A stretch of 64,000 bases of DNA from an uncultured Rhizobiaceae bacterium (GTDB taxonomy: Bacteria; Pseudomonadota; Alphaproteobacteria; Rhizobiales; Aestuariivirgaceae), in the NCBI GenBank assembly GCA_964543235.1, contig CAZIXE010000010.1, forward strand, positions 11,276 to 75,275, in the 5' to 3' direction. A program made the translations under genes and the position numbers. Numbering within the stretch: the stretch's first letter is position 1; every line of letters begins with the position of its first letter. Positions 1 to 64,000 of the stretch are shown in pieces. The notes under the pieces were generated by a model, which was given only the letters and a program-made list of their open reading frames with translations, did no database searches and was not told where the DNA came from.

Positions 1-29
1 TTCAAGGTGTCTCTCGGGGAGACCATCAG

Positions 30-908
30 ATGAGCTCGCAGACCGTCATGAAGGGAATGATCGCCTTCTACGTGTTCCTCTTCTTTCTCTATCTCTTCGG
101 GCCGCTCATGGTCATGAGCGTCACGGCCTTCAACACCCCCGCCTATCCCCAGGCCTATCCTTTCGAGGCCTTCACCCTCGACTGGTTCGTGAAACTCTGG
201 AACCACCGCGCCATGATGGAGGGCCTGTGGAACTCCGTCATCATCGGCCTCGGGGTCGTGGCGGTATCGGTGCCGGTCGGCCTTGCCGCATCGATCATCA
301 TGAACCAGATCTATCATCGCGCCCGCGGCCTGTTCTATCTCGTCACCGTCTCGCCGGTGCTGACTCCGGGCGTCATCATCGGCATCTCCACGGTGATCTT
401 CTGGAAGGACTTTCTCGCCCTGACCGACATTACCAGGGCCACCCTCTACAAGGGTGTCGTCCTGGCGATCTTCGGCCAGTCGAGCTTCATTGCCGCCTAT
501 TGCCTGCTCATCATCATGGCCAGGCTGCAGCGCTTTGACCGCGCCCAGGAGGAGGCAGCGCTCGATCTCGGCGCCTCCTATCCCCAGGTCTTCTGGCATG
601 TCCTGCTGCCGTTCCTGAGGCCGGCCCTGGTGTCGGCAGCGGTCATTGCCTTCCTCTCGTCCTTCGAGAACTACAATACCACCACCTTTGCCATCCTTGC
701 CGACAAGACGCTGGTGACCGTCTTGGCCGGCGAGGTTCGCCAGGGCACGACGCCGGCCCTGTCGGCGCTGGCCGTCATCATCATCGGCCTGTCGCTGCTG
801 GGCGCCGTCGCCTACGAGATCATGAAGCGCCGTGAGGAGGCGCGGACCGAGCGCGCCAAGGAACGTGCCAAGCTTGCCGAGCGGAGTGACCTGGTGCCGG
901 CCGCCTGA
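30..908 (+). CDS. ABC transporter permease subunit (PotC/PotI-like inner-membrane component)
   Basis: 292-aa ORF with ATG at 30. It has multiple hydrophobic spans and an EAA-type loop (EEAALDLGASYPQVFWHVLLPF) typical of binding-protein-dependent permeases. Confidence 0.85.
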   Translation: MSSQTVMKGMIAFYVFLFFLYLFGPLMVMSVTAFNTPAYPQAYPFEAFTLDWFVKLWNHRAMMEGLWNSVIIGLGVVAVSVPVGLAASIIMNQIYHRARGLFYLVTVSPVLTPGVIIGISTVIFWKDFLALTDITRATLYKGVVLAIFGQSSFIAAYCLLIIMARLQRFDRAQEEAALDLGASYPQVFWHVLLPFLRPALVSAAVIAFLSSFENYNTTTFAILADKTLVTVLAGEVRQGTTPALSALAVIIIGLSLLGAVAYEIMKRREEARTERAKERAKLAERSDLVPAA

Positions 909-949
909 CCCGGCCGGCGACACCTGCTGCGGCGGGCCCCGCGCCTGCA

Positions 950-1819
950 ATGAATGCCATGTCCGTGCCATCGCCGCATTCGCCAAGCATCTATGTCTCA
1001 GGCTGGGAGCCCGCGCCCGCCATCCTGGCGCCGGGAACATGTGTCTGCGCCATTGGCGATGTCCATGGCGAGAGCCGTCTCTTCGATGCGCTTGTCGATT
1101 GGCTGCTGCTCCATGTACTCGGCAGGCGCACGGCCGGGCAGCATCTGGTGCTGATCGGCGACTATGTCGATCGCGGGCCCGACAGCCTGGGTGTGATGGC
1201 GCGGGTTGCCCGGCTTGACCCGCCGCAGGTCGACGTGACGAGACTGTGCGGCAATCACGACATCTTTTTCGACACCTTCCTGCGCGACCCGCGCTGTGAC
1301 CTGGATTTCGTGATCTTCTGGATGTCGAACGGCGGCGATACGACGCTCCAGGAGCTCGGCATCACCTTTGCCGAGTGCAAAGGCCTGGGCATAGCAGCCG
1401 CGCGCCGCAAGGCGCTGGCGCGTCTCGATGCGGATTTGGCGGCGCTGCCCCGCCGCCTCGTGCCGTCACGGCGCATCGGCGGCTACCTTTTCGCGCATGC
1501 CGGCGTTCACCCCGAACGGCCCTTCGACCCGGGCAATGTGACAGAACTCACGACCATCCGTGAACCGTTCCTGTCGGCTCCCGTATGGCGGCATGATTTC
1601 GTCGTCGTCCACGGCCACACCATCTGCGGTCCGGACGTTCGCCGGCATCGCATTGCAATCGACAGCGGCGCCTTTCACACCGGCGTGCTGACCGCCGTTC
1701 ACCTCGAGGAAGACTGGCTGCGCTTCATCGTGGCATCCGACCAGCCGCCGCAAGACGCAACGCTCCGCCTGCAGCGCCGCAACCCGCGCCGCCAGGAGAC
1801 TTGGGTCCGCCAGGGTTGA
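950..1819 (+). CDS. metallophosphoesterase / Ser-Thr phosphatase family protein (ApaH/PrpA-like)
   Basis: 289-aa ORF carrying the calcineurin-like motifs GDVHG, GDYVDRGP, GNHD and VHGH in canonical order. Confidence 0.8.
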   Translation: MNAMSVPSPHSPSIYVSGWEPAPAILAPGTCVCAIGDVHGESRLFDALVDWLLLHVLGRRTAGQHLVLIGDYVDRGPDSLGVMARVARLDPPQVDVTRLCGNHDIFFDTFLRDPRCDLDFVIFWMSNGGDTTLQELGITFAECKGLGIAAARRKALARLDADLAALPRRLVPSRRIGGYLFAHAGVHPERPFDPGNVTELTTIREPFLSAPVWRHDFVVVHGHTICGPDVRRHRIAIDSGAFHTGVLTAVHLEEDWLRFIVASDQPPQDATLRLQRRNPRRQETWVRQG

Positions 1820-1863
1820 ACCGGCCAATGCGCCCGAACTTCCGCTTGCCGGACACGCGCGGC

Positions 1864-2967
1864 TCACCCGGATTCGCTGGCCCGGTAGCTTGCCGCCGCG
1901 AGCCAGTCGGGATTGATCTCCACCCCCCAGCCGGGCGCGTCCGTGACCTCCGCCTTGCCGTCCACGATCCGGTAGGGATCGTTGCGGAACAGCCCGTACT
2001 GCCAGGGATAGTAGTCGGCCCCCTCGATGGAGAACTCGAGGTACTTGCCGGCATTGGGAATGGCGAGCAGCAGGTGCATGGTGCACAGCGTCACCAGCGA
2101 CAGGTTGGCGGCATGCGGCGTCACCGGGAGTCCGGCCTTTTCCGCCATCCGGCAGACTTCGAGCGCGCGTGTCATGCCGCCCAGATACATGACGTCGGGC
2201 TGCACGACATCGACGGCGCGCATGCCGATCATCGTCTTCCAGGCGGAAAACTCACAGTCCTGTTCCCCGCCCGTCACATCGATTGCGAGCGCATCGGCAA
2301 CCTGCTTCGTCTGCTCGAACTCCCAGTAGGGGCAGGGCTCTTCGAAATGCGAGATGCCCTCATCTTCGAGCAGCCGGCCGACCTCGATGGCGCGTTTCGG
2401 CGAGTAGCAGGAATTGGCATCAACCAGCTTCGCCGCGCCACTGCCCAGCGCCCGTGACACCAGCGGCACGATCGCCTCGGTGCGTCCCGGCCACTCGTCC
2501 CGGTCCCGCCCGCATTCGGCGCCGACCCGCCATTTGAAGGCATCGAAACCGAACCGGTCACGGAGCTTGAGGAAACGCTTGGCTTCGTCTTCCGGCGTGA
2601 TGTCGCGCTTCATGGAAGAAGCATAGGCGCGCAGCTTTCCGGGCTTGCCGCCCAGCAGGCTGACCACGGGCTTGCCCTCGGCCTTGCCCCTGAGATCGAG
2701 CAGGGCGGTGTCGAGCCCGGTCGTGGCCCGGCGCAGATACGAGCCCGGAAACTTGTGTTCGCGCTCATTGATGAGGAGCAGGGTGTCGGCAAAATCGATG
2801 GCGTCGGTGCCCAGCGCATGCGGTGCCACCTGCCGGTGGAACACCTCGCAGGTGATGTCGGCATTGTATGTTGAGACCTGGCCCCAGCCCTGGTCGCCGG
2901 TGTCGGCGGTCACCCGTACAAAGCCCACATAGGAGTTGCAGAAGGTCTCGAGTTTCTTGATTTTCAT
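1864..2967 (-). CDS. enolase-superfamily enzyme (mandelate racemase / muconate lactonizing enzyme family)
   Basis: 367-aa ORF with ATG at 2967. It has the overall MR/MLE layout (N-terminal capping domain, then a barrel with acidic metal ligands). No substrate can be assigned from sequence alone. Confidence 0.8.
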   Translation of the reverse strand: MKIKKLETFCNSYVGFVRVTADTGDQGWGQVSTYNADITCEVFHRQVAPHALGTDAIDFADTLLLINEREHKFPGSYLRRATTGLDTALLDLRGKAEGKPVVSLLGGKPGKLRAYASSMKRDITPEDEAKRFLKLRDRFGFDAFKWRVGAECGRDRDEWPGRTEAIVPLVSRALGSGAAKLVDANSCYSPKRAIEVGRLLEDEGISHFEEPCPYWEFEQTKQVADALAIDVTGGEQDCEFSAWKTMIGMRAVDVVQPDVMYLGGMTRALEVCRMAEKAGLPVTPHAANLSLVTLCTMHLLLAIPNAGKYLEFSIEGADYYPWQYGLFRNDPYRIVDGKAEVTDAPGWGVEINPDWLAAASYRASESG

Positions 2968-3022
2968 GAAGATGGCCGGCCGTCCGGGCGGGAAGAATGC
3001 GCGGTGACATTGCCGCCGCCTC

Positions 3023-3041
3023 TTGTCATGGTCAATGACAA
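3023..3041. promoter_or_regulatory. perfect palindrome TTGTCAT-N5-ATGACAA
   Basis: Read directly from the sequence. It lies in the 78-bp gap between the Na/Pi transporter stop (3046) and the MR/MLE gene start (2967). It could be an operator or an A/T-rich hairpin. Confidence 0.3.
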
Positions 3042-3045
3042 ACCC

Positions 3046-4713
3046 CTACTTGCCGCTGCGGATGCGCGTGCGCCGCAAAAGGCCCGCCGCATCGACGATC
3101 GGATAACCGGCCGAGACGATGTGCGAGTTGATCCGGTGCAGGTCGCGGATCATGTCGACGTAAAGTGCGCTCCGCCTCAGGCTCTCGCCCCGCACCCGCT
3201 GGCCGCTCGCGAAATGCTCGTCGAGCACCTTGTTTTCGAGCATCCGGAACGCATCCTTCTGGGCAATGAGCCGCTTGGCTCCCTCGATGTCGCGTGAACC
3301 GAGCACGCCGGTGGCCAGCCGCAGATTGTCGTGAATGATGAGGCAGAGATCGTCGAGCGAGGCCTGCTGGTCGAGCGTGAAGGTGATGCCCTGCTTGGCC
3401 TTGGCCTTGATGCGGTCGGCCAGGTTGAGCTGGATGATGTCCCCGGCATGCTCGAGGTTGCTGACATAGAGCGTGATCTCGAGCGACCGGCGCGCGTCGT
3501 CCGGAGAAATCTCCAGCCGCATCAGGTCGGCGAGGTAGGCCTGGATCGAAACCTGGTAGGTATTGAGCTTCTCGTCGAGAGCTTTGAGTGTCTTGAGCGT
3601 TTCCAGACTCTGCTGGCGCAGCGCCTGCAGTGCGGTCTGGAACATCCGGTCAAGCAGTTCGCTCATCCGCACCGTCTCGAGCAGCGCATTGGACAGCGCC
3701 ACCGAAGGCGTGTCGATGGCCTTCTTGTCGAGATAGCGCGGTGCGGCGAGATGATCCACATTCGCCGGGTCATCTGGAACGAGCCGCCGCATCAATGTGG
3801 CGAGCGGCCCCGTGAAGGGCAGGAAGATGAGCCCTACCAGAACGTTGAAGCCGGCATGGAAGAGCATGGCGCTTTCGACCGCCCGCAGCGGGATGAGGCT
3901 TGCGAAGGGCAGGAGCCTGGAGGCAAAGCCCAGCAGCGCAACAGCCACGGCGCCCCGGCACAGCAGGTTGGCAAGCGGCAGCCGGCGCGCCGCGGCAGGC
4001 TGGCCCAGGGTGCCGGTCACGGCGGGCAGGCCGCCAGCGAAATTGAGGCCCAGGATGAACCCGAGCGCGCCGGCCAGTTCAAGGCTGCCATTGGCCAGGA
4101 ACGAGGCGATGAGCAGAATGACCGCCAGCGTCGAATGGAACAGCCAGGCCAGTGCCCCGCCCACGATGAAGGCCAGGAACGGCTCGCGGCCGACCGCCGC
4201 CAGCACGTCATGGAACAGGCTCGCCTCGCGCAGCGGCTGCGTGGCCGCCGATATCAGCTTGAGCGACAGGAGCAGGAGCCCGAGTCCGATCAGGATGCGG
4301 CCGATATTGTGCGGCCGGAATTCGCGGCTGGCGCTGAACGTGACAAAGCCTGCGAAGATCAGGATGGGCGATGCCCAAAGCGCCAGCGAGCTGCCGGACG
4401 CAAACGCGCCGGAGACCAGGGCCGAACCGGCATCGGCCCCCAGGAGCACGGCAAGCCCCAGCGACGTCCCGACCGCGCCGCTGCTCGCGATGCCGGCGAT
4501 GATCAGCGCCATGGCCGTGCTGCTGCCCAGAATGGCCGTCGCCGCCGCCCCCGCGGCATAGGCCGACAGGCGGTTGCCCAGATGGCGGGTCAGGAAATGC
4601 TCAAGCCGGTCCCCCCACGCCCGCATCACCCCGGTCCGCACCATCCTGACACCCCACAGGAGCAGGGCGACGCCGCCGAGCAGATTGATGATAACGAGGG
4701 TTCCTGGGTTCAC
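3046..4713 (-). CDS. Na+/phosphate cotransporter family protein with C-terminal PhoU-like domain
   Basis: 555-aa ORF with a GTG start at 4713. The N-terminal half is polytopic (LLGGVALLLWGVRMVRTG...), and the C-terminal half is soluble and helical, as in NptA/YjbB-type proteins. It starts 9 bp after the phnY stop. Confidence 0.85.
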   Translation of the reverse strand: MNPGTLVIINLLGGVALLLWGVRMVRTGVMRAWGDRLEHFLTRHLGNRLSAYAAGAAATAILGSSTAMALIIAGIASSGAVGTSLGLAVLLGADAGSALVSGAFASGSSLALWASPILIFAGFVTFSASREFRPHNIGRILIGLGLLLLSLKLISAATQPLREASLFHDVLAAVGREPFLAFIVGGALAWLFHSTLAVILLIASFLANGSLELAGALGFILGLNFAGGLPAVTGTLGQPAAARRLPLANLLCRGAVAVALLGFASRLLPFASLIPLRAVESAMLFHAGFNVLVGLIFLPFTGPLATLMRRLVPDDPANVDHLAAPRYLDKKAIDTPSVALSNALLETVRMSELLDRMFQTALQALRQQSLETLKTLKALDEKLNTYQVSIQAYLADLMRLEISPDDARRSLEITLYVSNLEHAGDIIQLNLADRIKAKAKQGITFTLDQQASLDDLCLIIHDNLRLATGVLGSRDIEGAKRLIAQKDAFRMLENKVLDEHFASGQRVRGESLRRSALYVDMIRDLHRINSHIVSAGYPIVDAAGLLRRTRIRSGK

Positions 4714-4722
4714 GTCATGCGG

Positions 4723-6180
4723 TCATGGCCATGGCAGCGACCACGTTTTCACATGCGTGAAGAACTTCATGGCCTCCATGACACCCTCCTTGATGCCATT
4801 GCCGGAATCCTTGATTCCGCCGAAAGGCGACATCTCGATGCGGTATCCCGGCACTTCCCAGATATTGACGGTGCCGACGGCCAGTCCCTCGACGAAACGG
4901 CTGATGCGGTCGAGGCGGTTTGTACATACGCCGGATGACAGCCCGAACGGCGTCGAGTTCGAAATCCGGATCACCTCGTCGTCGTCGTTTGGCACCCGCA
5001 CGATGGGGATCACGGGACCGAAGGTCTCCTCGAAGACCAGTTCCGACCGGTGCGGCACGTAGTCGACAGTGATGGGCGGCAGCACCGCGCCCTTGCGTCC
5101 GGGGTCGTAAAGCACCTTCGCCCCTTGCTCCGCCGCCTTGTAGACGCGCGCCTCGAAAACCCTGGCAGCCTCCTCGTGCACGACCGTGCCGAGATCGGTG
5201 TCGGGGTCCATCGGATCGCCGAACCTGATCTTCTTCGCCTTCGCGACAACCAGCGGCACGAACCGGTCGGCCACCCTCTCTTGCACCAGGATGCGCTTGA
5301 CGGCCGTGCAGCGCTGTCCCGAATTTTTCGTGGCGCCGGCCACCGCCAGTTCCGCGGCCTTTTCGAGGTCGCCGTCGCTGAGATCGTCCAGCACGATCAG
5401 CGGGTCATTGCCGCCGAGTTCCAGCGCGGCGCGCTTGTAGCCCGCCTTCGCCGCGATGATCTTGCCCACCCGCACGCCGCCCGTGAACGTGATGACCGAG
5501 ATATGCTCATTGGTGACCATCTCGTCGCCGATTTCGTCAGGCCAGCCGGTGACCACCTGGAACATCTCGGGCGGCAGCCCCGCCTCATAGAGGATGTCGG
5601 CCAGCGCCAGCGCCGTGAGCGGCGTGAGTTCCGTCGGCTTGCACACCACGCAATTGTTCGTGGCAATCGCCGGCGCCACCTTGTGGGCCACCATGTTCAG
5701 CGGATGGTTGAAGGGCGTGATGGCCGAAATGACGCCCACCGGCTCGCGCTTGGTGAAGATCTTGCGGGCCTTGCCCTGCGGCGTCAGATCGCACGAGAAG
5801 ATCTGCCCGTCATCGAGAATGGTGAGCTGCCCGGCCAGCGAGAACACGTCGCAGGCCCGGCCGCATTCATAGGCCGAATCCTTCTTCGACAGGCCGAGTT
5901 CCAGGGTAATGAAATCGGAGAGCCGGTCCTTCCGCTGACCGATGAGTTCGCTGGTGCGGAACAGGATCTGCTGGCGCTCATGGCGGCTGAGCCGCGGCCG
6001 GAAGCCGGCGGCGATGGCGAACGCCCGGGCGGCATGCTCGGCCCGGCCGGCCGGCACCGTGCCGATGATCTCGTTGGTATAGGGATAATGGACTGCAACG
6101 GCCTCGTCCGCGTCGACCTTGCGGCCGCCGATCCGCATCGACTCGCGAATGACCGCGCGTTTCCGGGCCGGTGCGTTCAT
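4723..6180 (-). CDS. phnY: phosphonoacetaldehyde dehydrogenase (NAD-dependent aldehyde dehydrogenase family)
   Basis: ALDH-family sequence (ELGGNDP, catalytic GQRCTA). The start is taken at the internal ATG 6180 (MNAPARK...), one nt after the phnA stop. The function is assigned from its position in a phnW-phnA-ALDH operon. Confidence 0.75.
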
Positions 6181-6181
6181 C

Positions 6182-7435
6182 TCAAGCCTCCGCGACATGG
6201 TTGCAGCCGATGCTGAAGGCATCGAAATTGCGCAGCACCGCTGGCAGGTCCCTCGTCTTGCGGTTGACGATCACCGGCACCTCCTGCTCGCTGAGCCCGC
6301 CATGCGAGCGCAGCGGCTCGGTGAGGCCGGAGAGGTCGTGTCTTGCACGCGACGTGCCGATCACCTTTGTGGCGCGCGTCCCGCCGGAGATAACGATGAT
6401 GTCGCCCATCCGGTCCGGGGGCAGTTCGAAGCGGGTGCAGGCTTCCTCCCGCTCCATCACCAGATCGATACCGGGTTGCCGGCGGATGGTCTCTGTCACC
6501 TCGTCGCGGCCGGCGCCGTTGAGATAGACGGTGGCAAAGGAACCGAGCGCCCCGTGATGCACCACGTAAGGATCGGTGATGGGCAGGATGACCCGGGTGC
6601 GGCCCGCCCCATGGGCCGCATCGAGAATGTCTTGGAGATAGACGACATCCGGCTCGCCATTGCCGAGATGCTTGTCCTTCATGCCGTGGTCGGCGACGAT
6701 CACGACGATCGCGCCCGCCCTGTCGAGTTGGTCGAGATAGCCGTCCATCATGGCGTAGAAGGCATTGGCTCCTTCCGAGCCCGGCGCATATTTGTGCTGT
6801 ATATAGTCGGTGGTTGAGAGATACATGAGATCCGGCCGCATCTCCCGCAGCAGCCACACGCCCGCGGCAAAGACGAATTCCGATAGCTCGGATGAGTAGA
6901 CGTCGGGCACGCCCATCCCCACCTTGCGGCAGACATCATCGATGCCGTTTTCGGCGAGCGTCGCCCGATCGGCCGTCTCCGAGGAGAAACATACGGCCGT
7001 GCCGTCATAGACCAGGCCTTTGCCGAGCAGCAGCCTGAGCTTGTCCTTGGCCGTCACCACGGCAACCCGGGCACCGGCCTTCTGGAAGGCCTCGAAGATG
7101 GTCGGCGCCCGGAGCCATTTCGGATCGTTCATCATGGTTTCCCGGCCCGTGGCCGGATCGATGAGGTAATTGCCGCAGATGCCGTGGAACGACGGCGGAC
7201 GGCCGGTGACGATCGACAGATTGTTGGGATTGGTGAAGCTCGGGATGACGCAGAGCCCGCGCCGGTTCTCGCCCCTGGCGATGATCCGGTCGAGCCCCGG
7301 CATCAGTCCCCGCTGCCGGGCAATCTCCATGTAGGCGGGCTCGCTGCCATCGCAGCAGATGACGACGAGCGGCGCCTTCGGCCAGGCATAGAAGCGGCCA
7401 TTGACGGTGACTTTTTCGCTTGTCGATTTCAGCAT
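6182..7435 (-). CDS. phnA: phosphonoacetate hydrolase (alkaline-phosphatase superfamily)
   Basis: 417 aa. Long blocks match my memory of Pseudomonas PhnA: [60 protein letters not shown]. Confidence 0.9.
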
Positions 7436-7460
7436 GGCGCTGCTTCCTTCGCGGCCTCCG

Positions 7461-8636
7461 TTACGCTTCGATCGGCGTCATGTCGCGGATCCGCAGCTCT
7501 TCCAGCACTTCGCCCACCGCCGCCACGGCGCGCTCCATGATCTCCTCGTCGACCTTGCCGATCGTCCCGATGCGAAAGCTCGGCCGCTTGGTCAGCTTGC
7601 CGGGATAAATGGCGAAGCCCCGGCGGCGCAGGGCTTCGTAGAACTCCTCGAACACGAAATTCTGGTCGCGCGGCATCAGGAAGGTCTGGATGATCGGTCC
7701 TGCATGGCTGTCATCGATGAGGGTCGTGAAGCCGAGGTCCCGCATCCCCTTCACCAGCACCTCGGCATTGCGCCGGTAGCGGCGTTCGCGGCCCTCGACG
7801 CCGCCTTCCTCCTCGTGTTCGCGCAGGGCCTGGTGGAAGGCCGCCAGCGCATGGGTAGGCGGCGTGAACCGGAACTGGCCGTTGGCCTCGAGACCACGCC
7901 ATTGATCGTAGAGGTCGAGCACGGCGGAATGGCAATGGCCGACCGAGAACTCGAGCAGGTCGCGGCGGCACAGCACGTAGGAAAAGCCGGGAACGCCCTC
8001 GATGCATTTGTTGGAGGAGGCGACCATGACGTCGATCCCCGTGTTCTCCATGTCGAGGGGCAGCGCACCGAACGACGACATGGCATCGACCATCAGGATG
8101 CGGCCGTGCCGTTTCACGCATTCGCCGAGTTCATGGAGCGGGTTGACGATCCCCGAAGTGGTCTCGCAATGAACCATCCACACATGCGAGATGGCCTTGT
8201 CCGACTCCAGCATGGTTGCGATGTCGCCGGTCGTCGGCACGGCGCTGTCGCCCTTGTCGATCTTGATGTGCGGCCGGCCGATGCGCTCGAGGATCTTGGC
8301 CGCGCGGTCGCCATACGCGCCGTTCGCGACAACCAGCGTCTTCTTGCGCTTGTCGGGACAGAAACTGCCCAGCGCCGCCTCGATCGCAAAGGTACCGGAC
8401 CCCTGCATGATGACGCATTCGTAACTGTCGTCGCACTTTGCCAGCTTGAGCAGCCGCCGCCTGATATCGGCAACGATCTCCCGGAACTCGCTGTCACGCG
8501 ACCCGTAATCCGCCAGCATCGCCATCTTGACCGTCCGCGATGTCGTGAGCGGCCCGGGGGTCAGCAGGTAGGGCATGTCCTCCTGGCCGTCTGGCCCGTG
8601 AAAGGAGGGAATCGGCACGCGTGTGTGGATCGTCAT
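7461..8636 (-). CDS. phnW: 2-aminoethylphosphonate--pyruvate transaminase
   Basis: 391-aa class-V aminotransferase (LLTPGPLTTS..., SSNKCIEG with the PLP lysine). It is the first gene of the phn operon and sits divergent from a LysR gene. Confidence 0.85.
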   Translation of the reverse strand: MTIHTRVPIPSFHGPDGQEDMPYLLTPGPLTTSRTVKMAMLADYGSRDSEFREIVADIRRRLLKLAKCDDSYECVIMQGSGTFAIEAALGSFCPDKRKKTLVVANGAYGDRAAKILERIGRPHIKIDKGDSAVPTTGDIATMLESDKAISHVWMVHCETTSGIVNPLHELGECVKRHGRILMVDAMSSFGALPLDMENTGIDVMVASSNKCIEGVPGFSYVLCRRDLLEFSVGHCHSAVLDLYDQWRGLEANGQFRFTPPTHALAAFHQALREHEEEGGVEGRERRYRRNAEVLVKGMRDLGFTTLIDDSHAGPIIQTFLMPRDQNFVFEEFYEALRRRGFAIYPGKLTKRPSFRIGTIGKVDEEIMERAVAAVGEVLEELRIRDMTPIEA

Positions 8637-8723
8637 GGAACACCTCTTCGCGCTTTTCGATAGGAGCGGTGTCAGCTATAAGTCAAATCGCAAATAACTA
8701 TAACATATATAAGTTGGACTGAT

Positions 8724-9578
8724 ATGACCTACGCTCAGCTCAGAGCCTTTCACGCGGTCGCGCGTGCGGGAGGTTTTTCCAGGGCCGCGGCCCGCCTGTC
8801 CCTGACCCAGCCGGCCATCTCCGACCATGTCCGCAAGCTGGAGGAGCGCTATGGTGTCCAGCTCGTTGTTCGCCGGCCGCGCGGCGTGACCTTGACCGAG
8901 TTGGGACGCCAGCTCCTGGCCATCATCGAGCGTCAGTTCGAAGCCGAGGCGGAAGCCCGCGACCTGCTCTCCCGCGCCCAGACCCTCCAGGAGGGACAGC
9001 TCACCATTGGCGCGGATGCTGCCGTCCACGTCCTGCCCCAGATCGCGCGGTTCAAGGCCCGCCATCCCGGCATCGCCGTGCGACTGGTCGCCGGTAACTC
9101 GGCGGACCTCCTCGCGAGGCTTGCTGATTTCAGTATCGACTTTGCCGTGACCGCCGACCGGCCATCGGCCGAAGCCGTTGCCCGCCGCAAGCTGCGCGAG
9201 GACCCTCTCGTCGCCGTGGTCTCGGCGAAGTCGTTCCCCGGACGCAAAGCGAGCCTCACCTTTGCGGAATTGGCGGCCATGCCGCATGTTCTGCGGGAAC
9301 AAGGATCGGCAACGCGCCGTATCCTGATGGCCGAACTTCAAAGCCGTGGCCTGCACCTGGCGCAAGTGACCGAGGTCGAGGGCCGCGAAGCGGCCCGTGA
9401 AGCCGCAGCCCAGGGCCTTGGCGTCGCGGTCATGTCGCGAGCCGAACTGGCCGACGACGGCCGGCTCAAGGCATTGCGCTTTTCCGACTGGCCGGTTGCC
9501 ATGGAGGAGTGGCTCGCCTGGCTCTCGTCACGCGCCGGCCTTCACGTGATTCGCGCCTTTCTCGACACGGCGCGCTGA
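8724..9578 (+). CDS. LysR-family transcriptional regulator
   Basis: 284 aa. The N-terminal HTH (MTYAQLRAFHAVARAGGFSRAAARLSLTQPAISDHVRKLE) is followed by a LysR substrate-binding domain. It is divergent from phnW. Confidence 0.9.
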   Translation: MTYAQLRAFHAVARAGGFSRAAARLSLTQPAISDHVRKLEERYGVQLVVRRPRGVTLTELGRQLLAIIERQFEAEAEARDLLSRAQTLQEGQLTIGADAAVHVLPQIARFKARHPGIAVRLVAGNSADLLARLADFSIDFAVTADRPSAEAVARRKLREDPLVAVVSAKSFPGRKASLTFAELAAMPHVLREQGSATRRILMAELQSRGLHLAQVTEVEGREAAREAAAQGLGVAVMSRAELADDGRLKALRFSDWPVAMEEWLAWLSSRAGLHVIRAFLDTAR

Positions 9579-9614
9579 TCCGTGGCATGCTGAACCAGGC
9601 TGTGAGGAGTGACG

Positions 9615-10460
9615 ATGGCCCCAACGCTCAAAATTGCCTGCATCCAGAACCTGGCCACCCCCGATGTCGGCCGCGATCTCGAGACACTGGCGCGCCTCAT
9701 CGAAAGCGCCGCCGGTCTGGGCGCCACGCTGATCGCCACGCCGGAGTATTGCGCGGGCCTGGAAACCCGTGACGGCAGGCTCTATCCCTTTGCCGCGGCC
9801 GAGGCGGAACACCCTGTCATCCCCGCGATGTCGGATCTCGCGCGCCGCCACCGCATCTGGATCCTTGTGGGATCGATCGGGGTGCGGGCCGCGGATGGCC
9901 GCATCAGCAACCGCTCTCTCCTGTTCGCATCGGACGGCCGCATCGTCGCCCGCTACGACAAGCTGCATCTGTTCGATGTCGATCTGGGTGCCGGCAGGAT
10001 CTACCGCGAGTCGGCAACCATCGCACCGGGCAATGACGCGGTTCTGGCGCCGGGACCCGCCGGTCCGATCGGCCTGTCGATCTGCTACGATCTCCGCTTC
10101 GCCGCCCTCTATCGCGCCTATGCAAAGGCCGGCGCGGTGCTCCTCGCGGTTCCCGCCGCCTTCACCCGGACGACCGGCGAGGCGCACTGGCACGTGCTCA
10201 ACCGGGCGCGGGCGATCGAGACCGGTTCCTATGTCATTTCGCCGTGCCAGTACGGCACGCTCGCCGGCGGCGCCCAGTGCTACGGCCATTCGCTCATCGT
10301 CGATCCCTGGGGGCAGGTGCTGGCCGACGGCGGCGATTCGGAGGGCGTGATCCTGGCCGATATCGATATCGGCGAAGTGGCGAAGGCAAGGCACCGGATA
10401 CCGGCGCTGACCCACGACCGCCCCATCGCGCTTCACCACCCGGCCGCCGCGGCGGAATGA
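9615..10460 (+). CDS. carbon-nitrogen hydrolase (nitrilase superfamily, Nit/omega-amidase-like)
   Basis: ATG at 9615 preceded by GAGGAG (9604-9609). The catalytic E-K-C pattern is present (TPEY..., YDKLHLFD, ICYDLRF). Confidence 0.85.
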   Translation: MAPTLKIACIQNLATPDVGRDLETLARLIESAAGLGATLIATPEYCAGLETRDGRLYPFAAAEAEHPVIPAMSDLARRHRIWILVGSIGVRAADGRISNRSLLFASDGRIVARYDKLHLFDVDLGAGRIYRESATIAPGNDAVLAPGPAGPIGLSICYDLRFAALYRAYAKAGAVLLAVPAAFTRTTGEAHWHVLNRARAIETGSYVISPCQYGTLAGGAQCYGHSLIVDPWGQVLADGGDSEGVILADIDIGEVAKARHRIPALTHDRPIALHHPAAAAE

Positions 10461-11165
10461 TCACAGGCACCAGTTGATCGGCGCCCGGCCGTTGGCGGCG
10501 AGATAGGCATTGGCGGCGGCGAAGGGGTGGGCGTCGATGAACGGGTGTTCGCCGCCCTTGCGCATGTTGAGTGGCGAGGGATGCGTGCAACGGACAATGC
10601 CGTGGCAAGTGGTGTCGATGAGCGGGGCATAGCGCTGGGCGGGCGTACCCCACAGCAGGAACACGACATTCTCGCGCCGCACCGATACGGCGCGCACTGC
10701 CGCCCGGCTGGCCGCTTGCCAGCCTAGCGCCTTGTGGCTGTGGGGGGCACCGGCGCGGACGGTGAGGATCGTGTTGAGAAGCAGCACGCCGCGCTTTGCC
10801 CAGGCCGACAAGTCGCCGTGGCCGGGCATGGGACAGCCGAAATCCGCCGCCAGCGAGCGATAGATCGTTCTGAGTGACGGCGGAATCGGCCGTCCGCGTG
10901 GCACCGAGAAGGCGAGGCCATGCGCATTGCCCGGCGTCGGATAGGGATCCTGCCCGAGTATGACCGCCTTGACCTCCTGCAGCGGCGTCAGCTGCAGGGC
11001 GGCGCAGACCTGCTCTGGTGCCGGATAGATCGCCTGCCCGGCCTGAACCTCGTGATCCGCCCGCTGCGCTGCGGCCCTTGCATGGTGAAGGAAGTCGGCA
11101 CATGCACCCCAGCCGCAGGCGGCGTTGGCCTGCAGCGCTTCGATGGCCTCCACATAGGTGGTCAT
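10461..11165 (-). CDS. ung: uracil-DNA glycosylase, family 1
   Basis: 234 aa with the GQDPYP and HPSPL motifs of Ung. Confidence 0.9.
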   Translation of the reverse strand: MTTYVEAIEALQANAACGWGACADFLHHARAAAQRADHEVQAGQAIYPAPEQVCAALQLTPLQEVKAVILGQDPYPTPGNAHGLAFSVPRGRPIPPSLRTIYRSLAADFGCPMPGHGDLSAWAKRGVLLLNTILTVRAGAPHSHKALGWQAASRAAVRAVSVRRENVVFLLWGTPAQRYAPLIDTTCHGIVRCTHPSPLNMRKGGEHPFIDAHPFAAANAYLAANGRAPINWCL

Positions 11166-11265
11166 GGCGGCAGGACGGCGGCGGGATTGCTGCGATGAAC
11201 CCGCTCACAAGGCGGGATGTGCTTGACCCGGCCGGCCCGCAGATGGCGCCGATGCTGCAGCGTGT

Positions 11266-12135
11266 TCACGCCGCCAGGCTTCCCCGCCCGCCTGCAATGT
11301 AGGAGTCGAGCCACGGCGTGCGATAGCCGTCAGCCTGCCACGTGATGGGGAAGTAGCTCTCGTCCATCTCGACCGAGCCGACTTTCTTGTAGCGCGAATA
11401 GATGTAGCTGATCTTGGTCGGATGGAATTTCGCCGCCGAGGAGATGCAATGGGCGATGACCGCACGCCTCGGCTTGTCGCCCCGGTTGTCGCGCGATCCG
11501 TGCCAGGTCCGGCCATGGTGGATGACGCAGGACCCGGCCGGGATTTCGATGGGCACGAATTCGGGAGACTTGACCCCCGCCGTCTCGGCCGCCGGGTAGA
11601 GGTCGTGTAGGGGATCGTCGGGGGCATGGAACTGCTTGATCGGTGGCGCCACCGGCCATTTGTGTGACCCGCGCACATATTCAATGGTGCCCTGGTGAGC
11701 CTTGGTGTCGTCGAGGGGAATCCAGCAGGTGTTCATCTCGCCCGGCACGATCCAGTCGTTGTAGGAATCATCCTGGTGAAAACCGAGTGGCTTGGTGCCC
11801 GGCGGCTTCCAGATGACATTGTCCTGCCCGAGGCGCGCCCCCGGCCAGCGTCTCAGCCTGGCACAGGCCTCGCCCACATCGGCACGCAGCACGATGCCGG
11901 CGATCGTCGTGTCCGACTTCCAGCCGTTGCAGATCTGCCGGGTCAGGTCTTCCCGGTCGCGCCCCATCCGCCAGTTCCATTCATCGGGATAGAGCCCGGT
12001 TTCGAACTTGCCGGAGAACAGGGGCTCGAACCGGGCCCGTGCGGCCTCGACTTGCACTTGATCGAGCACGCCATGGACGATGACAAACCCGTCGCGATCG
12101 AAGCTGTCGAATTGGTCCTGCGTCAGTGTAATCAT
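11266..12135 (-). CDS. Fe(II)/2-oxoglutarate dioxygenase, phytanoyl-CoA dioxygenase (PhyH) family
   Basis: Start taken at ATG 12135 (MITLTQDQFDSFDRDGFV...). An HxD is present in GFHQDD and a distal His in HHGRTWHGS. The longer ORF upstream overlaps the EamA gene and is rejected. Confidence 0.8.
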   Translation of the reverse strand: MITLTQDQFDSFDRDGFVIVHGVLDQVQVEAARARFEPLFSGKFETGLYPDEWNWRMGRDREDLTRQICNGWKSDTTIAGIVLRADVGEACARLRRWPGARLGQDNVIWKPPGTKPLGFHQDDSYNDWIVPGEMNTCWIPLDDTKAHQGTIEYVRGSHKWPVAPPIKQFHAPDDPLHDLYPAAETAGVKSPEFVPIEIPAGSCVIHHGRTWHGSRDNRGDKPRRAVIAHCISSAAKFHPTKISYIYSRYKKVGSVEMDESYFPITWQADGYRTPWLDSYIAGGRGSLAA

Positions 12136-12158
12136 TCTGTCGTCCCTCTTGTCGAATG

Positions 12159-13022
12159 TTATTGCGGCCATGCCAGCATCGCAATGCCGATGGAGATCAT
12201 GGCGATCCCGGCCCATTGCGCCATTGACACGCTTTCCTTGAGCAGGAGCGCGGCCAGCATGACAGACATGGCGCCGTAACCTGAGATCCCCACGGCGGCG
12301 AATTCCTTGCCCGGCAGATGGCCGGAGGCATTGACCGAGATCAGCCCGCCCGAATCGAGTGCACCCATCGCCGCAATGCCCCACCACGCGCGCGGCCGCA
12401 CCGGTTGCAGGCGCGGTTCACCGGCCGCCACCATCGCGAACAGCGCAATCGCCGTCGCCCGCGATAGCCACGCGGCCTCGATCTCGCCGATCATGACCGC
12501 CGCCTTCTGCCCGAGGATGACCGCTGCGGCATAGCCCGCGCTGCAGACCGCACAGGCGATGAGCAGCGCGGCGAGCTTGCCGGGCAGGACGGCATTGAAG
12601 CCGCCGTCGGGCGTGCTCGATCGTGAGACGAGTGCTGCGCCGGAAAGAGCGACGATCGTCGCGATCCATTGCAGGGGGGTGGGTGCCAGCCCGTGCACGA
12701 GCCCCCACATCACCACGAACACCGGATAGATCGACGTCAGCGGCCCGACCACCGAGATCGGCCCCAGGCTGAAGGCTTTGTAGATGCCGCCGGCCCCGGC
12801 TGCATAGGCAACGCCCAGTCCCAGGGCCCACACCAGGCCCTCCGCGCTGGCTGCAAACAGCGTGCCCCGCACCGCCACGATGGCCGTCATCATGAGTCCC
12901 GACAGCACCATGATCCACAGGCCCATGCGCAGCGGCCCGAGCCGGGGTGCATAGACTCGCGCCAGGAGGTCGTGGACGGCCAAGCACAGCGCTGCCGCAA
13001 CACCGAAGAGGACGGCGGTCAT
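12159..13022 (-). CDS. EamA/DMT-family transporter
   Basis: 287 aa with about 10 hydrophobic spans in two EamA-like halves. Its ATG abuts the GntR stop (TGAATG at 13025-13020). Confidence 0.8.
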   Translation of the reverse strand: MTAVLFGVAAALCLAVHDLLARVYAPRLGPLRMGLWIMVLSGLMMTAIVAVRGTLFAASAEGLVWALGLGVAYAAGAGGIYKAFSLGPISVVGPLTSIYPVFVVMWGLVHGLAPTPLQWIATIVALSGAALVSRSSTPDGGFNAVLPGKLAALLIACAVCSAGYAAAVILGQKAAVMIGEIEAAWLSRATAIALFAMVAAGEPRLQPVRPRAWWGIAAMGALDSGGLISVNASGHLPGKEFAAVGISGYGAMSVMLAALLLKESVSMAQWAGIAMISIGIAMLAWPQ

Positions 13023-13745
13023 TCAGATGCTGTCGGCACCGACGAGATCCTGTCGCGCGGTTTCCAGATGGCGGGAAATCTGTTCTGCCGCGCCCGGCGC
13101 GTCGCGCTGCCGCAGCGCATCGACGATTGCCCGATGCTGCTGGTTGTAGAGGTCCATCTTGGCCGTGGTGAGAATGATCTGTTTCATCTGCTCCCACTGG
13201 GCGTGGCTGCGCACCGTGTTGATTTGCTGGTACAGCCGCAGGATCAGCGGGTTGTGCGAACACCGCGCCAGCTGCAGATGGAACTCGGAATCGAGCTTGG
13301 TGAACAGATCCTGGTCGCCGCGCACCGATTCCAGTTGGTTGAGAATGCCTTCGATGGCATCGAGATCGCGGCTCGAGGCGTGCACGGCGGCAAGCCGTGC
13401 CATATAGGGCTCGATCGCGAATCGCGTTTCGATGAGCTGCAGCGGCGAGATGAGGTCGGTGACATCCGACATCGCATCCTGGACCGGGCCGCTGTAGTTG
13501 ACGAAGGTCCCCGACCCCACCCGGCGCACGACCAGGCCCTTCTGCTCGAGCTGGTCGAGCGCCTTGCGAATGGTCGAACGCGCCGTGCCGAAGGCGACGG
13601 CGAGCTGCCGCTCCGGCGGCAGCTGGTCCCCGTCGGCATAGATTCCGGTCTCGATGGCCCGGCGCAACCGGGCCGTGATGGAACTGGCGCCCCGGTTGGC
13701 GACGAGTTGCGGGTCCTCCCCGTCGTCATTCCCGTTATGGTTCAT
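13023..13745 (-). CDS. GntR-family regulator, FadR subfamily (winged HTH + FCD domain)
   Basis: A GntR HTH (LPPERQLAVAFGTARSTIRKALDQLEQKGLV) is followed by an all-helical FCD-like C-terminus. I prefer the start at ATG 13745 (MNHNGND..., GAGAG SD-like sequence upstream). The alternative ATG 13778 lacks an SD. The 736-aa ORF in the track is an artefactual extension. Confidence 0.85.
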   Translation of the reverse strand: MNHNGNDDGEDPQLVANRGASSITARLRRAIETGIYADGDQLPPERQLAVAFGTARSTIRKALDQLEQKGLVVRRVGSGTFVNYSGPVQDAMSDVTDLISPLQLIETRFAIEPYMARLAAVHASSRDLDAIEGILNQLESVRGDQDLFTKLDSEFHLQLARCSHNPLILRLYQQINTVRSHAQWEQMKQIILTTAKMDLYNQQHRAIVDALRQRDAPGAAEQISRHLETARQDLVGADSI

Positions 13746-13764
13746 CCAGCTCTCACTGGTCTCG

Positions 13765-13802
13765 ATTGGTCCGCTCATTGGTTTAAATTGGTTAGATTTG
13801 GT
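13765..13802. promoter_or_regulatory. four phased ATTGGT(T) boxes (candidate FadR-type GntR operator)
   Basis: ATTGGT occurs at 13765-70, 13777-82 and 13787-92, and ATTTGGT at 13796-13802. TTGGT start spacing is 12/10/10 bp. The boxes lie in the divergent control region. Confidence 0.5.
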
Positions 13803-13919
13803 TTGCAATGGGCCCTGACTCGTGTAGAGTATGGTCTCAGAATTGGGCCCCGCGTCAAGTCGAACCTCGGATGAGCCGCGCTGCCGGGGCCCGGTCAAAC
13901 CAGGGAGTAGAAGGCGAAC

Positions 13920-15266
13920 ATGGCTGTTCCCTCCGGCGTGAAATACGCCATCATTGGTGCCGGCATCCATGGTCTTTCGACCGCCTATCATTTGGCATTG
14001 CGTCTCAGGGAAACGGGGAGAGGCTCCGGCAAGGACATTCTGGTCGTCGACAAGACGGCGATCGCCGCCGGCGCCTCGGGAATTGCCTGCGGCGTGGTCC
14101 GCAACAACTATTATCAGCCCGCCATGCGCGAACTGATGGCCCAGTGCGTCGAGGTCTGGGAGAGCGATCCCAAGGCCTATTCCTATCACGGCGTCGGCTA
14201 CATGCAGATCAGCCCGGAAGTCATGCACGAGCAGGTCGGCTCGATCTACGAGCAGCAGCAGAAGATCGGCTACGAGTCGGTCTTTGTCGAGGGGGCGAAG
14301 GAGTCCCAGAAATACATGGAGGGCCTGTTCGACGACTGGCAGGCCAAGGGCATCACCTCCGTTCTCCACGAGAAGAAGGGCGGCTACGCCAACAACACCG
14401 CCTCGATCTACGGTCTCGCCTCCAAGGCTGAGTCCGAAGGTGTGCGCATCATGACGGGCGTCGAAGTCAGGGGCTTCGAGTTCGGCTCGAACTCGGCCGC
14501 CGTCACCGGCATCGTCACCAGCAAGGGCACAATCAAGTGCGACTATGTCGTGGTCGGAGTGGGACCCTGGGTGAACCAGATCTGGAACATGCTGGAACTG
14601 CCGCGCGCCATCTCGATCAAGGGCCGCGACGGCAAGATGCACGACAATGTGCGCATGTGGAAGTACTGGTGCCTGGAAGAGGGGACGCTTGGCGTCGATC
14701 CCAACATGCACAAGACCAATGACGGCCGGATGCCACCGGTGATCCACGTCGATACCGATGCGCCGCTTTATTCGGATGTCGACGGCCGCCTGCTGACCGA
14801 CAGGCTCTGGGGCCTCTATTACAAGCCCGACTTCAACTTCGGCGGCGTCCAGGGCGGCTCTTCGCCTTACAAGGTGGAGGTCGACCCCGACGACGTGGCG
14901 GTCGACCCCTACGGCCCCGAATCGCCCGACTTCATCGTCGGCGACCAGTTCATCGAGACCTGGTGTTCCATGCTCGCCCACTGCCAGAAACGCTTCGAAG
15001 GCAAGATCGGCCTCTACAAGAGCCATGAGAGATCCGGCGGCCTCGGCTGCTTCACGCCCGATAATTTTCCGGTCTTTGACGTGTTCCGCGACAACGTCTT
15101 CGTCATCGCGGACTCGAACCACGGCTACAAGATGATCGGTGTCGGCAAGCTCGTGGCGCAGGAAATCTGCGGTGACAAATCCCGGCTCTTGGAGCCCTTC
15201 CGCTTCTCGCGCTACGCTGAAGGCAGGCTCCATCCGGTTTCGAACAGTCCGTTCCCATGGAGCTGA
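13920..15266 (+). CDS. FAD-dependent oxidoreductase (DAO family, sarcosine-oxidase beta-subunit-like)
   Basis: 448 aa. It has the N-terminal dinucleotide fold VKYAIIGAGIHGLSTAYHLA and overall SoxB/DadA-like organisation. Confidence 0.85.
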   Translation: MAVPSGVKYAIIGAGIHGLSTAYHLALRLRETGRGSGKDILVVDKTAIAAGASGIACGVVRNNYYQPAMRELMAQCVEVWESDPKAYSYHGVGYMQISPEVMHEQVGSIYEQQQKIGYESVFVEGAKESQKYMEGLFDDWQAKGITSVLHEKKGGYANNTASIYGLASKAESEGVRIMTGVEVRGFEFGSNSAAVTGIVTSKGTIKCDYVVVGVGPWVNQIWNMLELPRAISIKGRDGKMHDNVRMWKYWCLEEGTLGVDPNMHKTNDGRMPPVIHVDTDAPLYSDVDGRLLTDRLWGLYYKPDFNFGGVQGGSSPYKVEVDPDDVAVDPYGPESPDFIVGDQFIETWCSMLAHCQKRFEGKIGLYKSHERSGGLGCFTPDNFPVFDVFRDNVFVIADSNHGYKMIGVGKLVAQEICGDKSRLLEPFRFSRYAEGRLHPVSNSPFPWS

Positions 15267-15298
15267 TGCAAGGATCGGACGGGAGGAAAGAGGAAGTT

Positions 15299-16774
15299 AT
15301 GGCAACTGACTACGAGAAATTCATCAAGGCCGATGGGCGCGACGAGCTCATCAAGCAGGTCCGCAAGAAGATCGACGCCCTCGGCATCGACTACCTCTAT
15401 CTCCAGTTCGTCTCCGTCACCGGCCGCATCATGGGCAAGGGCATTCCGGCCGATCACTGGGAGAACATCGCGAACGGCGGATTTCAGCTCGTCTACGGGG
15501 CCACCGTCAATCTGTTCATGAATCGCCGCGGCGAATATCTGGGGTATGGACCGGAGGCGGCGGAACTGGTCGGCGTTCCGGAACCGGAAACCTTCATGCA
15601 GTTGCCCTGGGACAAGCGCGTGGCGCGCATGTTCTGCACGCTGTTCCGCAATCGCGAGGAGAAGGAGAATCCCGGAGCCTATCTGACGTCCGATTGCCGC
15701 GGCAACCTCAGGCGCATCCACGAGCAGTTCGAGAAGGACCATGGCATGCACATGCGCCATGGCACCGAGCCGGAAATGATGTGGTTGAAGAAGGACGACA
15801 ACGGCAATCCCAACGGCGGCTATTCCAGGCCCTACTGCTATCACATCGACCAGTTCGAGAGCCTGCGCCCGGTCTACATGCGGGTGATCGAATATGGCCG
15901 CAAGATGGGTCTCGACATGATCCAGGGCGACCATGAAGATGCCCCTGGCCAGCTCGAATTGAACTTCAATTATGACGACGCGCTGCGCACCGCCGACCGC
16001 CTCACCACCTACCGGCAGATCTGCGCCCAGGTGGCCCGCGAGTTCAACATCATCGCCTGCTTCATGTGCAAGCCGTTCATGGGCGTCTCGGCCAACGGCT
16101 GCCACCACAATGTCTCGCTGTGGAAGGGCGGCAAGGACGAGCTCAAGACGCTGGGCAACGATCCCAAGAACCTGCCCGGTTTCGAGCACAACTTCATGTA
16201 CCGTCGCGGCGGCGAGAACACCTTCCTGCCCGACACCGACAACATGCAGATGCCGGGCAAGACCGGCCTCTATGTCATTGGCGGCATCGTCAAGCACCTG
16301 GCGGCGTTGACGGCCATCGGCTGTTCGACCGTGAACTCCTACCGCAGGCTCTGGGACACCGGCTTCTGGGCGCCGGTCTTTGCTGATTGGGGCTTTCAGA
16401 ACCGCACCACCGGCCTGCGCATCTCGGCCCCCGGGCGCTTCGAATACCGCGCCGTCGACTCGATGGTGAATCCGTACCTGATGGCTGGCGCCATCCTGAA
16501 GGCCGCCGACGATGGCATCCGCAACAGGATCGATCCGGGCCAGCCGGAAGAGCGCAACATCTATGCCGCCATGGAAGCGGGCAAGCAGGTGAAGCGGCTG
16601 CCGATGACCCTTGGTGACGCTCTCGAGGCCCTGAAGAAGGACGATGTCATCAGGTCGGCGATGCCGGGCGAAATGCACCGGCTTTACGACGAATACAAGC
16701 GCGACGAATGGGAGCGGTTCCTCCATACGTCGACAGAATGGGATCTCAATACCTATCTGAACTGCTTGCCATAG
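15299..16774 (+). CDS. type-III glutamine-synthetase-like gamma-glutamyl-amine ligase (GlnT / GmaS-like)
   Basis: ATG at 15299 follows GGGAGGAAAGAGGAAG. The 491-aa product has a GS beta-grasp and catalytic domain (HGTEPEMMW, HEDAPGQLELNF, NGCHHNVSLW, SYRRL). Confidence 0.85.
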   Translation: MATDYEKFIKADGRDELIKQVRKKIDALGIDYLYLQFVSVTGRIMGKGIPADHWENIANGGFQLVYGATVNLFMNRRGEYLGYGPEAAELVGVPEPETFMQLPWDKRVARMFCTLFRNREEKENPGAYLTSDCRGNLRRIHEQFEKDHGMHMRHGTEPEMMWLKKDDNGNPNGGYSRPYCYHIDQFESLRPVYMRVIEYGRKMGLDMIQGDHEDAPGQLELNFNYDDALRTADRLTTYRQICAQVAREFNIIACFMCKPFMGVSANGCHHNVSLWKGGKDELKTLGNDPKNLPGFEHNFMYRRGGENTFLPDTDNMQMPGKTGLYVIGGIVKHLAALTAIGCSTVNSYRRLWDTGFWAPVFADWGFQNRTTGLRISAPGRFEYRAVDSMVNPYLMAGAILKAADDGIRNRIDPGQPEERNIYAAMEAGKQVKRLPMTLGDALEALKKDDVIRSAMPGEMHRLYDEYKRDEWERFLHTSTEWDLNTYLNCLP

Positions 16775-16781
16775 AGATTTT

Positions 16782-16894
16782 CCCTCCCCCTGTGTGGGGG
16801 CGGGTGGCGCGAAGCGCCGGGTCGGGAATGTCACAGGCTCAATACAGCCCTAACCCCGCCGCTGCGCAGCGGACCTCCCCCATGGAGGGGGAGG
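16782..16894. repeat. GC-rich multi-hairpin intergenic element
   Basis: Four inverted repeats were read directly: CCCTCCCCC/GGGGGCGGG (16782-16804), GGCGC/GCGCC (16806-16818), the palindrome CCGCTGCGCAGCGG (16859-16872), and CCTCCCCC/GGGGGAGG (16874-16894). Confidence 0.5.
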
Positions 16895-16913
16895 GGAAAG
16901 AAGGAGAAACACC

Positions 16914-17849
16914 ATGTGTGGAATTGCAGGACTGATCCACCGCGACGGCACCGGCAACATCGGCCTCGAAATGACTCAGATGCTGCAGTCGCTGAAGCAT
17001 CGCGGGCCCGACTCGACCGGATACGCGATCTACGGCACGCCGGGCCGCAATGAATTCGTCATGCGCTTCAAGGTCGCCGAGCAGGAGGACATGGCCAGGG
17101 GCTTCGACATTCATGACGAAGTCAAGCGCCGCCGTGCCAGAGTGGAAGAGCGTCTGGCGGCCCTTGGCGTTCAGGTGATTGACCGCGAGGACGCCACCGA
17201 ATACGCCTACCGCTACCGCATCCACTTCGAAGGCGACATGAAGAAGCTCGCCGACTACGTCGAGGATGTCGAGGGAACGGAAATCCTGTCCATCGGCAAT
17301 GCCCTGGAACTGGTGAAGGATCTGGGCGATGCCGCGCGCGTCGCCGACCAGTACAACCTGCGCAAGTTCCGGGGAACCCACGGCATCGGCCACACCCGCA
17401 TGGCAACCGAATCGGATGTCGATATCCGCTCGGCGCATCCCTACTGGGCCTATCCCTACAACGACATTGCCGTGGTCCATAACGGTCAGATCACCAACTA
17501 CTGGCAGATGCGCCGCGAATACGAACGCCGCGGCCACCGTTTCATGTCGAACTGCGATTCGGAGCTGCTGGCGGTCTACACCGCCTACAATCTTGAGCAT
17601 GGTGCGAGCCTCGAGGACTCGCTCAAGCAGTCGATCCAGGACATCGACGGCGTGTTCACCTATCTCGTTTCGACCAGGGACCAGCTCGGCATGGCCAAGG
17701 ACACCATGGCCGCCAAGCCGATGGTTCTCTACGAGAGCGACAATCTGGTGGCCCTGGCCTCGGAGGAGGTGGCCATCCGCGCCGTTATTCACCACGAGAT
17801 CGACACTTGGGACCCTTACGACGAGGAGGTTCGCGTATGGCGGGCGTAA
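16914..17849 (+). CDS. class-II (Ntn) glutamine amidotransferase (GlxB / MgsA-like)
   Basis: 311 aa starting MCGIAGL (the catalytic Cys follows the initiator Met). This resembles glutamate-synthase domain 1. Confidence 0.85.
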   Translation: MCGIAGLIHRDGTGNIGLEMTQMLQSLKHRGPDSTGYAIYGTPGRNEFVMRFKVAEQEDMARGFDIHDEVKRRRARVEERLAALGVQVIDREDATEYAYRYRIHFEGDMKKLADYVEDVEGTEILSIGNALELVKDLGDAARVADQYNLRKFRGTHGIGHTRMATESDVDIRSAHPYWAYPYNDIAVVHNGQITNYWQMRREYERRGHRFMSNCDSELLAVYTAYNLEHGASLEDSLKQSIQDIDGVFTYLVSTRDQLGMAKDTMAAKPMVLYESDNLVALASEEVAIRAVIHHEIDTWDPYDEEVRVWRA

Positions 17850-18694
17850 CCACGATGAAGACGGACCATCTCTCCCATGAGATGGGCATGCACACCGAGG
17901 GACTCCTCGGCCGCACCCAGCAGCGCTTCTTCGACATCACCGAGGAGAATGTCGGCTATGGCTATCCCGACGCGCCCGATGTCGACTTCAACAGGCGCGC
18001 CGAGATCGACTGCGAGTCTCTCGACACCCGGCAGATCAACCTGCAGCTCCGCGACCTGATCCGCCGCGGCTACGGCACCATCGTGCTAAAGAACCCAGGT
18101 GCGAAGCACTCGATCGCCGTCGGCATTCTCAACCGGCTCAACCTCTACATCGAAGGCTCCTGCGGCTACTTCGCCTGCGGCCTGACTGACGGCCCCAATA
18201 TCAGGATCAAGGGCCGGGTCGGCTGGGCCTGCGGCGAAAACATGCTGGCCGGCACCATTGTCGTCGAGAAGAACGCCGGCTCCCAGTTCGGTGCCGCACT
18301 GCGCGGCGGCGATCTCGTCTGCAAGGGCTCGGTCGGCTCGCGCACCGGCATCGACCAGAAGGGCGGCAACATCATCGTGGGCGGCGACACCGGCTCCTTC
18401 TCCGGCTTCATGATGCAGAGAGGCCGCATGGTGATCCTCGGCAATGCCGGCAAGAATCTGGGAGACTCGATGTATGACGGCACCATCTACCTGGGCGGCG
18501 AGGCGCGTTCGCTCGGCGTCGATGCCGTGCCCGGCGAAATGACCGAACTCGACCGCGAATGGCTGACGCGAAAACTCAAGATGTACGATCTCTATCCCGC
18601 CAGGGGAATCGACCACATCCGGAAGATCGTCGCCGGCAAGCAGCTGTGGAACTACGACAATCTCGAACCGAGTGAAAAGAAGCTCGTGCTTTGA
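17837..18694 (+). CDS. GXGXG-motif glutamate-synthase domain-3-like protein (GlxC / MgsB-like)
   Basis: ATG at 17837 follows GAGGAGG and overlaps the upstream stop by 13 nt. Repeated beta-helix GxxGxxxG motifs are present (GSCGYFACG, GRVGWACGE, GSVGSRTG, GDTGSFSG). Confidence 0.8.
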   Translation: MAGVTTMKTDHLSHEMGMHTEGLLGRTQQRFFDITEENVGYGYPDAPDVDFNRRAEIDCESLDTRQINLQLRDLIRRGYGTIVLKNPGAKHSIAVGILNRLNLYIEGSCGYFACGLTDGPNIRIKGRVGWACGENMLAGTIVVEKNAGSQFGAALRGGDLVCKGSVGSRTGIDQKGGNIIVGGDTGSFSGFMMQRGRMVILGNAGKNLGDSMYDGTIYLGGEARSLGVDAVPGEMTELDREWLTRKLKMYDLYPARGIDHIRKIVAGKQLWNYDNLEPSEKKLVL

Positions 18695-18702
18695 GGAGGA
18701 AC

Positions 18703-20247
18703 ATGATGGCCAGGAAAAAGAAACTGAAGGCAGTAGCGGCCCGCAAGGCAGCCGCTGTGAAACGCTCGGCGCCCGTCAAGGCCGCAAAGAAGAAGGCCGT
18801 GGCCCGGCCGGGGCGCAAGGCGGTTGCGGCGCCCCGCAAATCCGCCATGGCCCGCACCAGGACCGGCATGGTGGCGCTGGCGGCCAGGGCGCCGGCGGAA
18901 ACTAGGAAATACATCCTCGGCCGCTCCCAGATTTTCACGCCGGAAGTCATCAACGACATCCACATCAAGTCGGAGCTGGGCCGCTACCGCATGCGCGGCT
19001 TCTCGCTGTTCAAGAAGATCCCGCACTGGGATGACCTGACCTTCCTGCCGGGAACCCTGACCCGCTTCGTGATCGAGGGCTACCGCGAGAAGTGCGAGAC
19101 GAAGACGGTGATCGGCCCCCGCGCCAAACGTCCCATGGTGCTCGACATACCCGTCTATGTCACCGGCATGTCCTTCGGCGCGCTCTCCTATGAGGCGAAG
19201 ATCGCGCTCGCCCGCGGCGCCACCATGGCGGGATCGGCCACCTGTTCCGGCGAGGGCGGCATGATCCCCGACGAGCGCCGCTATTCGCAGAAATGGCTCT
19301 ACCAGTGCATCCAGTCGCGCTACGGCTTCAACCCGCACCATCTGCGTCTCGCCGATGCCTGCGAATTCTTCATCGGCCAGGGCTGCAAGGTGGGCCTGGG
19401 CGGCCATCTCATGGGCCAGAAGGTGACCGACCAGGTGGCCGAGATGCGCTCGCTCCCCGCCGGCATCGACCAGCGCTCGCCCGCCCGCCATCCCGACTGG
19501 CTAGGCCCCGACGATCTGGCGCTGAAGATCCAGGAGATCCGCGAAGCCACCAACTGGGAAATCCCGATCCAGCTCAAGCTCGGCGCCGCGCGCGTCTATG
19601 ATGACGTCCGCATGGCGGTGAAGTGCGATCCCGATTCGATCTATATTGACGGCATGGAAGGCGGCACCGGCGCCGGCCCCCACATTGCCACCGAAGACAC
19701 CGGCGTTCCCGGCATCGCCGCGATCCGCGAGGCGAGGCGCGCCATCGACGAACTGGGCAAGAAGGGCGAGATTTCGCTGATCTATGCCGGCGGCATCAGG
19801 AACGGCGGCGACGTCGCCAAGGCGCTGGCGCTTGGCGCCGATGCCATCGCCATCGGCCACTCGGTGATGATGGCGCTCAACTGCAACAAGCACATCGAGG
19901 GCGTCACCGACTATCCCAACGAGATCGGCGTCGAGGCGGGCTTCTGCTACCACTGCCACACCGGCCGCTGTCCGGTCGGCGTCGCCACCCAGGACCCGGT
20001 GCTGCGGAGCCGTCTCGACCCCGACAAGGCGGCCGAGCGCGTCTACAACTTCCTGCACACGCTCACCATGGAGGCCCAGCTTCTGGCGAGAGCCTGCGGC
20101 AAGACCAACATCCATTCGCTGGAGCCCGAGGACCTGGCCGCGCTGACCATGGAAGCTTCCGCCCTGTGCAAGATTCCGCTGGCCGGCACCAACTATGTGG
20201 TCGGCCACGAAGCGCTGGGAACCAGCGGCAACTATCACCGGTATTGA
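18703..20247 (+). CDS. FMN-binding glutamate-synthase family protein (GlxD / MgsC-like) with Lys/Ala-rich N-terminal extension
   Basis: ATG at 18703 or 18706 lies directly after a strong GAGGAGGA. The core resembles GltB domain 2 (SFGALS, GEGG, GGTGA, GGIRNG). The first ~65 residues are AKP-rich. Confidence 0.85.
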   Translation: MMARKKKLKAVAARKAAAVKRSAPVKAAKKKAVARPGRKAVAAPRKSAMARTRTGMVALAARAPAETRKYILGRSQIFTPEVINDIHIKSELGRYRMRGFSLFKKIPHWDDLTFLPGTLTRFVIEGYREKCETKTVIGPRAKRPMVLDIPVYVTGMSFGALSYEAKIALARGATMAGSATCSGEGGMIPDERRYSQKWLYQCIQSRYGFNPHHLRLADACEFFIGQGCKVGLGGHLMGQKVTDQVAEMRSLPAGIDQRSPARHPDWLGPDDLALKIQEIREATNWEIPIQLKLGAARVYDDVRMAVKCDPDSIYIDGMEGGTGAGPHIATEDTGVPGIAAIREARRAIDELGKKGEISLIYAGGIRNGGDVAKALALGADAIAIGHSVMMALNCNKHIEGVTDYPNEIGVEAGFCYHCHTGRCPVGVATQDPVLRSRLDPDKAAERVYNFLHTLTMEAQLLARACGKTNIHSLEPEDLAALTMEASALCKIPLAGTNYVVGHEALGTSGNYHRY

Positions 20248-20260
20248 GGAGGCAAGCGCC

Positions 20261-20674
20261 ATGGCAGGCACCAGCTACAAGGGCTCCGAGATCAGGGACG
20301 TCAACCAGTTCCTGAAGGACAAGGACGGCCTCTCCTCGAGCCGCGAGAAGGAGATCGGCCAGCACATCGGCTATCGCTACGATGTCAACCTGATCCCCGA
20401 CTACAAGCGGCTCACCCCCTTCCTCAAGGGCTACATGGAATACATGGGCTGGGACGACCTCAACTGGCTCGAGGATGTCCACATGGGCTACGAGGAGGGC
20501 GAACCGGCCATCTTCGACCGCAACTGCAACGGCTGGGTCCGCATTCCGAAGAAGGTGAAGCTCCCGGACAACCAGCAGGACCGTGACATGATGGCGAGGG
20601 AGCTCTTGATCAAGTTCCAGATGTCGCCGAACCACCCGATGGTGCAGCTCAACAAGGCCTACCGCAAGTTCTGA
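20261..20674 (+). CDS. hypothetical protein (137 aa), last gene of the Glx-like operon
   Basis: ATG at 20261 lies 13 nt after the GlxD-like stop and is preceded by GAGGAGG (20246-20252). The composition is balanced and I recognise no family. Confidence 0.6.
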   Translation: MAGTSYKGSEIRDVNQFLKDKDGLSSSREKEIGQHIGYRYDVNLIPDYKRLTPFLKGYMEYMGWDDLNWLEDVHMGYEEGEPAIFDRNCNGWVRIPKKVKLPDNQQDRDMMARELLIKFQMSPNHPMVQLNKAYRKF

Positions 20675-20693
20675 GCGGACAGATCGGCTTCTG

Positions 20694-21044
20694 TTACAGT
20701 GCGATCACCGTCCGCATCTCGTCATAGTCTGCCCTCAGTCCCGCCTCGTCACGCTCGATCAGCCCGGCTTGCGTCAAGGCTTCAACGTCCTCGAAAACCC
20801 GCTTGTAATCGCGCTCGAGGCTGCGCGCCAGTGCCGCCACGCTGGCGGCGGGATGCCGGTGCAAATGCCGCAGCAATTCGAATCGCTTGGGTGTCATGAC
20901 CTTTGCAAGCGTCTCCCAGGAGACGAAGGTTAGATGGTCTTCATTGACATTTTCGCCGCGCTCGGCCCGCCGCCAGGCGTCCACCACGCGCTTGGCGACC
21001 GCGTCGAAACCGCCGCCGACATGCACCTTAAGCACCTTGCTCAT
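20694..21044 (-). CDS. HTH DNA-binding antitoxin candidate (TumA-like / HVO_A0114-type)
   Basis: 116 aa with a winged-helix segment (RFELLRHLHRHPAASVAALARSLERDYKRVFEDVEALTQAGLIER). Its ATG overlaps the upstream stop (ATGA). Confidence 0.65.
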   Translation of the reverse strand: MSKVLKVHVGGGFDAVAKRVVDAWRRAERGENVNEDHLTFVSWETLAKVMTPKRFELLRHLHRHPAASVAALARSLERDYKRVFEDVEALTQAGLIERDEAGLRADYDEMRTVIAL

Positions 21045-21331
21045 ATCTTTTCTCCGCGAAGCGACTCGACATCTCGCCTGAAATCGGCAAGCAGGTCCTC
21101 GATCGAAGTGAACCGGTAACTCTCCTCCCGCTGCCCGTAGTGGCGGTGATCGCCCTTGCCCCGTTCGTTGTCGTAACCCACCAACCGTTCTCCGGGGCGG
21201 CCGTAGAACAGGGAATACTTGAGCCGGTGTGCCGACGGCGGGACTTTTTCCGGCACCCGCCAGATCCTGATCGTAAGAACTGCTCCATCGTCGAAAATCA
21301 TCCGTTCCTGAACGACAAGCTCAGCCTTCAT
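21041..21331 (-). CDS. TumE-like (DUF6516-type) toxin candidate
   Basis: 96 aa. It carries the YDNERGKGDHRH block that I associate with TumE-family toxins. It is the first gene of a 2-gene cassette in a locally lower-GC stretch. Confidence 0.65.
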   Translation of the reverse strand: MKAELVVQERMIFDDGAVLTIRIWRVPEKVPPSAHRLKYSLFYGRPGERLVGYDNERGKGDHRHYGQREESYRFTSIEDLLADFRRDVESLRGEKI

Positions 21332-21376
21332 ATGGCGGTGTATGCCATAGACCAGCTTATGGCGTCAAGCGCCATA
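21331..21376. promoter_or_regulatory. twin palindromes TATGGC-N7-GCCATA and TATGGCG-N5-CGCCATA
   Basis: Read directly at 21331-21349 and 21358-21376. The first overlaps the tumE-like start codon, so these are candidate autoregulatory operators. Confidence 0.45.
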
Positions 21377-21490
21377 TTCCGCCACCGGCTCGATCTGCAC
21401 CGTTTTCCGGTACGCTGTGAATGCCGGCACATCCACGTCGTTCGGAACATCGGGATCGGACAACCGAGTCTGTCGCAGGATCGAAAGCGC

Positions 21491-21519
21491 TTGACGGTGC
21501 CTTCTCCCGATTGTATGTT
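21491..21519 (+). promoter_or_regulatory. sigma70-like promoter TTGACG-N17-TATGTT
   Basis: The -35 lies at 21491-96 and the -10 at 21514-19. This is about 33 nt upstream of ATG 21552, with GAAGGG as the SD. Confidence 0.4.
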
Positions 21520-21551
21520 CATGTTATGTTCCATAGTTGTGAAGGGTCTTC

Positions 21552-22229
21552 ATGGATTGGGAACGAGCCATCCAGCGCAATCGCGATGCACTTCTGAACA
21601 TTGTCGCAACCGTCTTCGCCCTGCTGGGCCTGGAAGGCGGCGGCAGCGTTGCGCGCATTTCGCGTAGGCTTCACCGCGCCGCACTCCGCCTGCTGGTGCC
21701 CGCCGAAGCCGCCGCACGCCGCCTGATCGTCATTGCCGCGCGCGACATCGTCGTCGAACCGCGGCCCCTGCGCCCGCTGCCTCCCGGCGCCACCATCCCG
21801 AAAGGCGAGGGCGCGCGCTTCGCCTTCCGGCTCTGTGATCCGCCAAGGCATGGCTCCGGCTACCGCCCGTCTGCCGCTCCGCGCGCCATTCCCCGCATCC
21901 ATGTCTTCACCCCCGACCCGCGGGTCGCCGCCCTGTGGCCGCGGCCACAGCCGGCAGCGGCGCCACCGCCGGACCCGGACATCGACGCCGGGCGCCTGTG
22001 CCGGCGGCTTGCCGCCCTCAAGGCGGCCCTCGACGATCTGCCGCGCCAGGCGCGGCGTCTGGCCCGCTGGCGGGCGCGGCGCGAACATGCCCGGAATTGG
22101 GCCTCCGCCTCGCCGCTCCGCGCAGGCCCGCCGCCGGGCCACCGCAGGCAGCCGGTTTACGACGTCGATGACGTGCTTGGCGAATGCCACGGGCTTGCCC
22201 TCGATGTGCTGCATCCGGACACTTCCTGA
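21552..22229 (+). CDS. hypothetical Pro/Arg/Ala-rich protein (225 aa)
   Basis: The ORF has strongly G/C-biased third codon positions in this frame. It has its own promoter-like element and SD. The N-terminus is helical and the centre is proline-rich. I recognise no family. Confidence 0.5.
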   Translation: MDWERAIQRNRDALLNIVATVFALLGLEGGGSVARISRRLHRAALRLLVPAEAAARRLIVIAARDIVVEPRPLRPLPPGATIPKGEGARFAFRLCDPPRHGSGYRPSAAPRAIPRIHVFTPDPRVAALWPRPQPAAAPPPDPDIDAGRLCRRLAALKAALDDLPRQARRLARWRARREHARNWASASPLRAGPPPGHRRQPVYDVDDVLGECHGLALDVLHPDTS

Positions 22230-22250
22230 AACGCCGCGCCCGCCCCGATG

Positions 22251-22823
22251 TCACTCTGGCGGCGCAACGCCGCTGCTCTGCGCTGTCTTCCAGTCCGGCG
22301 TGAAGCCGAGCACGTCCGCCTCCTTCGGGATGTTCGGATTGAACAGCCGTGCCTGCCACAGGCTGGCCTCGCCTGCGGCATCTCCCGCCTTGAGCCGCTT
22401 CACCCGGCAGAACATGCGGAAGCTCTGGGAATACTGCGCGAAGTCGAGCAGCACGTCTCTTGCCCTGATGAGCCGGGCGGCAGTCTCGGAACCTGGCCCG
22501 AACACCGCCGTCATCTGGTCGGCGAACCGCTCCGGGAGCTGGAAATAGTCTGCCGCCATGTACTTGACGCCCGCTTCGCGCGCCTGCCGGGGATCGAAAT
22601 GCTTTTGCATTTGGAACCGGAAATAGGCCGTGCTCTCCTCCGGTTCGGCGGGAATGATGAGGATGTTCATGGCCGGGAGGATAACCTCGCCCTTGCGGCT
22701 GACCACGCGGGGCCGCATCGCCGCCAGCGGCTGGCCGCCATACTCGCGCGCCGATATTTGCCGGATCCGGCACTGCCAGCCGAGAAACTGCAGCCGGAAC
22801 ATCTGGTTGCTGATCCGCTTCAT
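22251..22823 (-). CDS. hypothetical protein (190 aa), divergent from tmm
   Basis: ATG at 22823. The composition is balanced and globular-looking, with no recognisable motif. It shares a 105-bp control region with tmm. Confidence 0.6.
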   Translation of the reverse strand: MKRISNQMFRLQFLGWQCRIRQISAREYGGQPLAAMRPRVVSRKGEVILPAMNILIIPAEPEESTAYFRFQMQKHFDPRQAREAGVKYMAADYFQLPERFADQMTAVFGPGSETAARLIRARDVLLDFAQYSQSFRMFCRVKRLKAGDAAGEASLWQARLFNPNIPKEADVLGFTPDWKTAQSSGVAPPE

Positions 22824-22855
22824 CGCGCGGCGCTTTGTCCTTTACATAAAGGTAT

Positions 22856-22889
22856 GGAATTGGGCTAATATTGGTCCAAATTGGATTCC
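22856..22889. promoter_or_regulatory. phased ATTGG boxes / palindrome TTGGTCCAA / GGAAT..ATTCC inverted repeat
   Basis: Boxes: AATTGG 22858-63, ATTGG 22870-74, AATTGG 22879-84. Spacing is about 10-11 bp. GAATTGGGC lies at 22857-65. Confidence 0.4.
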
Positions 22890-22928
22890 GCAAGCAAGTG
22901 ATTCCAACCCAACGGAGGAAACTTTCGC

Positions 22929-24269
22929 ATGACACGTGTCGCCGTCATCGGAGCGGGCCCGTCCGGCCTTGCCGCCCTCAGGGCTTTCCAGTCTGCCAGG
23001 AAGAAGGGGGCAAAGATCCCCGATATCGTCTGCTTCGAGAAGCAGGACGATTGGGGTGGGTTGTGGAAATACACCTGGCGCACCGGTCTCGACGAATACG
23101 GCGAACCCGTCCACTGCAGCATGTACCGTTACCTGTGGTCGAACGGTCCGAAGGAGTGCCTCGAATTCGCCGACTACACGTTCGAGGAGCATTTCGGCAA
23201 GCCGATCGCCTCCTATCCGCCTCGCGCCGTCCTCTGGGACTACATCGTCGGCCGCGTCAAGAAGGCGGGCGTGCGCAAATGGATCCGGTTCAACTCGCCC
23301 GTCCGCATGGTCGAGTGGAACCGGAAGAAGAAGAAGTTCCACGTCACCGTCCACGACCGGGTCAAGGACCGGATGTACGCGGAAGACTTTGACTACGTCA
23401 TCTGCGCCAGCGGTCACTTCTCGACGCCGCATGTGCCCTATTTCGAGGGTCTCGACACCTTCAACGGCCGCGTCCTTCATGCCCATGATTTTCGTGACGC
23501 ATTGGAGTTCAAGGGCAAAGATGTCATGGTCATCGGCCGCAGCTATTCGGCCGAGGACATCGGCTCGCAATGCTGGAAATACGGCGCACGCTCGGTCACC
23601 GCGAGCTACCGCTCCCGGCCCATGGGCTTCAAGTGGCCCAAGAATTTCGAGGAGCGCCCGCTGCTCCAGAAGGTCGTCAACAAGACCGCGCACTTCAAGG
23701 ATGGTTCGGCCAGGGAGGTTGATGCCATCATCCTGTGCACCGGCTACCTGCATCACTTCCCGTACCTGCCGGAAGACCTGCGCCTCAAGACTCACAACCG
23801 CATGTGGCCGCCCAATCTCTACAAGGGCGTCGTCTGGCAGGACAATCCGCGCTTCTTCTACATCGGCATGCAGGATCAGTTCTACACCTTCAACATGTTT
23901 GACGCCCAGGCCTGGTATGTTCGCGACATCATCCTCGGCCGCATCAGATTGCCCAAGCCGGATGCCATGAAGAAGGACTGGAAGAAGTGGCTGAAGCGCG
24001 AGGAGAAACTTGCCGATGCCGAGCAGATGATCTGGTTCCAGGGTGACTATGTGAAGGAGCTGATCGAGGCGACCGATTACCCGACCTTTGACATTGAAGG
24101 CGTCAACAAGACCTTCATGGAGTGGGAACACCACAAGATGGAAGACATCATGGGCTTCCGCAACCACTCCTACCGCTCGCTGATGACTGGCACCATGTCG
24201 CCGCCGCACCACACGCCCTGGAAGGAGGCGCTGGACGACAGTCTCGAGGCCTACCTCGCCAACAAGTAA
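22929..24269 (+). CDS. tmm: flavin-containing monooxygenase, trimethylamine-monooxygenase-like
   Basis: 446 aa with a GAGPSG FAD fold, the FMO-identifying motif [11 protein letters not shown] (FxGxxxHxxxF/Y) and an NADPH site GRSYSAED. Both size and sequence fit bacterial Tmm. Confidence 0.8.
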
Positions 24270-24338
24270 GGCACTTTACCGGGCAAAGAAAAGGTGACAG
24301 GCTCGCCCGCCTGTCGCCTTATTCAATGGGAGCCCAGC

Positions 24339-25094
24339 ATGAACAAGCCTCACGAGCCGTCCTCTGCTTACAATGCCGCCCTGGCGCGCATGCAGCAGTT
24401 CATGTCGCCATCGCCGGTGCCCTCGATCTCGACCGAACTGCTTGTGACGGCCGACGGTGAACTCAACCGCGAACTCAACCATTTTCTGTTCGACCCGCCG
24501 TCGAATCCGAATCTGTTGAACGGCAAGACGATCGCCATCTGCTGCACCAATGGCGTGGAAGAGGTGGAGATTACCGGCTCGATCCGCTGGCTCACCGAGC
24601 ATGGCGCCACCGTCCACATCGTCGCGCCGCGCATCGGCGAGTTCCACCCGACGCTCGGGCTGCGCTTCCCGCCCATCTGCGCAACTCACGTGCTGGCCAT
24701 CCGCCTGATGGAAAACGCCGGCTGGCTGAAGATCGACCGCTATCTCGATGAAGCGAAGGTGGCCGACTATGACGCCGTGATCTTCCCCGGCGGGTGCTGG
24801 AACCCGGATGCGCTTCGCGCCGACCGGAATGCCCAGAAATTCGTGCAGGACATGCTGGCGGCGGGCAAGCCGACCTGCGGCATCTGCCACGGCCAGTGGG
24901 TGATGGTGAGCGCCGGCATCCTCAAGGGCAGGAAGGCCACCGCCGTCTGGAACATCCAGGTCGATCTCGCCAATGCCGGCGCCACGGTCCTCGACGAGCC
25001 TTGTGTCGTGGACGGCAACCTGATCACGGCGCGCTTCCCCTATGATCTGCCGCGCATGATCGATGCCCTGGTGAAGCAGCTGGTCAAGGCCTGA
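24339..25094 (+). CDS. DJ-1/PfpI-family protein with ~70-aa N-terminal extension
   Basis: ATG at 24339 follows GGGAG. A nucleophile elbow GICHGQ is present and the C-terminus is PfpI-like. At 251 aa it is longer than the ~170-190 aa I recall for PfpI. Confidence 0.8.
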   Translation: MNKPHEPSSAYNAALARMQQFMSPSPVPSISTELLVTADGELNRELNHFLFDPPSNPNLLNGKTIAICCTNGVEEVEITGSIRWLTEHGATVHIVAPRIGEFHPTLGLRFPPICATHVLAIRLMENAGWLKIDRYLDEAKVADYDAVIFPGGCWNPDALRADRNAQKFVQDMLAAGKPTCGICHGQWVMVSAGILKGRKATAVWNIQVDLANAGATVLDEPCVVDGNLITARFPYDLPRMIDALVKQLVKA

Positions 25095-25098
25095 GCCG

Positions 25099-27090
25099 TC
25101 ACAGCACGAGATCGGTAACGTCGAGCTTCGTCTCGGACTGGAGCCTGATCGACAGCTCGGCGATGCCATCGCCATTGATATCGCCGTTGAGCAGCGTGAA
25201 GCCGTCCCCGATCGCGAGGCGAAGTTCGCCGGCCGTTCCGGAGAAGGCGCTGGTGACGATGAAGGTGAAGGCGTTGTTGCCCGCTTTGTCGCTGCGGGCA
25301 TCGATGGTGTGCAGATCGATGATGTCGCCGCCGGACAGGCTGAAGCCTTCGATGCGGTCGCGCCCGGACGGGCTGGATTGCATGACCGAACCATAGACAT
25401 AGGTGTCGGCGCCGCTGCCGCCGCGCATGAGATCGGCGCCCGCCCCGCCGCTCAGCAGGTCATCGCCCGATCCGCCATCGAGCGTGTCGTTGCCGCCGCC
25501 ACCGGCGAGCCGGTTGTTCCCGGATGTGCCGTCGATGATGTTCGCAAGGGCATTGCCCGTGCCGTTGATGTTGGCGATTCCTGTGAGGTCGAGATGTTCG
25601 ACATTGCCTGGCAGGCGAAAATCGATCGAGGCCAGCACGGTGTCCTTGCCGCCATTTGCGAGATCGATGATGCGGCACATTGCATCCCGGACGATGTAGG
25701 TATCATTGCCGGCCCCGCCTGCCAGGCGGTCGGCTCCCGTACCGCCATCGAGAGTGTCGGCGCCGCCGCGCCCGAAGAAGTGGTCCGTCTCGATTCCACC
25801 CGTCAGGAGATCGGCTCCGGACGTGCCGGTCATCACCAGCAGCGTGCTTCCATTGACGAGCCTGAGGTCACCGCGCACCTGGCCGCCGATGACATTGTTG
25901 ATGATGGCGTTGAAGCCGGTTCCCTCCGCCGCCTCCTCGATCCCATAGCGCGATGCGAAGGCGCCATCCGACACGATGATGTTGCCGGCAATCAGCACAT
26001 GGCTGCCGGCGAACAGCGAAGCCGTTGTGGTGTCGGGATAGGATTGGATCGCCACCGCCGAATAGAGATCGTTGCCCGCCTGCGAATTGTTGGCGATGGT
26101 CGAGTTCTGCACCGTGATGAAGGACGAACCGAGGATGCGCACGCCATAGCCCAGGTTGTCATGAATGTCGGCATTGTCGATGAGGACATGGCTGGACATC
26201 TGCACCTGGATGCCGGCCCGGACATTCGCGTAATACTCGCCACCGGAGATCACGATGTTGGAGGGACCCGGAATATCCTCGCTGCCGCGCTGTACGATGA
26301 TGCCGCTGCCGCCCGTGGCGCCGCCGCCATTGCCATAGGCGATGTTGTTCAGCATCAGGAAATCGTTTGTGGTCGTCGTGATATTGAAGCCATGCCGGTC
26401 ATTGTTGTACGCGACATTGCCCTCATACTGGCCGTCGATCACATAGTCGGCGACGAATCCGTCAAGTCCGTTCCCGTGCGCGATGCAGTCTTTGATCAGC
26501 AGCCGTTCGGTGCGCTCGTGCGGATCGAAGCCATAACCGGAGCAGTCGCGCGCCTCGACCCTGAGCAGATAGACATCGCTGTCGGTGATGGCCTCGCCCG
26601 GCGTTCCGCCCGAAAAGAACGCATCGACCTTGCCCCCGGCGTTGCTGCGGTTGCCGTCAAGCGTGATGTCGGCCACACCGTAATTGACCGTCGCTTCACC
26701 ATGCGGTGACCGGACGATCCCGGTGAACTTGACCGTGTTGCTGTCCAGCACCCGGAGCACGGTTTCTCCCATGCCATCGCCCTTGAGAAACACGTTGCTG
26801 CGCAGTTGCAGCCCGCCCGGCTCGTCGGGGTTCTTGCCGATCCCATAGGTGCCGGCGGGGATGTAGACGATGCCGCCACCGGCGGCATGTGCCGCATCGA
26901 TCGCCCCCTGGATGGCCGCCCGGCTGTCGACGGCGGGATCGCCGCTGGCGCCAAAATCGCGGACATCATAGACATCCGGCCCGGCAGGGGCGCCCTCTGC
27001 AAAGAAGGCGGCAGGTGGATCGTAGTCATAGTCCGGCCGCACGCTAATCCCGTCGGCACTGGTGATGGCGCCCGCTGTCGGCTCTGGCAT
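25099..27090 (-). CDS. secreted AlgE-type mannuronan C5-epimerase-like protein (beta-helix A-module + RTX Ca-binding R-module)
   Basis: Start taken at ATG 27090 (GGGAGA SD). Extended blocks match my memory of Azotobacter AlgE4: VYDVRDFGA, GMGETV, DITLDGNR, SGYGFDPHE (26515-26535), HGNGLDGFVADY, NNDRHGFN, NIAYGNG, NADIHDN. The C-terminus has GGxGxD nonapeptide repeats. Confidence 0.8.
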   Translation of the reverse strand: MPEPTAGAITSADGISVRPDYDYDPPAAFFAEGAPAGPDVYDVRDFGASGDPAVDSRAAIQGAIDAAHAAGGGIVYIPAGTYGIGKNPDEPGGLQLRSNVFLKGDGMGETVLRVLDSNTVKFTGIVRSPHGEATVNYGVADITLDGNRSNAGGKVDAFFSGGTPGEAITDSDVYLLRVEARDCSGYGFDPHERTERLLIKDCIAHGNGLDGFVADYVIDGQYEGNVAYNNDRHGFNITTTTNDFLMLNNIAYGNGGGATGGSGIIVQRGSEDIPGPSNIVISGGEYYANVRAGIQVQMSSHVLIDNADIHDNLGYGVRILGSSFITVQNSTIANNSQAGNDLYSAVAIQSYPDTTTASLFAGSHVLIAGNIIVSDGAFASRYGIEEAAEGTGFNAIINNVIGGQVRGDLRLVNGSTLLVMTGTSGADLLTGGIETDHFFGRGGADTLDGGTGADRLAGGAGNDTYIVRDAMCRIIDLANGGKDTVLASIDFRLPGNVEHLDLTGIANINGTGNALANIIDGTSGNNRLAGGGGNDTLDGGSGDDLLSGGAGADLMRGGSGADTYVYGSVMQSSPSGRDRIEGFSLSGGDIIDLHTIDARSDKAGNNAFTFIVTSAFSGTAGELRLAIGDGFTLLNGDINGDGIAELSIRLQSETKLDVTDLVL

Positions 27091-27258
27091 TGGTTCTCCC
27101 TGTCCGCGGGCACGCTGTACCACACGCAGAGCTGGCATGACCCTGCGGAACTGCCTTATGTTTAGCTACCCGTTAACGGCCGCCTTGGCAGGGCCTGTGA
27201 GCAGGGTGGCAATTCTGTATCATTGCTGTCATTTGAGTTCCGGCCGGCATCACGATCG

Positions 27259-28938
27259 ATGAAGATTCCCGCTTCAGGCACGCTTTCCCAGCGCTTGCGC
27301 CTTGCGACCGGTCTGGTGCTCTTTGCCTATGTGGTGACCCATCTCGGAAACCACGCTTTGGGCCTCGTCGACGTCGAGACCATGCAGCTGGCGCGCAAGT
27401 ACCGGCTCATGGTCACGCGGTCCTATCCGGGCCAGGCGATCCTGATCGGCGCCGCCCTCACCCATCTGGGCCTCGGCGTTTACAAGTTCCTCGAACGCCG
27501 TACGCTCCGCATCAGCATTCCCGAAATCATCCAGCTGAGCTTCGGGCTGCTGATCCCCCTCATGCTCATGCGTCACATCCTGGGCATGCGGGGCGCCAAG
27601 TTCTTCTTCGATGTCGACGACAACTACTATTACGCGCTTTGGGTCATGTGGCCGGCTGAAGGCCTGTGGCAGGCAACGCTCATCCTGCTGGCCTGGGTCC
27701 ATTGCTGGATCGGCCTGTTCCACTGGCTGCGCCTGAAGCCCTGGTTCCTGAAGGCCAGAGCATTCTTCGTGACCTTCGTGGTGCTTTGGCCCGTGCTCGG
27801 CTATGCGGGTTTTGTCATGGCCGCGCGTGTCGTCCAGCTCGAGACCGAGTTCGACTATCCTTTCACCGATGAGCAGTTCGCGTTCCTGGACAGGGCCATG
27901 CGCATCGCCCTCTATGGCTATGGTGCCTTTCTGGTGCTGCTGGTGATGGTCCGCGTGGTCCGCGCCGGCATCGAGCGCCTGCTGCCCCGCATTGCTGTCG
28001 CCTATGCCGGTGGCCCGACCTTGCGGGTGCCGGTCGGCTACACGCTGCTCGAGGTCAGCCGCATGCACGACGTGCCGCATGCATCGATCTGCGGTGGCCG
28101 CGCCCGCTGCTCGACCTGCCGCGTGCGAATCCTGCAGGGACTGGAACAACTGCCTGAACCCGGGCCGGCTGAGCGGCGGGTGCTCGAGCGGATTGGCGCT
28201 GCCGTCAATGTCCGCCTCGCATGCCAGCTCCGGCCCAGGACCGATGTTTCGATCGCAACGCTCTTGCCGGCGCAGCGCACCTGGTTTCTCGAGTCGGCGC
28301 TCTACGACAAGTACTATTGGGGCGTGGAAGAGCAGGTCACGATCATGTTCTGTGATCTACGTGGCTTCACCGCACTGTCCGAGAAGCGGCTGCCGTTCGA
28401 TGTCGTCTTTATCCTCAATCAGTATCTCAGCCGGCTTACCGAAATCATTGAAGATGCAGGTGGTTATGTCGACAAGTTCATCGGGGACGGAGTCATGGCG
28501 ATCTTTGGCATCGGCCAGCCCGTCGAGGTCGGTGCGCGCCAGGCGCTGGCCGCCGCCCGGGCGACTGGCGGCATTCTCGAGGCGCTGAATGTCAGCCTCG
28601 GCGCGGACTTGCCCGAGCCCCTCAACATCGCCATCGGTATCGATACCGGCACCGTCATTCTGGGTCGCATCGGCTCTGCCGAGAAGGAGCATGGGGCGCG
28701 CCACATCACGGCGTTGGGGGATACGGTCAACAGTGCGAGCCGCCTCGAGGTTGCATGCCGCGACCTCGACGCCCAGCTTCTCATTTCCAGGCGTACGCTG
28801 CAGGCGGCAGGAATGAAAGAAGCCAATGCCGAATATATCACCATTGCTGTCCGCGGCCGGCGCGAACCCTTGGAGGTTTTGCCTGTTTCTTGGGCAATAG
28901 ATTCGCCGAATCCTCCTCAAACCCTTCAAACCGCCTGA
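27259..28938 (+). CDS. membrane-anchored [2Fe-2S] ferredoxin / class III adenylate-guanylate cyclase fusion
   Basis: ATG at 27259. The N-terminus has about 5 TM helices with conserved His (THLGNHALG). A plant-type ferredoxin Cys cluster follows (ICGGRARCSTCRV...ACQ). The C-terminus is a cyclase homology domain (MFCDLRGFT, KFIGDGVMA, GDTVNSASR). Confidence 0.8.
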   Translation: MKIPASGTLSQRLRLATGLVLFAYVVTHLGNHALGLVDVETMQLARKYRLMVTRSYPGQAILIGAALTHLGLGVYKFLERRTLRISIPEIIQLSFGLLIPLMLMRHILGMRGAKFFFDVDDNYYYALWVMWPAEGLWQATLILLAWVHCWIGLFHWLRLKPWFLKARAFFVTFVVLWPVLGYAGFVMAARVVQLETEFDYPFTDEQFAFLDRAMRIALYGYGAFLVLLVMVRVVRAGIERLLPRIAVAYAGGPTLRVPVGYTLLEVSRMHDVPHASICGGRARCSTCRVRILQGLEQLPEPGPAERRVLERIGAAVNVRLACQLRPRTDVSIATLLPAQRTWFLESALYDKYYWGVEEQVTIMFCDLRGFTALSEKRLPFDVVFILNQYLSRLTEIIEDAGGYVDKFIGDGVMAIFGIGQPVEVGARQALAAARATGGILEALNVSLGADLPEPLNIAIGIDTGTVILGRIGSAEKEHGARHITALGDTVNSASRLEVACRDLDAQLLISRRTLQAAGMKEANAEYITIAVRGRREPLEVLPVSWAIDSPNPPQTLQTA

Positions 28939-28990
28939 TTTGGTTGACCATTTGTGACCAATTTCATACCGATTGACACCGGATTGGTTG
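28937..28990. promoter_or_regulatory. ATT(T)GGT / ACCAAT boxes and phased TGACCA repeats upstream of the APC permease
   Basis: Boxes: ATTTGGT 28938-44, TGGTTGACCA 28941-50, TGACCA 28955-60, ACCAAT 28957-62, ATTGGT 28983-88. Confidence 0.3.
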
Positions 28991-29229
28991 CGGATCACTA
29001 TCTGTCCCGGGTCGGGGAAGTTGGGGGCGCGGGATGGACAAGCGATCAGACAAAGCATCGTCCGCCTCGCTGCTGTTCCCGGGGATGTCTGAACAGTCGG
29101 CGGCTGCCCTGATATTTCCCGGATGTCCCCGCCTCCGGCCTGACACCAGCTCGACTTGCGGCACCGCCCGCCCGCCCGCGGGGACCGGGCTCGCCGCCAA
29201 ACAAACAATCACACAAGGAGGAACTGCCA

Positions 29230-31023
29230 ATGGCAGTGGTTGCTGAGGCCACCGGCGTGGCCAAACCTGGCTCGGGCGAACTGATCCGGGCCATTGACTG
29301 GAAGGATACGTTCTGGGTCGTCAGCGGCGTAATTCCGCTCGTCCTGTTTTCGATCGGCGGCATTGCCGGCACCACCGGCAAGCTGGCCTTCCTGGTGTGG
29401 GCCATCTCGGTCATCATGGGCTTTTTCCAGTCCTTCACCTATGCCGAGATCGCCGGCCTCTATCCCAACAAGTCGGGCGGCGCCTCGGTCTATGGCGCCA
29501 CTGCCTGGCTGAAGTACTCGAAGTTCATCGCGCCGCTGTCGGTCTGGTGCAACTGGTTCGCCTGGTCGCCGGTGCTGTCGCTCGGCTGCGTGCTTGCCGC
29601 CGGCTACATCCTCAATGCGCTGTTTCCGATACCCACTGCCGACGCGCCGGCGGTACAGGCCTGGATACAGGCCAATGCCGCCTCGATCACCGCCGACTCG
29701 CCGCGTGTCGCCGAATGGCTCGCCGATGCGGCCAACGCCGGCAAGACGGCACCGGACGCGATTGCCGCGCTGTTGGCCCAGGATGGTGTCGCAGCCCTGA
29801 CCCCGGCGATCCGCAATTGGGAACTCCTGAGTTTCCAGGTACCGGGCATCGGCATGGCTCATATCAATGCCTACTTTGTGATTGGCGCGCTGATCATGCT
29901 GATCGTCTTCATGATTCAGGACCGCGGTATCATGCGCACCGCCAGTGTCCAGAAAATCATGGGCATCCTCGTCATCGTGCCGATGGTAGTGATCGGCATC
30001 TGGCCGATCATTACCGGCTCCATCAACTACTCGAACTTCACCAACCTTGTTCCTCCCGATCAGGCCTATTCGGCGGCTCCCGGGGCATGGAGTATTGGCG
30101 GCTGGACGCTGTTCCTAGGCGGGCTCTACATCGCGGCCTGGTCGACCTATGCCTTCGAGACCGCCGTCTGCTACACGCGCGAATTCAAGAACCCCGCCAC
30201 CGACACCGTGAAGGCGATCGTCGCTGCCGGCCTCTTTGCCGTTGCCATGTACATCCTGATTCCCTTTGCTTTCCAGGGTGTGCTTGGCGTTGAGGGCATG
30301 CTGGCCGCGCCCATCGTCGACGGATCCGGCATCGGTGAAGCGCTTGCCGGCCTTGTCAATGGCGGACCCGTGATCACCCAGATCCTGGTCATGCTGATGA
30401 TCGTGGCGCTGCTGCTTGCCATCATGACCGCCATGGCGGGTTCCTCGCGCACGCTGTACCAGGCGTCGCGCGATGGCTGGCTGCCGCGCTATCTCAATCA
30501 CGTGAACAGCCACGGCGCGCCCAACCGCGCCATGTGGACCGACTTTGGTTTCAACATCATCCTGCTGGCCCTTGCCTCCGACCCGGTCGGCTACTTCTTC
30601 GTGCTGGCCGTCTCGAATGTTGGCTACATCATCTTCAATTTCCTCAACCTCAATGCCGGCTGGATCCACCGCATCGATTCCGGTCACATCAAGCGGCCGT
30701 GGAAGGCGCCGACCTGGCTTATCGGCTTCAACACCATGCTTGCCTTCGTCAACGCCCTCTTCCTCGGCGCCGGCGCCAAGGTGTGGGGCTATGAGACCGC
30801 CCTGTGGTGGGGACTGGCATTTGCCGCCCTCATCCTTCCGGTCTTTGCCTTCCGCCACTATGTCCAGGACGCCGGCAGGTTCCCGCCCAATGCGCTGGAG
30901 GATCTGGGGCTGACCGGCGGTGATCTGGGCGTGAGGAGGGCGGGCATCCTGCCATACCTCGCACTTGCCGCAGGCATGGTCGTGGTCTTGTGGGCCAACT
31001 GGTTCTTCGTGCTGCCTGGCTAG
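29230..31023 (+). CDS. APC-superfamily amino acid/polyamine/organocation permease
   Basis: 597 aa. ATG follows AAGGAGGA. The product is polytopic with an APC-type N-terminal signature (FQSFTYAEIAGLYPNKSGGASVY). Confidence 0.85.
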   Translation: MAVVAEATGVAKPGSGELIRAIDWKDTFWVVSGVIPLVLFSIGGIAGTTGKLAFLVWAISVIMGFFQSFTYAEIAGLYPNKSGGASVYGATAWLKYSKFIAPLSVWCNWFAWSPVLSLGCVLAAGYILNALFPIPTADAPAVQAWIQANAASITADSPRVAEWLADAANAGKTAPDAIAALLAQDGVAALTPAIRNWELLSFQVPGIGMAHINAYFVIGALIMLIVFMIQDRGIMRTASVQKIMGILVIVPMVVIGIWPIITGSINYSNFTNLVPPDQAYSAAPGAWSIGGWTLFLGGLYIAAWSTYAFETAVCYTREFKNPATDTVKAIVAAGLFAVAMYILIPFAFQGVLGVEGMLAAPIVDGSGIGEALAGLVNGGPVITQILVMLMIVALLLAIMTAMAGSSRTLYQASRDGWLPRYLNHVNSHGAPNRAMWTDFGFNIILLALASDPVGYFFVLAVSNVGYIIFNFLNLNAGWIHRIDSGHIKRPWKAPTWLIGFNTMLAFVNALFLGAGAKVWGYETALWWGLAFAALILPVFAFRHYVQDAGRFPPNALEDLGLTGGDLGVRRAGILPYLALAAGMVVVLWANWFFVLPG

Positions 31024-31042
31024 CCCCGCTACCGCCGGCGTG

Positions 31043-31076
31043 GCAACCGGTGGCTCCCGGCCGCCGGTTGCTCTTT
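31043..31076 (+). terminator. rho-independent terminator candidate
   Basis: GCAACCGG (31043-50) pairs with CCGGTTGC (31064-71) and is followed by TCTTT. It lies 20 nt after the APC permease stop. Confidence 0.55.
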
Positions 31077-31140
31077 GCGCGCGACTTGATCTGGGCCCGA
31101 TGGCGGCCATAGTAGGGAGCCGCCAGGGAGTCGCATCCGC

Positions 31141-31692
31141 ATGAGCTTCGTCGCACTTGCCATCATGGCCGCGATTGCGGCCTATGGTGTCTACGCTTTC
31201 AACAGGCTCACCCGGCACAAATATCTCGTGAGCGAAGGCTGGAGCGGCATTGACGTCCAGCTCAAGCGCCGGGCCGATCTTGTGCCCAGTCTCGTTGCGG
31301 TCGTGAAGGCCTATGCCGCCCATGAGCGCAAGCTCTTCGAGGACCTGGCAAGGCTGCGGCAGGAAGCCCTGCATGGCGGCTCCGTCGCGACGCAGGCCGC
31401 ATCCGGCAGGACGATGGCGGAACAGCTGTCACGGCTCTTCGTACTGGCCGAAGCCTATCCCGAGCTGAAGGCGGACGCGAACTTCCGCGCCCTGCAGCAG
31501 CAGCTCGCGGATATCGAAGACCAGCTCCAGATGGCCCGCCGCTACTACAATGGCGCCGTCCGCAACCTGAACACTCTGATCGAACAGGCGCCTTCGAATC
31601 TGGTTGCGGCCGGCTTTGGCTTTCGCAAGGCGGAGTTCTTTCAGCTGGACGATGACAGCCAGCGGCAGGTGCCGCAGGTGGATCTCGGCTGA
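31141..31692 (+). CDS. LemA-family protein
   Basis: 183 aa with an N-terminal TM helix and the LemA core (YNRL..., EGWSGIDVQLKRRADL, ARRYYNGAVRNLN). Confidence 0.9.
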   Translation: MSFVALAIMAAIAAYGVYAFNRLTRHKYLVSEGWSGIDVQLKRRADLVPSLVAVVKAYAAHERKLFEDLARLRQEALHGGSVATQAASGRTMAEQLSRLFVLAEAYPELKADANFRALQQQLADIEDQLQMARRYYNGAVRNLNTLIEQAPSNLVAAGFGFRKAEFFQLDDDSQRQVPQVDLG

Positions 31693-33584
31693 TGCTGGCA
31701 GGGAGGCTGCTACTCATTCTGTTCGGCCTGTGCTGCGCCGTCTCCTCCGCACACGCCGAAGAGCGCATCGCCGCCTTCATCAGTGATGCAACGGTCAATG
31801 CCGACGCATCGCTGACTGTGACCGAAACCATTGTCTGGACTTTCCGGGATGTTGGGCCGAAACGCGGACTGTTGCGCGATTTTCCCACCCGCTATCGCGA
31901 CAGCCGCGGTCTGCGCGTCAATACCGGCTTTGAAGTGCTGTCGGTCACGCGCAACGGCGCTCCCGAACCCTTTGCCGTCGAGTCGATCAGCAACGGCAAG
32001 CGCATCCGCATCGGGAATGCCGACGTCTTTCTGCCCGAAGGCAGTCACCGCTACGCCATGACCTATCGCACCACGCGCCAGCTTGGCTTCTTCGCAGACG
32101 TCGATGAACTCTACTGGAACGTCACCGGCAATGCCTGGTCCATGCCGATTGACAAGGCCACCGCCATCGTTCGCCTGCCGCCGGGGGCCGCAATCCTGCA
32201 GCACGCGGCCTACACCGGTGCACAGGGTGAGAGGGGAAGCGACGTCCATGTTCTGGCGGCCGCAGGCGGCATCTATCGCGCCGAGACCACCCGCCCCCTT
32301 TCACCCGGCGAAGGCTTCACCGTGGCCGTGGGCTTCACCAGGGGTGTTGTGGCGGCGCCGACCGGGGCCGACCGGGCAGGGTGGCTCCTTGCCGACAATG
32401 CCGGCCTCGCCGTCATGGCCGTGAGCCTGCTGGCAGTCTTCGCCTATTTCTTCTCGTCCTGGCTGGCGGTGGGCCGCGATCCGCCGGCCGGCACCATCAT
32501 TCCGCTGTTCGCCGCGCCTCCCGGCCTGGGTCCGGCGGCCGTCCGCTATGTCTGGAAGCAATCCTTTGACGACAAGGCATTCGCTGCCGCGCTCGTCGGC
32601 CTTGCCGTGAAGGGCCGCCTGAGCATCGCCGATCGTGATGGCGAGTTCTCGGTCGAAAAGAAGACCGATGCCGGGCCGGAACTTCTGGCAGGCGAACGTG
32701 CTCTCTTCGCTGCCATCCGCAACGGCACGACCCGTTTCAGGCAGTCAAACCATCGCGCCGTTGCTGCGATGCGCGCCGCCCTGGAGAAAGCTCTCGGCAG
32801 CGAGTTTGACGGCGTGGCCTTCGTGCGCAATCTCGGCCGCTTCTTCATCGGGCTGGCCCTTTCGGTGGCGGGATTGCTTGCCGCAGCATTGCTGCTCCCC
32901 GGCGATGAAGCGATGATGGGTCTGTTCATGAGCCTGTGGACGGGCGGCTGGTGGGCCGGCATCTTGCTGTTTGCCAGAAACGCCATCCGCGGCCTGTTCC
33001 TGAAAGGCATCGCCAGCAAGGCGGGTGCCGTTGCCATGCTGCTGTTCCTCATCCCCTTCGTTCTCGCCGGCACGGCCGGTCCCATTCTCATCCTGGCAGG
33101 CGTTGAGTCGTGGAACCTTTATGCGCTTGCGGCGACCGGCGTCCTCATGGCGCTGATGAATGTCGTCTTCTTCCGCCTCATGCGGGCGCCGACCGTCGCC
33201 GGCCGGCGCATCATGGATCACATCGAGGGTTTCCGCATGTATCTGGAAACGGCAGAGGAAGACCGCCTCAACGCCCTGCATCCCCCCGAAAAGACGCCGG
33301 AACTCTTCGAGAAATTTCTCCCCTATGCCGTGGCGCTCGACTGCGAGAATGCCTGGGCCGCGAAGTTCACTGCCATTCTTGCTGCGGCGGGCGTTGCGGC
33401 GCCGGCCTGGTACGCTGGATCACACTGGAACCCGCGGAGCATCGGCGATTTCACCGACAGTATCGGCTCTGGCCTTGCTGCCGGTACGGCGGCTGCCGCC
33501 TCGCCGCCGGGATCGCATTCAGGCTCGAGCGGCGGCGGATCGTCCGGGGGTGGCGGCGGTGGTGGCGGCGGTTCGAGCTGGTGA
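31692..33584 (+). CDS. DUF2207-family membrane protein
   Basis: 630 aa. The start overlaps the LemA stop (TGATG). The order is signal peptide, large extracytoplasmic domain, TM cluster, and a Gly/Ser-rich tail (SSGGGSSGGGGGGGGGSSW). This is the usual LemA partner. Confidence 0.8.
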   Translation: MLAGRLLLILFGLCCAVSSAHAEERIAAFISDATVNADASLTVTETIVWTFRDVGPKRGLLRDFPTRYRDSRGLRVNTGFEVLSVTRNGAPEPFAVESISNGKRIRIGNADVFLPEGSHRYAMTYRTTRQLGFFADVDELYWNVTGNAWSMPIDKATAIVRLPPGAAILQHAAYTGAQGERGSDVHVLAAAGGIYRAETTRPLSPGEGFTVAVGFTRGVVAAPTGADRAGWLLADNAGLAVMAVSLLAVFAYFFSSWLAVGRDPPAGTIIPLFAAPPGLGPAAVRYVWKQSFDDKAFAAALVGLAVKGRLSIADRDGEFSVEKKTDAGPELLAGERALFAAIRNGTTRFRQSNHRAVAAMRAALEKALGSEFDGVAFVRNLGRFFIGLALSVAGLLAAALLLPGDEAMMGLFMSLWTGGWWAGILLFARNAIRGLFLKGIASKAGAVAMLLFLIPFVLAGTAGPILILAGVESWNLYALAATGVLMALMNVVFFRLMRAPTVAGRRIMDHIEGFRMYLETAEEDRLNALHPPEKTPELFEKFLPYAVALDCENAWAAKFTAILAAAGVAAPAWYAGSHWNPRSIGDFTDSIGSGLAAGTAAAASPPGSHSGSSGGGSSGGGGGGGGGSSW

Positions 33585-33586
33585 GG

Positions 33587-34294
33587 TTACAGGGAACCCG
33601 GCCCGATGTACCGGGCGAGCCCCGGAATGTCGCGGGCGCGGAAGAAGGCTTTGACCGGCCGTTTGGCGACGATCCGTCCTCCTTCGACATAGGCGACATG
33701 GCTGGCGGCCGCGCGGGCATCGCCCGGGTCATGGGTGACGAGCAGGATTGTCAGGCTGCGCTCGCGGCGGATGCCTTGCAACAGGTCCAGCATCTCGCGC
33801 CGCAGCCCCGGCCCGAGCGCCGTGAAGGGCTCGTCGAGCAGCAGCACCGGCCGGTCGCGAACCACGGCCCGGGCGATGGCGATGCGTTGCCGCTCGCCGC
33901 CGGAAATCTCGCCCGGCTTGCGATGCCTGAGCGCCAGAATGCCGACCCGGTCAAGGGCCGCATCCACCCGCTGGCGTTGGCCGGCATCGAGGTCGAGCCG
34001 AGGCGATACGCCCAGCGCCACGTTGGTCCAGACGTCGAGATGGGCGAAGCTGTTGTGGTCCTGGAAGATCATCGTCACGGGGCGTTTTTCAGGCGGATCG
34101 TCGGTGACGTCGGCGCCGCCGATGAGGATGCGGCCCGACAGCGGTCGTTCGAATCCGGCGATCAGATTCAGCAGGGTGCTCTTTCCCGATCCGCTCGGCC
34201 CGATGATGGCGAGCAGCTCGTCCCGTGCCACTTCGAGCGTGAATGCCATCTGCATGTCCTCGAAATCGAAACGCACCGCATCGAGCCTGATCAT
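33587..34294 (-). CDS. thiQ: thiamine ABC transporter ATP-binding protein
   Basis: 235 aa taken from ATG 34294 (ATGA overlap with the thiP stop). Walker A GPSGSGKST, signature SGGERQR and Walker B LLLDEP are present. The longer track ORF is rejected. Confidence 0.85.
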   Translation of the reverse strand: MIRLDAVRFDFEDMQMAFTLEVARDELLAIIGPSGSGKSTLLNLIAGFERPLSGRILIGGADVTDDPPEKRPVTMIFQDHNSFAHLDVWTNVALGVSPRLDLDAGQRQRVDAALDRVGILALRHRKPGEISGGERQRIAIARAVVRDRPVLLLDEPFTALGPGLRREMLDLLQGIRRERSLTILLVTHDPGDARAAASHVAYVEGGRIVAKRPVKAFFRARDIPGLARYIGPGSL

Positions 34295-35820
34295 GTTCCG
34301 CGCCCCATGCGTTCGGCAAAGCTGATGACCACCATGGACAGAGCCAGCAGGACCAGCGCGGTGGCCGCTGCCGATTCGATCCGGTAGCTTCCCATCTGCC
34401 CGTAGATCAGCGAGGGCAATGTCACCAGGTCCTGCGAGCCGAACAAGGCGATGGCGGTGAGATCGCCGAGCGACACGGCAAAGCAGATGGCTAGAGCAAA
34501 CATCAGGGGACCGCGCATCAGCGGCAGATCGATCAGGCTGAGCCGCCGCAGGCCCGAGATCCCCAGGCTGGCGCACAGCCTGTCTTGCGGCAGCACAGCA
34601 CTTCGCGCCGCCGGCGCCAGAGCACCCACGGCAAAGGGCAGCGCCATCAGCGTATTCATGGCGGCGACCAGCAGGAAGGCCAGCCAGGCGGCAAGGCCGA
34701 AGCGCGCCACGAGCACGAACCATCCCGTGGCCAGGACGGCCGGTGGCACGATCAGGCTGAGCACGCCGGCCAGTGCGAAGATCGTATGCTGCCGGGGCGA
34801 GACGGCCCGCGCCATGGCATAGCCGAGCGGCAGTGCAATGATGACACTGGCGAGGCTTGCCAGGCTTGCAATGGCTACGCTGGTCAGAGCGGCCGTGGCG
34901 ATGGCCTTCCAGGCGAAACTTGCCACGATGCCAACCACAAGGATGGCGACAAGGGGGGCTGCCACATAAAGCGTGGCGAGACCAATGACGATGACATCGG
35001 TCGCACCGGGAGCAGCCGGCGCAAAGCCATAGCGGCGTGACGCCAGCGTGGCACCGCCATAGATTTGCAGCGCATAACGCCCCGCCAGAGCCACCAGCAC
35101 CCCGCACAGTGCAAGCTGCACCAGCGCCAGCGCGCCGGCCCGGCCCGGGTCGAAGTCGAACCGCAGCGCCTGATAGATGGCCACCTCCAGGGTCGTCGCG
35201 CGGGGGCCGCCGCCCAGCGTCAGGACGGCCGCGAAGCTCGCCGCACACAGCAGGAAGATCAGGCTGGCGGCGCCGGTGAGGCCGCTGCGCATGGCGGGCC
35301 AGCCGATCAGCCGGAAGCGGTCGTGGTCGGAAAGGCCCAGCTGGGCACCGAGCCGCCACGGCTCCGGCGCGATCCCGTCGAGCCGCTGCATGAGCAGCCG
35401 CACGGCCAGCGGCATGTTGAAGAAAACATGGGCGATCAGGATGCCTGTCAGGCCATAAGTGTCCAAAGGCACGCCAGTTGCCCGGGCGATCAGTCCTGAG
35501 CGCCCGTACACCGCCACGATCCCCAGAATTGCCACGATGGCGGGCAGCGCCAGGGGCAGGGCGAAGAGTTGCAGGATCAACCCCCGTCCGGGAAATGCGG
35601 TGCGGAACAGCACCCAGCTCACCGGAATTGCCAGTCCGACCGAAAGCAGCGTGGACAGTCCCGCCTGTAGCAGCGTGAAGCGGAGAACCTGCCAGAGATA
35701 GGCATCGAACAGGCTACGCCCGTCGCCCTGGCCAAGTCCGATGAACAGGACCGGCCCGATGCCCAGCCCGACCGCGGTCAGGATGGCAGCGAGCGATGCG
35801 AAGGCAGCGGAATTGCGCAC
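34291..35820 (-). CDS. thiP: thiamine ABC transporter permease (double-domain)
   Basis: 509-aa polytopic two-module permease located between thiB and thiQ, downstream of a TPP riboswitch. Confidence 0.85.
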   Translation of the reverse strand: MRNSAAFASLAAILTAVGLGIGPVLFIGLGQGDGRSLFDAYLWQVLRFTLLQAGLSTLLSVGLAIPVSWVLFRTAFPGRGLILQLFALPLALPAIVAILGIVAVYGRSGLIARATGVPLDTYGLTGILIAHVFFNMPLAVRLLMQRLDGIAPEPWRLGAQLGLSDHDRFRLIGWPAMRSGLTGAASLIFLLCAASFAAVLTLGGGPRATTLEVAIYQALRFDFDPGRAGALALVQLALCGVLVALAGRYALQIYGGATLASRRYGFAPAAPGATDVIVIGLATLYVAAPLVAILVVGIVASFAWKAIATAALTSVAIASLASLASVIIALPLGYAMARAVSPRQHTIFALAGVLSLIVPPAVLATGWFVLVARFGLAAWLAFLLVAAMNTLMALPFAVGALAPAARSAVLPQDRLCASLGISGLRRLSLIDLPLMRGPLMFALAICFAVSLGDLTAIALFGSQDLVTLPSLIYGQMGSYRIESAAATALVLLALSMVVISFAERMGRGT

Positions 35821-35826
35821 CCGGAC

Positions 35827-36822
35827 CTATTCACTTACCGCATTGAGCCACTCGTCAATCCAGGCGCGGCGGTTCCGGGCGACCTCGTCAGGCGGGAAGA
35901 GGTGCGTTTTGGCGGGAACGACCAGCTTGCCAAAGGCATCGGGCAGGGGTCCGGAAGTTGGCGCGGCCGGAAACATCCAGTTGCTGGTTGGTATTTCATC
36001 CTGAAAGCCGGGACTCACCATGAAGGCCAGGAACTTCTCGGCCAGCGCCCGTTCCGGCGATCCGGCGATGAGCCCGGCCACTTCGACCTGCAGGTAGTGG
36101 CCTTCCGCAAAGGCTGCTGCCTGGTAGCGCGATGTCTGCTCGGCAATCATGTGATAGGCGGGCGAGGTCGTGTAGGACAGCACCATCGGGGCCTCGCCCT
36201 TCGTGAACAGCCCGTAGGCCTCCGACCAGCCCGGCGTGGTGGTCAGAATGCGCCCCTTGAGCCGGCCCCAGGCTTCGCCCGCCCTGTCGCCATAGACCGC
36301 CTTCATCCACAGCAGGAAACCCAACCCCGGCGTCGAGGAGCGCGGATCTTCGAGGATGATCTTCTGCGCCGGATCGCCATTGACGAGCTCGTCGAGCGAG
36401 TGCGGCGGGGCCGGCAACGCTTCGCTATCGTACACGACGGCAAAGTGGCCATAATCGAAGGGCAGGAACAGCGGATCGTTCCAGGCGATCGGAATGGTGA
36501 GGCCGGCGCTGCTCAGCCCGTGTTGGCCAAACAGGCCGGTGGCCGCCGCTTCCGCGGTCAGGTTGGTGTCGAGACCAAGCACCACATCGGCCTGGGTCGC
36601 TGTGCCCTCGAGCTTCAGGCGGTTGAGCATGGCAACGCCGTCGGCGATTGCCACCCACTGCAACGTACAGGCGCAGATATCCTCGAACTTCTGCTTGATC
36701 TTGGGTCCCGGGCCCCATTCGGCGACGAAACTTTCATACGTATAGACTGTCAGCGTTTCGGCCGCACGCGCTGGCAATGCGAGCATGACGAGCGCGATCA
36801 GGGCAAGTGCTGGTCTTTTCAT
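35827..36822 (-). CDS. thiB: thiamine/TPP-binding periplasmic protein
   Basis: 331 aa with a signal peptide. It is a family-1 SBP sitting immediately downstream of a TPP riboswitch. Confidence 0.85.
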
Positions 36823-36825
36823 TGT

Positions 36826-36968
36826 GTCCTCCTATACTTCCGGTGGGAGGACCCGGGGCGTGACCTGCGCCCGCTCGCAATCCCTCCGCCGGCATGATCC
36901 GGATCAGGTTCAGCGGGTTGGCGGTCTTCGCGCCTCTCAGCCATGACGGCACCCCGTTGAGAGCGCCG
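36826..36968 (-). promoter_or_regulatory. TPP (THI-box) riboswitch with SD-sequestering helix
   Basis: The minus strand reads CGCUCUCAACGGGGUGCCGUCAUGGCUGAGAGGCGCGAAGACCGCCAACCCGCUGAACCUGAUCCGGAUCAUGCCGGCGGAGGGAUUGCGAGCG, which contains the canonical GGGGUGC, CUGAGA, ACCC, GAACCUGAUCCGGAUCAUGCCGGCG and AGGGA elements. Downstream, GUCCUCC (36852-36846) can pair with the SD GGAGGAC (36832-36826). Confidence 0.9.
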
Positions 36969-37035
36969 TGAAGCTATGATGCAAATTGGGCACTGGCAAG
37001 AACATTCTGTTAGGTTTTTCTGTTAAGAGATCGCT

Positions 37036-37668
37036 ATGTCTCGCTTTGTCATCCTGCTGGGCGGCCGGCTTTCCCCCACCGCACGATTGGTGGGACAGGT
37101 GCGCGGCGCCCGCGTCATTGCCGCCGACAGCGGCATGGGTCACGCCAAGCCGCTGGGACTTGCGCCGGAACTTTGGGTCGGCGACTTCGATTCGACCGAC
37201 GAGGAACTGGCCGCCGCCTATCAGCATGTCGGCCGTCATGCCTACCCGGCAGAAAAGGACATGACCGACGGCGAGATCGCCATCCGCGAGGCCATCAACC
37301 GGGGCGCTTCCGAACTTGTTCTGGCCGGCGGCATGGGCGGCCAGGCCGATCACACGCTGGGCCATTTCGGCCTGGCGCTGTCGCTGGCCAGCCGCGGCTA
37401 CCGCACCATGCTGACCAGCGGCGATGAAGAGGGCCATCCGCTGATCCCGGGCAAGCTTGCGATCGACGTCCCGCCCGGGACGGTCGTAAGTCTGATTCCC
37501 TTTGCCGATCTCGAAGGCTTCCATATCGAGGGCGTCAAATGGCCCCTCGTTGATCGCCGCGTGCCGCTGGGCTCCAGCCTGACCCTGTCCAATGTGGCAA
37601 CGGGTCCCGTCCGCATGAGCCTCGACAAGGGCTATGGTGTCGCCGTGGTGTACTTCCAGCAGGAATGA
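37036..37668 (+). CDS. thiamine diphosphokinase
   Basis: 210 aa with the TPK catalytic pattern (VIAADSG..., LWVGDFDS, KDMTDGEIA) and a C-terminal thiamine-binding domain. Confidence 0.85.
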   Translation: MSRFVILLGGRLSPTARLVGQVRGARVIAADSGMGHAKPLGLAPELWVGDFDSTDEELAAAYQHVGRHAYPAEKDMTDGEIAIREAINRGASELVLAGGMGGQADHTLGHFGLALSLASRGYRTMLTSGDEEGHPLIPGKLAIDVPPGTVVSLIPFADLEGFHIEGVKWPLVDRRVPLGSSLTLSNVATGPVRMSLDKGYGVAVVYFQQE

Positions 37669-37669
37669 C

Positions 37670-38863
37670 ATGGACGTTGAACTGACGATCAGGCGTCTCG
37701 GTCGTCAGGGGGAAGGTGTCGCGTCGCACGACGGACGCACCGTCTATGTTCCGCACGCCTTGCCGGGGGAGGTCGTCCTGGCCGACCTTCAGACAGATCG
37801 CGGCACCGTGAAGAAGATCCTTCAGGCTTCCGAATGCCGCGTCACTCCCTTTTGCAGACATTTCGGCCATTGCGGTGGATGTGCCGTGCAGCATCTGGCT
37901 GTGGCCGACTATCGCCGCTGGAAGCAGGGCCTGGTAACCGGCGCATTGCGCCATGCCGGCATCGATGTCGAGTGCCGGGAACTCCTTGACGCCGTGGGCG
38001 CCGGCCGCCGCCGCGCCACGCTGCATGCCCGCGCCGAAGGCGCCGGTTTCAACGCCGCCCGCAGCCACAAGGTCCACCCCCTGGATGGCTGTCCGATCCT
38101 GGAGCCCGGCCTCGGCCATGCGCCTGCTGTGGCCAGCACCGTCCATGGCGCTGTTGGCGACAGCGATGTGACGTTTACGATGACGCATGGCGGCATCGAT
38201 TGTGCCGTCAAGGCCCAGAAACACGCCAGGGCGGAACGCCTGTTGCCGCTGGCCGAGCACTTTGGTCTGGCCCGGATCGCGCTGAATGGTGAAGTGCTGC
38301 TGACCCGCAACGCGCCGGAGCTGCAACTGGGACGGAGCAGGGTGGTGTTGCCGCCCGGCAGCTTCCTGCAGGCGACAGCTCGCGGCGAGGAGCTGCTGGC
38401 CGAGCAGGTGATCGAGGCCGTGGGTCCGGCGCGGCACATTGCCGATCTCTTTTGCGGCGTCGGCCCTTTTGCCCTGCGCTTGGCTGAACGTGCCAAGATT
38501 CATGCCTTTGACAGCGATTCGGCCGCAATTGCCGCAATTCGCGAGGCAGTGCGCAAGACCCAGGGAATCCGGCCGGTGACGGCCGAGGTCCGCGACCTGT
38601 TTCGTGAACCTCTGACCGCCGCCGAAGGGAATGCCTTTGATGCGGTCGTCCTCGATCCTCCGCGGGCTGGCGCTGAGGCTCAGATGCGCAATCTGGCAAA
38701 GTCCAGGGTCCGCACCATCGCCTCCGTATCCTGCGATCCGGCGACATTTGCACGCGATGCGGCAATCCTCATCGCCGGCGGTTATCGCCTCGAACGGGTG
38801 ACGCCCCTCGACCAGTTTGCCTGGTCGCCGCATGTGGAGATGGTGGGCGTGTTCAGGCGCTAG
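37670..38863 (+). CDS. class I SAM-dependent RNA (uracil-5-)-methyltransferase, RumA/TrmA family
   Basis: ATG at 37670. The layout is a TRAM-like N-terminus, an Fe-S Cys cluster ([14 protein letters not shown]), a SAM fold (DLFCGVGPF) and a C-terminal catalytic Cys (VSCDP). Confidence 0.8.
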
Positions 38864-39432
38864 TCCTTGGCGCGCTCGACATAGGATCCGTCCTCCGTCG
38901 AGATCACGACCCGCGTGCCCGAGGTGATGTGCGGCGGCACCATGGTGCGAACACCATTGGAAAGCACCGCAGGCTTGAACGACGAGGCGGCCGTCTGGTT
39001 CTTGATGACCGGCTCTGTCTCGACGATTTCCAGCGTCACCCGCTGCGGCAGCTCGATCGAGATCGGCGTGCCGTTGAACAGGGCGATCTGGCACTCCATG
39101 CCTTCCTGGAGATAGGGCGCACCGTCACCCACCATGTCGGCGGCGATGCTGATCTGCTCGTAATTTTCCGGGTTCATGAACACGAACATCTCGCCGTCCT
39201 GGTACAGGTAGTTGTGCGGGATCGTTTCCACGAAGGCGCGCTCGACCGAATCCGTCGTCTTGTAGCGCACCACGGTTTTCACGCCGTCGGAAATGCGGCG
39301 CATGTCGATGGTCGTCGTGGGCGTGCCCTTGCCGGGATGGAAATTCTCGGCCTTGAGGACGACATAGAGCTTGCCATCCTCATGTTCGATGACATTGCCC
39401 TTGCGAACGCCGCTCGCGATGATCTTGACCAC
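38860..39432 (-). CDS. efp: elongation factor P
   Basis: A GTG start at 39432 gives [14 protein letters not shown]... (190 aa). The modification loop HPGKGTP carries the conserved Lys. The longer track ORF has no EF-P-like N-terminus. Confidence 0.9.
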
Positions 39433-39521
39433 GTGAACTCTCTTATTCTGGAATTGCTGTAATGAGTTGGCGGCGGTATTAGCAGCAAGGTTCCCCTTCG
39501 CCAAGCCCTACGGACCGAGCC

Positions 39522-40556
39522 TTGACGACAACCCCGCTGCCCTGGTGGCGGCCCGAGCGACACGCCGAACGGCGGCCCTTCCTCCTGGCGCGCAACCGTA
39601 TCGTCAGTGCCATCCGGTCCCACTTCACCGCGCTGGATTTTCTCGAAGTCGATTGCGGGGCATTGCAGCTCTCGCCCGGCAACGAAGTCCATCTCCATGC
39701 CTTCGCCACCGAACTCATCGACAATGAGGGAACGGCGCACCGCCGCTATCTGCACACCTCGCCGGAGTTTGCCTGCAAGAAACTGTTGGCGGCCGGCGAA
39801 CGCCGGATTTTTTCTCTGGGCCACGTCTTTCGCAACCGGGAACGGACCCGCCTGCACGTTCCGGAATTCACCATGCTCGAATGGTATCGTGCCGGCGAAG
39901 CCTATCGCGCCGTGATGGATGACACCGTTTCCCTCATCCGTCTGGCGGCGGCGACCGCAGGGTGCCCGCAACTGGTCTATCGCGGCCGGCAATGCGATAC
40001 CGCGATGGCGGTTGAAATCCTGTCCGTGGCCGCCGCATTCGAGCGCTATGCGGGCATCAGGCTTCTGGACACGCTCGATCGCCAGGGGCGGCCCGACCGC
40101 GCTGCCCTGGCCCGCATCGCGCCGCTGCCGGTCCGGGCCGACGACAGCTGGTCCGACATCTTCAGCGCCATCCTGGTGCGCGAGGTCGAACCGCATCTGG
40201 GCCAGGGGCGGATCACCATTCTTGCCGAGTACCCCGCCTGCGAAGCCGCACTTGCCCGCGTATCGCCGGATGATCCGCGTGTTTGCGAGCGTTTCGAAGC
40301 CTATGTCTGTGGTGTGGAACTGGCCAACGGCTTCGGCGAACTGACCGATCCGGCCGAGCAGCGCCGCCGTTTTGAAGCCGACATGGCCCTGAGACAGCAG
40401 CTCTATGGTGAGCGCTACCCGATCGACGCGACGTTCCTCGAGGCCCTTGCCCTGATGCCGGAGGCGGCGGGCGTGGCGCTCGGCCTCGACCGTCTCGTGA
40501 TGCTGGCGGCCGGCGCCGGCGACATTGCCGACGTGCTCTGGACGCCGCCAACTTAG
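39522..40556 (+). CDS. epmA: EF-P--(R)-beta-lysine ligase (truncated class II LysRS paralogue)
   Basis: 344 aa. The blocks PEFTMLEWY, ERFE.Y..G.ELANGF.ELTD and GVALG.DRLVML match my memory of E. coli EpmA. The only in-frame start is TTG at 39522. Confidence 0.8.
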   Translation: MTTTPLPWWRPERHAERRPFLLARNRIVSAIRSHFTALDFLEVDCGALQLSPGNEVHLHAFATELIDNEGTAHRRYLHTSPEFACKKLLAAGERRIFSLGHVFRNRERTRLHVPEFTMLEWYRAGEAYRAVMDDTVSLIRLAAATAGCPQLVYRGRQCDTAMAVEILSVAAAFERYAGIRLLDTLDRQGRPDRAALARIAPLPVRADDSWSDIFSAILVREVEPHLGQGRITILAEYPACEAALARVSPDDPRVCERFEAYVCGVELANGFGELTDPAEQRRRFEADMALRQQLYGERYPIDATFLEALALMPEAAGVALGLDRLVMLAAGAGDIADVLWTPPT

Positions 40557-40610
40557 TGCTTCTCAAGCCATTGAAGGCGTGTGACATTTGAGGCAGACGG
40601 GAGATCGGAC

Positions 40611-41507
40611 ATGACGGACAGAATGCGTGTGGGCCTGATTGGTGCCGGGCTGATGGGCCATGGCATCGGCAAGAACATCGTCGAGAAGGGCTATCCGCTG
40701 ACGGTGATGGCGCATCGCAACCGCGCCCCCGTGGAGGACCTTGTGAAGCGCGGCGCGAAGGAGGCGAAATCGCCCCGCGAGATCGCCCAAGCCTCTGATC
40801 TGGTTATCCTTTGCGTGACGGCGACGCCCCAGGTCGAAGCCGCCGTCTATGGTCCTGACGGCATCATCCAGGCCCTGCGGGACGGCCTGGTGGTTGCCGA
40901 TGCCTCCACCGCCGAACCCCAGTCCACCATGAAAATCGCCAGCGATTTCAGGGAGAAGGGCGCCTGGTTCGTGGACATTCCGCTGACCCGCACGCCCAAA
41001 GAGGCCGAGGAGGGCCGCCTCGGTGTGATGACCGGCGGCGATCCCGCGGTGCTGGCGCGGATCGATCCCGTGCTGCGCTGCTTCGCCGAGACCATTGTCT
41101 ATGCCGGAGCCGTCGGCGCTGCCCATAAGCTCAAGCTTATCAACAACTTCCTGGCGCTCGGTAATGCCGCGCTGGTGGCCGAGGCGATCACCGTGGCAGC
41201 CAAGGCCGGCGTCGACATGACAGCACTGCGCGACATCGTCGTGGTGGGCGGCGCCAATTCGGTGATGTTCGAGCGCCTGATCCGGGTGCCGCTGGCCGAT
41301 GACGACACCGCCGCCCGCTTCGCAATTCGCAATGGCCGCAAGGACTTGCGCTATTATACGAATCTCGCCGAGCAATTGCCGGTGACCTCCTTCCTGGCCG
41401 AGGCCGTGCACCAGACCTATGTCATGGCCGAGACGCAAGGCTATGGCGAGCGTTTCGTGCCCCGCCTCATCGACATGCTGGCTGGCATCAACGGGCTCCG
41501 GAAATAG
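40611..41507 (+). CDS. NAD(P)-dependent oxidoreductase (3-hydroxyisobutyrate dehydrogenase family)
   Basis: ATG at 40611 follows GGGAGA. A Rossmann motif VGLIGAGLMGHGIG is followed by a 6PGDH-like C-terminal domain. Confidence 0.8.
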   Translation: MTDRMRVGLIGAGLMGHGIGKNIVEKGYPLTVMAHRNRAPVEDLVKRGAKEAKSPREIAQASDLVILCVTATPQVEAAVYGPDGIIQALRDGLVVADASTAEPQSTMKIASDFREKGAWFVDIPLTRTPKEAEEGRLGVMTGGDPAVLARIDPVLRCFAETIVYAGAVGAAHKLKLINNFLALGNAALVAEAITVAAKAGVDMTALRDIVVVGGANSVMFERLIRVPLADDDTAARFAIRNGRKDLRYYTNLAEQLPVTSFLAEAVHQTYVMAETQGYGERFVPRLIDMLAGINGLRK

Positions 41508-41682
41508 CCGCCGCGCCGCCGTCCCGGAACGGGCTGCCTCATTCACCCGCGCGGCTTGAGCCGCACCTGGCCCGGGTGATGATGGGGGGAATGGTGAGAG
41601 GGGCGCCCTTCCCCGCACGCGCAGCCGCGTGCCGCCCCTGGTATCTGGACAACGTGTTGGAATCCGGATTCAAGCGGCTGAG

Positions 41683-41712
41683 CACCGGGGCCGCTCACGT
41701 ACGGCCCCGGTG
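41683..41712. terminator. 11-bp perfect hairpin between convergent genes
   Basis: CACCGGGGCCG (41683-93), an 8-nt loop, then CGGCCCCGGTG (41702-12). Neither strand has a clear U-tract. Confidence 0.35.
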
Positions 41713-41759
41713 TGCGGCGCTACAGGGATGATCCGCCGGCGGAAGAAGGGAGAATGCGG

Positions 41760-42494
41760 TCAGCAGCAGGCGTCCGCTGCCGCATCGTGCGCGTACTCGT
41801 CATGCAGCCTGACCCAGCTCATGGTGCCGTTCTCGTTGCGGCCTTTCGGTGCGAGATCGAGCCAGTTGAAGGCACCGATCAGCAGTTCGTCGCCGCGATG
41901 ATAGGTCGAATAGGTATGATAGACGTGGCCCGCCGCATCCCGCGCGAAGATCGAGGTGCCGTGCATGTCTTCGGATGACTTGATCGGCGTGCCGTAATTG
42001 TAGATGGCCCGGCCGGCCGCGATGTCCTCCTTGCGGAAGGAAACGCCGAAATCATAGTTGAAGTCGTTGGCCTGCGAAGAGACCCACGGGAAGCCCCAGC
42101 CGAGCCGCTGCCTGACCTCCTCGATCCTCGCGAGCGGTGCCCGCGAGATGGCGGCGAAGGCGAGGTCGGCCTGCTCGAAATGCTGCCGCGCCGCGTCGAT
42201 GTGATCGGCGATGAACGAGCAGCCGGCGCAGATATGATCCGACTCCGGCGCCAGCATGAAGTGATAGACGGCAAGCTGGCTGCGGCCGCGGAACAGGTCG
42301 GCAAGCGTACAGGCGCCCTGCGGGCCCTGGAACACATAAGGCTTGTCGACCAGAACCCAGGGCAGCGCGCGCCGCGCGGCACGTACCCGGTCGAGTTCAT
42401 GGGTGACGGCCCGCTCCTTCGCGAGCAGCGCCTTGCGCGCTTCCAGCCATTCCGCTGGCGAGACGACTTTGGGTGCGGTCAGTGTGGCGGTCAT
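41760..42494 (-). CDS. DUF899-family thioredoxin-like protein
   Basis: Start at ATG 42494 (AGGAG SD), giving 244 aa. The product has the typical N-terminal coiled segment (EWLEARKALLAKE) and a Cys pair (CAGCS). Confidence 0.8.
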   Translation of the reverse strand: MTATLTAPKVVSPAEWLEARKALLAKERAVTHELDRVRAARRALPWVLVDKPYVFQGPQGACTLADLFRGRSQLAVYHFMLAPESDHICAGCSFIADHIDAARQHFEQADLAFAAISRAPLARIEEVRQRLGWGFPWVSSQANDFNYDFGVSFRKEDIAAGRAIYNYGTPIKSSEDMHGTSIFARDAAGHVYHTYSTYHRGDELLIGAFNWLDLAPKGRNENGTMSWVRLHDEYAHDAAADACC

Positions 42495-42759
42495 GTTCAG
42501 GGCTCCTGTGATGATGATGACGTCGAATTGGTTGACTGTGGCTGTGCCGTTGCCGGCGGCCGGCCGGGCCGCGGCGCCGCATGGGCCTGAGCCGCGAAGA
42601 TGGCTTCGGCGGAATAACAGAAGGGACACATGGCATTCTTCCTTTCATGGCGACCGGCGCGGCCCGCGTGCGAAGTGCAGCGGCCTGCCGGCCCGGGAAC
42701 ATGTGTTAGGGTAGGCGCCGGGAAAGGAAGGTGAGAGTGACAAGTCTGGCGCGATTGCC

Positions 42760-43980
42760 ATGGACTCGCTGATCACCGCGGCGGCGCGCGCGCTGGCCGC
42801 CGGCGATCCGCTGGGCGCGCTCAACCGCGTGGCGCTGCGCGAGGATGCCCCCGCCCTGGCGCTGCGCGGCATTGCCATGGCGCAGCTTGGCGATCTGGCA
42901 CTGGCCCGCGCGCTGCTCAGGCGCGCCGCGCAGCGTTTTGCCCCGAAGGAGGTGGTGGCCCGCGCCCGCTGCACGGTCGCCGCGGCCGAGATCGCCCTTG
43001 CCTCGCGCGATCTGGGCTTCGCCAGCGCGGCGCTGGAAGCGGCGCGCGCCACCCTCGCCGCGCAGGGCGATGCCGTCAACGCCGCCCATGCCGGGCTCAT
43101 CGCCGCGCGGCGCCTCCTGCTTTTGGGCCGCCTGGCCGCGGCCGCGCGCGAGCTTGCCATGCTTGATCCAGGAGCACTGCCGCCGGCGCTGCGGGCCGCC
43201 TATGAACTGGCGGTGGCCGGAATTGCCATGCGACGGCTCACCATGGCGCCCGCCCGCGCCGCGCTGGCCCGCGCCCACGCCGCCGCCGGCGCGGCCGGGA
43301 TCGCTGCCCTGCTGGCCGAGGTCGACGCCGCCGAACGCCTCCTTGCTGCGCCCGCCGCCCGCCGCATCGGCCCGGACGGCGAGCGGCTGCTCACCCTGGC
43401 CGAGGCGGAGGAACTGCTGGCCGCGGACGGCTTCATCGTCGATGCCATCCGCCATACCGTGCGGCTGCGGCACGCCGTGGTCCCGCTCGCCGGCCGGCCG
43501 GTGCTGTTCGCTCTCGTCCGCGCCCTCGCCGAGGCCTGGCCGGGCGATGCGCCGCGCGACAAGCTGCTGGCCCGCGTCTTCCGGGCCCGCCAGGCCGATG
43601 AGTCGCACCGCCAGCGGCTGCGTGTCGAAATCGGCCGGCTGCGCTCCGCCCTGCGTGGCCTGGCCCATGTCGGCGCAACGCGGCGGGGCTTCGCGCTGAT
43701 GCCGGCCGCCGGCCGCCCCGTCCTGGTACTGGCCCGCCCGGTCGAGGAGCACCATGCCGCCGTGCTCGCCCTGCTGAGCGATGGCGAGTCCTGGTCGAGC
43801 TCGGGCCTGGCGCTGGCCATGGGGCTGAGCCAGCGCAGCCTGCAGCGCGCCCTTGACGAGCTGGCCCGCCACGGCAAGGTGCAGGCCCTGGGCCGCGGCC
43901 GGGCCCGCCGCTGGATGATGCCGCCGCTTCCCGGATTCGCGACACCCTTGTTACTCCCCGCGCCGCTTCCCGGCGACTAG
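42760..43980 (+). CDS. Ala/Leu-rich protein with winged-helix (OmpR-like) and C-terminal HTH segments, putative regulator
   Basis: 406 aa. The N-terminus is a TPR-like helical region. A central trans_reg_C-like segment follows (VPLAGRPVLFALVRALAEAWPGDAPRDKLLARVF...). The C-terminus is HTH-like (LAMGLSQRSLQRALDEL). The family call is tentative. Confidence 0.5.
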   Translation: MDSLITAAARALAAGDPLGALNRVALREDAPALALRGIAMAQLGDLALARALLRRAAQRFAPKEVVARARCTVAAAEIALASRDLGFASAALEAARATLAAQGDAVNAAHAGLIAARRLLLLGRLAAAARELAMLDPGALPPALRAAYELAVAGIAMRRLTMAPARAALARAHAAAGAAGIAALLAEVDAAERLLAAPAARRIGPDGERLLTLAEAEELLAADGFIVDAIRHTVRLRHAVVPLAGRPVLFALVRALAEAWPGDAPRDKLLARVFRARQADESHRQRLRVEIGRLRSALRGLAHVGATRRGFALMPAAGRPVLVLARPVEEHHAAVLALLSDGESWSSSGLALAMGLSQRSLQRALDELARHGKVQALGRGRARRWMMPPLPGFATPLLLPAPLPGD

Positions 43981-43989
43981 GATCGGCCC

Positions 43990-44625
43990 ATGCAGCCAAG
44001 TGAAGCCGAAATCATCCGCGAATACGGTCCCTTTCCCGGCATCGAGTCGGTAGCGGGCGTCAGCCATGACGGAAACCTGGTGTGGTTTGCCTCCGGCGAC
44101 CGGTTGAATGCGCTTGACCCGGCAACGGGCGAGATCGTGCGCGTGCTCCATGTGGCAGGCCATGCCGGCACCGCCTTCGACGGCAAGCACCTGTTCCAGA
44201 TCGCCGAGAACCGGATCGACAAGATCGATCCTGCCACCGGCACAGTGCTGGCCTCGATCCCCGCACCCGGCGGCGGCGCTGACTCCGGCATGGCCTGGGC
44301 CGAGGGCACGCTGTGGGTCGGCCAGTACCGGGAGCGCAAGATCCACCAGATCGATCCCGAAACCGGTGCCATCCTGCGCACCATCGAATCGAACCGCTTC
44401 GTCACCGGTGTAACCTGGGTCGACGGCGAACTCTGGCACGGCACCTGGGAAGGCGAGGAGAGCGAGTTGCGCCGCATCGATCCCGCAACCGGTGCGGTAC
44501 GCGAACGCCTGGCGCTGCCGCAGGGTGTCGGCGTCTCGGGCCTTGAATCGGATGGCGGTGACATTTTCTATTGTGGCGGCGGCCCCAGCGGCAAGGTGCG
44601 GGCGGTGCGGCGGCCGCGGCGGTGA
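43990..44625 (+). CDS. beta-propeller repeat protein (glutaminyl-cyclase-like)
   Basis: 211 aa with a recurring unit (IDPATG.V...) four times, as in small propeller proteins. The family call is tentative. Confidence 0.55.
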   Translation: MQPSEAEIIREYGPFPGIESVAGVSHDGNLVWFASGDRLNALDPATGEIVRVLHVAGHAGTAFDGKHLFQIAENRIDKIDPATGTVLASIPAPGGGADSGMAWAEGTLWVGQYRERKIHQIDPETGAILRTIESNRFVTGVTWVDGELWHGTWEGEESELRRIDPATGAVRERLALPQGVGVSGLESDGGDIFYCGGGPSGKVRAVRRPRR

Positions 44626-44632
44626 TGGTGCC

Positions 44633-45064
44633 CTACGCCACCCACTTCATGATGTGTTCCAGGACCGCCACCGTCTCGCCCGCCTGGTTGGTGATCGCCA
44701 CATCGGCGACCGTGCGCCGTCGGGCTGCGTCGACCGAGCGGATCGTGTAGGTGAGGGCCACCGTATCGCCGATGAACACCGGCTTCAGAAACCGGATGCG
44801 GTCATAGCCGAGCGAAACGGGCACCGCGCCGTCCGCGGCCGGCGGCGACTGTTCGAGAATCATTGTCGAACAGCGCGAGGCATAGGCGACGAGCAGCGCG
44901 CCATGGGCGATCCGCTGCTTGTAGGGCGTCCGCGCCATATAGGATGCGTCCACATGGTTGGGGGCGAAATCCCCGGAGATCCCGGCAAACAGATAGACGT
45001 CGCTCTCTGCCACGGTCTTGCTGAACTTCACGGATTGTCCGGCCTTGAGCGGTACAGGCGACAT
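44633..45064 (-). CDS. MaoC-like (R)-hydratase / hot-dog fold protein
   Basis: 143 aa from ATG 45064 with the hydratase motif (ISGDFAPNHVD...IAHG). The upstream extension in the track is rejected. Confidence 0.8.
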   Translation of the reverse strand: MSPVPLKAGQSVKFSKTVAESDVYLFAGISGDFAPNHVDASYMARTPYKQRIAHGALLVAYASRCSTMILEQSPPAADGAVPVSLGYDRIRFLKPVFIGDTVALTYTIRSVDAARRRTVADVAITNQAGETVAVLEHIMKWVA

Positions 45065-45193
45065 GATCGCTCTCCTGAAACACAAGCAACAATTGAAACA
45101 CTTTCCTCTCATGAAAGAAAGCGTAGCGAAATGAAACTGGCGTAACGATTTGCGGTCAGGGAGGCGGCGGATGCAGATGCGGAGGAACCATCC

Positions 45194-45421
45194 ATGTCGA
45201 AGCTGCCCAACACGCCGGCCACCAGCGAAGCCCTGGCGGATTTCATTGGCCTGATCCTGGACGAGACGCGCAGCGCCCTGCGCCGTGCCGCAGCCCGCCG
45301 CCGCAACCGCCGCTTGCTGCAGCATCTTCCCGACCGGCAGCTGCGCGACATCGGCCTGAGCCGCGACAGCCTCCCCGCGACCTTCCTCAACCCGGTGCGC
45401 CGCTACCACAGCGATCTGTGA
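45194..45421 (+). CDS. DUF1127-domain small protein
   Basis: 75 aa. ATG follows GGAGGA. The characteristic LPDRQLRDIGLSR motif is present. Confidence 0.75.
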   Translation: MSKLPNTPATSEALADFIGLILDETRSALRRAAARRRNRRLLQHLPDRQLRDIGLSRDSLPATFLNPVRRYHSDL

Positions 45422-45512
45422 CAGCAGGCTTTCGCTAGATCACGACGACATTGACGGAGCCGTCAAAAGTCATGAACGCGACCGTCGCTCATATGCCGGT
45501 GCATGATGTCAT

Positions 45513-45536
45513 CGCCAAAGTGAGTCCACTTTGGCG
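45513..45536. terminator. 10-bp perfect hairpin between convergent genes
   Basis: CGCCAAAGTG, loop AGTC, then CACTTTGGCG. It lies between the DUF1127 stop and the GNAT stop. There is no strong U-tract. Confidence 0.4.
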
Positions 45537-45544
45537 CATCATGA

Positions 45545-46081
45545 CTAGGCCGTGGCCCTGAGCTGTTCGGAGGCCGCCGTGTCAAGGCTACCCGCTGCTG
45601 CCACCATCCCGGTGGCGCCGGCCAGCGCACCGGCCCGCAATTCGAGGCCGAGGAAGCGGTGGCGCTCCACCGGTCCCGGCAGCGCCAGTCCCGCGACGGC
45701 CGCCGGCGCGAAGCCGAAGCGCCGGTAATAGGCGAGATCGCCCACCAGCATGATCGCCGCATGGCCGCGCCGACGGGCGGCGGCAATGGCATGTTCGATG
45801 AGCGCCCGGCCGATGCCGCGGTTGCGGTGGCTGTGCGCGACGGCCACCGGCCCCAGCAGCAGCGCACGCCCGGCATTGCCGGCGACGACATCCCACAGCC
45901 GGATGGTGCCGATCAGCTGGCCGTCCTCAGCGGTGGCGGCAAAGGCGAGCCCCGCAGATGGCAGCCGGCCATCACGCAGCCGCTGCGACGTCTTGCGCCG
46001 GCGCCGCCTGCCGAAGGCGCGGTCGAGCAGGGCTTCGCGCGCCATCGCGTCGCCGGGCAATTCGGGGCGAATGGTGACCAT
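45545..46081 (-). CDS. GNAT-family N-acetyltransferase
   Basis: 178 aa from ATG 46081 with the acetyl-CoA motif (VAHSHRNRGIGRALI). Confidence 0.8.
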   Translation of the reverse strand: MVTIRPELPGDAMAREALLDRAFGRRRRRKTSQRLRDGRLPSAGLAFAATAEDGQLIGTIRLWDVVAGNAGRALLLGPVAVAHSHRNRGIGRALIEHAIAAARRRGHAAIMLVGDLAYYRRFGFAPAAVAGLALPGPVERHRFLGLELRAGALAGATGMVAAAGSLDTAASEQLRATA

Positions 46082-46119
46082 CGGGGCCTCCATGGCAACG
46101 CAGGATCGCCGCGCGAGGC

Positions 46120-47253
46120 TCAGATGACGTAGGCCTTGAGCGGCGCAAAGCCGTTGAAGGCCACCGACGCATAGGTCGTCGTGTAGGCGCCGGCCGCCTC
46201 GATCAGCACCTCATCGCCGACCGTCAGGCTGAGTGGCAGGTCATAGGGCGTGCGTTCGTACAGCACATCCGCCGAATCGCAGGTGGGCCCCGCCACCACG
46301 CAGGGGCCTCTGGCCTCGCGATCGCGCGCCGTCACCAGGGGATAGCGGATCGCTTCCTCCATGGTCTCGGCGAGGCCGCCGAACTTGCCGATATCGAGAT
46401 AGACCCAGCGCAGCGTATCACCGGCATGCTTCTTGGCGACCAGTACGACTTCCGCTTTGATCACCCCGGCATTGCCGACCATGCCGCGGCCCGGCTCGAT
46501 GATGGTCTCGGGGATGGCATTGCCGAAATGCCTGGCGAGCGCCCCGTGGATGGCATTGGCATAGGTGCCGGTGGCCGGCACGTCCTTGAGATAGCGCGCC
46601 GGGAAGCCGCCGCCGAGATTGACCATCTGCAGGTTGATGCCGCGCGCGGCCAGTGTGCGGAAAATCGCCGCCGACTGGGCCAGCGCCGCGTCCCAGGCCT
46701 CGAGGCGGGTCTGCTGCGAACCGACATGGAAGGAAATGCCATAGGCGTTGAGGCCCAGGCCGTGAGCGCGCTCGAGCACCTCGATCGCCATCACCGGATC
46801 GCAGCCGAACTTGCGCGACAGCGGCCATTCCGCCCCTTCGCCATCGGTCAGGATGCGGCAGAACACCCGTGCCCCCGGTGCCGCGCGGGCGACCTTCTCG
46901 ACCTCCTCCACGGAGTCGACGGCAAACAGCGTGACACCGAGCTGATGGGCGCGCGCGATGTCGCGCTCCTTCTTGATGGTGTTGCCGAAGGAGATGCGCT
47001 CGGGCGTGGCGCCGGCAGTGAGCGCCATCTCGATCTCCGGCACCGAGGCGGTATCGAAGCATGAGCCGAGCCCGGCCAGCAGGGAGAGGATCTCCGGTGC
47101 CGGGTTGGCCTTGACCGCGTAGAAGATGCGGGTCGCCGGCATGGCGCGGGCGAAGGCGAGATAATTGTCGCGCACCACATCGAGGTCGACGACGAGGCAG
47201 GGCCCCTCGGGACGTCGGGTGCGGAGGAACTCGAGAATGCGTGGCGTGGCCAT
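46120..47253 (-). CDS. ornithine (or lysine/ornithine) decarboxylase, group IV PLP-dependent
   Basis: 377 aa from ATG 47253. The PLP Lys motif FYAVKAN, the GG..GGGF glycine loop and the C-terminal CDS motif (GPTCDSADV) are present. Confidence 0.85.
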   Translation of the reverse strand: MATPRILEFLRTRRPEGPCLVVDLDVVRDNYLAFARAMPATRIFYAVKANPAPEILSLLAGLGSCFDTASVPEIEMALTAGATPERISFGNTIKKERDIARAHQLGVTLFAVDSVEEVEKVARAAPGARVFCRILTDGEGAEWPLSRKFGCDPVMAIEVLERAHGLGLNAYGISFHVGSQQTRLEAWDAALAQSAAIFRTLAARGINLQMVNLGGGFPARYLKDVPATGTYANAIHGALARHFGNAIPETIIEPGRGMVGNAGVIKAEVVLVAKKHAGDTLRWVYLDIGKFGGLAETMEEAIRYPLVTARDREARGPCVVAGPTCDSADVLYERTPYDLPLSLTVGDEVLIEAAGAYTTTYASVAFNGFAPLKAYVI

Positions 47254-47648
47254 GGACAAGACTCCCGTCTTCAAGCGGTTTGGTTGAGCCGGATGCCTTG
47301 GCGCGCCATGGGATGGAGCCATGGCGGCGCGTCAACAACCGGCCTGTCTTCTGCCTTGGCTTGATTGGGAGACCCAACCGCACTTCCGGCAATGATAGTG
47401 AAGCCTCTTCAGTAACGCCGGCCTTTGGAGGAACCGGCTGAGACCAACAAGGCCCGCACCGTCGTTGCTTGGTGGCGTCCACGATGTCCCGGTTGGACCA
47501 CCGCTTCCAGTTGCCTGGTGTACCGTCCCGGATTTCCCGGGGGACGCTCCTGTGGCACGTGCGACTTTGGGCGCGCGTGATATGAGTGATTCATGTGTCG
47601 CAATCAAGACGAAATCGCGGGCTGTGCAAAATTTTTCGTTAACGGCAG
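47254..47648 (-). promoter_or_regulatory. long 5' leader of the decarboxylase gene (candidate speF-type RNA element)
   Basis: A ~395-nt gap with no credible ORF and several helices. A leader motif is known upstream of alphaproteobacterial ornithine decarboxylase genes, but I could not align the consensus by eye. Confidence 0.4.
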
Positions 47649-48266
47649 TTAATCTTTGCGCGCGCCGAAAGTGGACCAGCCATGCACGAGCCGGGTCGCG
47701 GTGGTGATCGCGCACATCGCTGCATAGACACAGGCGATGGCCGCGAAGTGCTGCGGCCACAGGCACATGGCGGCAAAACACAGGACGGTTTCGGTGCCCT
47801 CGGTCAGACCGCCCAGATAGTAGAAGGACTTGTTGGGATAGGCGGTGCTCCTCAGCCCGCGCTTTTCAGCCATCACCGCAAAGGCGAGAAAGGTCGTGCC
47901 GGTGGCCACGAAGGCGGCAAGCAGCGTGGCCGCCGCCAGCGCATTGGCAGCCGGATCGAGGACCGCAAAGCTCAAGGGGATCGCCGCGTAGAAGACGAAG
48001 TCGAGGCCGATGTCGAGAAAGGCGCCGCGATCGCTCGGCGTGCCGAGCCGCGCCACCGCGCCGTCAATGCCGTCGAGCGCCCGTCCCGCCAGCAGTGGGG
48101 CCAGGGCAAGCCACGTCGCACCCGCAGCGACGAGTGCGGCGGCGGCGACGCCGAGTCCGAAGCTCGCATAGGTTACCGTATCCGCCGTAACGCCGCGGCG
48201 CACCAGCAGCCGCGCCGCGGCCTCGATCGCCGGCGCACAGAGCTTGAGGACGAACCGGTCAAGCAT
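47649..48266 (-). CDS. CDP-alcohol phosphatidyltransferase family protein (YnjF-like)
   Basis: 205 aa, polytopic, with the DG(x)2AR...G(x)3D(x)3D motif (DGIDGAVARLGTPSDRGAFLDIGLD). The start overlaps the upstream stop by 8 nt. Confidence 0.8.
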   Translation of the reverse strand: MLDRFVLKLCAPAIEAAARLLVRRGVTADTVTYASFGLGVAAAALVAAGATWLALAPLLAGRALDGIDGAVARLGTPSDRGAFLDIGLDFVFYAAIPLSFAVLDPAANALAAATLLAAFVATGTTFLAFAVMAEKRGLRSTAYPNKSFYYLGGLTEGTETVLCFAAMCLWPQHFAAIACVYAAMCAITTATRLVHGWSTFGARKD

Positions 48267-48906
48267 GTCTCACCTTACCACCGCGCTCGATGTGGAACAC
48301 GCGTCCCTTGGGCGGCGCATCGCCGGCATCATGGGTGACAAGGAGAGCGGGAATGCCCTGCGCCGCGATCCGCGCGAAGGTGTATTTGCGGATGCTGGCC
48401 CGCAGCGGCGCATCGAGCTTGGCGAAGGGTTCATCGAGCAGGATGGCCCGTGGCTCGGCGAGCAGCGCCCGCAACAGGGCAATGCGCGCGCGCTGCCCGC
48501 CCGACAGCGTGTGCGGCAGGCGCGCCGCAAAGGCTTCGAGTTCCGCGTCCTCGAGGGCCGCACGTGCCCTGGCTTCGCGCGCCTGGCGGTCGCCGCGTGC
48601 CATGCCGAACAGCAGATTGCCCAGCACCGTGAGATGCGGAAACAGCAGGTCGTCCTGGAACAGCCGCCCGATGTGCCGGGCTTCCGGCGGCAGATGCAGG
48701 ATGTCGGCGCCGTCGAGCGTCACGCGGCCCTGGGCCCTGAGCGGCGGCGGCAGATCGCCGGCGATAAAGGCGAGGAGGCTCGACTTGCCGCTGCCGCTCG
48801 CACCCATCAGCGTCACCGTCTCGCCCCGGTCGATCGTTACGCTGAAGCGCTCGACCAACCATGTGGCGCCCAGCCCGATGCTGACCTGGTCGAGGACGAG
48901 GCTCAC
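48259..48906 (-). CDS. ABC transporter ATP-binding protein (YnjD-like)
   Basis: 215 aa from GTG 48906 (GTGA overlap with the permease stop). Walker A GASGSGKSS, signature SGGQRAR and Walker B LLDEP are present. Confidence 0.8.
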   Translation of the reverse strand: MSLVLDQVSIGLGATWLVERFSVTIDRGETVTLMGASGSGKSSLLAFIAGDLPPPLRAQGRVTLDGADILHLPPEARHIGRLFQDDLLFPHLTVLGNLLFGMARGDRQAREARARAALEDAELEAFAARLPHTLSGGQRARIALLRALLAEPRAILLDEPFAKLDAPLRASIRKYTFARIAAQGIPALLVTHDAGDAPPKGRVFHIERGGKVRHA

Positions 48907-50534
48907 GCGGCGGTCCACCTGACATGGCTGAGGCGCTGTGCCAGCAGGAAACCCAGCGCTGCCGGGAGCGTGAGGCCCAGCGCATAAGCCGCCAGCAGCG
49001 GCCGGTTGCCGCCGCTCGCCAGTGTGACTGCCGCCACCGGCAGTGTCATGACGCGGCCCGCGCCGAGCAGCTGGCTCGGCAGGTATTGTACCAGACTGAC
49101 CGCAAAGCCTACCGCCGCCGCTGCGGCCAGTGCCGGCTGCATGAGCGGCCGCTTGACCTGGAGCCAGAATCGCCAGCCGCTGCAGTTGAGGCCGAAACTC
49201 ACCGATCGGAACCGCGAGTCGAAGGCGCGGTAGGGTCCGATCAGCACGATCAGCACATAGGCAAATACCGGTACCAGATGGCCGAGATAGACCCCGGCCA
49301 TCGAACCTGCGAGGCCAAGCTGCAGGAACAAGGCATATTGGCCGCCAACCAGGGTGATCTGCGGCACCAAGACGGCGAGGATCGCCGCGCCGGCGAGCCA
49401 GCGGTCGAAGCGCTGTGGGAAGGCTTCGAGCCACATGAGTGCCAGCAGCATCGCCGCCGCCATACTGGCCAGTGCCAGCCACAGGCTGTTGAGCAGGACC
49501 TCCGGCGCTGCCAGCATTTGTCCCCAGGCTTTGAGATGGAAGAGCGTGGGTACGAGATCGGGAAACGGCCAGCGTGCGGAGAACGACATCAGCACCAGCA
49601 CCGCAAAGACCGCCCCGTAGATGAGGACGAAGCCGGCCCGGCAGATTGTCGCCGCCGCTGCAAGCACGGCACGGCCGCCACGAGCCGGACCCGATGTCAT
49701 GAATCTGTCGAGGATGGGCCTCAATAGATGCACCAGCGCCGGCACCGCCATGGCGATCATCAACAGCACGCCGGCGAGCAGCAGCGCCGCCGCTGATCCG
49801 CGCGCATTGATGGCGAGCTCGGCATCGTTGAGATCGGCCCAGGCGATGACGGCAAGCGTCGGCGGCTGCGTGGGGCCATTGACCAGCGCCATGTCGACGA
49901 CGCTCGCGCCATAGATCCAGACGACCGCCAGCGGCCATCGGAGCCGGTGCAGGATCTGCGGCACCAGCACCCGGCACCACACCGACAATGGCCCGTGTCC
50001 GAGGCTGCGTGCCATGCGCCACTGCTGTTCGAAGGCCTGGGCCGTATCGCCGCGGGCCAGCTGGGCCCATATGCTCCAAACCAGGAACGGCGTCTCCTTG
50101 AGGACGAGCGCCGCGGTCAGCGAGATGCCGTGCGGATCCTGCGACAGCACCCAGTCCGGCGGCACCTGCCAGCCGGTAATCGCCTGGGCCATGAGCCGCG
50201 CCAGGACGCCGCTCGGCAACAGCAGAAACACCAGTCCGATGGTGAAGGCCAGGTGCGGAACGGCGAGAAACGCCGCGCTGGCCCGTGCCAGGCGCATCCA
50301 GCTACGCGTGCCGTAGGAGCCTGCTATGATCACCAGCGCCAGGGTCAGGGACAGGACAAGCGCCGCACTGCCTGTGCCAAGCGCCAGGGTCAGGGCGCCG
50401 GCCAGCTGCGGATGGGCGAACAGCGATCGCCAGGCCTCTGCATCGCCTGCCGGCGGCAGGCTGAAGGCGAGGCTGAACGCCAGCGGCAGGCCCCAGGTCA
50501 GACCGATCAGGCCGGCGGTTAGGCCTCTGAACAA
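48903..50534 (-). CDS. ABC transporter permease, double-domain (YnjC-like)
   Basis: Polytopic two-module permease. The track ORF begins at 50636, which would overlap the SBP gene by 95 nt. TTG at 50534, just after the SBP stop, is proposed instead. The start is uncertain. Confidence 0.7.
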   Translation of the reverse strand: MFRGLTAGLIGLTWGLPLAFSLAFSLPPAGDAEAWRSLFAHPQLAGALTLALGTGSAALVLSLTLALVIIAGSYGTRSWMRLARASAAFLAVPHLAFTIGLVFLLLPSGVLARLMAQAITGWQVPPDWVLSQDPHGISLTAALVLKETPFLVWSIWAQLARGDTAQAFEQQWRMARSLGHGPLSVWCRVLVPQILHRLRWPLAVVWIYGASVVDMALVNGPTQPPTLAVIAWADLNDAELAINARGSAAALLLAGVLLMIAMAVPALVHLLRPILDRFMTSGPARGGRAVLAAAATICRAGFVLIYGAVFAVLVLMSFSARWPFPDLVPTLFHLKAWGQMLAAPEVLLNSLWLALASMAAAMLLALMWLEAFPQRFDRWLAGAAILAVLVPQITLVGGQYALFLQLGLAGSMAGVYLGHLVPVFAYVLIVLIGPYRAFDSRFRSVSFGLNCSGWRFWLQVKRPLMQPALAAAAAVGFAVSLVQYLPSQLLGAGRVMTLPVAAVTLASGGNRPLLAAYALGLTLPAALGFLLAQRLSHVRWTAA

Positions 50535-50541
50535 GGCCGCC

Positions 50542-51741
50542 CTAGCCGCCGTAGCGTTCCAGCCAGGCGGCCTCGATGAGCGGCACCCAGCTGGCGTGCG
50601 GTTCCGGTAACGCCGGGCCGCCGATGACGACGCCACCTGCCACCTTGGTCTTGCCGAACATCGCCCGCTCGGCAGGCGTCAGCTTGGCCAGTGCAAGCAC
50701 GGTGGGGTCGCCCCAGATCTTGAGGTCGGCTTTGCGCGCCTGAGCCTCCGGCGACAGCAGGAAGTTGGCCGCGACCTGGGCGCCCTCTGTGGCCCGGGCG
50801 TTGACCGGGATGGCGAGGAAATGCGTATTGCCAATGGTGCCGCGCTGGTGCTGCCAGGCGATTGTCGTGGCGGGCAGCTCGCCATTGGCCACCAGATTTG
50901 CCGGCTCGTTGGGATTGAAGGTCAGCGCCATCACCAGTTCGCCGTCGGCCAGCATCTGTTTCACCTGCGCCTGCGACGGCGGAAACTGCTTGCCCTCCCG
51001 CCACAGCCACGGGTGCATGGCATCGAGCAGGTCCCAGAGCGGCACGCTGATGCGCGCAAATTCCTCCGCCGACACGGCAAGCTGCAGGATGTCGGGCTGT
51101 TCGACCGACTCGATCAGCGCCTGCTTCACGAACGTCGTGCCGTGAAAATCGGGCGGCGCCGGGTAGGTGACGCGGCCCTTGTTGGCATTGGCAAAACTCA
51201 CCAGCTCGACCATGCTCATGGGCGGATTTGCCAGCTTGCTGCCGTCGCCGAAGAAGGTCAGCTGCGCCATGCCCCAGGGGCTTTCCAGCCCCTCAGTGGC
51301 CTCCGCGAAATCGACCAGTGTGGTCGGTTTGCCCTCGGTATCGACATAGGTGAAATTGGGCAGATCGAAGGCGAAGGGACCGAACAGCAGCCTTTCCGCC
51401 TTCATGGCACGGAAGTTCTCGCCATTGATCCAGACCAGATCGACCGAGCCCTGGGTCTGGCCGGCCTTGACCTCGTCCCGCACCCGCCGGACGACTTCGG
51501 CGGTGTCGGCGATCTTCACATGCTGCAGCGTGACGTCGTAGCGCCGCCGCAGTTCCTCGCCCGCCCAGGCAATGTAGGCGTTGATCGTATCCGACCCGGC
51601 CCATGCGTTGAAATAGACGGTCTGGCCCCGGGCGGCCGCCTCGATGACCGGCCAGCTGCCGGTTTCCGCCGGCGCTGCCACCGCCCCGCCAAGCGCGGCT
51701 GCGCCGGACCCGGCAAGAAAACGGCGTCGACTCAATCTCAT
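50542..51741 (-). CDS. ABC transporter substrate-binding protein with Tat-type signal (YnjB-like)
   Basis: 399 aa with an MRLSRRRFLAGSGAAALGG signal and an SBP fold (YFNAWAGSD..., VDLVWINGENF). Confidence 0.8.
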   Translation of the reverse strand: MRLSRRRFLAGSGAAALGGAVAAPAETGSWPVIEAAARGQTVYFNAWAGSDTINAYIAWAGEELRRRYDVTLQHVKIADTAEVVRRVRDEVKAGQTQGSVDLVWINGENFRAMKAERLLFGPFAFDLPNFTYVDTEGKPTTLVDFAEATEGLESPWGMAQLTFFGDGSKLANPPMSMVELVSFANANKGRVTYPAPPDFHGTTFVKQALIESVEQPDILQLAVSAEEFARISVPLWDLLDAMHPWLWREGKQFPPSQAQVKQMLADGELVMALTFNPNEPANLVANGELPATTIAWQHQRGTIGNTHFLAIPVNARATEGAQVAANFLLSPEAQARKADLKIWGDPTVLALAKLTPAERAMFGKTKVAGGVVIGGPALPEPHASWVPLIEAAWLERYGG

Positions 51742-51845
51742 ACAGGCACCTCGATCAACAGTAGAAAAGCGTTAGGCGATATTATCCGCTTCGTCCAACC
51801 CGGCGCTGCCCTACAGCGCCGCACCGGCATCAGAAATCCGTGAAG

Positions 51846-52838
51846 TCACAGGGCCTTGACGCCGCCATAGGCAAAGTGGGCCGGCATCGGCATGAGGCGG
51901 TTGCGCAGCGCCGGACCGAAGGTCGGGCTTTCGATCTCGAAAATATCACCGGCGAGGGTGACGACGTTGTCGGCGACACTCAGCGTCGCCGTGCCGAAAA
52001 AGTGGATGTGGATGTCGCCCGGCTTGCGGAACACGTCATACTTGAAGTGATGGTATTCGAGATTGTCGAGCGTGTGCGACATGTTGGCCTCGGCCGAGAC
52101 AAACGGCTTCTCCCAGAGTGTCTTGCCGTCGCGGATGATGCGGCTCATGCCTTCGACATGGGCCGGCAGCGGTCCCAGCCGCAGCGCCGGACCGATGGCG
52201 CAGGCCCTGAGCTTGGAATGCGCCAGATAGAGGTAGTTCTGCCGTTCCATGACGTGATCGGAGAATTCGTTGCCGAGCGCATAGCCGAGCCGGTAGGGCA
52301 CGCCATTGGGGCCGATCCAGTAGATTCCGGCGATCTCCGGCTCTTCGCCCCCGTCCAGGGCAAAGGCCGGCGACGGCAGATCGCCGTAGGGCGCCACCAC
52401 CATGGACCCATCACCCTTGTAGAACCATTCGGGCTGCACGCCAGGGCCGCCATCCGTTGGCTTGCCGCCCTTGAGGCCCATGTTGAACATCTTGATGGAG
52501 TCGGTCTCGTTGCCCGTGGCGGCGGCGGCCTTTTTGTGCATCTCATCGCGCGCCGCCGCCGAGCCGAGATGGGTAAGTCCGGTGCCGGTGACGATGCAGT
52601 GGGCCGGATCGGCATGATCGACGGGTGGCAGGAGCCGGCCCTCGCGGGCCAGCGAATCGTAGCTGATCGACGACCCCGAAGCCGAATTCGCGAGATCGGA
52701 CAAGGTCTTGCCATGCCTTGCCGCCGCAGCAGCGAGGTCGGTGACGCGCTCATAGCCGGCAAGGGTGGTGACCCGGTCACCGCGCAACACGCCCACGGCG
52801 CGCTTGCCATCCGGGTCGGCGAACTGCACGATATGCAT
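51846..52838 (-). CDS. fumarylacetoacetate-hydrolase-family protein (GguC-like)
   Basis: 330 aa from ATG 52838 (GGGAGA SD). It has the FAH-like C-terminal fold. The assignment to the GguC subgroup is from memory. Confidence 0.65.
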   Translation of the reverse strand: MHIVQFADPDGKRAVGVLRGDRVTTLAGYERVTDLAAAAARHGKTLSDLANSASGSSISYDSLAREGRLLPPVDHADPAHCIVTGTGLTHLGSAAARDEMHKKAAAATGNETDSIKMFNMGLKGGKPTDGGPGVQPEWFYKGDGSMVVAPYGDLPSPAFALDGGEEPEIAGIYWIGPNGVPYRLGYALGNEFSDHVMERQNYLYLAHSKLRACAIGPALRLGPLPAHVEGMSRIIRDGKTLWEKPFVSAEANMSHTLDNLEYHHFKYDVFRKPGDIHIHFFGTATLSVADNVVTLAGDIFEIESPTFGPALRNRLMPMPAHFAYGGVKAL

Positions 52839-52908
52839 GTGAATCTCCCTTGGCATGCGGTCCGGCCGGGGGAGGGGAACCGCTCATTTTTCAACCATCG
52901 GATAACAC

Positions 52909-54015
52909 ATGCACACACACACGCCATCTGGAAAGATGCGGGCGCGCGGCCTCGGCCTGAGACTTGCGGGAACCCCCGGGCCCTTCAACGCCATCACCGA
53001 TGTGGCGGGCGTCGAAGTCGGCGTGACGACCCTGATCGCCGGTGATGGGCCGCTGCGGCCGGGCGCCGGCCCGGTTCGCACCGGCGTCACCGCCATTCTG
53101 CCGCGCGGCCGCGCCAACGCCCACCTTCCCTGTACTGCGGGCTTCTCCAGCCTTAACGGCAATGGCGAGATGACGGGCGTGGTATGGATCGAGGAATCGG
53201 GCGAATTGCAGACCCCGGTGACGCTCACCAACACCCATTCCTGCGGCATCGCCCGGGATGCGACGATCCAATGGCTGGTGCACCGCGGCATCGGTACCGG
53301 CCAGGATTGGGGTCTCCCCGTTGCAGCTGAGACCTATGATGGGGAACTCAACGATATCAACGGTTTCCATGTGAAAGCTGAGCATGTGCTGGAAGCCTTG
53401 GACGGAGCCCGTTCCGGTCCACTGGAACTCGGCAGCGTCGGCGGCGGCACCGGCATGATCTGCTACGACTTCAAGGGCGGCAACGGCTCGGCGTCGCGCC
53501 GCGTGGCGATCGCGTACGAAACCTATACGGTGGGCGTGTTTGTGCAGGCGAATTTCGGCCTGCGCCCCGAACTCACCGTGTTGGGCGTGGCCGCCGGCCG
53601 CGACCTCACCGGCGGCGAATTGCGCGGCAGGCCGCAAGGTTCGATCATTGCGATCGTCGCCACCGATGCGCCGCTGATGCCGCACCAGTTGAAGCGGCTC
53701 GCCCGCCGCGTGCCGCTCGGCATGGCCCGCACCGGGGCCATTGCGCATAACGGTTCGGGTGATATTTTTCTCGCTTTTTCAACGGCAAACGAAGAGGCCT
53801 TTGCCTCGGAACCAGATCCCCTGAGGCGCTTCACCTTCCTGCCCAATGCCGCCATGGATCCGCTCTTTGCGGCCACCGTCGAGGCCACCGAGGAGGCGAT
53901 CCTCGATGCCATGATCGTCAATGAAACCATGGTGGGCCGCGATGGCAACACCGCCGTGGCGCTGCCCCACGACCGGCTGCTGGCGCTGCTGCGCCGCCAT
54001 GGCGCCGCCGACTGA
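52909..54015 (+). CDS. P1/S58-family aminopeptidase (DmpA/BapA-like Ntn hydrolase)
   Basis: 368 aa with typical blocks (NAITDVAGVEVG, VRTGVTAILP, NGNGEMTG, GGGTGM). An alternative start is ATG 52936. Confidence 0.8.
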   Translation: MHTHTPSGKMRARGLGLRLAGTPGPFNAITDVAGVEVGVTTLIAGDGPLRPGAGPVRTGVTAILPRGRANAHLPCTAGFSSLNGNGEMTGVVWIEESGELQTPVTLTNTHSCGIARDATIQWLVHRGIGTGQDWGLPVAAETYDGELNDINGFHVKAEHVLEALDGARSGPLELGSVGGGTGMICYDFKGGNGSASRRVAIAYETYTVGVFVQANFGLRPELTVLGVAAGRDLTGGELRGRPQGSIIAIVATDAPLMPHQLKRLARRVPLGMARTGAIAHNGSGDIFLAFSTANEEAFASEPDPLRRFTFLPNAAMDPLFAATVEATEEAILDAMIVNETMVGRDGNTAVALPHDRLLALLRRHGAAD

Positions 54016-54102
54016 CCAGGCTTTGTGAGTTCGTCACCGACGGAACAATCCCGCCGTGCAAATGTATATGTATTGAACGTTGTTACGGAAAGGGACTTGG
54101 CC

Positions 54103-54306
54103 ATGGTGAAGAATATGGGCACAGTTGACCGCGTGCTGCGGGTGGTGGTTGGTCTGGCGCTGCTCTGGTACGCGGCATTGGCCACGCCGACCGGCTTCAA
54201 CTGGATCGGCTGGATCGGCGTCGTTCCGCTGCTGACCGCGGCTCTCGGGACATGCCCCATCTACAGCCTTCTGGGCATCAGCACCTGCCCGGCCAAGCGC
54301 GCCTGA
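54103..54306 (+). CDS. DUF2892 (YgaP-like) small membrane protein
   Basis: 67 aa from ATG 54103 with the MGTVDRVLRVVVG start and the C-terminal CPIYSLLGISTC motif. Confidence 0.7.
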   Translation: MVKNMGTVDRVLRVVVGLALLWYAALATPTGFNWIGWIGVVPLLTAALGTCPIYSLLGISTCPAKRA

Positions 54307-54358
54307 CAGCTGCAATTTAGGGCCTGCCAATCGAGGCCCGGGTAAGCTAGGACGGCGC

Positions 54359-55333
54359 ATGCATATGGGCCGTCCACCGATCATCTGGGCACTACTCGGC
54401 AGCCGCGCCGGCGACAATGCCCAAGTTCTTGAACTGGCAAGGCTTCTGGGCTGGCCGGTGGTCGAAAAGCGGCTTCGCTATGGGCTCTTGCGGGCGGTCC
54501 CAAACCTGCTGCTCGGCGCCTCGCTGGCCAGCCTCGACCGCGAGGCATCGGATCGCCTCGACCCACCCTGGCCGGATCTGGTGATCGCTGTCGGCCGCCG
54601 CTCGGTGCCGGTCGCCCGCTGGATCAGGGCGCAGGCGGCAGGCCGCACGAAGCTCGTTCATCTCGGCCGGCCGCGCGCGCCGCTGGCCTGGTTCGACCTC
54701 GTCGTCACCACCCCGCAATATGCGCTCCCCGACGGCGAAAACACCGTCGAAATCCCGCTGCCGATCGTCAAAATACCGGCAGCGACAACGCCCGACGCCG
54801 CCATGTGGCGCACGCGGTTCGACGCCCTGCCACGACCCTGGATTGGCGTTCTCGTCGGCGGCACACGCTTTCCGTTTGTCTTTGGCAGCTCAGAAGCCGC
54901 AAGGCTTGCCAGTGATATCGAAAATGATATCGGCTCCGTTCTGGTCTCGACCTCGCCGCGCACCGGACCCGCAGCCACCGCCGTACTGAAGGAGCGCCTG
55001 GCCGGGCGGGGCCATGTTCATGACTGGCAGGCCGACGGTCCCAACCCGCACCAGGCGATCCTGGCGCTCGCCGACCGCTTCCTGGTGACCGGCGACAGCG
55101 CCTCGATGATCGCCGAGGCGGCGGCGACGAGAAAACCGGTCCGCATCCTGCCCCTGAGGCGGCAGCCCCTGGCCTGGCACTGGCAGGCGAAGCACGGGCT
55201 GGCTGCAAGCCTCGCCCGCGCCGGCCTTCTGTCGCCGCCCCGCGATCCCGGCCTGATCCGCGTGCCGGAGAAGCCCTATGATCTCGAACCCCTGCTCGAG
55301 CGGATCAGGGCGATGGTGCCGGACGGAAACTGA
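54359..55333 (+). CDS. ELM1/DUF1022-family protein (putative glycosyltransferase-like)
   Basis: 324 aa. The N-terminus is IWALLGSRAGDNAQVLELA, followed by PDLVIAVGRRS and a C-terminal TGDSASMIAEA. The family assignment is from memory. Confidence 0.65.
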   Translation: MHMGRPPIIWALLGSRAGDNAQVLELARLLGWPVVEKRLRYGLLRAVPNLLLGASLASLDREASDRLDPPWPDLVIAVGRRSVPVARWIRAQAAGRTKLVHLGRPRAPLAWFDLVVTTPQYALPDGENTVEIPLPIVKIPAATTPDAAMWRTRFDALPRPWIGVLVGGTRFPFVFGSSEAARLASDIENDIGSVLVSTSPRTGPAATAVLKERLAGRGHVHDWQADGPNPHQAILALADRFLVTGDSASMIAEAAATRKPVRILPLRRQPLAWHWQAKHGLAASLARAGLLSPPRDPGLIRVPEKPYDLEPLLERIRAMVPDGN

Positions 55334-55528
55334 GAATTGGTCAGTAGGCTGATCAAGAACTATGGTGCCACCATGATTGCTGCCAATTGAGTTCGTTGAA
55401 TTGGGCTGCGACACTGCAACTCACGCTGCACAGAGCATCGCGTCGATGCCATGGGTTCCGGATCGCGCCGTGCGTGCCGCACGGCTTGTCCGGAATGACG
55501 AATGTGGAAGGCGTTGCGGCGCTGCCCC

Positions 55529-57586
55529 TCAAAACACCATGCACAATCGCAGCGCGTCGTAGATCGCCGCGTGGATGTTGCGCGATGAAACGGCATCGCC
55601 GATGCGGAACAGCTGGAACTTGCCTTCCCTGTTGCGGCTGATGGTCTGCGGCCTACCCGCGATCAGTGCGTCGTAATCGACCTCGCCATGGTTCGACGAC
55701 AGGGGCTTGAGCGCGAAGTAGAGATCGGCATTGGCCGCGGTGGCATTGTCGATCACCACCATGTCCACGAGACGTTCGCCGCAATCGGCCATGGTGTAGG
55801 GGCTCCACAACTGTGCCCGGATCTTGTTGCCTTGCCGCGCCAGCGACTTCACGCGCGTCATCGTGGTGATCTGAACGCCCTTCGGCACGAAGTTCCGCAT
55901 GTAGGGCACCACATTGAGCCCGCCCATCTCGGGCGCGAAGAAGCGCTCCGGCGTGATGAGCTCGAGCCGGCTGCCGTGGTCGGCGATGAACTCCGCCGCC
56001 GCCATGCCGGGATGGGCGCCATTGTCGTCGAAGACGATGACATCCTCGGCGGGCTTGACCAGTCCTGAGAGAATGTCCCAGCTCGAGACTGCGAGTTCGT
56101 TCGGGTCCGCCATGCTGGAATTCTGCGGCAGGCCGCCGGTCGCCACGATGACGATGTCGGGCTGCCGGGCCAGCACGTCCTCCGCCTCGGCGAGGCTGTT
56201 GTAGGTGAAGGCAACCCCCAGCTTCTCGCATTGGGCGAGCCGCCAGTCGATGATGCCGACCAGTTCCTGGCGGCGTTTCACCTTGGTGGCGAGCACCACC
56301 TGGCCGCCGGCCTGGGGCGCCGCCTCGATCACCTCGACCCGGTGCCCGCGTTCAGCACTGACCCTGGCCGCCTCGAGCCCGGCGGGCCCTGCGCCCACCA
56401 CCACGATGCTGCGGGCCGGACCTTCGCTCTTCGTGATGACATGCGGGATCGTGGCCTCGCGCCCCGTGGCCGGGTTGTGGATGCACAGCGCGCCGTAGCC
56501 TTCATAGATGCGGTCGAGGCAATAGGTGGCGCCCACACAGGGGCGGATCTCGTTCTCGCGGCCCTCAATGATCTTCTTCACGATATGCGGATCGGCGATA
56601 TGGGCGCGCGTCATGCCCACCATGTCGAGCTTGCCGGTTGCCACCGCATGCCGGGCCGTCGCGACATCGTTGATGCGGGCCGCGTGGAACACCGGGAATC
56701 TGGTAGCGGCGCGCACCTCGCCGGCGAAGTCGAGATGCGGCGAGGCCTTCATGCCGAGCACCGGAATGACGTCGGCGAGCGGCGAATCGTGCTCGATATG
56801 GCCCTTGATCACGTTGAGAAAGTCGATCAGCCCCGAATCCTTGAGCTTGTGGCAGATGGCGAGCCCCTCTGCCTTCGAGAGGCCGATGTCCCAGTCCTCA
56901 TCCGCCACCAGCCTCAATCCCACGATGAAGTCCGGCCCCACTGCCTTGCGGATATCCTTGAGTACCCGGAAGGTAAAGCGGAGCCGGTTGTCGAGCGAGC
57001 CGTTGTAATCGTCGCTTCGCTTGTTCGTGGCAGGCGACCAGAACCCGTCGAGCAGATGCCCGTAGCATTCGAGCTCGATGCCATCGAGTCCCGCCGCCTG
57101 CATGCGCTGGGCGGCGCTGGCATAGTCGCGGGCGATGCGGTCGAAGTCCCAGTCCTCCATCTCCTTGGGAAACGACCGATGGGCAGGCTCGCGGATCGGC
57201 GAGGGCGCCAGGACGGGCAGCCAGTCGGCCTTGTTCCAGCTGGTGCGCCGGCCGAGATGAGTGAGCTGGATCATGACCGCCGTACCGTACTCATGGCACT
57301 CGTCGGTGAGCTGCTTCAGCCACGGCACGATCTCGTCCTTGTAGGCGAAGAGATTGCCGAAGGCGGGCGGCGAGTCGGGCGACACGATGGCCGAGCCCGC
57401 CGTCATGGTGAGCGCGATGCCGCCCTTGGCCTTCTCGACGTGATAGAGCCGGTACTGCTCCTTCGGCATCCCGTCCTCGTGATAATTCGGCTCATGCGCC
57501 GTCGACATGATCCGGTTCTTCAGCGTCAGGTGCTTGAGCTGATAGGGCTGCAGCAGGGGATCGTTGGAGCGGTGGACAACCGTCAT
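55529..57586 (-). CDS. two-domain FMN (OYE-like) + FAD/NAD(P) flavoprotein, N-methylproline demethylase (StcD) / trimethylamine-dehydrogenase family
   Basis: 685 aa from ATG 57586. An OYE barrel (LKNRIMSTAHE, GFDGIELECYGHLLDGF) is followed by a Cys cluster region (CVGATYC...C) and a GAGPAG dinucleotide fold. Confidence 0.85.
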   Translation of the reverse strand: MTVVHRSNDPLLQPYQLKHLTLKNRIMSTAHEPNYHEDGMPKEQYRLYHVEKAKGGIALTMTAGSAIVSPDSPPAFGNLFAYKDEIVPWLKQLTDECHEYGTAVMIQLTHLGRRTSWNKADWLPVLAPSPIREPAHRSFPKEMEDWDFDRIARDYASAAQRMQAAGLDGIELECYGHLLDGFWSPATNKRSDDYNGSLDNRLRFTFRVLKDIRKAVGPDFIVGLRLVADEDWDIGLSKAEGLAICHKLKDSGLIDFLNVIKGHIEHDSPLADVIPVLGMKASPHLDFAGEVRAATRFPVFHAARINDVATARHAVATGKLDMVGMTRAHIADPHIVKKIIEGRENEIRPCVGATYCLDRIYEGYGALCIHNPATGREATIPHVITKSEGPARSIVVVGAGPAGLEAARVSAERGHRVEVIEAAPQAGGQVVLATKVKRRQELVGIIDWRLAQCEKLGVAFTYNSLAEAEDVLARQPDIVIVATGGLPQNSSMADPNELAVSSWDILSGLVKPAEDVIVFDDNGAHPGMAAAEFIADHGSRLELITPERFFAPEMGGLNVVPYMRNFVPKGVQITTMTRVKSLARQGNKIRAQLWSPYTMADCGERLVDMVVIDNATAANADLYFALKPLSSNHGEVDYDALIAGRPQTISRNREGKFQLFRIGDAVSSRNIHAAIYDALRLCMVF

Positions 57587-57590
57587 GCGC

Positions 57591-58808
57591 TTACTCCGCA
57601 GGAACGGGCTTGAGGGTCTTGACGAGGAGCGTTTCCTGGCCCGCCGCGGGATCGCGCGGCACCAGGAGCGAGAACACGAGGCCGACGAAGGCGATTCCGG
57701 CGCCGATCGCGAACACCGCCGTGTAGCTTGCATCCCAGATGATGCCGAGCGGGATCGGCAGGCCGACCGCCGCCACATGGTTGATCGAGAAGGCCACCCC
57801 GGCGGTGGGCGCCATGTCGGCGGCATCGCCGATCTTCTGAAAGTACGTCTTGTGGGCGATCGACATGGAGAAGAAGGCGTTGTCGAGCATGTAGAGGACG
57901 GCGGCGATCAGCGGGTCGTGCACCACCGCATAGAGCAGGAAGACGCCGACCAGCCCGGCATGTTCGATCATGATCGAGCGGCGTTCGCCCCAGCGGGCGA
58001 TGAAGGCGCCAAGCTTCGGCGCCAGTGCCATGTTGAACAGCGAGTTGACGAGCAGCAGCATGGTCATGTCGGCGACCGTATAGCCGAATTTCTGCACCAT
58101 GAGCAGGGTGGCGAAGACGATGAAGATCTGCCGCCTCGCACCTCCGATGAAGGTGATGACGTAATAGAGCCAGTAGCGCTGCCTCAGCACCAGCCGGCGG
58201 TTCTGTTTCACTTCCTCGCGGAAATGCGGAAACATGAAGGCAATGGCGAGCGCGATCACCACCGCGACCCCGCCGCCCGCCATGAACACCCACACGAAGT
58301 CGAGATGCAGCCACTTCCAGGTGAGGAAGATGAGGCCATAGGCCGCCAGCGTGGCAAAGGCCGCCGCCGAATAGAGCATGCCGATCTTCTTCGGCGCCTC
58401 CTTTTTGTCGAACCACTGCAGCGACAGGGACTGGTTGACGGTCTCGTAATAGTGGAAGCCGAGCGACTTGATGACCGTGGTGATGTAGAAGCCGAGTGCT
58501 GCCGGGAACAGGCCGGTGACGGCGACGCCGACGCCGATGAACAGGAGCGACAGGATGGCGAGCGTCTGCTCGCGCATGAAGATCAGGAGCAGCACCGCCG
58601 CGAAGGCGAGGAAGCCCGGGATCTCGCGCACCGTGTGCAGAATGCCCTGTTCGGTACCGCCGAAGCCCACCACCTCGATGGCGAAATTGGTATGCAGCGC
58701 GTTCCACGAGGAAAAGGCGAAAGCATTGGCAATGCTCATCAGTGCCAGCGCCGCAAACGGCGTACGCCAGCCTTTCACCTCCCCGATCGCGATTTCCCGC
58801 CCGAACAT
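57591..58808 (-). CDS. MFS transporter
   Basis: 405 aa with about 12 TM helices. The stop lies 4 nt before the flavoprotein start. Confidence 0.8.
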   Translation of the reverse strand: MFGREIAIGEVKGWRTPFAALALMSIANAFAFSSWNALHTNFAIEVVGFGGTEQGILHTVREIPGFLAFAAVLLLIFMREQTLAILSLLFIGVGVAVTGLFPAALGFYITTVIKSLGFHYYETVNQSLSLQWFDKKEAPKKIGMLYSAAAFATLAAYGLIFLTWKWLHLDFVWVFMAGGGVAVVIALAIAFMFPHFREEVKQNRRLVLRQRYWLYYVITFIGGARRQIFIVFATLLMVQKFGYTVADMTMLLLVNSLFNMALAPKLGAFIARWGERRSIMIEHAGLVGVFLLYAVVHDPLIAAVLYMLDNAFFSMSIAHKTYFQKIGDAADMAPTAGVAFSINHVAAVGLPIPLGIIWDASYTAVFAIGAGIAFVGLVFSLLVPRDPAAGQETLLVKTLKPVPAE

Positions 58809-58862
58809 CGGCGAACTCTATAGCATGGCGGAACACCGCGGAAAGGCATGCCGCCCGTGCAG

Positions 58863-60146
58863 TCAGTGCATGATGAGCGCCGAAAGCAGGCCGATCCGGC
58901 AGATGAGGCCGCGGAACTGGGCGGAGGACTTGTAATAGGCCTGGCGCAGGAGCGGCCGCAGCGTTTCGAGATAGAGCCGCCCGTAGAGCCAGCCCCTGAA
59001 GGTGAGTGCCCGGTAGTAGTCCTCGACGGGCACCACGCCCGAGGCCCAGGACTCCTTGTGCGGGTCGATCGGCACCATGAGATCGAAGACTGCCATGCCG
59101 TCCGCCAGCGCCCGCCGCTGCGACAGATCCATGTGCAGCCGCGCCGGCGATTTGTCGGTGAGCGCCACGTCATGGGCGGTGATGAAACCCAGATGGCGGT
59201 CCTTGAAACGCAAACCCACCTCCCAGGCGACCGGCCGGCCGCCGGCCGCCAGGACCGACGTGACGAGAGTGAGGCCACCGCCGGCCTCAGCGAGCTCCTG
59301 CAGGAACGCCCCGATCCGGGGACAGGACATGGCCCGGCTCACCAGCCGGCGCTCCTTCAGCCATAGCTGCTTCTGGGCGACGGCCTGCGCAATCGCCGCC
59401 ACCCCGGCCGCGCCGGTGACCAGCGTGAAGGACAAGGGGCCCAGCGCTTCCAGTTCCCTGCGGATCCGCTTGCGGCGCTTGCGCTGCTCCTTGCTGTAGC
59501 GTTGTTCGTAGGCCGTATCGCCGGCGAACTGCCGGAGGTCCATGTAGGGGGCGCCGTCGGCAACCCTGGCCGGGCGGAACCGCCCGCCCAGTGCCGGAAG
59601 CACTGCCGCATCCTGACGCACATGCCTGAGCCGGATGACGTCGGTGCCGCTTTCGGTCCGCAGCAGCCGGAGCGCCGCCTGCATCCACGGGGCGGCATCC
59701 TCGCCCGCTGCGAGGATGATGTCACCATATTGTCCGAGCGGATCGGACAGCCATTGCAGCAGGGTGACCGGCCCGCGCCGGCAGCGCATCAGGGGCAGGA
59801 GGAAGACGAGGCGCCCGGCGACCCGGCCGGCGACCACGCAAAGCGACACACCGGTTCCGGCCGTCGCATAGGTCCGCGCCCAGGCCGTGACCCAGTCGAA
59901 GCTCTGGAAGACATTGTGCGACTGGGCGGCTTCCGCTTCGATGGCCCGCCAGTCGGACTCGATTGCAGCCAGTTCAGCGGGCGTGGTCAGCAGAGCGACT
60001 TGGGCCCCCAGCGGCAGGGGCCGGGCAGCGGCGCGCGGTGCCGGCAACGCCACATTGCCGCCGAGCCTGGCGAGGCCCGGCAGCTGTCCTTCAGCCGCCC
60101 TGTACTGGCGCACGCTCTGGCCTCCGACCCGTTTGCATCGGGCCAA
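58863..60146 (-). CDS. CelD/BcsL-like GNAT-fold acyltransferase (FemAB-like)
   Basis: About 400 aa. It resembles the cellulose-biosynthesis CelD / Acetyltransf_6 family (FQSFDWV..., WEVGLRF..., DLM). The start is uncertain: TTG at 60146 or GTG at 60053. Confidence 0.6.
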   Translation of the reverse strand: MARCKRVGGQSVRQYRAAEGQLPGLARLGGNVALPAPRAAARPLPLGAQVALLTTPAELAAIESDWRAIEAEAAQSHNVFQSFDWVTAWARTYATAGTGVSLCVVAGRVAGRLVFLLPLMRCRRGPVTLLQWLSDPLGQYGDIILAAGEDAAPWMQAALRLLRTESGTDVIRLRHVRQDAAVLPALGGRFRPARVADGAPYMDLRQFAGDTAYEQRYSKEQRKRRKRIRRELEALGPLSFTLVTGAAGVAAIAQAVAQKQLWLKERRLVSRAMSCPRIGAFLQELAEAGGGLTLVTSVLAAGGRPVAWEVGLRFKDRHLGFITAHDVALTDKSPARLHMDLSQRRALADGMAVFDLMVPIDPHKESWASGVVPVEDYYRALTFRGWLYGRLYLETLRPLLRQAYYKSSAQFRGLICRIGLLSALIMH

Positions 60147-60161
60147 ACTGCCAGAAATTAT

Positions 60162-60366
60162 CTGACAAGTGGTTGCGCCGCTGGCGCTATGCTCAACGGG
60201 ACATTGCCAGAATGCCTGACATTGTAATGAGTGGGGCCGGCACCAAGGGGCATCGGCGCCGGCCCTTGCGTTCCCGGCTGTTCGAACGGCGGATTCGGGA
60301 GCCGGGACTCCCAGGGGCGATTCCTAGGCGCCGGTCGATGACAATTGCCTGACAGCGCTGGCGCTA
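60162..60366. repeat. direct repeats CTGACA..GCTGGCGCTAT flanking a hairpin-containing spacer
   Basis: GCTGGCGCTAT occurs at 60180-90 and 60356-66. TGCCTGACA occurs at 60213-21 and 60346-54. A hairpin GGGCCGGC/GCCGGCCC lies at 60234-60265. Confidence 0.35.
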
Positions 60367-61536
60367 TCGCGCCAGTTCGCGCATGGCCCGATCGAGGCCG
60401 TCGAGCGTGAGGGGATACATGCGCCCGCCGAGCGTGCGGGAGATGAGTTGCGCCGATGCCGTGTGCCCCCAATAGGCCTCGCGCATCGGGTTGATCCAGA
60501 CGAGATGGGGAAAGCTCGCGCTGAGCCGTTCAAGCCACACGAGGCCCGGCTCTTCGTTGTAGTGCTCGACCGAGCCCCCGGCCTGGGTGAGTTCGAACGG
60601 ACTCATGCTGGCATCGCCGACGATCACCACCTTGTAGTCGGACGCATAGGTATGCAGGAGCTGGAAGGTGGCAATCCGCGCCGCCCGCCGCCGGTTCTCC
60701 GTCCACACGCTTTCGTAGATGGTGTTGTGGAAATAGAAATGGGCAAGCCGCTTGAATTCGCTGCGCGCCGCCGAGAACAGTTCCTCGCAGGCCCTGACAT
60801 GCGGATCCATCGATCCGCCGACATCGAGGAACAGCAGCACCTTGACGGCGTTGCGCCGTTCCGGGACGAGCTTGAGATCGAGATAGGCCTTCTCCGCGGT
60901 CGCCCTGATCGTGCCGTCGAGGTCGAGTTCTTCCGCGGCCCCCTCGCGCGCAAACCGCCGCAGCCGCCGCAGTGCCAGCTTGATGCCGCGGGTGCCGAGT
61001 TCGACGCGATCGTCGAGATCACGGAACTCGCGCCGGTCCCACATCTTGATGGCGCGGTTGTTGCGGTTCTCCTCCTGACCGATCCGCACGCCCGCCGGAT
61101 TGTAGCCGTAGGCGCCATAGGGCGACGTGCCGGCCGTACCGATCCACTTCGAGCCGCCCTGGTGGCGTCCCCGCTGTTCGGCGAGACGCTTGCGCAGCTC
61201 CTCCATGATTCTGTCGAAACCGCCCAGCGCCTCGATCAGGGCCTTCTCCTCGTCGCTGAGATATTTCTCGCTCAGCCGGCGCAGCCATTCCTCGGGGATG
61301 GCCGCCAGCACCTCCGCCGTCACCTGCTCGATCCCCTTGAACACCTGGGCAAACACAAGGTCGAACTTGTCGAGATGGCGCTCGTCCTTCACCAGCGCGG
61401 CGCGCGCGAGGTAGTAAAAATCCTCCGTGCTGGTTCCGGCCAGCCGCTCGCGCATCGCCGCCATCAGCGTGAGATACTCGCGCAGCGTTACCGGAACGCC
61501 GGCCGCCTTCAGTTCGGCGAAGAGGCTGAGAAACAT
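60364..61536 (-). CDS. VWA-domain protein, CoxE-like
   Basis: 390 aa. The characteristic N-terminus is MFLSLFAELKAAGVPVTLREYLTLMAA, and the C-terminal VWA has a DxSxS-like site (LDVGGSMD). Confidence 0.8.
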   Translation of the reverse strand: MFLSLFAELKAAGVPVTLREYLTLMAAMRERLAGTSTEDFYYLARAALVKDERHLDKFDLVFAQVFKGIEQVTAEVLAAIPEEWLRRLSEKYLSDEEKALIEALGGFDRIMEELRKRLAEQRGRHQGGSKWIGTAGTSPYGAYGYNPAGVRIGQEENRNNRAIKMWDRREFRDLDDRVELGTRGIKLALRRLRRFAREGAAEELDLDGTIRATAEKAYLDLKLVPERRNAVKVLLFLDVGGSMDPHVRACEELFSAARSEFKRLAHFYFHNTIYESVWTENRRRAARIATFQLLHTYASDYKVVIVGDASMSPFELTQAGGSVEHYNEEPGLVWLERLSASFPHLVWINPMREAYWGHTASAQLISRTLGGRMYPLTLDGLDRAMRELAR

Positions 61537-61570
61537 GGCGCCGCCTGCATGTGCGGCGGCATAGCACGGC

Positions 61571-61990
61571 TCAGGCGATGGCCAAAGCCCGCACCATTTC
61601 GGCCGGCCGGTCGGTGCCGATCAGCACCCGGCGGCCGTTGCGCAGCCTGAGTTCCACAGCCTCGAGCCCTGAGACGTTGAACAGCCAGCCGCCGCGGACG
61701 TAGCGGATGCCCCAGCCGCGCCACCACCGGTTCGACACCGGCGTGGCTGCGACAACCTCGCTGCGGTCGATGCGGCCTTTGAGAAGCTTGGGCGCAAACC
61801 ACCACCGCACTTCGTGGGCATCGACTTCGACCGTCATCGACGAGAAGGTGAAGCCGGCCAGCGCCGTCACGCTCATGGTGGCGAGGGCCACGAGTGGCGA
61901 ATGATTGAGGAAGGCTGCGGTCCAGATGATGAAGAAGATGGCGATGCCAAGCGAGGCGCGGCCGATCTGTTTCCGTTTGAAGGTCGTCAT
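61571..61990 (-). CDS. small membrane protein (2 TM + PH-like C-terminal domain), hypothetical
   Basis: 139 aa from ATG 61990. It has two hydrophobic helices and then a soluble Trp/Arg-rich segment. I recognise no family. Confidence 0.5.
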   Translation of the reverse strand: MTTFKRKQIGRASLGIAIFFIIWTAAFLNHSPLVALATMSVTALAGFTFSSMTVEVDAHEVRWWFAPKLLKGRIDRSEVVAATPVSNRWWRGWGIRYVRGGWLFNVSGLEAVELRLRNGRRVLIGTDRPAEMVRALAIA

Positions 61991-62091
61991 GTGTTGTCTG
62001 CCAATCAATTCGCACACAACGGCCAGTCTGGCCCATGAGCCTTATATGGCGGGTCAATACGCTGCCCGCAATTTTAATGATTGCACGGTTT

Positions 62092-63063
62092 TCAGTACCA
62101 GATGCCGAGCCGGCTCCAGCGGATGCGGGGATTGCCGATGGGCGGCACGATCGACGGGCCGGGCGTGACCCGTCCGTCGCCGGCGACAATCGACTGCGAC
62201 TGGTCGTGACGCAGCGCCAGCAAGCGCCTGATCCGATCCTCGGTGCGCGGATGCGTCCTGAGCAGCGACGGGTCGGGCAGCCGGCTCCCGGGCAGCAGCA
62301 GGCCTTCCAGGATCCGGCCTTGCTTGCGTTCCAGCGTTTGCAACGCCAGCGCCAGACCTTCCGGATCGCCGGTGAGGGTTGCGCCGTCGAGGTCGGCGTC
62401 ATATTCGCGCGCCCGCGACAGGCCGAGCTGCAGCAGCCCGCCGATGGTCGGCGCGAAGATCAGCAGCAGCAGGCCGATGAGGTTGAGTTGCAGGCCGGTG
62501 CCGAACATGATGGGAATGCCGATCAGTCCCATGGTCGACATGAAACTGGTGATGCGGCTCAACACGTCGGCCAGCGCCATCACCTTGAGATCGCCGTTTC
62601 GGATATGCGCCGTCTCATGCGCCAGGATGCCGGCCAGCTGCCGAAGATTCATGTTGCGGATCAGCCCGTCGGTCAGGGTGATCGCCGAATCCTCCGGCCT
62701 GCCGACCGCGAATGCGTTCATCATCTTGCTCGGAACGTAGTAGAGCTGCGGCACGGCAGGCAGATCGGCGCGCCGCGCCAGCTCGCGCATGACGCGGTGC
62801 AGCTCCGGCAGTTCATCGGGCGACAGCGGCTGCGCCTTGTAGAGCTTGAGCACCACCTGCGGCGACACCCTGCCCATGGTCCACAGGCCGATGGCGCCAA
62901 ACAGCGCCGCCCAAATGAGTCCGCCTGGCCCATAGACGGTCAGCGCGATCAACGCCATCAGGACGCCCGAACCGATGATCAAGAGCCAGGTGTGGAGGGC
63001 GTTGCGCAGATTGTGTGCGCGCTGGACGTCAGGATTGAGATTTGCCCGGGCCATCGCCGTCAT
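62092..63063 (-). CDS. M48-family zinc metalloprotease (HtpX-like)
   Basis: 323 aa with TM helices flanking HETAHIRNGD (HExxH), as in HtpX. Confidence 0.85.
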   Translation of the reverse strand: MTAMARANLNPDVQRAHNLRNALHTWLLIIGSGVLMALIALTVYGPGGLIWAALFGAIGLWTMGRVSPQVVLKLYKAQPLSPDELPELHRVMRELARRADLPAVPQLYYVPSKMMNAFAVGRPEDSAITLTDGLIRNMNLRQLAGILAHETAHIRNGDLKVMALADVLSRITSFMSTMGLIGIPIMFGTGLQLNLIGLLLLIFAPTIGGLLQLGLSRAREYDADLDGATLTGDPEGLALALQTLERKQGRILEGLLLPGSRLPDPSLLRTHPRTEDRIRRLLALRHDQSQSIVAGDGRVTPGPSIVPPIGNPRIRWSRLGIWY

Positions 63064-63991
63064 TGTCCTTCAGGCTGACCAGCTCCGCAAGCAGGCTTGC
63101 CAGCGTTTCCCTGGCCTGCGGTTCCTGCGGCAGGGGTCGGCAAACGTGGCGCGCCGCAAGCCCGATGCGTGAGGTGAGAATGCCGTTGACCGCGCCTTCG
63201 CCGAACCGTGCCGACAACCGGCCGATGAGGCCCTTGCCCACCATGTGTTGCAGCAGGCTGTCGGAGAGCGCAAGTCCCCCGGTCACCGCAAGATGGCCGA
63301 TCACCATGCGCGCCAGCCGGATGGTTGCCAGCGTCGAGGGCCGACCGCCATAGAGCGTGGCGATCTCGCGCAGCATGCGGATGTTCTGGGCCGCAACGAA
63401 CACGATGTCGAGGGCGGCCGCCGGCGTCACCGCGGTGAGCAGCGTGATGCGCCGGGCGGCACGCGCGATGATGCGGTGGGCATCGTCATCGAGCGGCGCC
63501 ACCAGATCGCGGTCGGCAAGCCGGATCCGGTCCGCCGCTGCCATGATCTCGGATCGTTGCCGCGCCAACTCGGCGAGGCCCAGCGCGGTGTCGTGACGTC
63601 CCGCGTACAGCGCCGTCAGTGCCTCAATGGCCCGCTCTGCAGCGGCAACGTCATCATGGTTGAGCGCATGCGCGGCATCGACCTGGATGTGTTCGATGCG
63701 CCGCAGCCGCCACAGCGCCACGATCTCGCGCAGGATTATGGCCAGCGCCGCGAGCCCGGCGAGCGTGGCAAGGCCCAGCGCTATCCATCCGAGCCACGGG
63801 GCGCGCGCGAAGTAATCCTCGATGAGCTGGGTGATGGCGAGCCCCGCCCACAGCGTGACCAGACCGGCAAGTGCACCGAGCAAAACGGCACCGAAGCGCC
63901 AGCGGCGGTTTGCCGGCAGCGGCCGTGGCGGCACCACCACGGGCCCACGCGCCGGCTCATCGGGCGTGAACGCGATGTCGGCGGCCGGCAC
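63029..63991 (-). CDS. YcjF-family (UPF0283/DUF697) membrane protein, possibly 5'-truncated by the window end
   Basis: 320 aa. TM hairpins are followed by the conserved LLTAVTPAAALDIVFV...RLARMV core. The frame stays open to within 9 nt of the window edge, and the track start is a GTG. Confidence 0.7.
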   Translation of the reverse strand: MPAADIAFTPDEPARGPVVVPPRPLPANRRWRFGAVLLGALAGLVTLWAGLAITQLIEDYFARAPWLGWIALGLATLAGLAALAIILREIVALWRLRRIEHIQVDAAHALNHDDVAAAERAIEALTALYAGRHDTALGLAELARQRSEIMAAADRIRLADRDLVAPLDDDAHRIIARAARRITLLTAVTPAAALDIVFVAAQNIRMLREIATLYGGRPSTLATIRLARMVIGHLAVTGGLALSDSLLQHMVGKGLIGRLSARFGEGAVNGILTSRIGLAARHVCRPLPQEPQARETLASLLAELVSLKDNDGDGPGKSQS

Positions 63992-64000
63992 GGCGCGCGG

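Follow-up and report, generated by a model that had tools for sequence, protein, structure and literature searches.

Does the divergent, GntR-centred locus in this 64-kb stretch of DNA (hereafter the window, meaning the whole stretch analysed) encode the N-methylglutamate pathway of methylamine use, or a gamma-glutamylation pathway for a different amine, as an earlier note had proposed? The nine genes and domains described there are all present, and four JGI metagenome contigs carry identical gene calls. The functional neighbourhood extends beyond these nine genes and includes a CN-hydrolase gene, u199, tmm and a TMAO permease gene, as follows.

9615-10460, + strand: CN-hydrolase (nitrilase superfamily, Nit1/omega-amidase-like), accessory (Pfam CN_hydrolase on the JGI call)
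11266-12135, - strand: PhyH-type Fe(II)/2-oxoglutarate dioxygenase (PF05721, E 9e-29; nearest solved structures MysH, SnoK and PHYHD1, E 2e-11 or weaker)
12159-13022, - strand: EamA-family transporter (PF00892)
13023-13745, - strand: FadR-subfamily GntR regulator (Pfam GntR and FCD); alternative start at 13778 in the JGI gene call
13765-13812, strand not applicable: ATTGG(T) direct-repeat array, candidate operator (direct reading of the sequence)
13920-15266, + strand: DAO-family FAD flavoprotein, 448 aa (PF01266)
15299-16774, + strand: GS-fold gamma-glutamyl-amine ligase, 491 aa, GmaS paralogue (Gln-synt_C, E 7e-80)
16914-17849, + strand: Ntn (class II) amidotransferase, MgsA-like (GATase_6/7; starts MCGI, catalytic Cys2)
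17855-18694, + strand: GXGXG beta-helix protein, MgsB-like (PF01493); alternative start at 17837 in the JGI gene call
18703-20247, + strand: FMN glutamate-synthase-type subunit, MgsC-like (PF01645, E 2e-89)
20261-20674, + strand: ORF137, 137 aa, fold unknown (no Pfam or NCBIfam match)
22251-22823, - strand: u199, 190 aa, function unknown, between the module and tmm (family conservation)
22929-24269, + strand: trimethylamine monooxygenase, Tmm (NCBIfam NF058570 equivalog)
29230-31023, + strand: TMAO permease, APC family (NCBIfam NF053774)

The close packing reported earlier is confirmed at both ends: the TGA of the GntR gene and the ATG of the EamA gene are adjacent, and ORF137 starts 13 nt after the stop of the FMN gene with a GGAGG 8 nt 5' of its ATG.

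A conserved regulator and five-gene core

Synteny was counted in the 49 species-level genome loci whose flanks were complete. The genes for the ligase, the Ntn-amidotransferase, the GXGXG protein, the FMN subunit and ORF137 were syntenic in all 49, an arrangement that is far beyond chance, and a divergent GntR gene was found in 48; the regulator and these five genes, ligase through ORF137, make up the conserved unit. The u199 family was present in 41 loci, the CN-hydrolase in 30 and the DAO gene in 23. DAO, PhyH and EamA are lineage-specific. Carriers were found among the Alphaproteobacteria and a few Gammaproteobacteria, and include Roseovarius atlanticus, R. halotolerans and Taklimakanibacter deserti. 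A literature search returned no paper describing the module, which is a widespread, uncharacterised second version of the glutamate-tagging route for methylamines.

ORF137 had been regarded as an orphan and as a recruited small protein, and is neither: it belongs to the invariant core (49/49 loci) and shows 76-93% identity over at least 586 species, its conservation being second only to that of the FMN subunit within the gene set. It always lies directly 3' of the FMN gene, and about half of the loci have a gap of 9-20 nt between the two. Homologues fall into more than 8,000 clusters at 90% identity, the best 120 being 78-93% identical, and into essentially one cluster at 50% identity; a Foldseek search of its AF2 model (pLDDT 73) against the PDB gave no match below E 1. 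Likewise, u199 had no Pfam or NCBIfam match, and its family is marked by the conserved motifs WQCRxRQ, FSDxxTAxF, FNP and PDW.

About five direct ATTGG(T) repeats, spaced 10-12 bp, lie between the two divergent operons. They form the only strongly conserved block in an alignment of 10 orthologous intergenic regions, and among the 8-mers of 65 such regions those of the AATTGGT type recur most often, which makes the array a candidate operator. Judged from gene position only, the GntR protein is probably the counterpart of TmoR, a DMA/TMAO-responsive regulator (PMC13390433), and u199 would by the same token be the 'gene of unknown function' beside tmoR.

Divergence of the ligase and the split synthase-like proteins

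The earlier note took the gene set to depart from the canonical one, and the comparisons agree. The ligase scored 306.9 bits against TIGR03105 (cut-off 469.6; canonical GlnT/GmaS scores 633), is 29% identical to canonical GmaS and owes its extra length relative to GmaS/GlnT to an insertion of about 51 aa. It carries the motifs QxDHEDAxGQxExN and GFWAP, the Trp of the latter replacing the flap Glu of GS, and Asp50' of GS is a Tyr, so that the ammonium residues of GS are missing. The RhGmaS residues Tyr147, Gln175, Asp177, Glu179, Glu186 and Asn188 are retained, with Trp300 at the flap position, as are all alignable residues of the RhGmaS methylamine pocket; because these aligned residues match those of GmaS, nothing in the sequence points positively to any substrate but MMA. 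The ligase motif is kept in 57 of 66 ligase-family ORFs (eight gave no regex match and one is canonical GmaS). By these alignments the ligase is best described as a GmaS paralogue with GmaS catalytic residues, distinct from the known pathway enzyme.

The three synthase-like proteins are 32% (MgsA), 36% (MgsB) and 52% (MgsC) identical to the canonical set, and the GXGXG protein carries about 50 additional residues at its N-terminus relative to MgsB. In the FMN subunit, NCN...CYHCHTGRCPVG lines up with the 3Fe-4S ligands of A. brasilense GltS (Cys1102, Cys1108 and Cys1113), and a fourth Cys turns the motif into CxxC. These cysteines are kept in 70 of 71 FMN-subunit orthologues and are missing from canonical MgsC (two sequences compared); MgsC (52%) is far closer to this subunit than GltS, for which the best PDB match reached 113 bits. 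Neither a GltS central domain nor a GltD-like subunit was found among the locus proteins, and no conserved linked electron-donor gene (GltD, ferredoxin) was detected, which leaves the reductive step proposed below without a partner.

Methylated-amine context and accessory genes

The module lies within a TMA/TMAO catabolic island. Tmm, encoded 2.2 kb downstream of it, scored 856 bits against NF058570 (cut-off 675) and is 68% identical to P. aminovorans Tmm; the TMAO permease, encoded 8.5 kb downstream, scored 813.7 bits against NF053774 (cut-off 690) and is 69% identical to the permease of the P. aminovorans TMA island. A known methylated-amine gene occurs within 10 kb in 30 of the 49 loci (tmm in 17, tdm in 20, tmoX in 17, canonical mgdA in 8), and none was found within that distance in the other 19. 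The Rhodobacterales consensus order is mgdDCBA<, TmaR-like>, C26>, GntR<, DAO>, ligase>, GAT>, GXG>, FMN>, o137>, CNhyd>, u199>, tmm>, tmoXVW>, tdm>, with the CN-hydrolase family (best NCBIfam match deaminated-glutathione amidase, 196 bits, cut-off 500) directly 3' of ORF137; in a Taklimakanibacter-like contig a formaldehyde-activating GFA gene lies 3' of ORF137. Membership of such an island favours methylated amines over the hydroxylated amine suggested earlier as the substrate. None of the 80 neighbourhoods contained dmmABC genes (DmmA, DmmB, DmmC), and the module may therefore provide a DMA route that does not depend on Dmm.

DAO and SoxB profiles match only residues 9-226 of the DAO protein, which scored 61.9 bits against soxB TIGR01373 (cut-off 529), with 1y56_B as best PDB match (E 8e-13). 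More than 8,000 clusters of homologues were recovered, the best 120 being 83-95% identical. It is distant from SoxB/MgdA, and its gene is an accessory one. The rightward operon indeed has a single SoxB-like flavoprotein, as noted earlier, and the window has no mgdABCD, but a replacement of MgdABCD by this one protein is not borne out: in 7 of the 49 loci the DAO gene shares the locus with a canonical mgdA whose product is 70-77% identical to that of P. aminovorans, and DAO is missing from 26. Its absence from about half of the loci also counts against our best explanation.

Proposed function and relation to known systems

Set within a TMA/TMAO catabolic island, the locus probably encodes a conserved paralogous version of the GmaS-MgsABC section of the N-methylglutamate pathway. 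It is best read as a second system of the gamma-glutamylation and N-methylglutamate type, reductive in its chemistry and acting on a methylated amine, MMA or DMA; 'uncharacterised gamma-glutamylation pathway' was a fair description. We tentatively place MMA first as the substrate, with DMA close behind and another amine less likely than either.

The domain assignments suggest the following chemistry. With ATP, the ligase would join a small methylated amine, monomethylamine or the dimethylamine produced by Tdm acting on TMAO, to the gamma-carboxyl of glutamate. The Ntn-amidotransferase would split the gamma-glutamyl amide and pass the amine, with the GXGXG protein as scaffold, to the FMN subunit, where condensation with 2-oxoglutarate and reduction would give an N-methylated glutamate. 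This step is probably net reductive, GOGAT-like and fed by an external electron donor, since the GltS Fe-S ligands are kept in the FMN subunit, unlike in canonical MgsC. The DAO-like flavoprotein where present, MgdABCD, or both, would then demethylate the product to formaldehyde. For ORF137 the most likely role is that of a fourth synthase subunit or an adaptor, and u199 may act as another conserved partner. Side products that are gamma-glutamyl or 2-oxoglutaramyl amides may be cleared by the Nit1-like amidase and, where relatives have it, by a class-I amidotransferase/C26 hydrolase. The GntR protein would govern both divergent promoters by way of the ATTGG repeats, and PhyH and EamA would be lineage-specific additions. 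In this way the module may fill a known gap in a climate-relevant methylamine nitrogen pathway.

A possible, though doubtful, alternative is an isofunctional duplicate, in which a divergent GmaS-MgsABC serves monomethylamine and the DAO is a single-subunit N-methylglutamate oxidase, with no new chemistry. The conservation of all aligned residues of the methylamine pocket is consistent with this, as are the gene order, which is that of the gmaS-mgsABC operon of R. pomeroyi, the canonical mgdABCD abutting the module in at least 8 loci and the label 'methylglutamate dehydrogenase subunit A' given to the DAO by some JGI pipelines. Yet canonical gmaS/mgs genes are kept beside the module within one island in three loci (L081, L084 and L060), which argues that it is not a mere replacement; furthermore, the ligase is well under the GmaS/GSIII equivalog cut-off, the DAO occurs alongside canonical mgdA, and the Fe-S cysteines, ORF137 and u199 are without counterpart in the canonical system.

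Gamma-glutamylation of a non-methyl amine (hydroxylated or longer-chain) with PhyH and EamA as integral parts, as in the Ipu, Puu and aniline systems, is improbable. In the window, PhyH, EamA and GntR do make up a single transcription unit; the PhyH-EamA pair accompanies the module in two different arrangements (Hyphomicrobiales and locus L060), and a Puu-like DAO, C26 hydrolase (18/49) and Aldedh (5/49) occur in some relatives. Most loci, however, lack PhyH (present in 11/49) or EamA (8/49), and the EamA genes of different loci are barely related (27-33% identity). Recruitment of the two genes is confined to a Hyphomicrobiales sub-clade and one Rhodovibrionaceae locus; among the neighbours of the module tmm, tdm, tmoXVW, the TMAO permease and mgd predominate, and the PuuA model gave only 227 bits (cut-off 650). 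A dedicated GS/GOGAT pair re-assimilating ammonia from methylated-amine breakdown would suit a GS-fold ligase beside a split GltS-like enzyme with GltS Fe-S cysteines, but is highly improbable given GmaS-type replacements of Asp50' and the flap Glu, which bind and deprotonate ammonium in GS, a GlnA TIGR00653 score of 251 bits (cut-off 429) and the missing GltS central domain and GltD-like subunit.

Read as a GmaS-MgsABC paralogue, the module shares with the N-methylglutamate pathway (Methylocella silvestris, Methyloversatilis, Ruegeria pomeroyi SPO1573 onward, Rhodovulum RhGmaS, PDB 7CQL) a GmaS-type GS-fold ligase followed by separate Ntn-amidotransferase, GXGXG and FMN proteins, the TMA/TMAO island setting and, in relatives, an adjacent mgdABCD. 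It differs in identity (only 29-52%), in a ligase under the TIGR03105 cut-off with a 51-aa insertion, in GltS-type Fe-S cysteines in the FMN subunit, in extra ORF137, u199, Nit1-like amidase and DAO genes, and in sharing an island with the canonical set. The large subunit of GltS/GOGAT likewise combines an N-terminal-Cys Ntn-amidotransferase, a GXGXG beta-helix and an FMN domain with the three aligned Fe-S cysteines, whereas the module has three separate polypeptides, no central domain, no GltD/ferredoxin partner gene and a fourth Cys. With PuuABCD (putrescine) and IpuC/IpuF (isopropylamine) it shares a GS-like ligase linked to a DAO-family flavoprotein and, in its relatives, a class-I amidotransferase/C26 hydrolase and an aldehyde dehydrogenase; in contrast, its constant partner is a split GltS-like enzyme, missing from Puu and Ipu, its PuuA score is far under the cut-off and its genomic context is that of methylated amines. 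As a hypothesis only, the module may be linked in function to DmmDABC, to which it has no sequence relationship: in Rhodobacterales it fills the stretch between the TmaR-like regulator (beside mgdABCD) and tmm/tdm, and R. pomeroyi has dmmDABC immediately upstream of tmaR-mgdABCD. The module's chemistry would be ATP-dependent gamma-glutamylation in place of O2/NADPH mono-oxygenation.

Conserved core of the divergent locus

The nine genes that the earlier note had claimed at positions 11266-20674 were all recovered with their stated domains and significant profile matches, and were called identically on four JGI metagenome contigs. The junctions were also as described, with the EamA ATG directly after the GntR TGA and a GGAGG motif 8 nt 5' of the ORF137 ATG. 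The window (GC ~65%) is an alphaproteobacterial fragment, whose closest relatives among the matches listed were Aestuariivirga and other Hyphomicrobiales metagenome-assembled genomes (MAGs).

Genes of the locus and two associated families (window coordinates, strand, product, basis)
9615-10460 (+), CN-hydrolase; family in 30/49 full-flank loci
11266-12135 (-), PhyH; profile match
12159-13022 (-), EamA; profile match
13023-13745 (-), GntR+FCD regulator; profile match
13920-15266 (+), DAO, FAD flavoprotein; profile match
15299-16774 (+), glutamine synthetase (GS)-like ligase, 491 aa; profile match
16914-17849 (+), Ntn-amidotransferase, MCGI-type; Pfam GATase_6/7
17855-18694 (+), GXGXG protein; Pfam GXGXG
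18703-20247 (+), FMN Glu_synthase protein; Pfam Glu_synthase
20261-20674 (+), ORF137, 137 aa; gene call
22251-22823 (-), u199, conserved protein; family in 41/49 full-flank loci

ORF137 served as the search anchor in a collection with one genome per species; the window proteins and a reference panel were mapped onto the best 80 ORF137 loci, each from another species, and gene counts were taken on the 49 loci with full flanks of ±9-10 kb. The ligase, amidotransferase, GXGXG protein, FMN protein and ORF137 were each present in 49/49 of these loci and the divergent GntR in 48/49, followed by u199 (190-200 aa; 41/49), the CN-hydrolase (30/49), DAO (23/49), a class-I amidotransferase/C26 hydrolase (18/49), PhyH (11/49) and EamA (8/49). 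PhyH and EamA were limited to one Hyphomicrobiales sub-clade and one differently arranged Rhodovibrionaceae locus, and the EamA genes were only 27-33% identical between loci. These counts define a core of GntR and five genes (hereafter the module), usually with u199, to which DAO, PhyH and EamA are accessory. Of the linkage envisaged earlier between six rightward and three leftward genes, the part that stands is thus the five core genes and GntR, while DAO, PhyH and EamA are patchy, and the frame of GntR, PhyH, EamA and a 'single SoxB' flavoprotein is a lineage-specific detail. Nor is ORF137 an orphan, as it is encoded in at least 586 species. Over the best 80 loci, the median identity to the window copy was 86% for the FMN subunit, 80% for ORF137, 75% for the ligase, 70% for the amidotransferase and 69% for the GXGXG protein.

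Several neighbours of the module were recorded separately. Immediately upstream of the module region lies a 2-aminoethylphosphonate degradation cluster (3046-9578) encoding a Na/Pi cotransporter-PhoU protein, a PhnY-like aldehyde dehydrogenase, a PhnA-like phosphodiesterase-family hydrolase, a PhnW-like class-V aminotransferase and a divergent LysR regulator; such a cluster also adjoins the module in a Taklimakanibacter-like contig (L087). A uracil-DNA glycosylase gene (10461-11165, -) separates the CN-hydrolase from PhyH, two genes that are directly adjacent in four related loci (L014, L016, L022 and L023). Between ORF137 and u199/tmm, an HVO_A0114/MarR-like wHTH protein (116 aa) and TumE (96 aa; together 20694-21331, -) resemble a toxin-antitoxin-type insertion at a place held by the CN-hydrolase or u199 in most relatives, and a 225-aa ORF (21552-22229, +) between this pair and u199 had no Pfam or NCBIfam match.

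Setting among methylated-amine genes and regulation

The context given in the earlier note was incomplete, as the trimethylamine (TMA)/trimethylamine N-oxide (TMAO) island had been missed. An FMO-like gene for trimethylamine monooxygenase (tmm; 22929-24269) lies 2.2 kb downstream of the module and scored 856 bits against the NCBIfam equivalog cut-off of 675, and a TMAO permease of the APC type (29230-31023) scored 813.7 bits against a cut-off of 690. A known methylated-amine gene was found within 10 kb of the module in 30/49 full-flank loci. In Rhodobacterales, the module is embedded in one long co-directional array with the order mgdDCBA<, TmaR-like AraC>, C26 hydrolase>, GntR<, [DAO>], ligase>, amidotransferase>, GXGXG>, FMN>, ORF137>, CN-hydrolase>, u199>, tmm>, tmoX>, tmoV>, tmoW>, tdm>, and in a Taklimakanibacter-like contig a glutathione-dependent formaldehyde-activating enzyme gene follows ORF137. 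A DJ-1/PfpI family protein is encoded directly 3' of tmm in the window (24294-25094, +); the TmaR-like regulators of relatives carry a DJ-1 domain fused to an AraC HTH. Further, in Roseovarius spp. (L050, L053, L056 and L066; region at ~12-20 kb), downstream of u199, a second GntR accompanies an operon for a DHDPS-family enzyme, an aldehyde dehydrogenase, an MttB-family (non-pyrrolysine) methyltransferase, a P450 and SDRs, a further setting of methylated or quaternary amines.

The canonical reference was the island on a Paracoccus aminovorans plasmid (mgsABC-glnT, tmm, tdm, permease, dmmDABC and mgdABCD), the canonical mgsC of which was the sole match in a DNA search of the plasmid collection. 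Three relatives have canonical genes next to the module, namely MgsC (81%) and GmaS (64%) in L081, GmaS (63%) in L084 and MgsA (55%) in L060, so that both sets are retained within one island. No mgdABCD, the genes for the four-subunit N-methylglutamate dehydrogenase, was found within the 64-kb window; canonical mgdA (70-77% identical) was located within 10 kb of the module in 8/49 full-flank loci, seven of which also encode DAO. This co-occurrence indicates that DAO is not a replacement for MgdABCD.

dmmA, dmmB and dmmC were absent from all 80 neighbourhoods of the best 80 loci. Apparent 'DmmD' matches adjoining tdm (25-36% identity) proved to be Tdm's own GCV_T domain. A 765-aa OYE/FadH-type flavoprotein (Oxidored_FMN and Pyr_redox; 55529-58808, -), which adjoins an MFS transporter, was considered as a TMA or dimethylamine (DMA) dehydrogenase and rejected, being of the FadH/NCR type (NCR/2,4-dienoyl-CoA reductase E 3e-61 versus TMADH E 4e-43). 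Ruegeria pomeroyi SPO1554-1561, between tmoR and tdm, is not this module, as SPO1557 is fhs-1 and R. pomeroyi has a canonical GmaS, with 61% identity to the 430-aa Rhodovulum enzyme, RhGmaS.

In the R. pomeroyi island, TmoR, a GntR repressor of tmm that responds to DMA and TMAO, is encoded beside its target gene, and elsewhere usually one 'gene of unknown function' stands between TmoR homologues and tmm (PMC13390433). With the module left out, the window order is GntR, u199, tmm, which is the same positional pattern; from gene position we infer that the module GntR and u199 may be the counterparts of TmoR and its neighbouring gene. In the divergent intergenic region, about five direct ATTGG(T) repeats spaced by 10-12 bp (13765-13812) formed the sole conserved block in the alignment of ten orthologous intergenic regions, and AATTGGT-type words were the most recurrent across 65 such regions. 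We propose these repeats as a candidate operator; a palindromic FadR-type operator (TTGGT-N-ACCAA) was not conserved in the orthologous regions. An Rfam scan of 9000-25000 returned no RNA family, and promoter and terminator scans gave no excess over shuffled sequence.

Predicted activities of the ligase and the split synthase

The window ligase scored below three family cut-offs, with 306.9 bits on TIGR03105 (GmaS, gamma-glutamylmethylamide synthetase/type III GS; equivalog cut-off 469.6; canonical P. aminovorans GlnT, 633.1), 251.6 bits on TIGR00653 (GlnA; cut-off 429) and 227.3 bits on NF045547 (PuuA-type gamma-glutamylpolyamine synthetase; cut-off 650). Across the loci, identity to canonical GmaS fell into two groups, one of 63-64% (canonical copies) and one of 27-33% (module ligase). 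The identities to the P. aminovorans counterparts were 29% for the ligase, 32% for MgsA, 36% for MgsB and 52% for MgsC, and the module is, by these comparisons, a paralogue set distinct from the canonical GmaS-MgsABC pathway. The proposal of an 'uncharacterised gamma-glutamylation pathway' is borne out in this respect.

In glutamine synthetase, Asp50' and the flap Glu327 bind and deprotonate ammonium. Alignment of the module ligase to RhGmaS (PDB 7CQL) and to GS structures placed a Trp at the flap Glu327 position (GFWAP), like Trp300 of RhGmaS, and a Tyr at the Asp50' position. In the pairwise alignment with 7CQL, the ligase keeps the catalytic Asp177 and Glu186 and the pocket residues Tyr147, Gln175, Glu179 and Asn188 of RhGmaS, as CY...QGDHEDAPGQLELN, and these GmaS-type motifs are conserved among the module orthologues; the presence of Trp300 and the loss of Asp50' and the flap Glu are hallmarks of GmaS in RhGmaS numbering (PMC7948447). 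Together, these residues make the enzyme a predicted GmaS-type gamma-glutamyl-alkylamine ligase, not a glutamine synthetase. A ~51-aa insertion follows the HxN(V)SLW strand.

As in the N-methylglutamate synthase MgsABC, the Ntn-amidotransferase, GXGXG and FMN Glu_synthase domains are on three proteins of their own, encoded with the ligase. The FMN subunit carries the motif NCN...(25 aa)...CYHCH(T/S)GRCPVG, which is kept in 70/71 orthologues, and three of its cysteines fall at the positions of Cys1102, Cys1108 and Cys1113, which ligate the 3Fe-4S cluster in Azospirillum GltS (1ea0/2vdc/7mfm alignment). These GltS-type cysteines suggest that the synthase exchanges electrons with a partner. Neither a Glu_syn_central match nor a GltD-like gene was present in the window locus or conserved neighbourhood, and a conserved electron-donor gene was not found around the module. 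The N-methylglutamate synthase reaction is a redox-neutral exchange; for the module synthase, we infer from the cysteine motif a net reductive, GOGAT-like reaction. As a separate feature, the window FMN subunit has a predicted Lys/Ala-rich N-terminal tail of ~60-70 aa (ARKKKLKAVAARKAAAVKRSAPVKAAKKKAV..., 18691-18900) that is absent from the 454-aa Rhodobacterales orthologues and from canonical MgsC. In a Thalassospiraceae MAG, the GntR of the module stands back-to-back with a third and even more divergent GATase/GXGXG/FMN set (L079:470-3270, -), which shares 37-41% identity with that of the module.

ORF137 always comes directly after the FMN gene; in roughly half of the loci, 9-20 nt separate the two. 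It is probably an additional subunit of the synthase or an adaptor for it. ORF137 forms more than 8000 clusters at 90% identity (the best 120 listed being 78-93% identical) and essentially one full-length cluster in the 50%-identity library, where the remaining matches are fragments or frameshift artefacts; the longer 'fusion' matches (P0228, P0236 and others) are likewise frameshift artefacts, not domain fusions. Cluster look-ups gave no informative names, Pfam and NCBIfam no match, and 72,556 plasmids no homologue. The protein has no conserved cysteine, and its AF2 model was moderate (pLDDT 73), with no Foldseek match in the PDB below E 1.8.

Nit1-type amidases hydrolyse 2-oxoglutaramyl amides. 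The CN-hydrolase is closest to the deaminated-glutathione (Nit1-type) amidases of NCBIfam, which fits a putative role in the clean-up of deaminated gamma-glutamyl amides. The AF2 model of DAO was unusable (pLDDT 44) owing to a shallow alignment.

Candidate substrates and relation to known systems

Methylated amines (TMA, TMAO, DMA and monomethylamine, MMA) are among the major pools of dissolved organic nitrogen in the sea and give rise to climate-active aerosols. The evidence supports a small methylated amine as the module substrate. In favour of MMA are the conserved GmaS pocket and the adjacency of mgdABCD. DMA is favoured by the lack of dmmA/B/C in 80 neighbourhoods, even in islands encoding every other step, by the joint occurrence of DAO and MgdA, both N-demethylating flavoenzymes, and, if the GntR orthology holds, by the DMA responsiveness of TmoR; it is disfavoured by the half of the loci that have no DAO and by the 19/49 full-flank loci with no TMA/TMAO gene within 10 kb.

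We regard it as possible, though unlikely, that the module is the missing Dmm-independent route for dimethylamine. Gamma-glutamylation of DMA would yield N5,N5-dimethylglutamine, followed by reductive transfer onto 2-oxoglutarate by the Fe-S/FMN subunit, with ORF137 as a new subunit, to give N,N-dimethylglutamate, which the DAO-like flavoprotein would demethylate to N-methylglutamate for completion by MgdABCD. Such a route would explain why DAO and MgdA co-occur and why the module, never dmmABC, is found in islands with tmm, tmoXVW, tdm, mgdABCD and even canonical gmaS. A 'DMA bottleneck' has been reported for marine bacteria with tmm, tdm and gmaS but without dmmDABC (PMC5520151), and handling of DMA by the module would fill this recognised gap. 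Reductive handling of MMA would instead constitute direct 'GOGAT-like' assimilation of methylamine nitrogen without free ammonia.

Literature searches turned up no account of the module, and it is absent from the published pathway schemes for methylated amines that were examined; pipelines label its parts 'glutamine synthetase family protein', 'FAD-binding oxidoreductase', 'methylglutamate dehydrogenase subunit A' and 'hypothetical protein'. The module ligase matches canonical P. aminovorans GlnT with a BLASTP E value of 1e-60, and, if an R. pomeroyi GmaS query matched similarly, surveys with an e-50 threshold (for example, PMC5520151) would score it as gmaS. The module is an uncounted island member in at least 586 species, with two strongly conserved proteins of no known family; it is widespread, belongs ecologically to the methylated-amine cycle and is open to experiment in cultured Roseovarius and Taklimakanibacter carriers.

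Compared with known systems, both the characterised P. aminovorans island and the TMA cluster of R. pomeroyi contain dmmDABC, whereas the 80 module neighbourhoods are without dmmA/B/C. The module ligase differs from GlnA in that both ammonium-site residues are replaced, and the FMN subunit has Fe-S ligands that two canonical MgsC sequences (P. aminovorans and L081) lack, with no Cys at the GltS ligand positions; an FMN domain with three 3Fe-4S Cys ligands is common to this subunit and GOGAT. In kind, the combination of gamma-glutamylation with a split GltS-like synthase is already known, and the module itself is a new variant of it.
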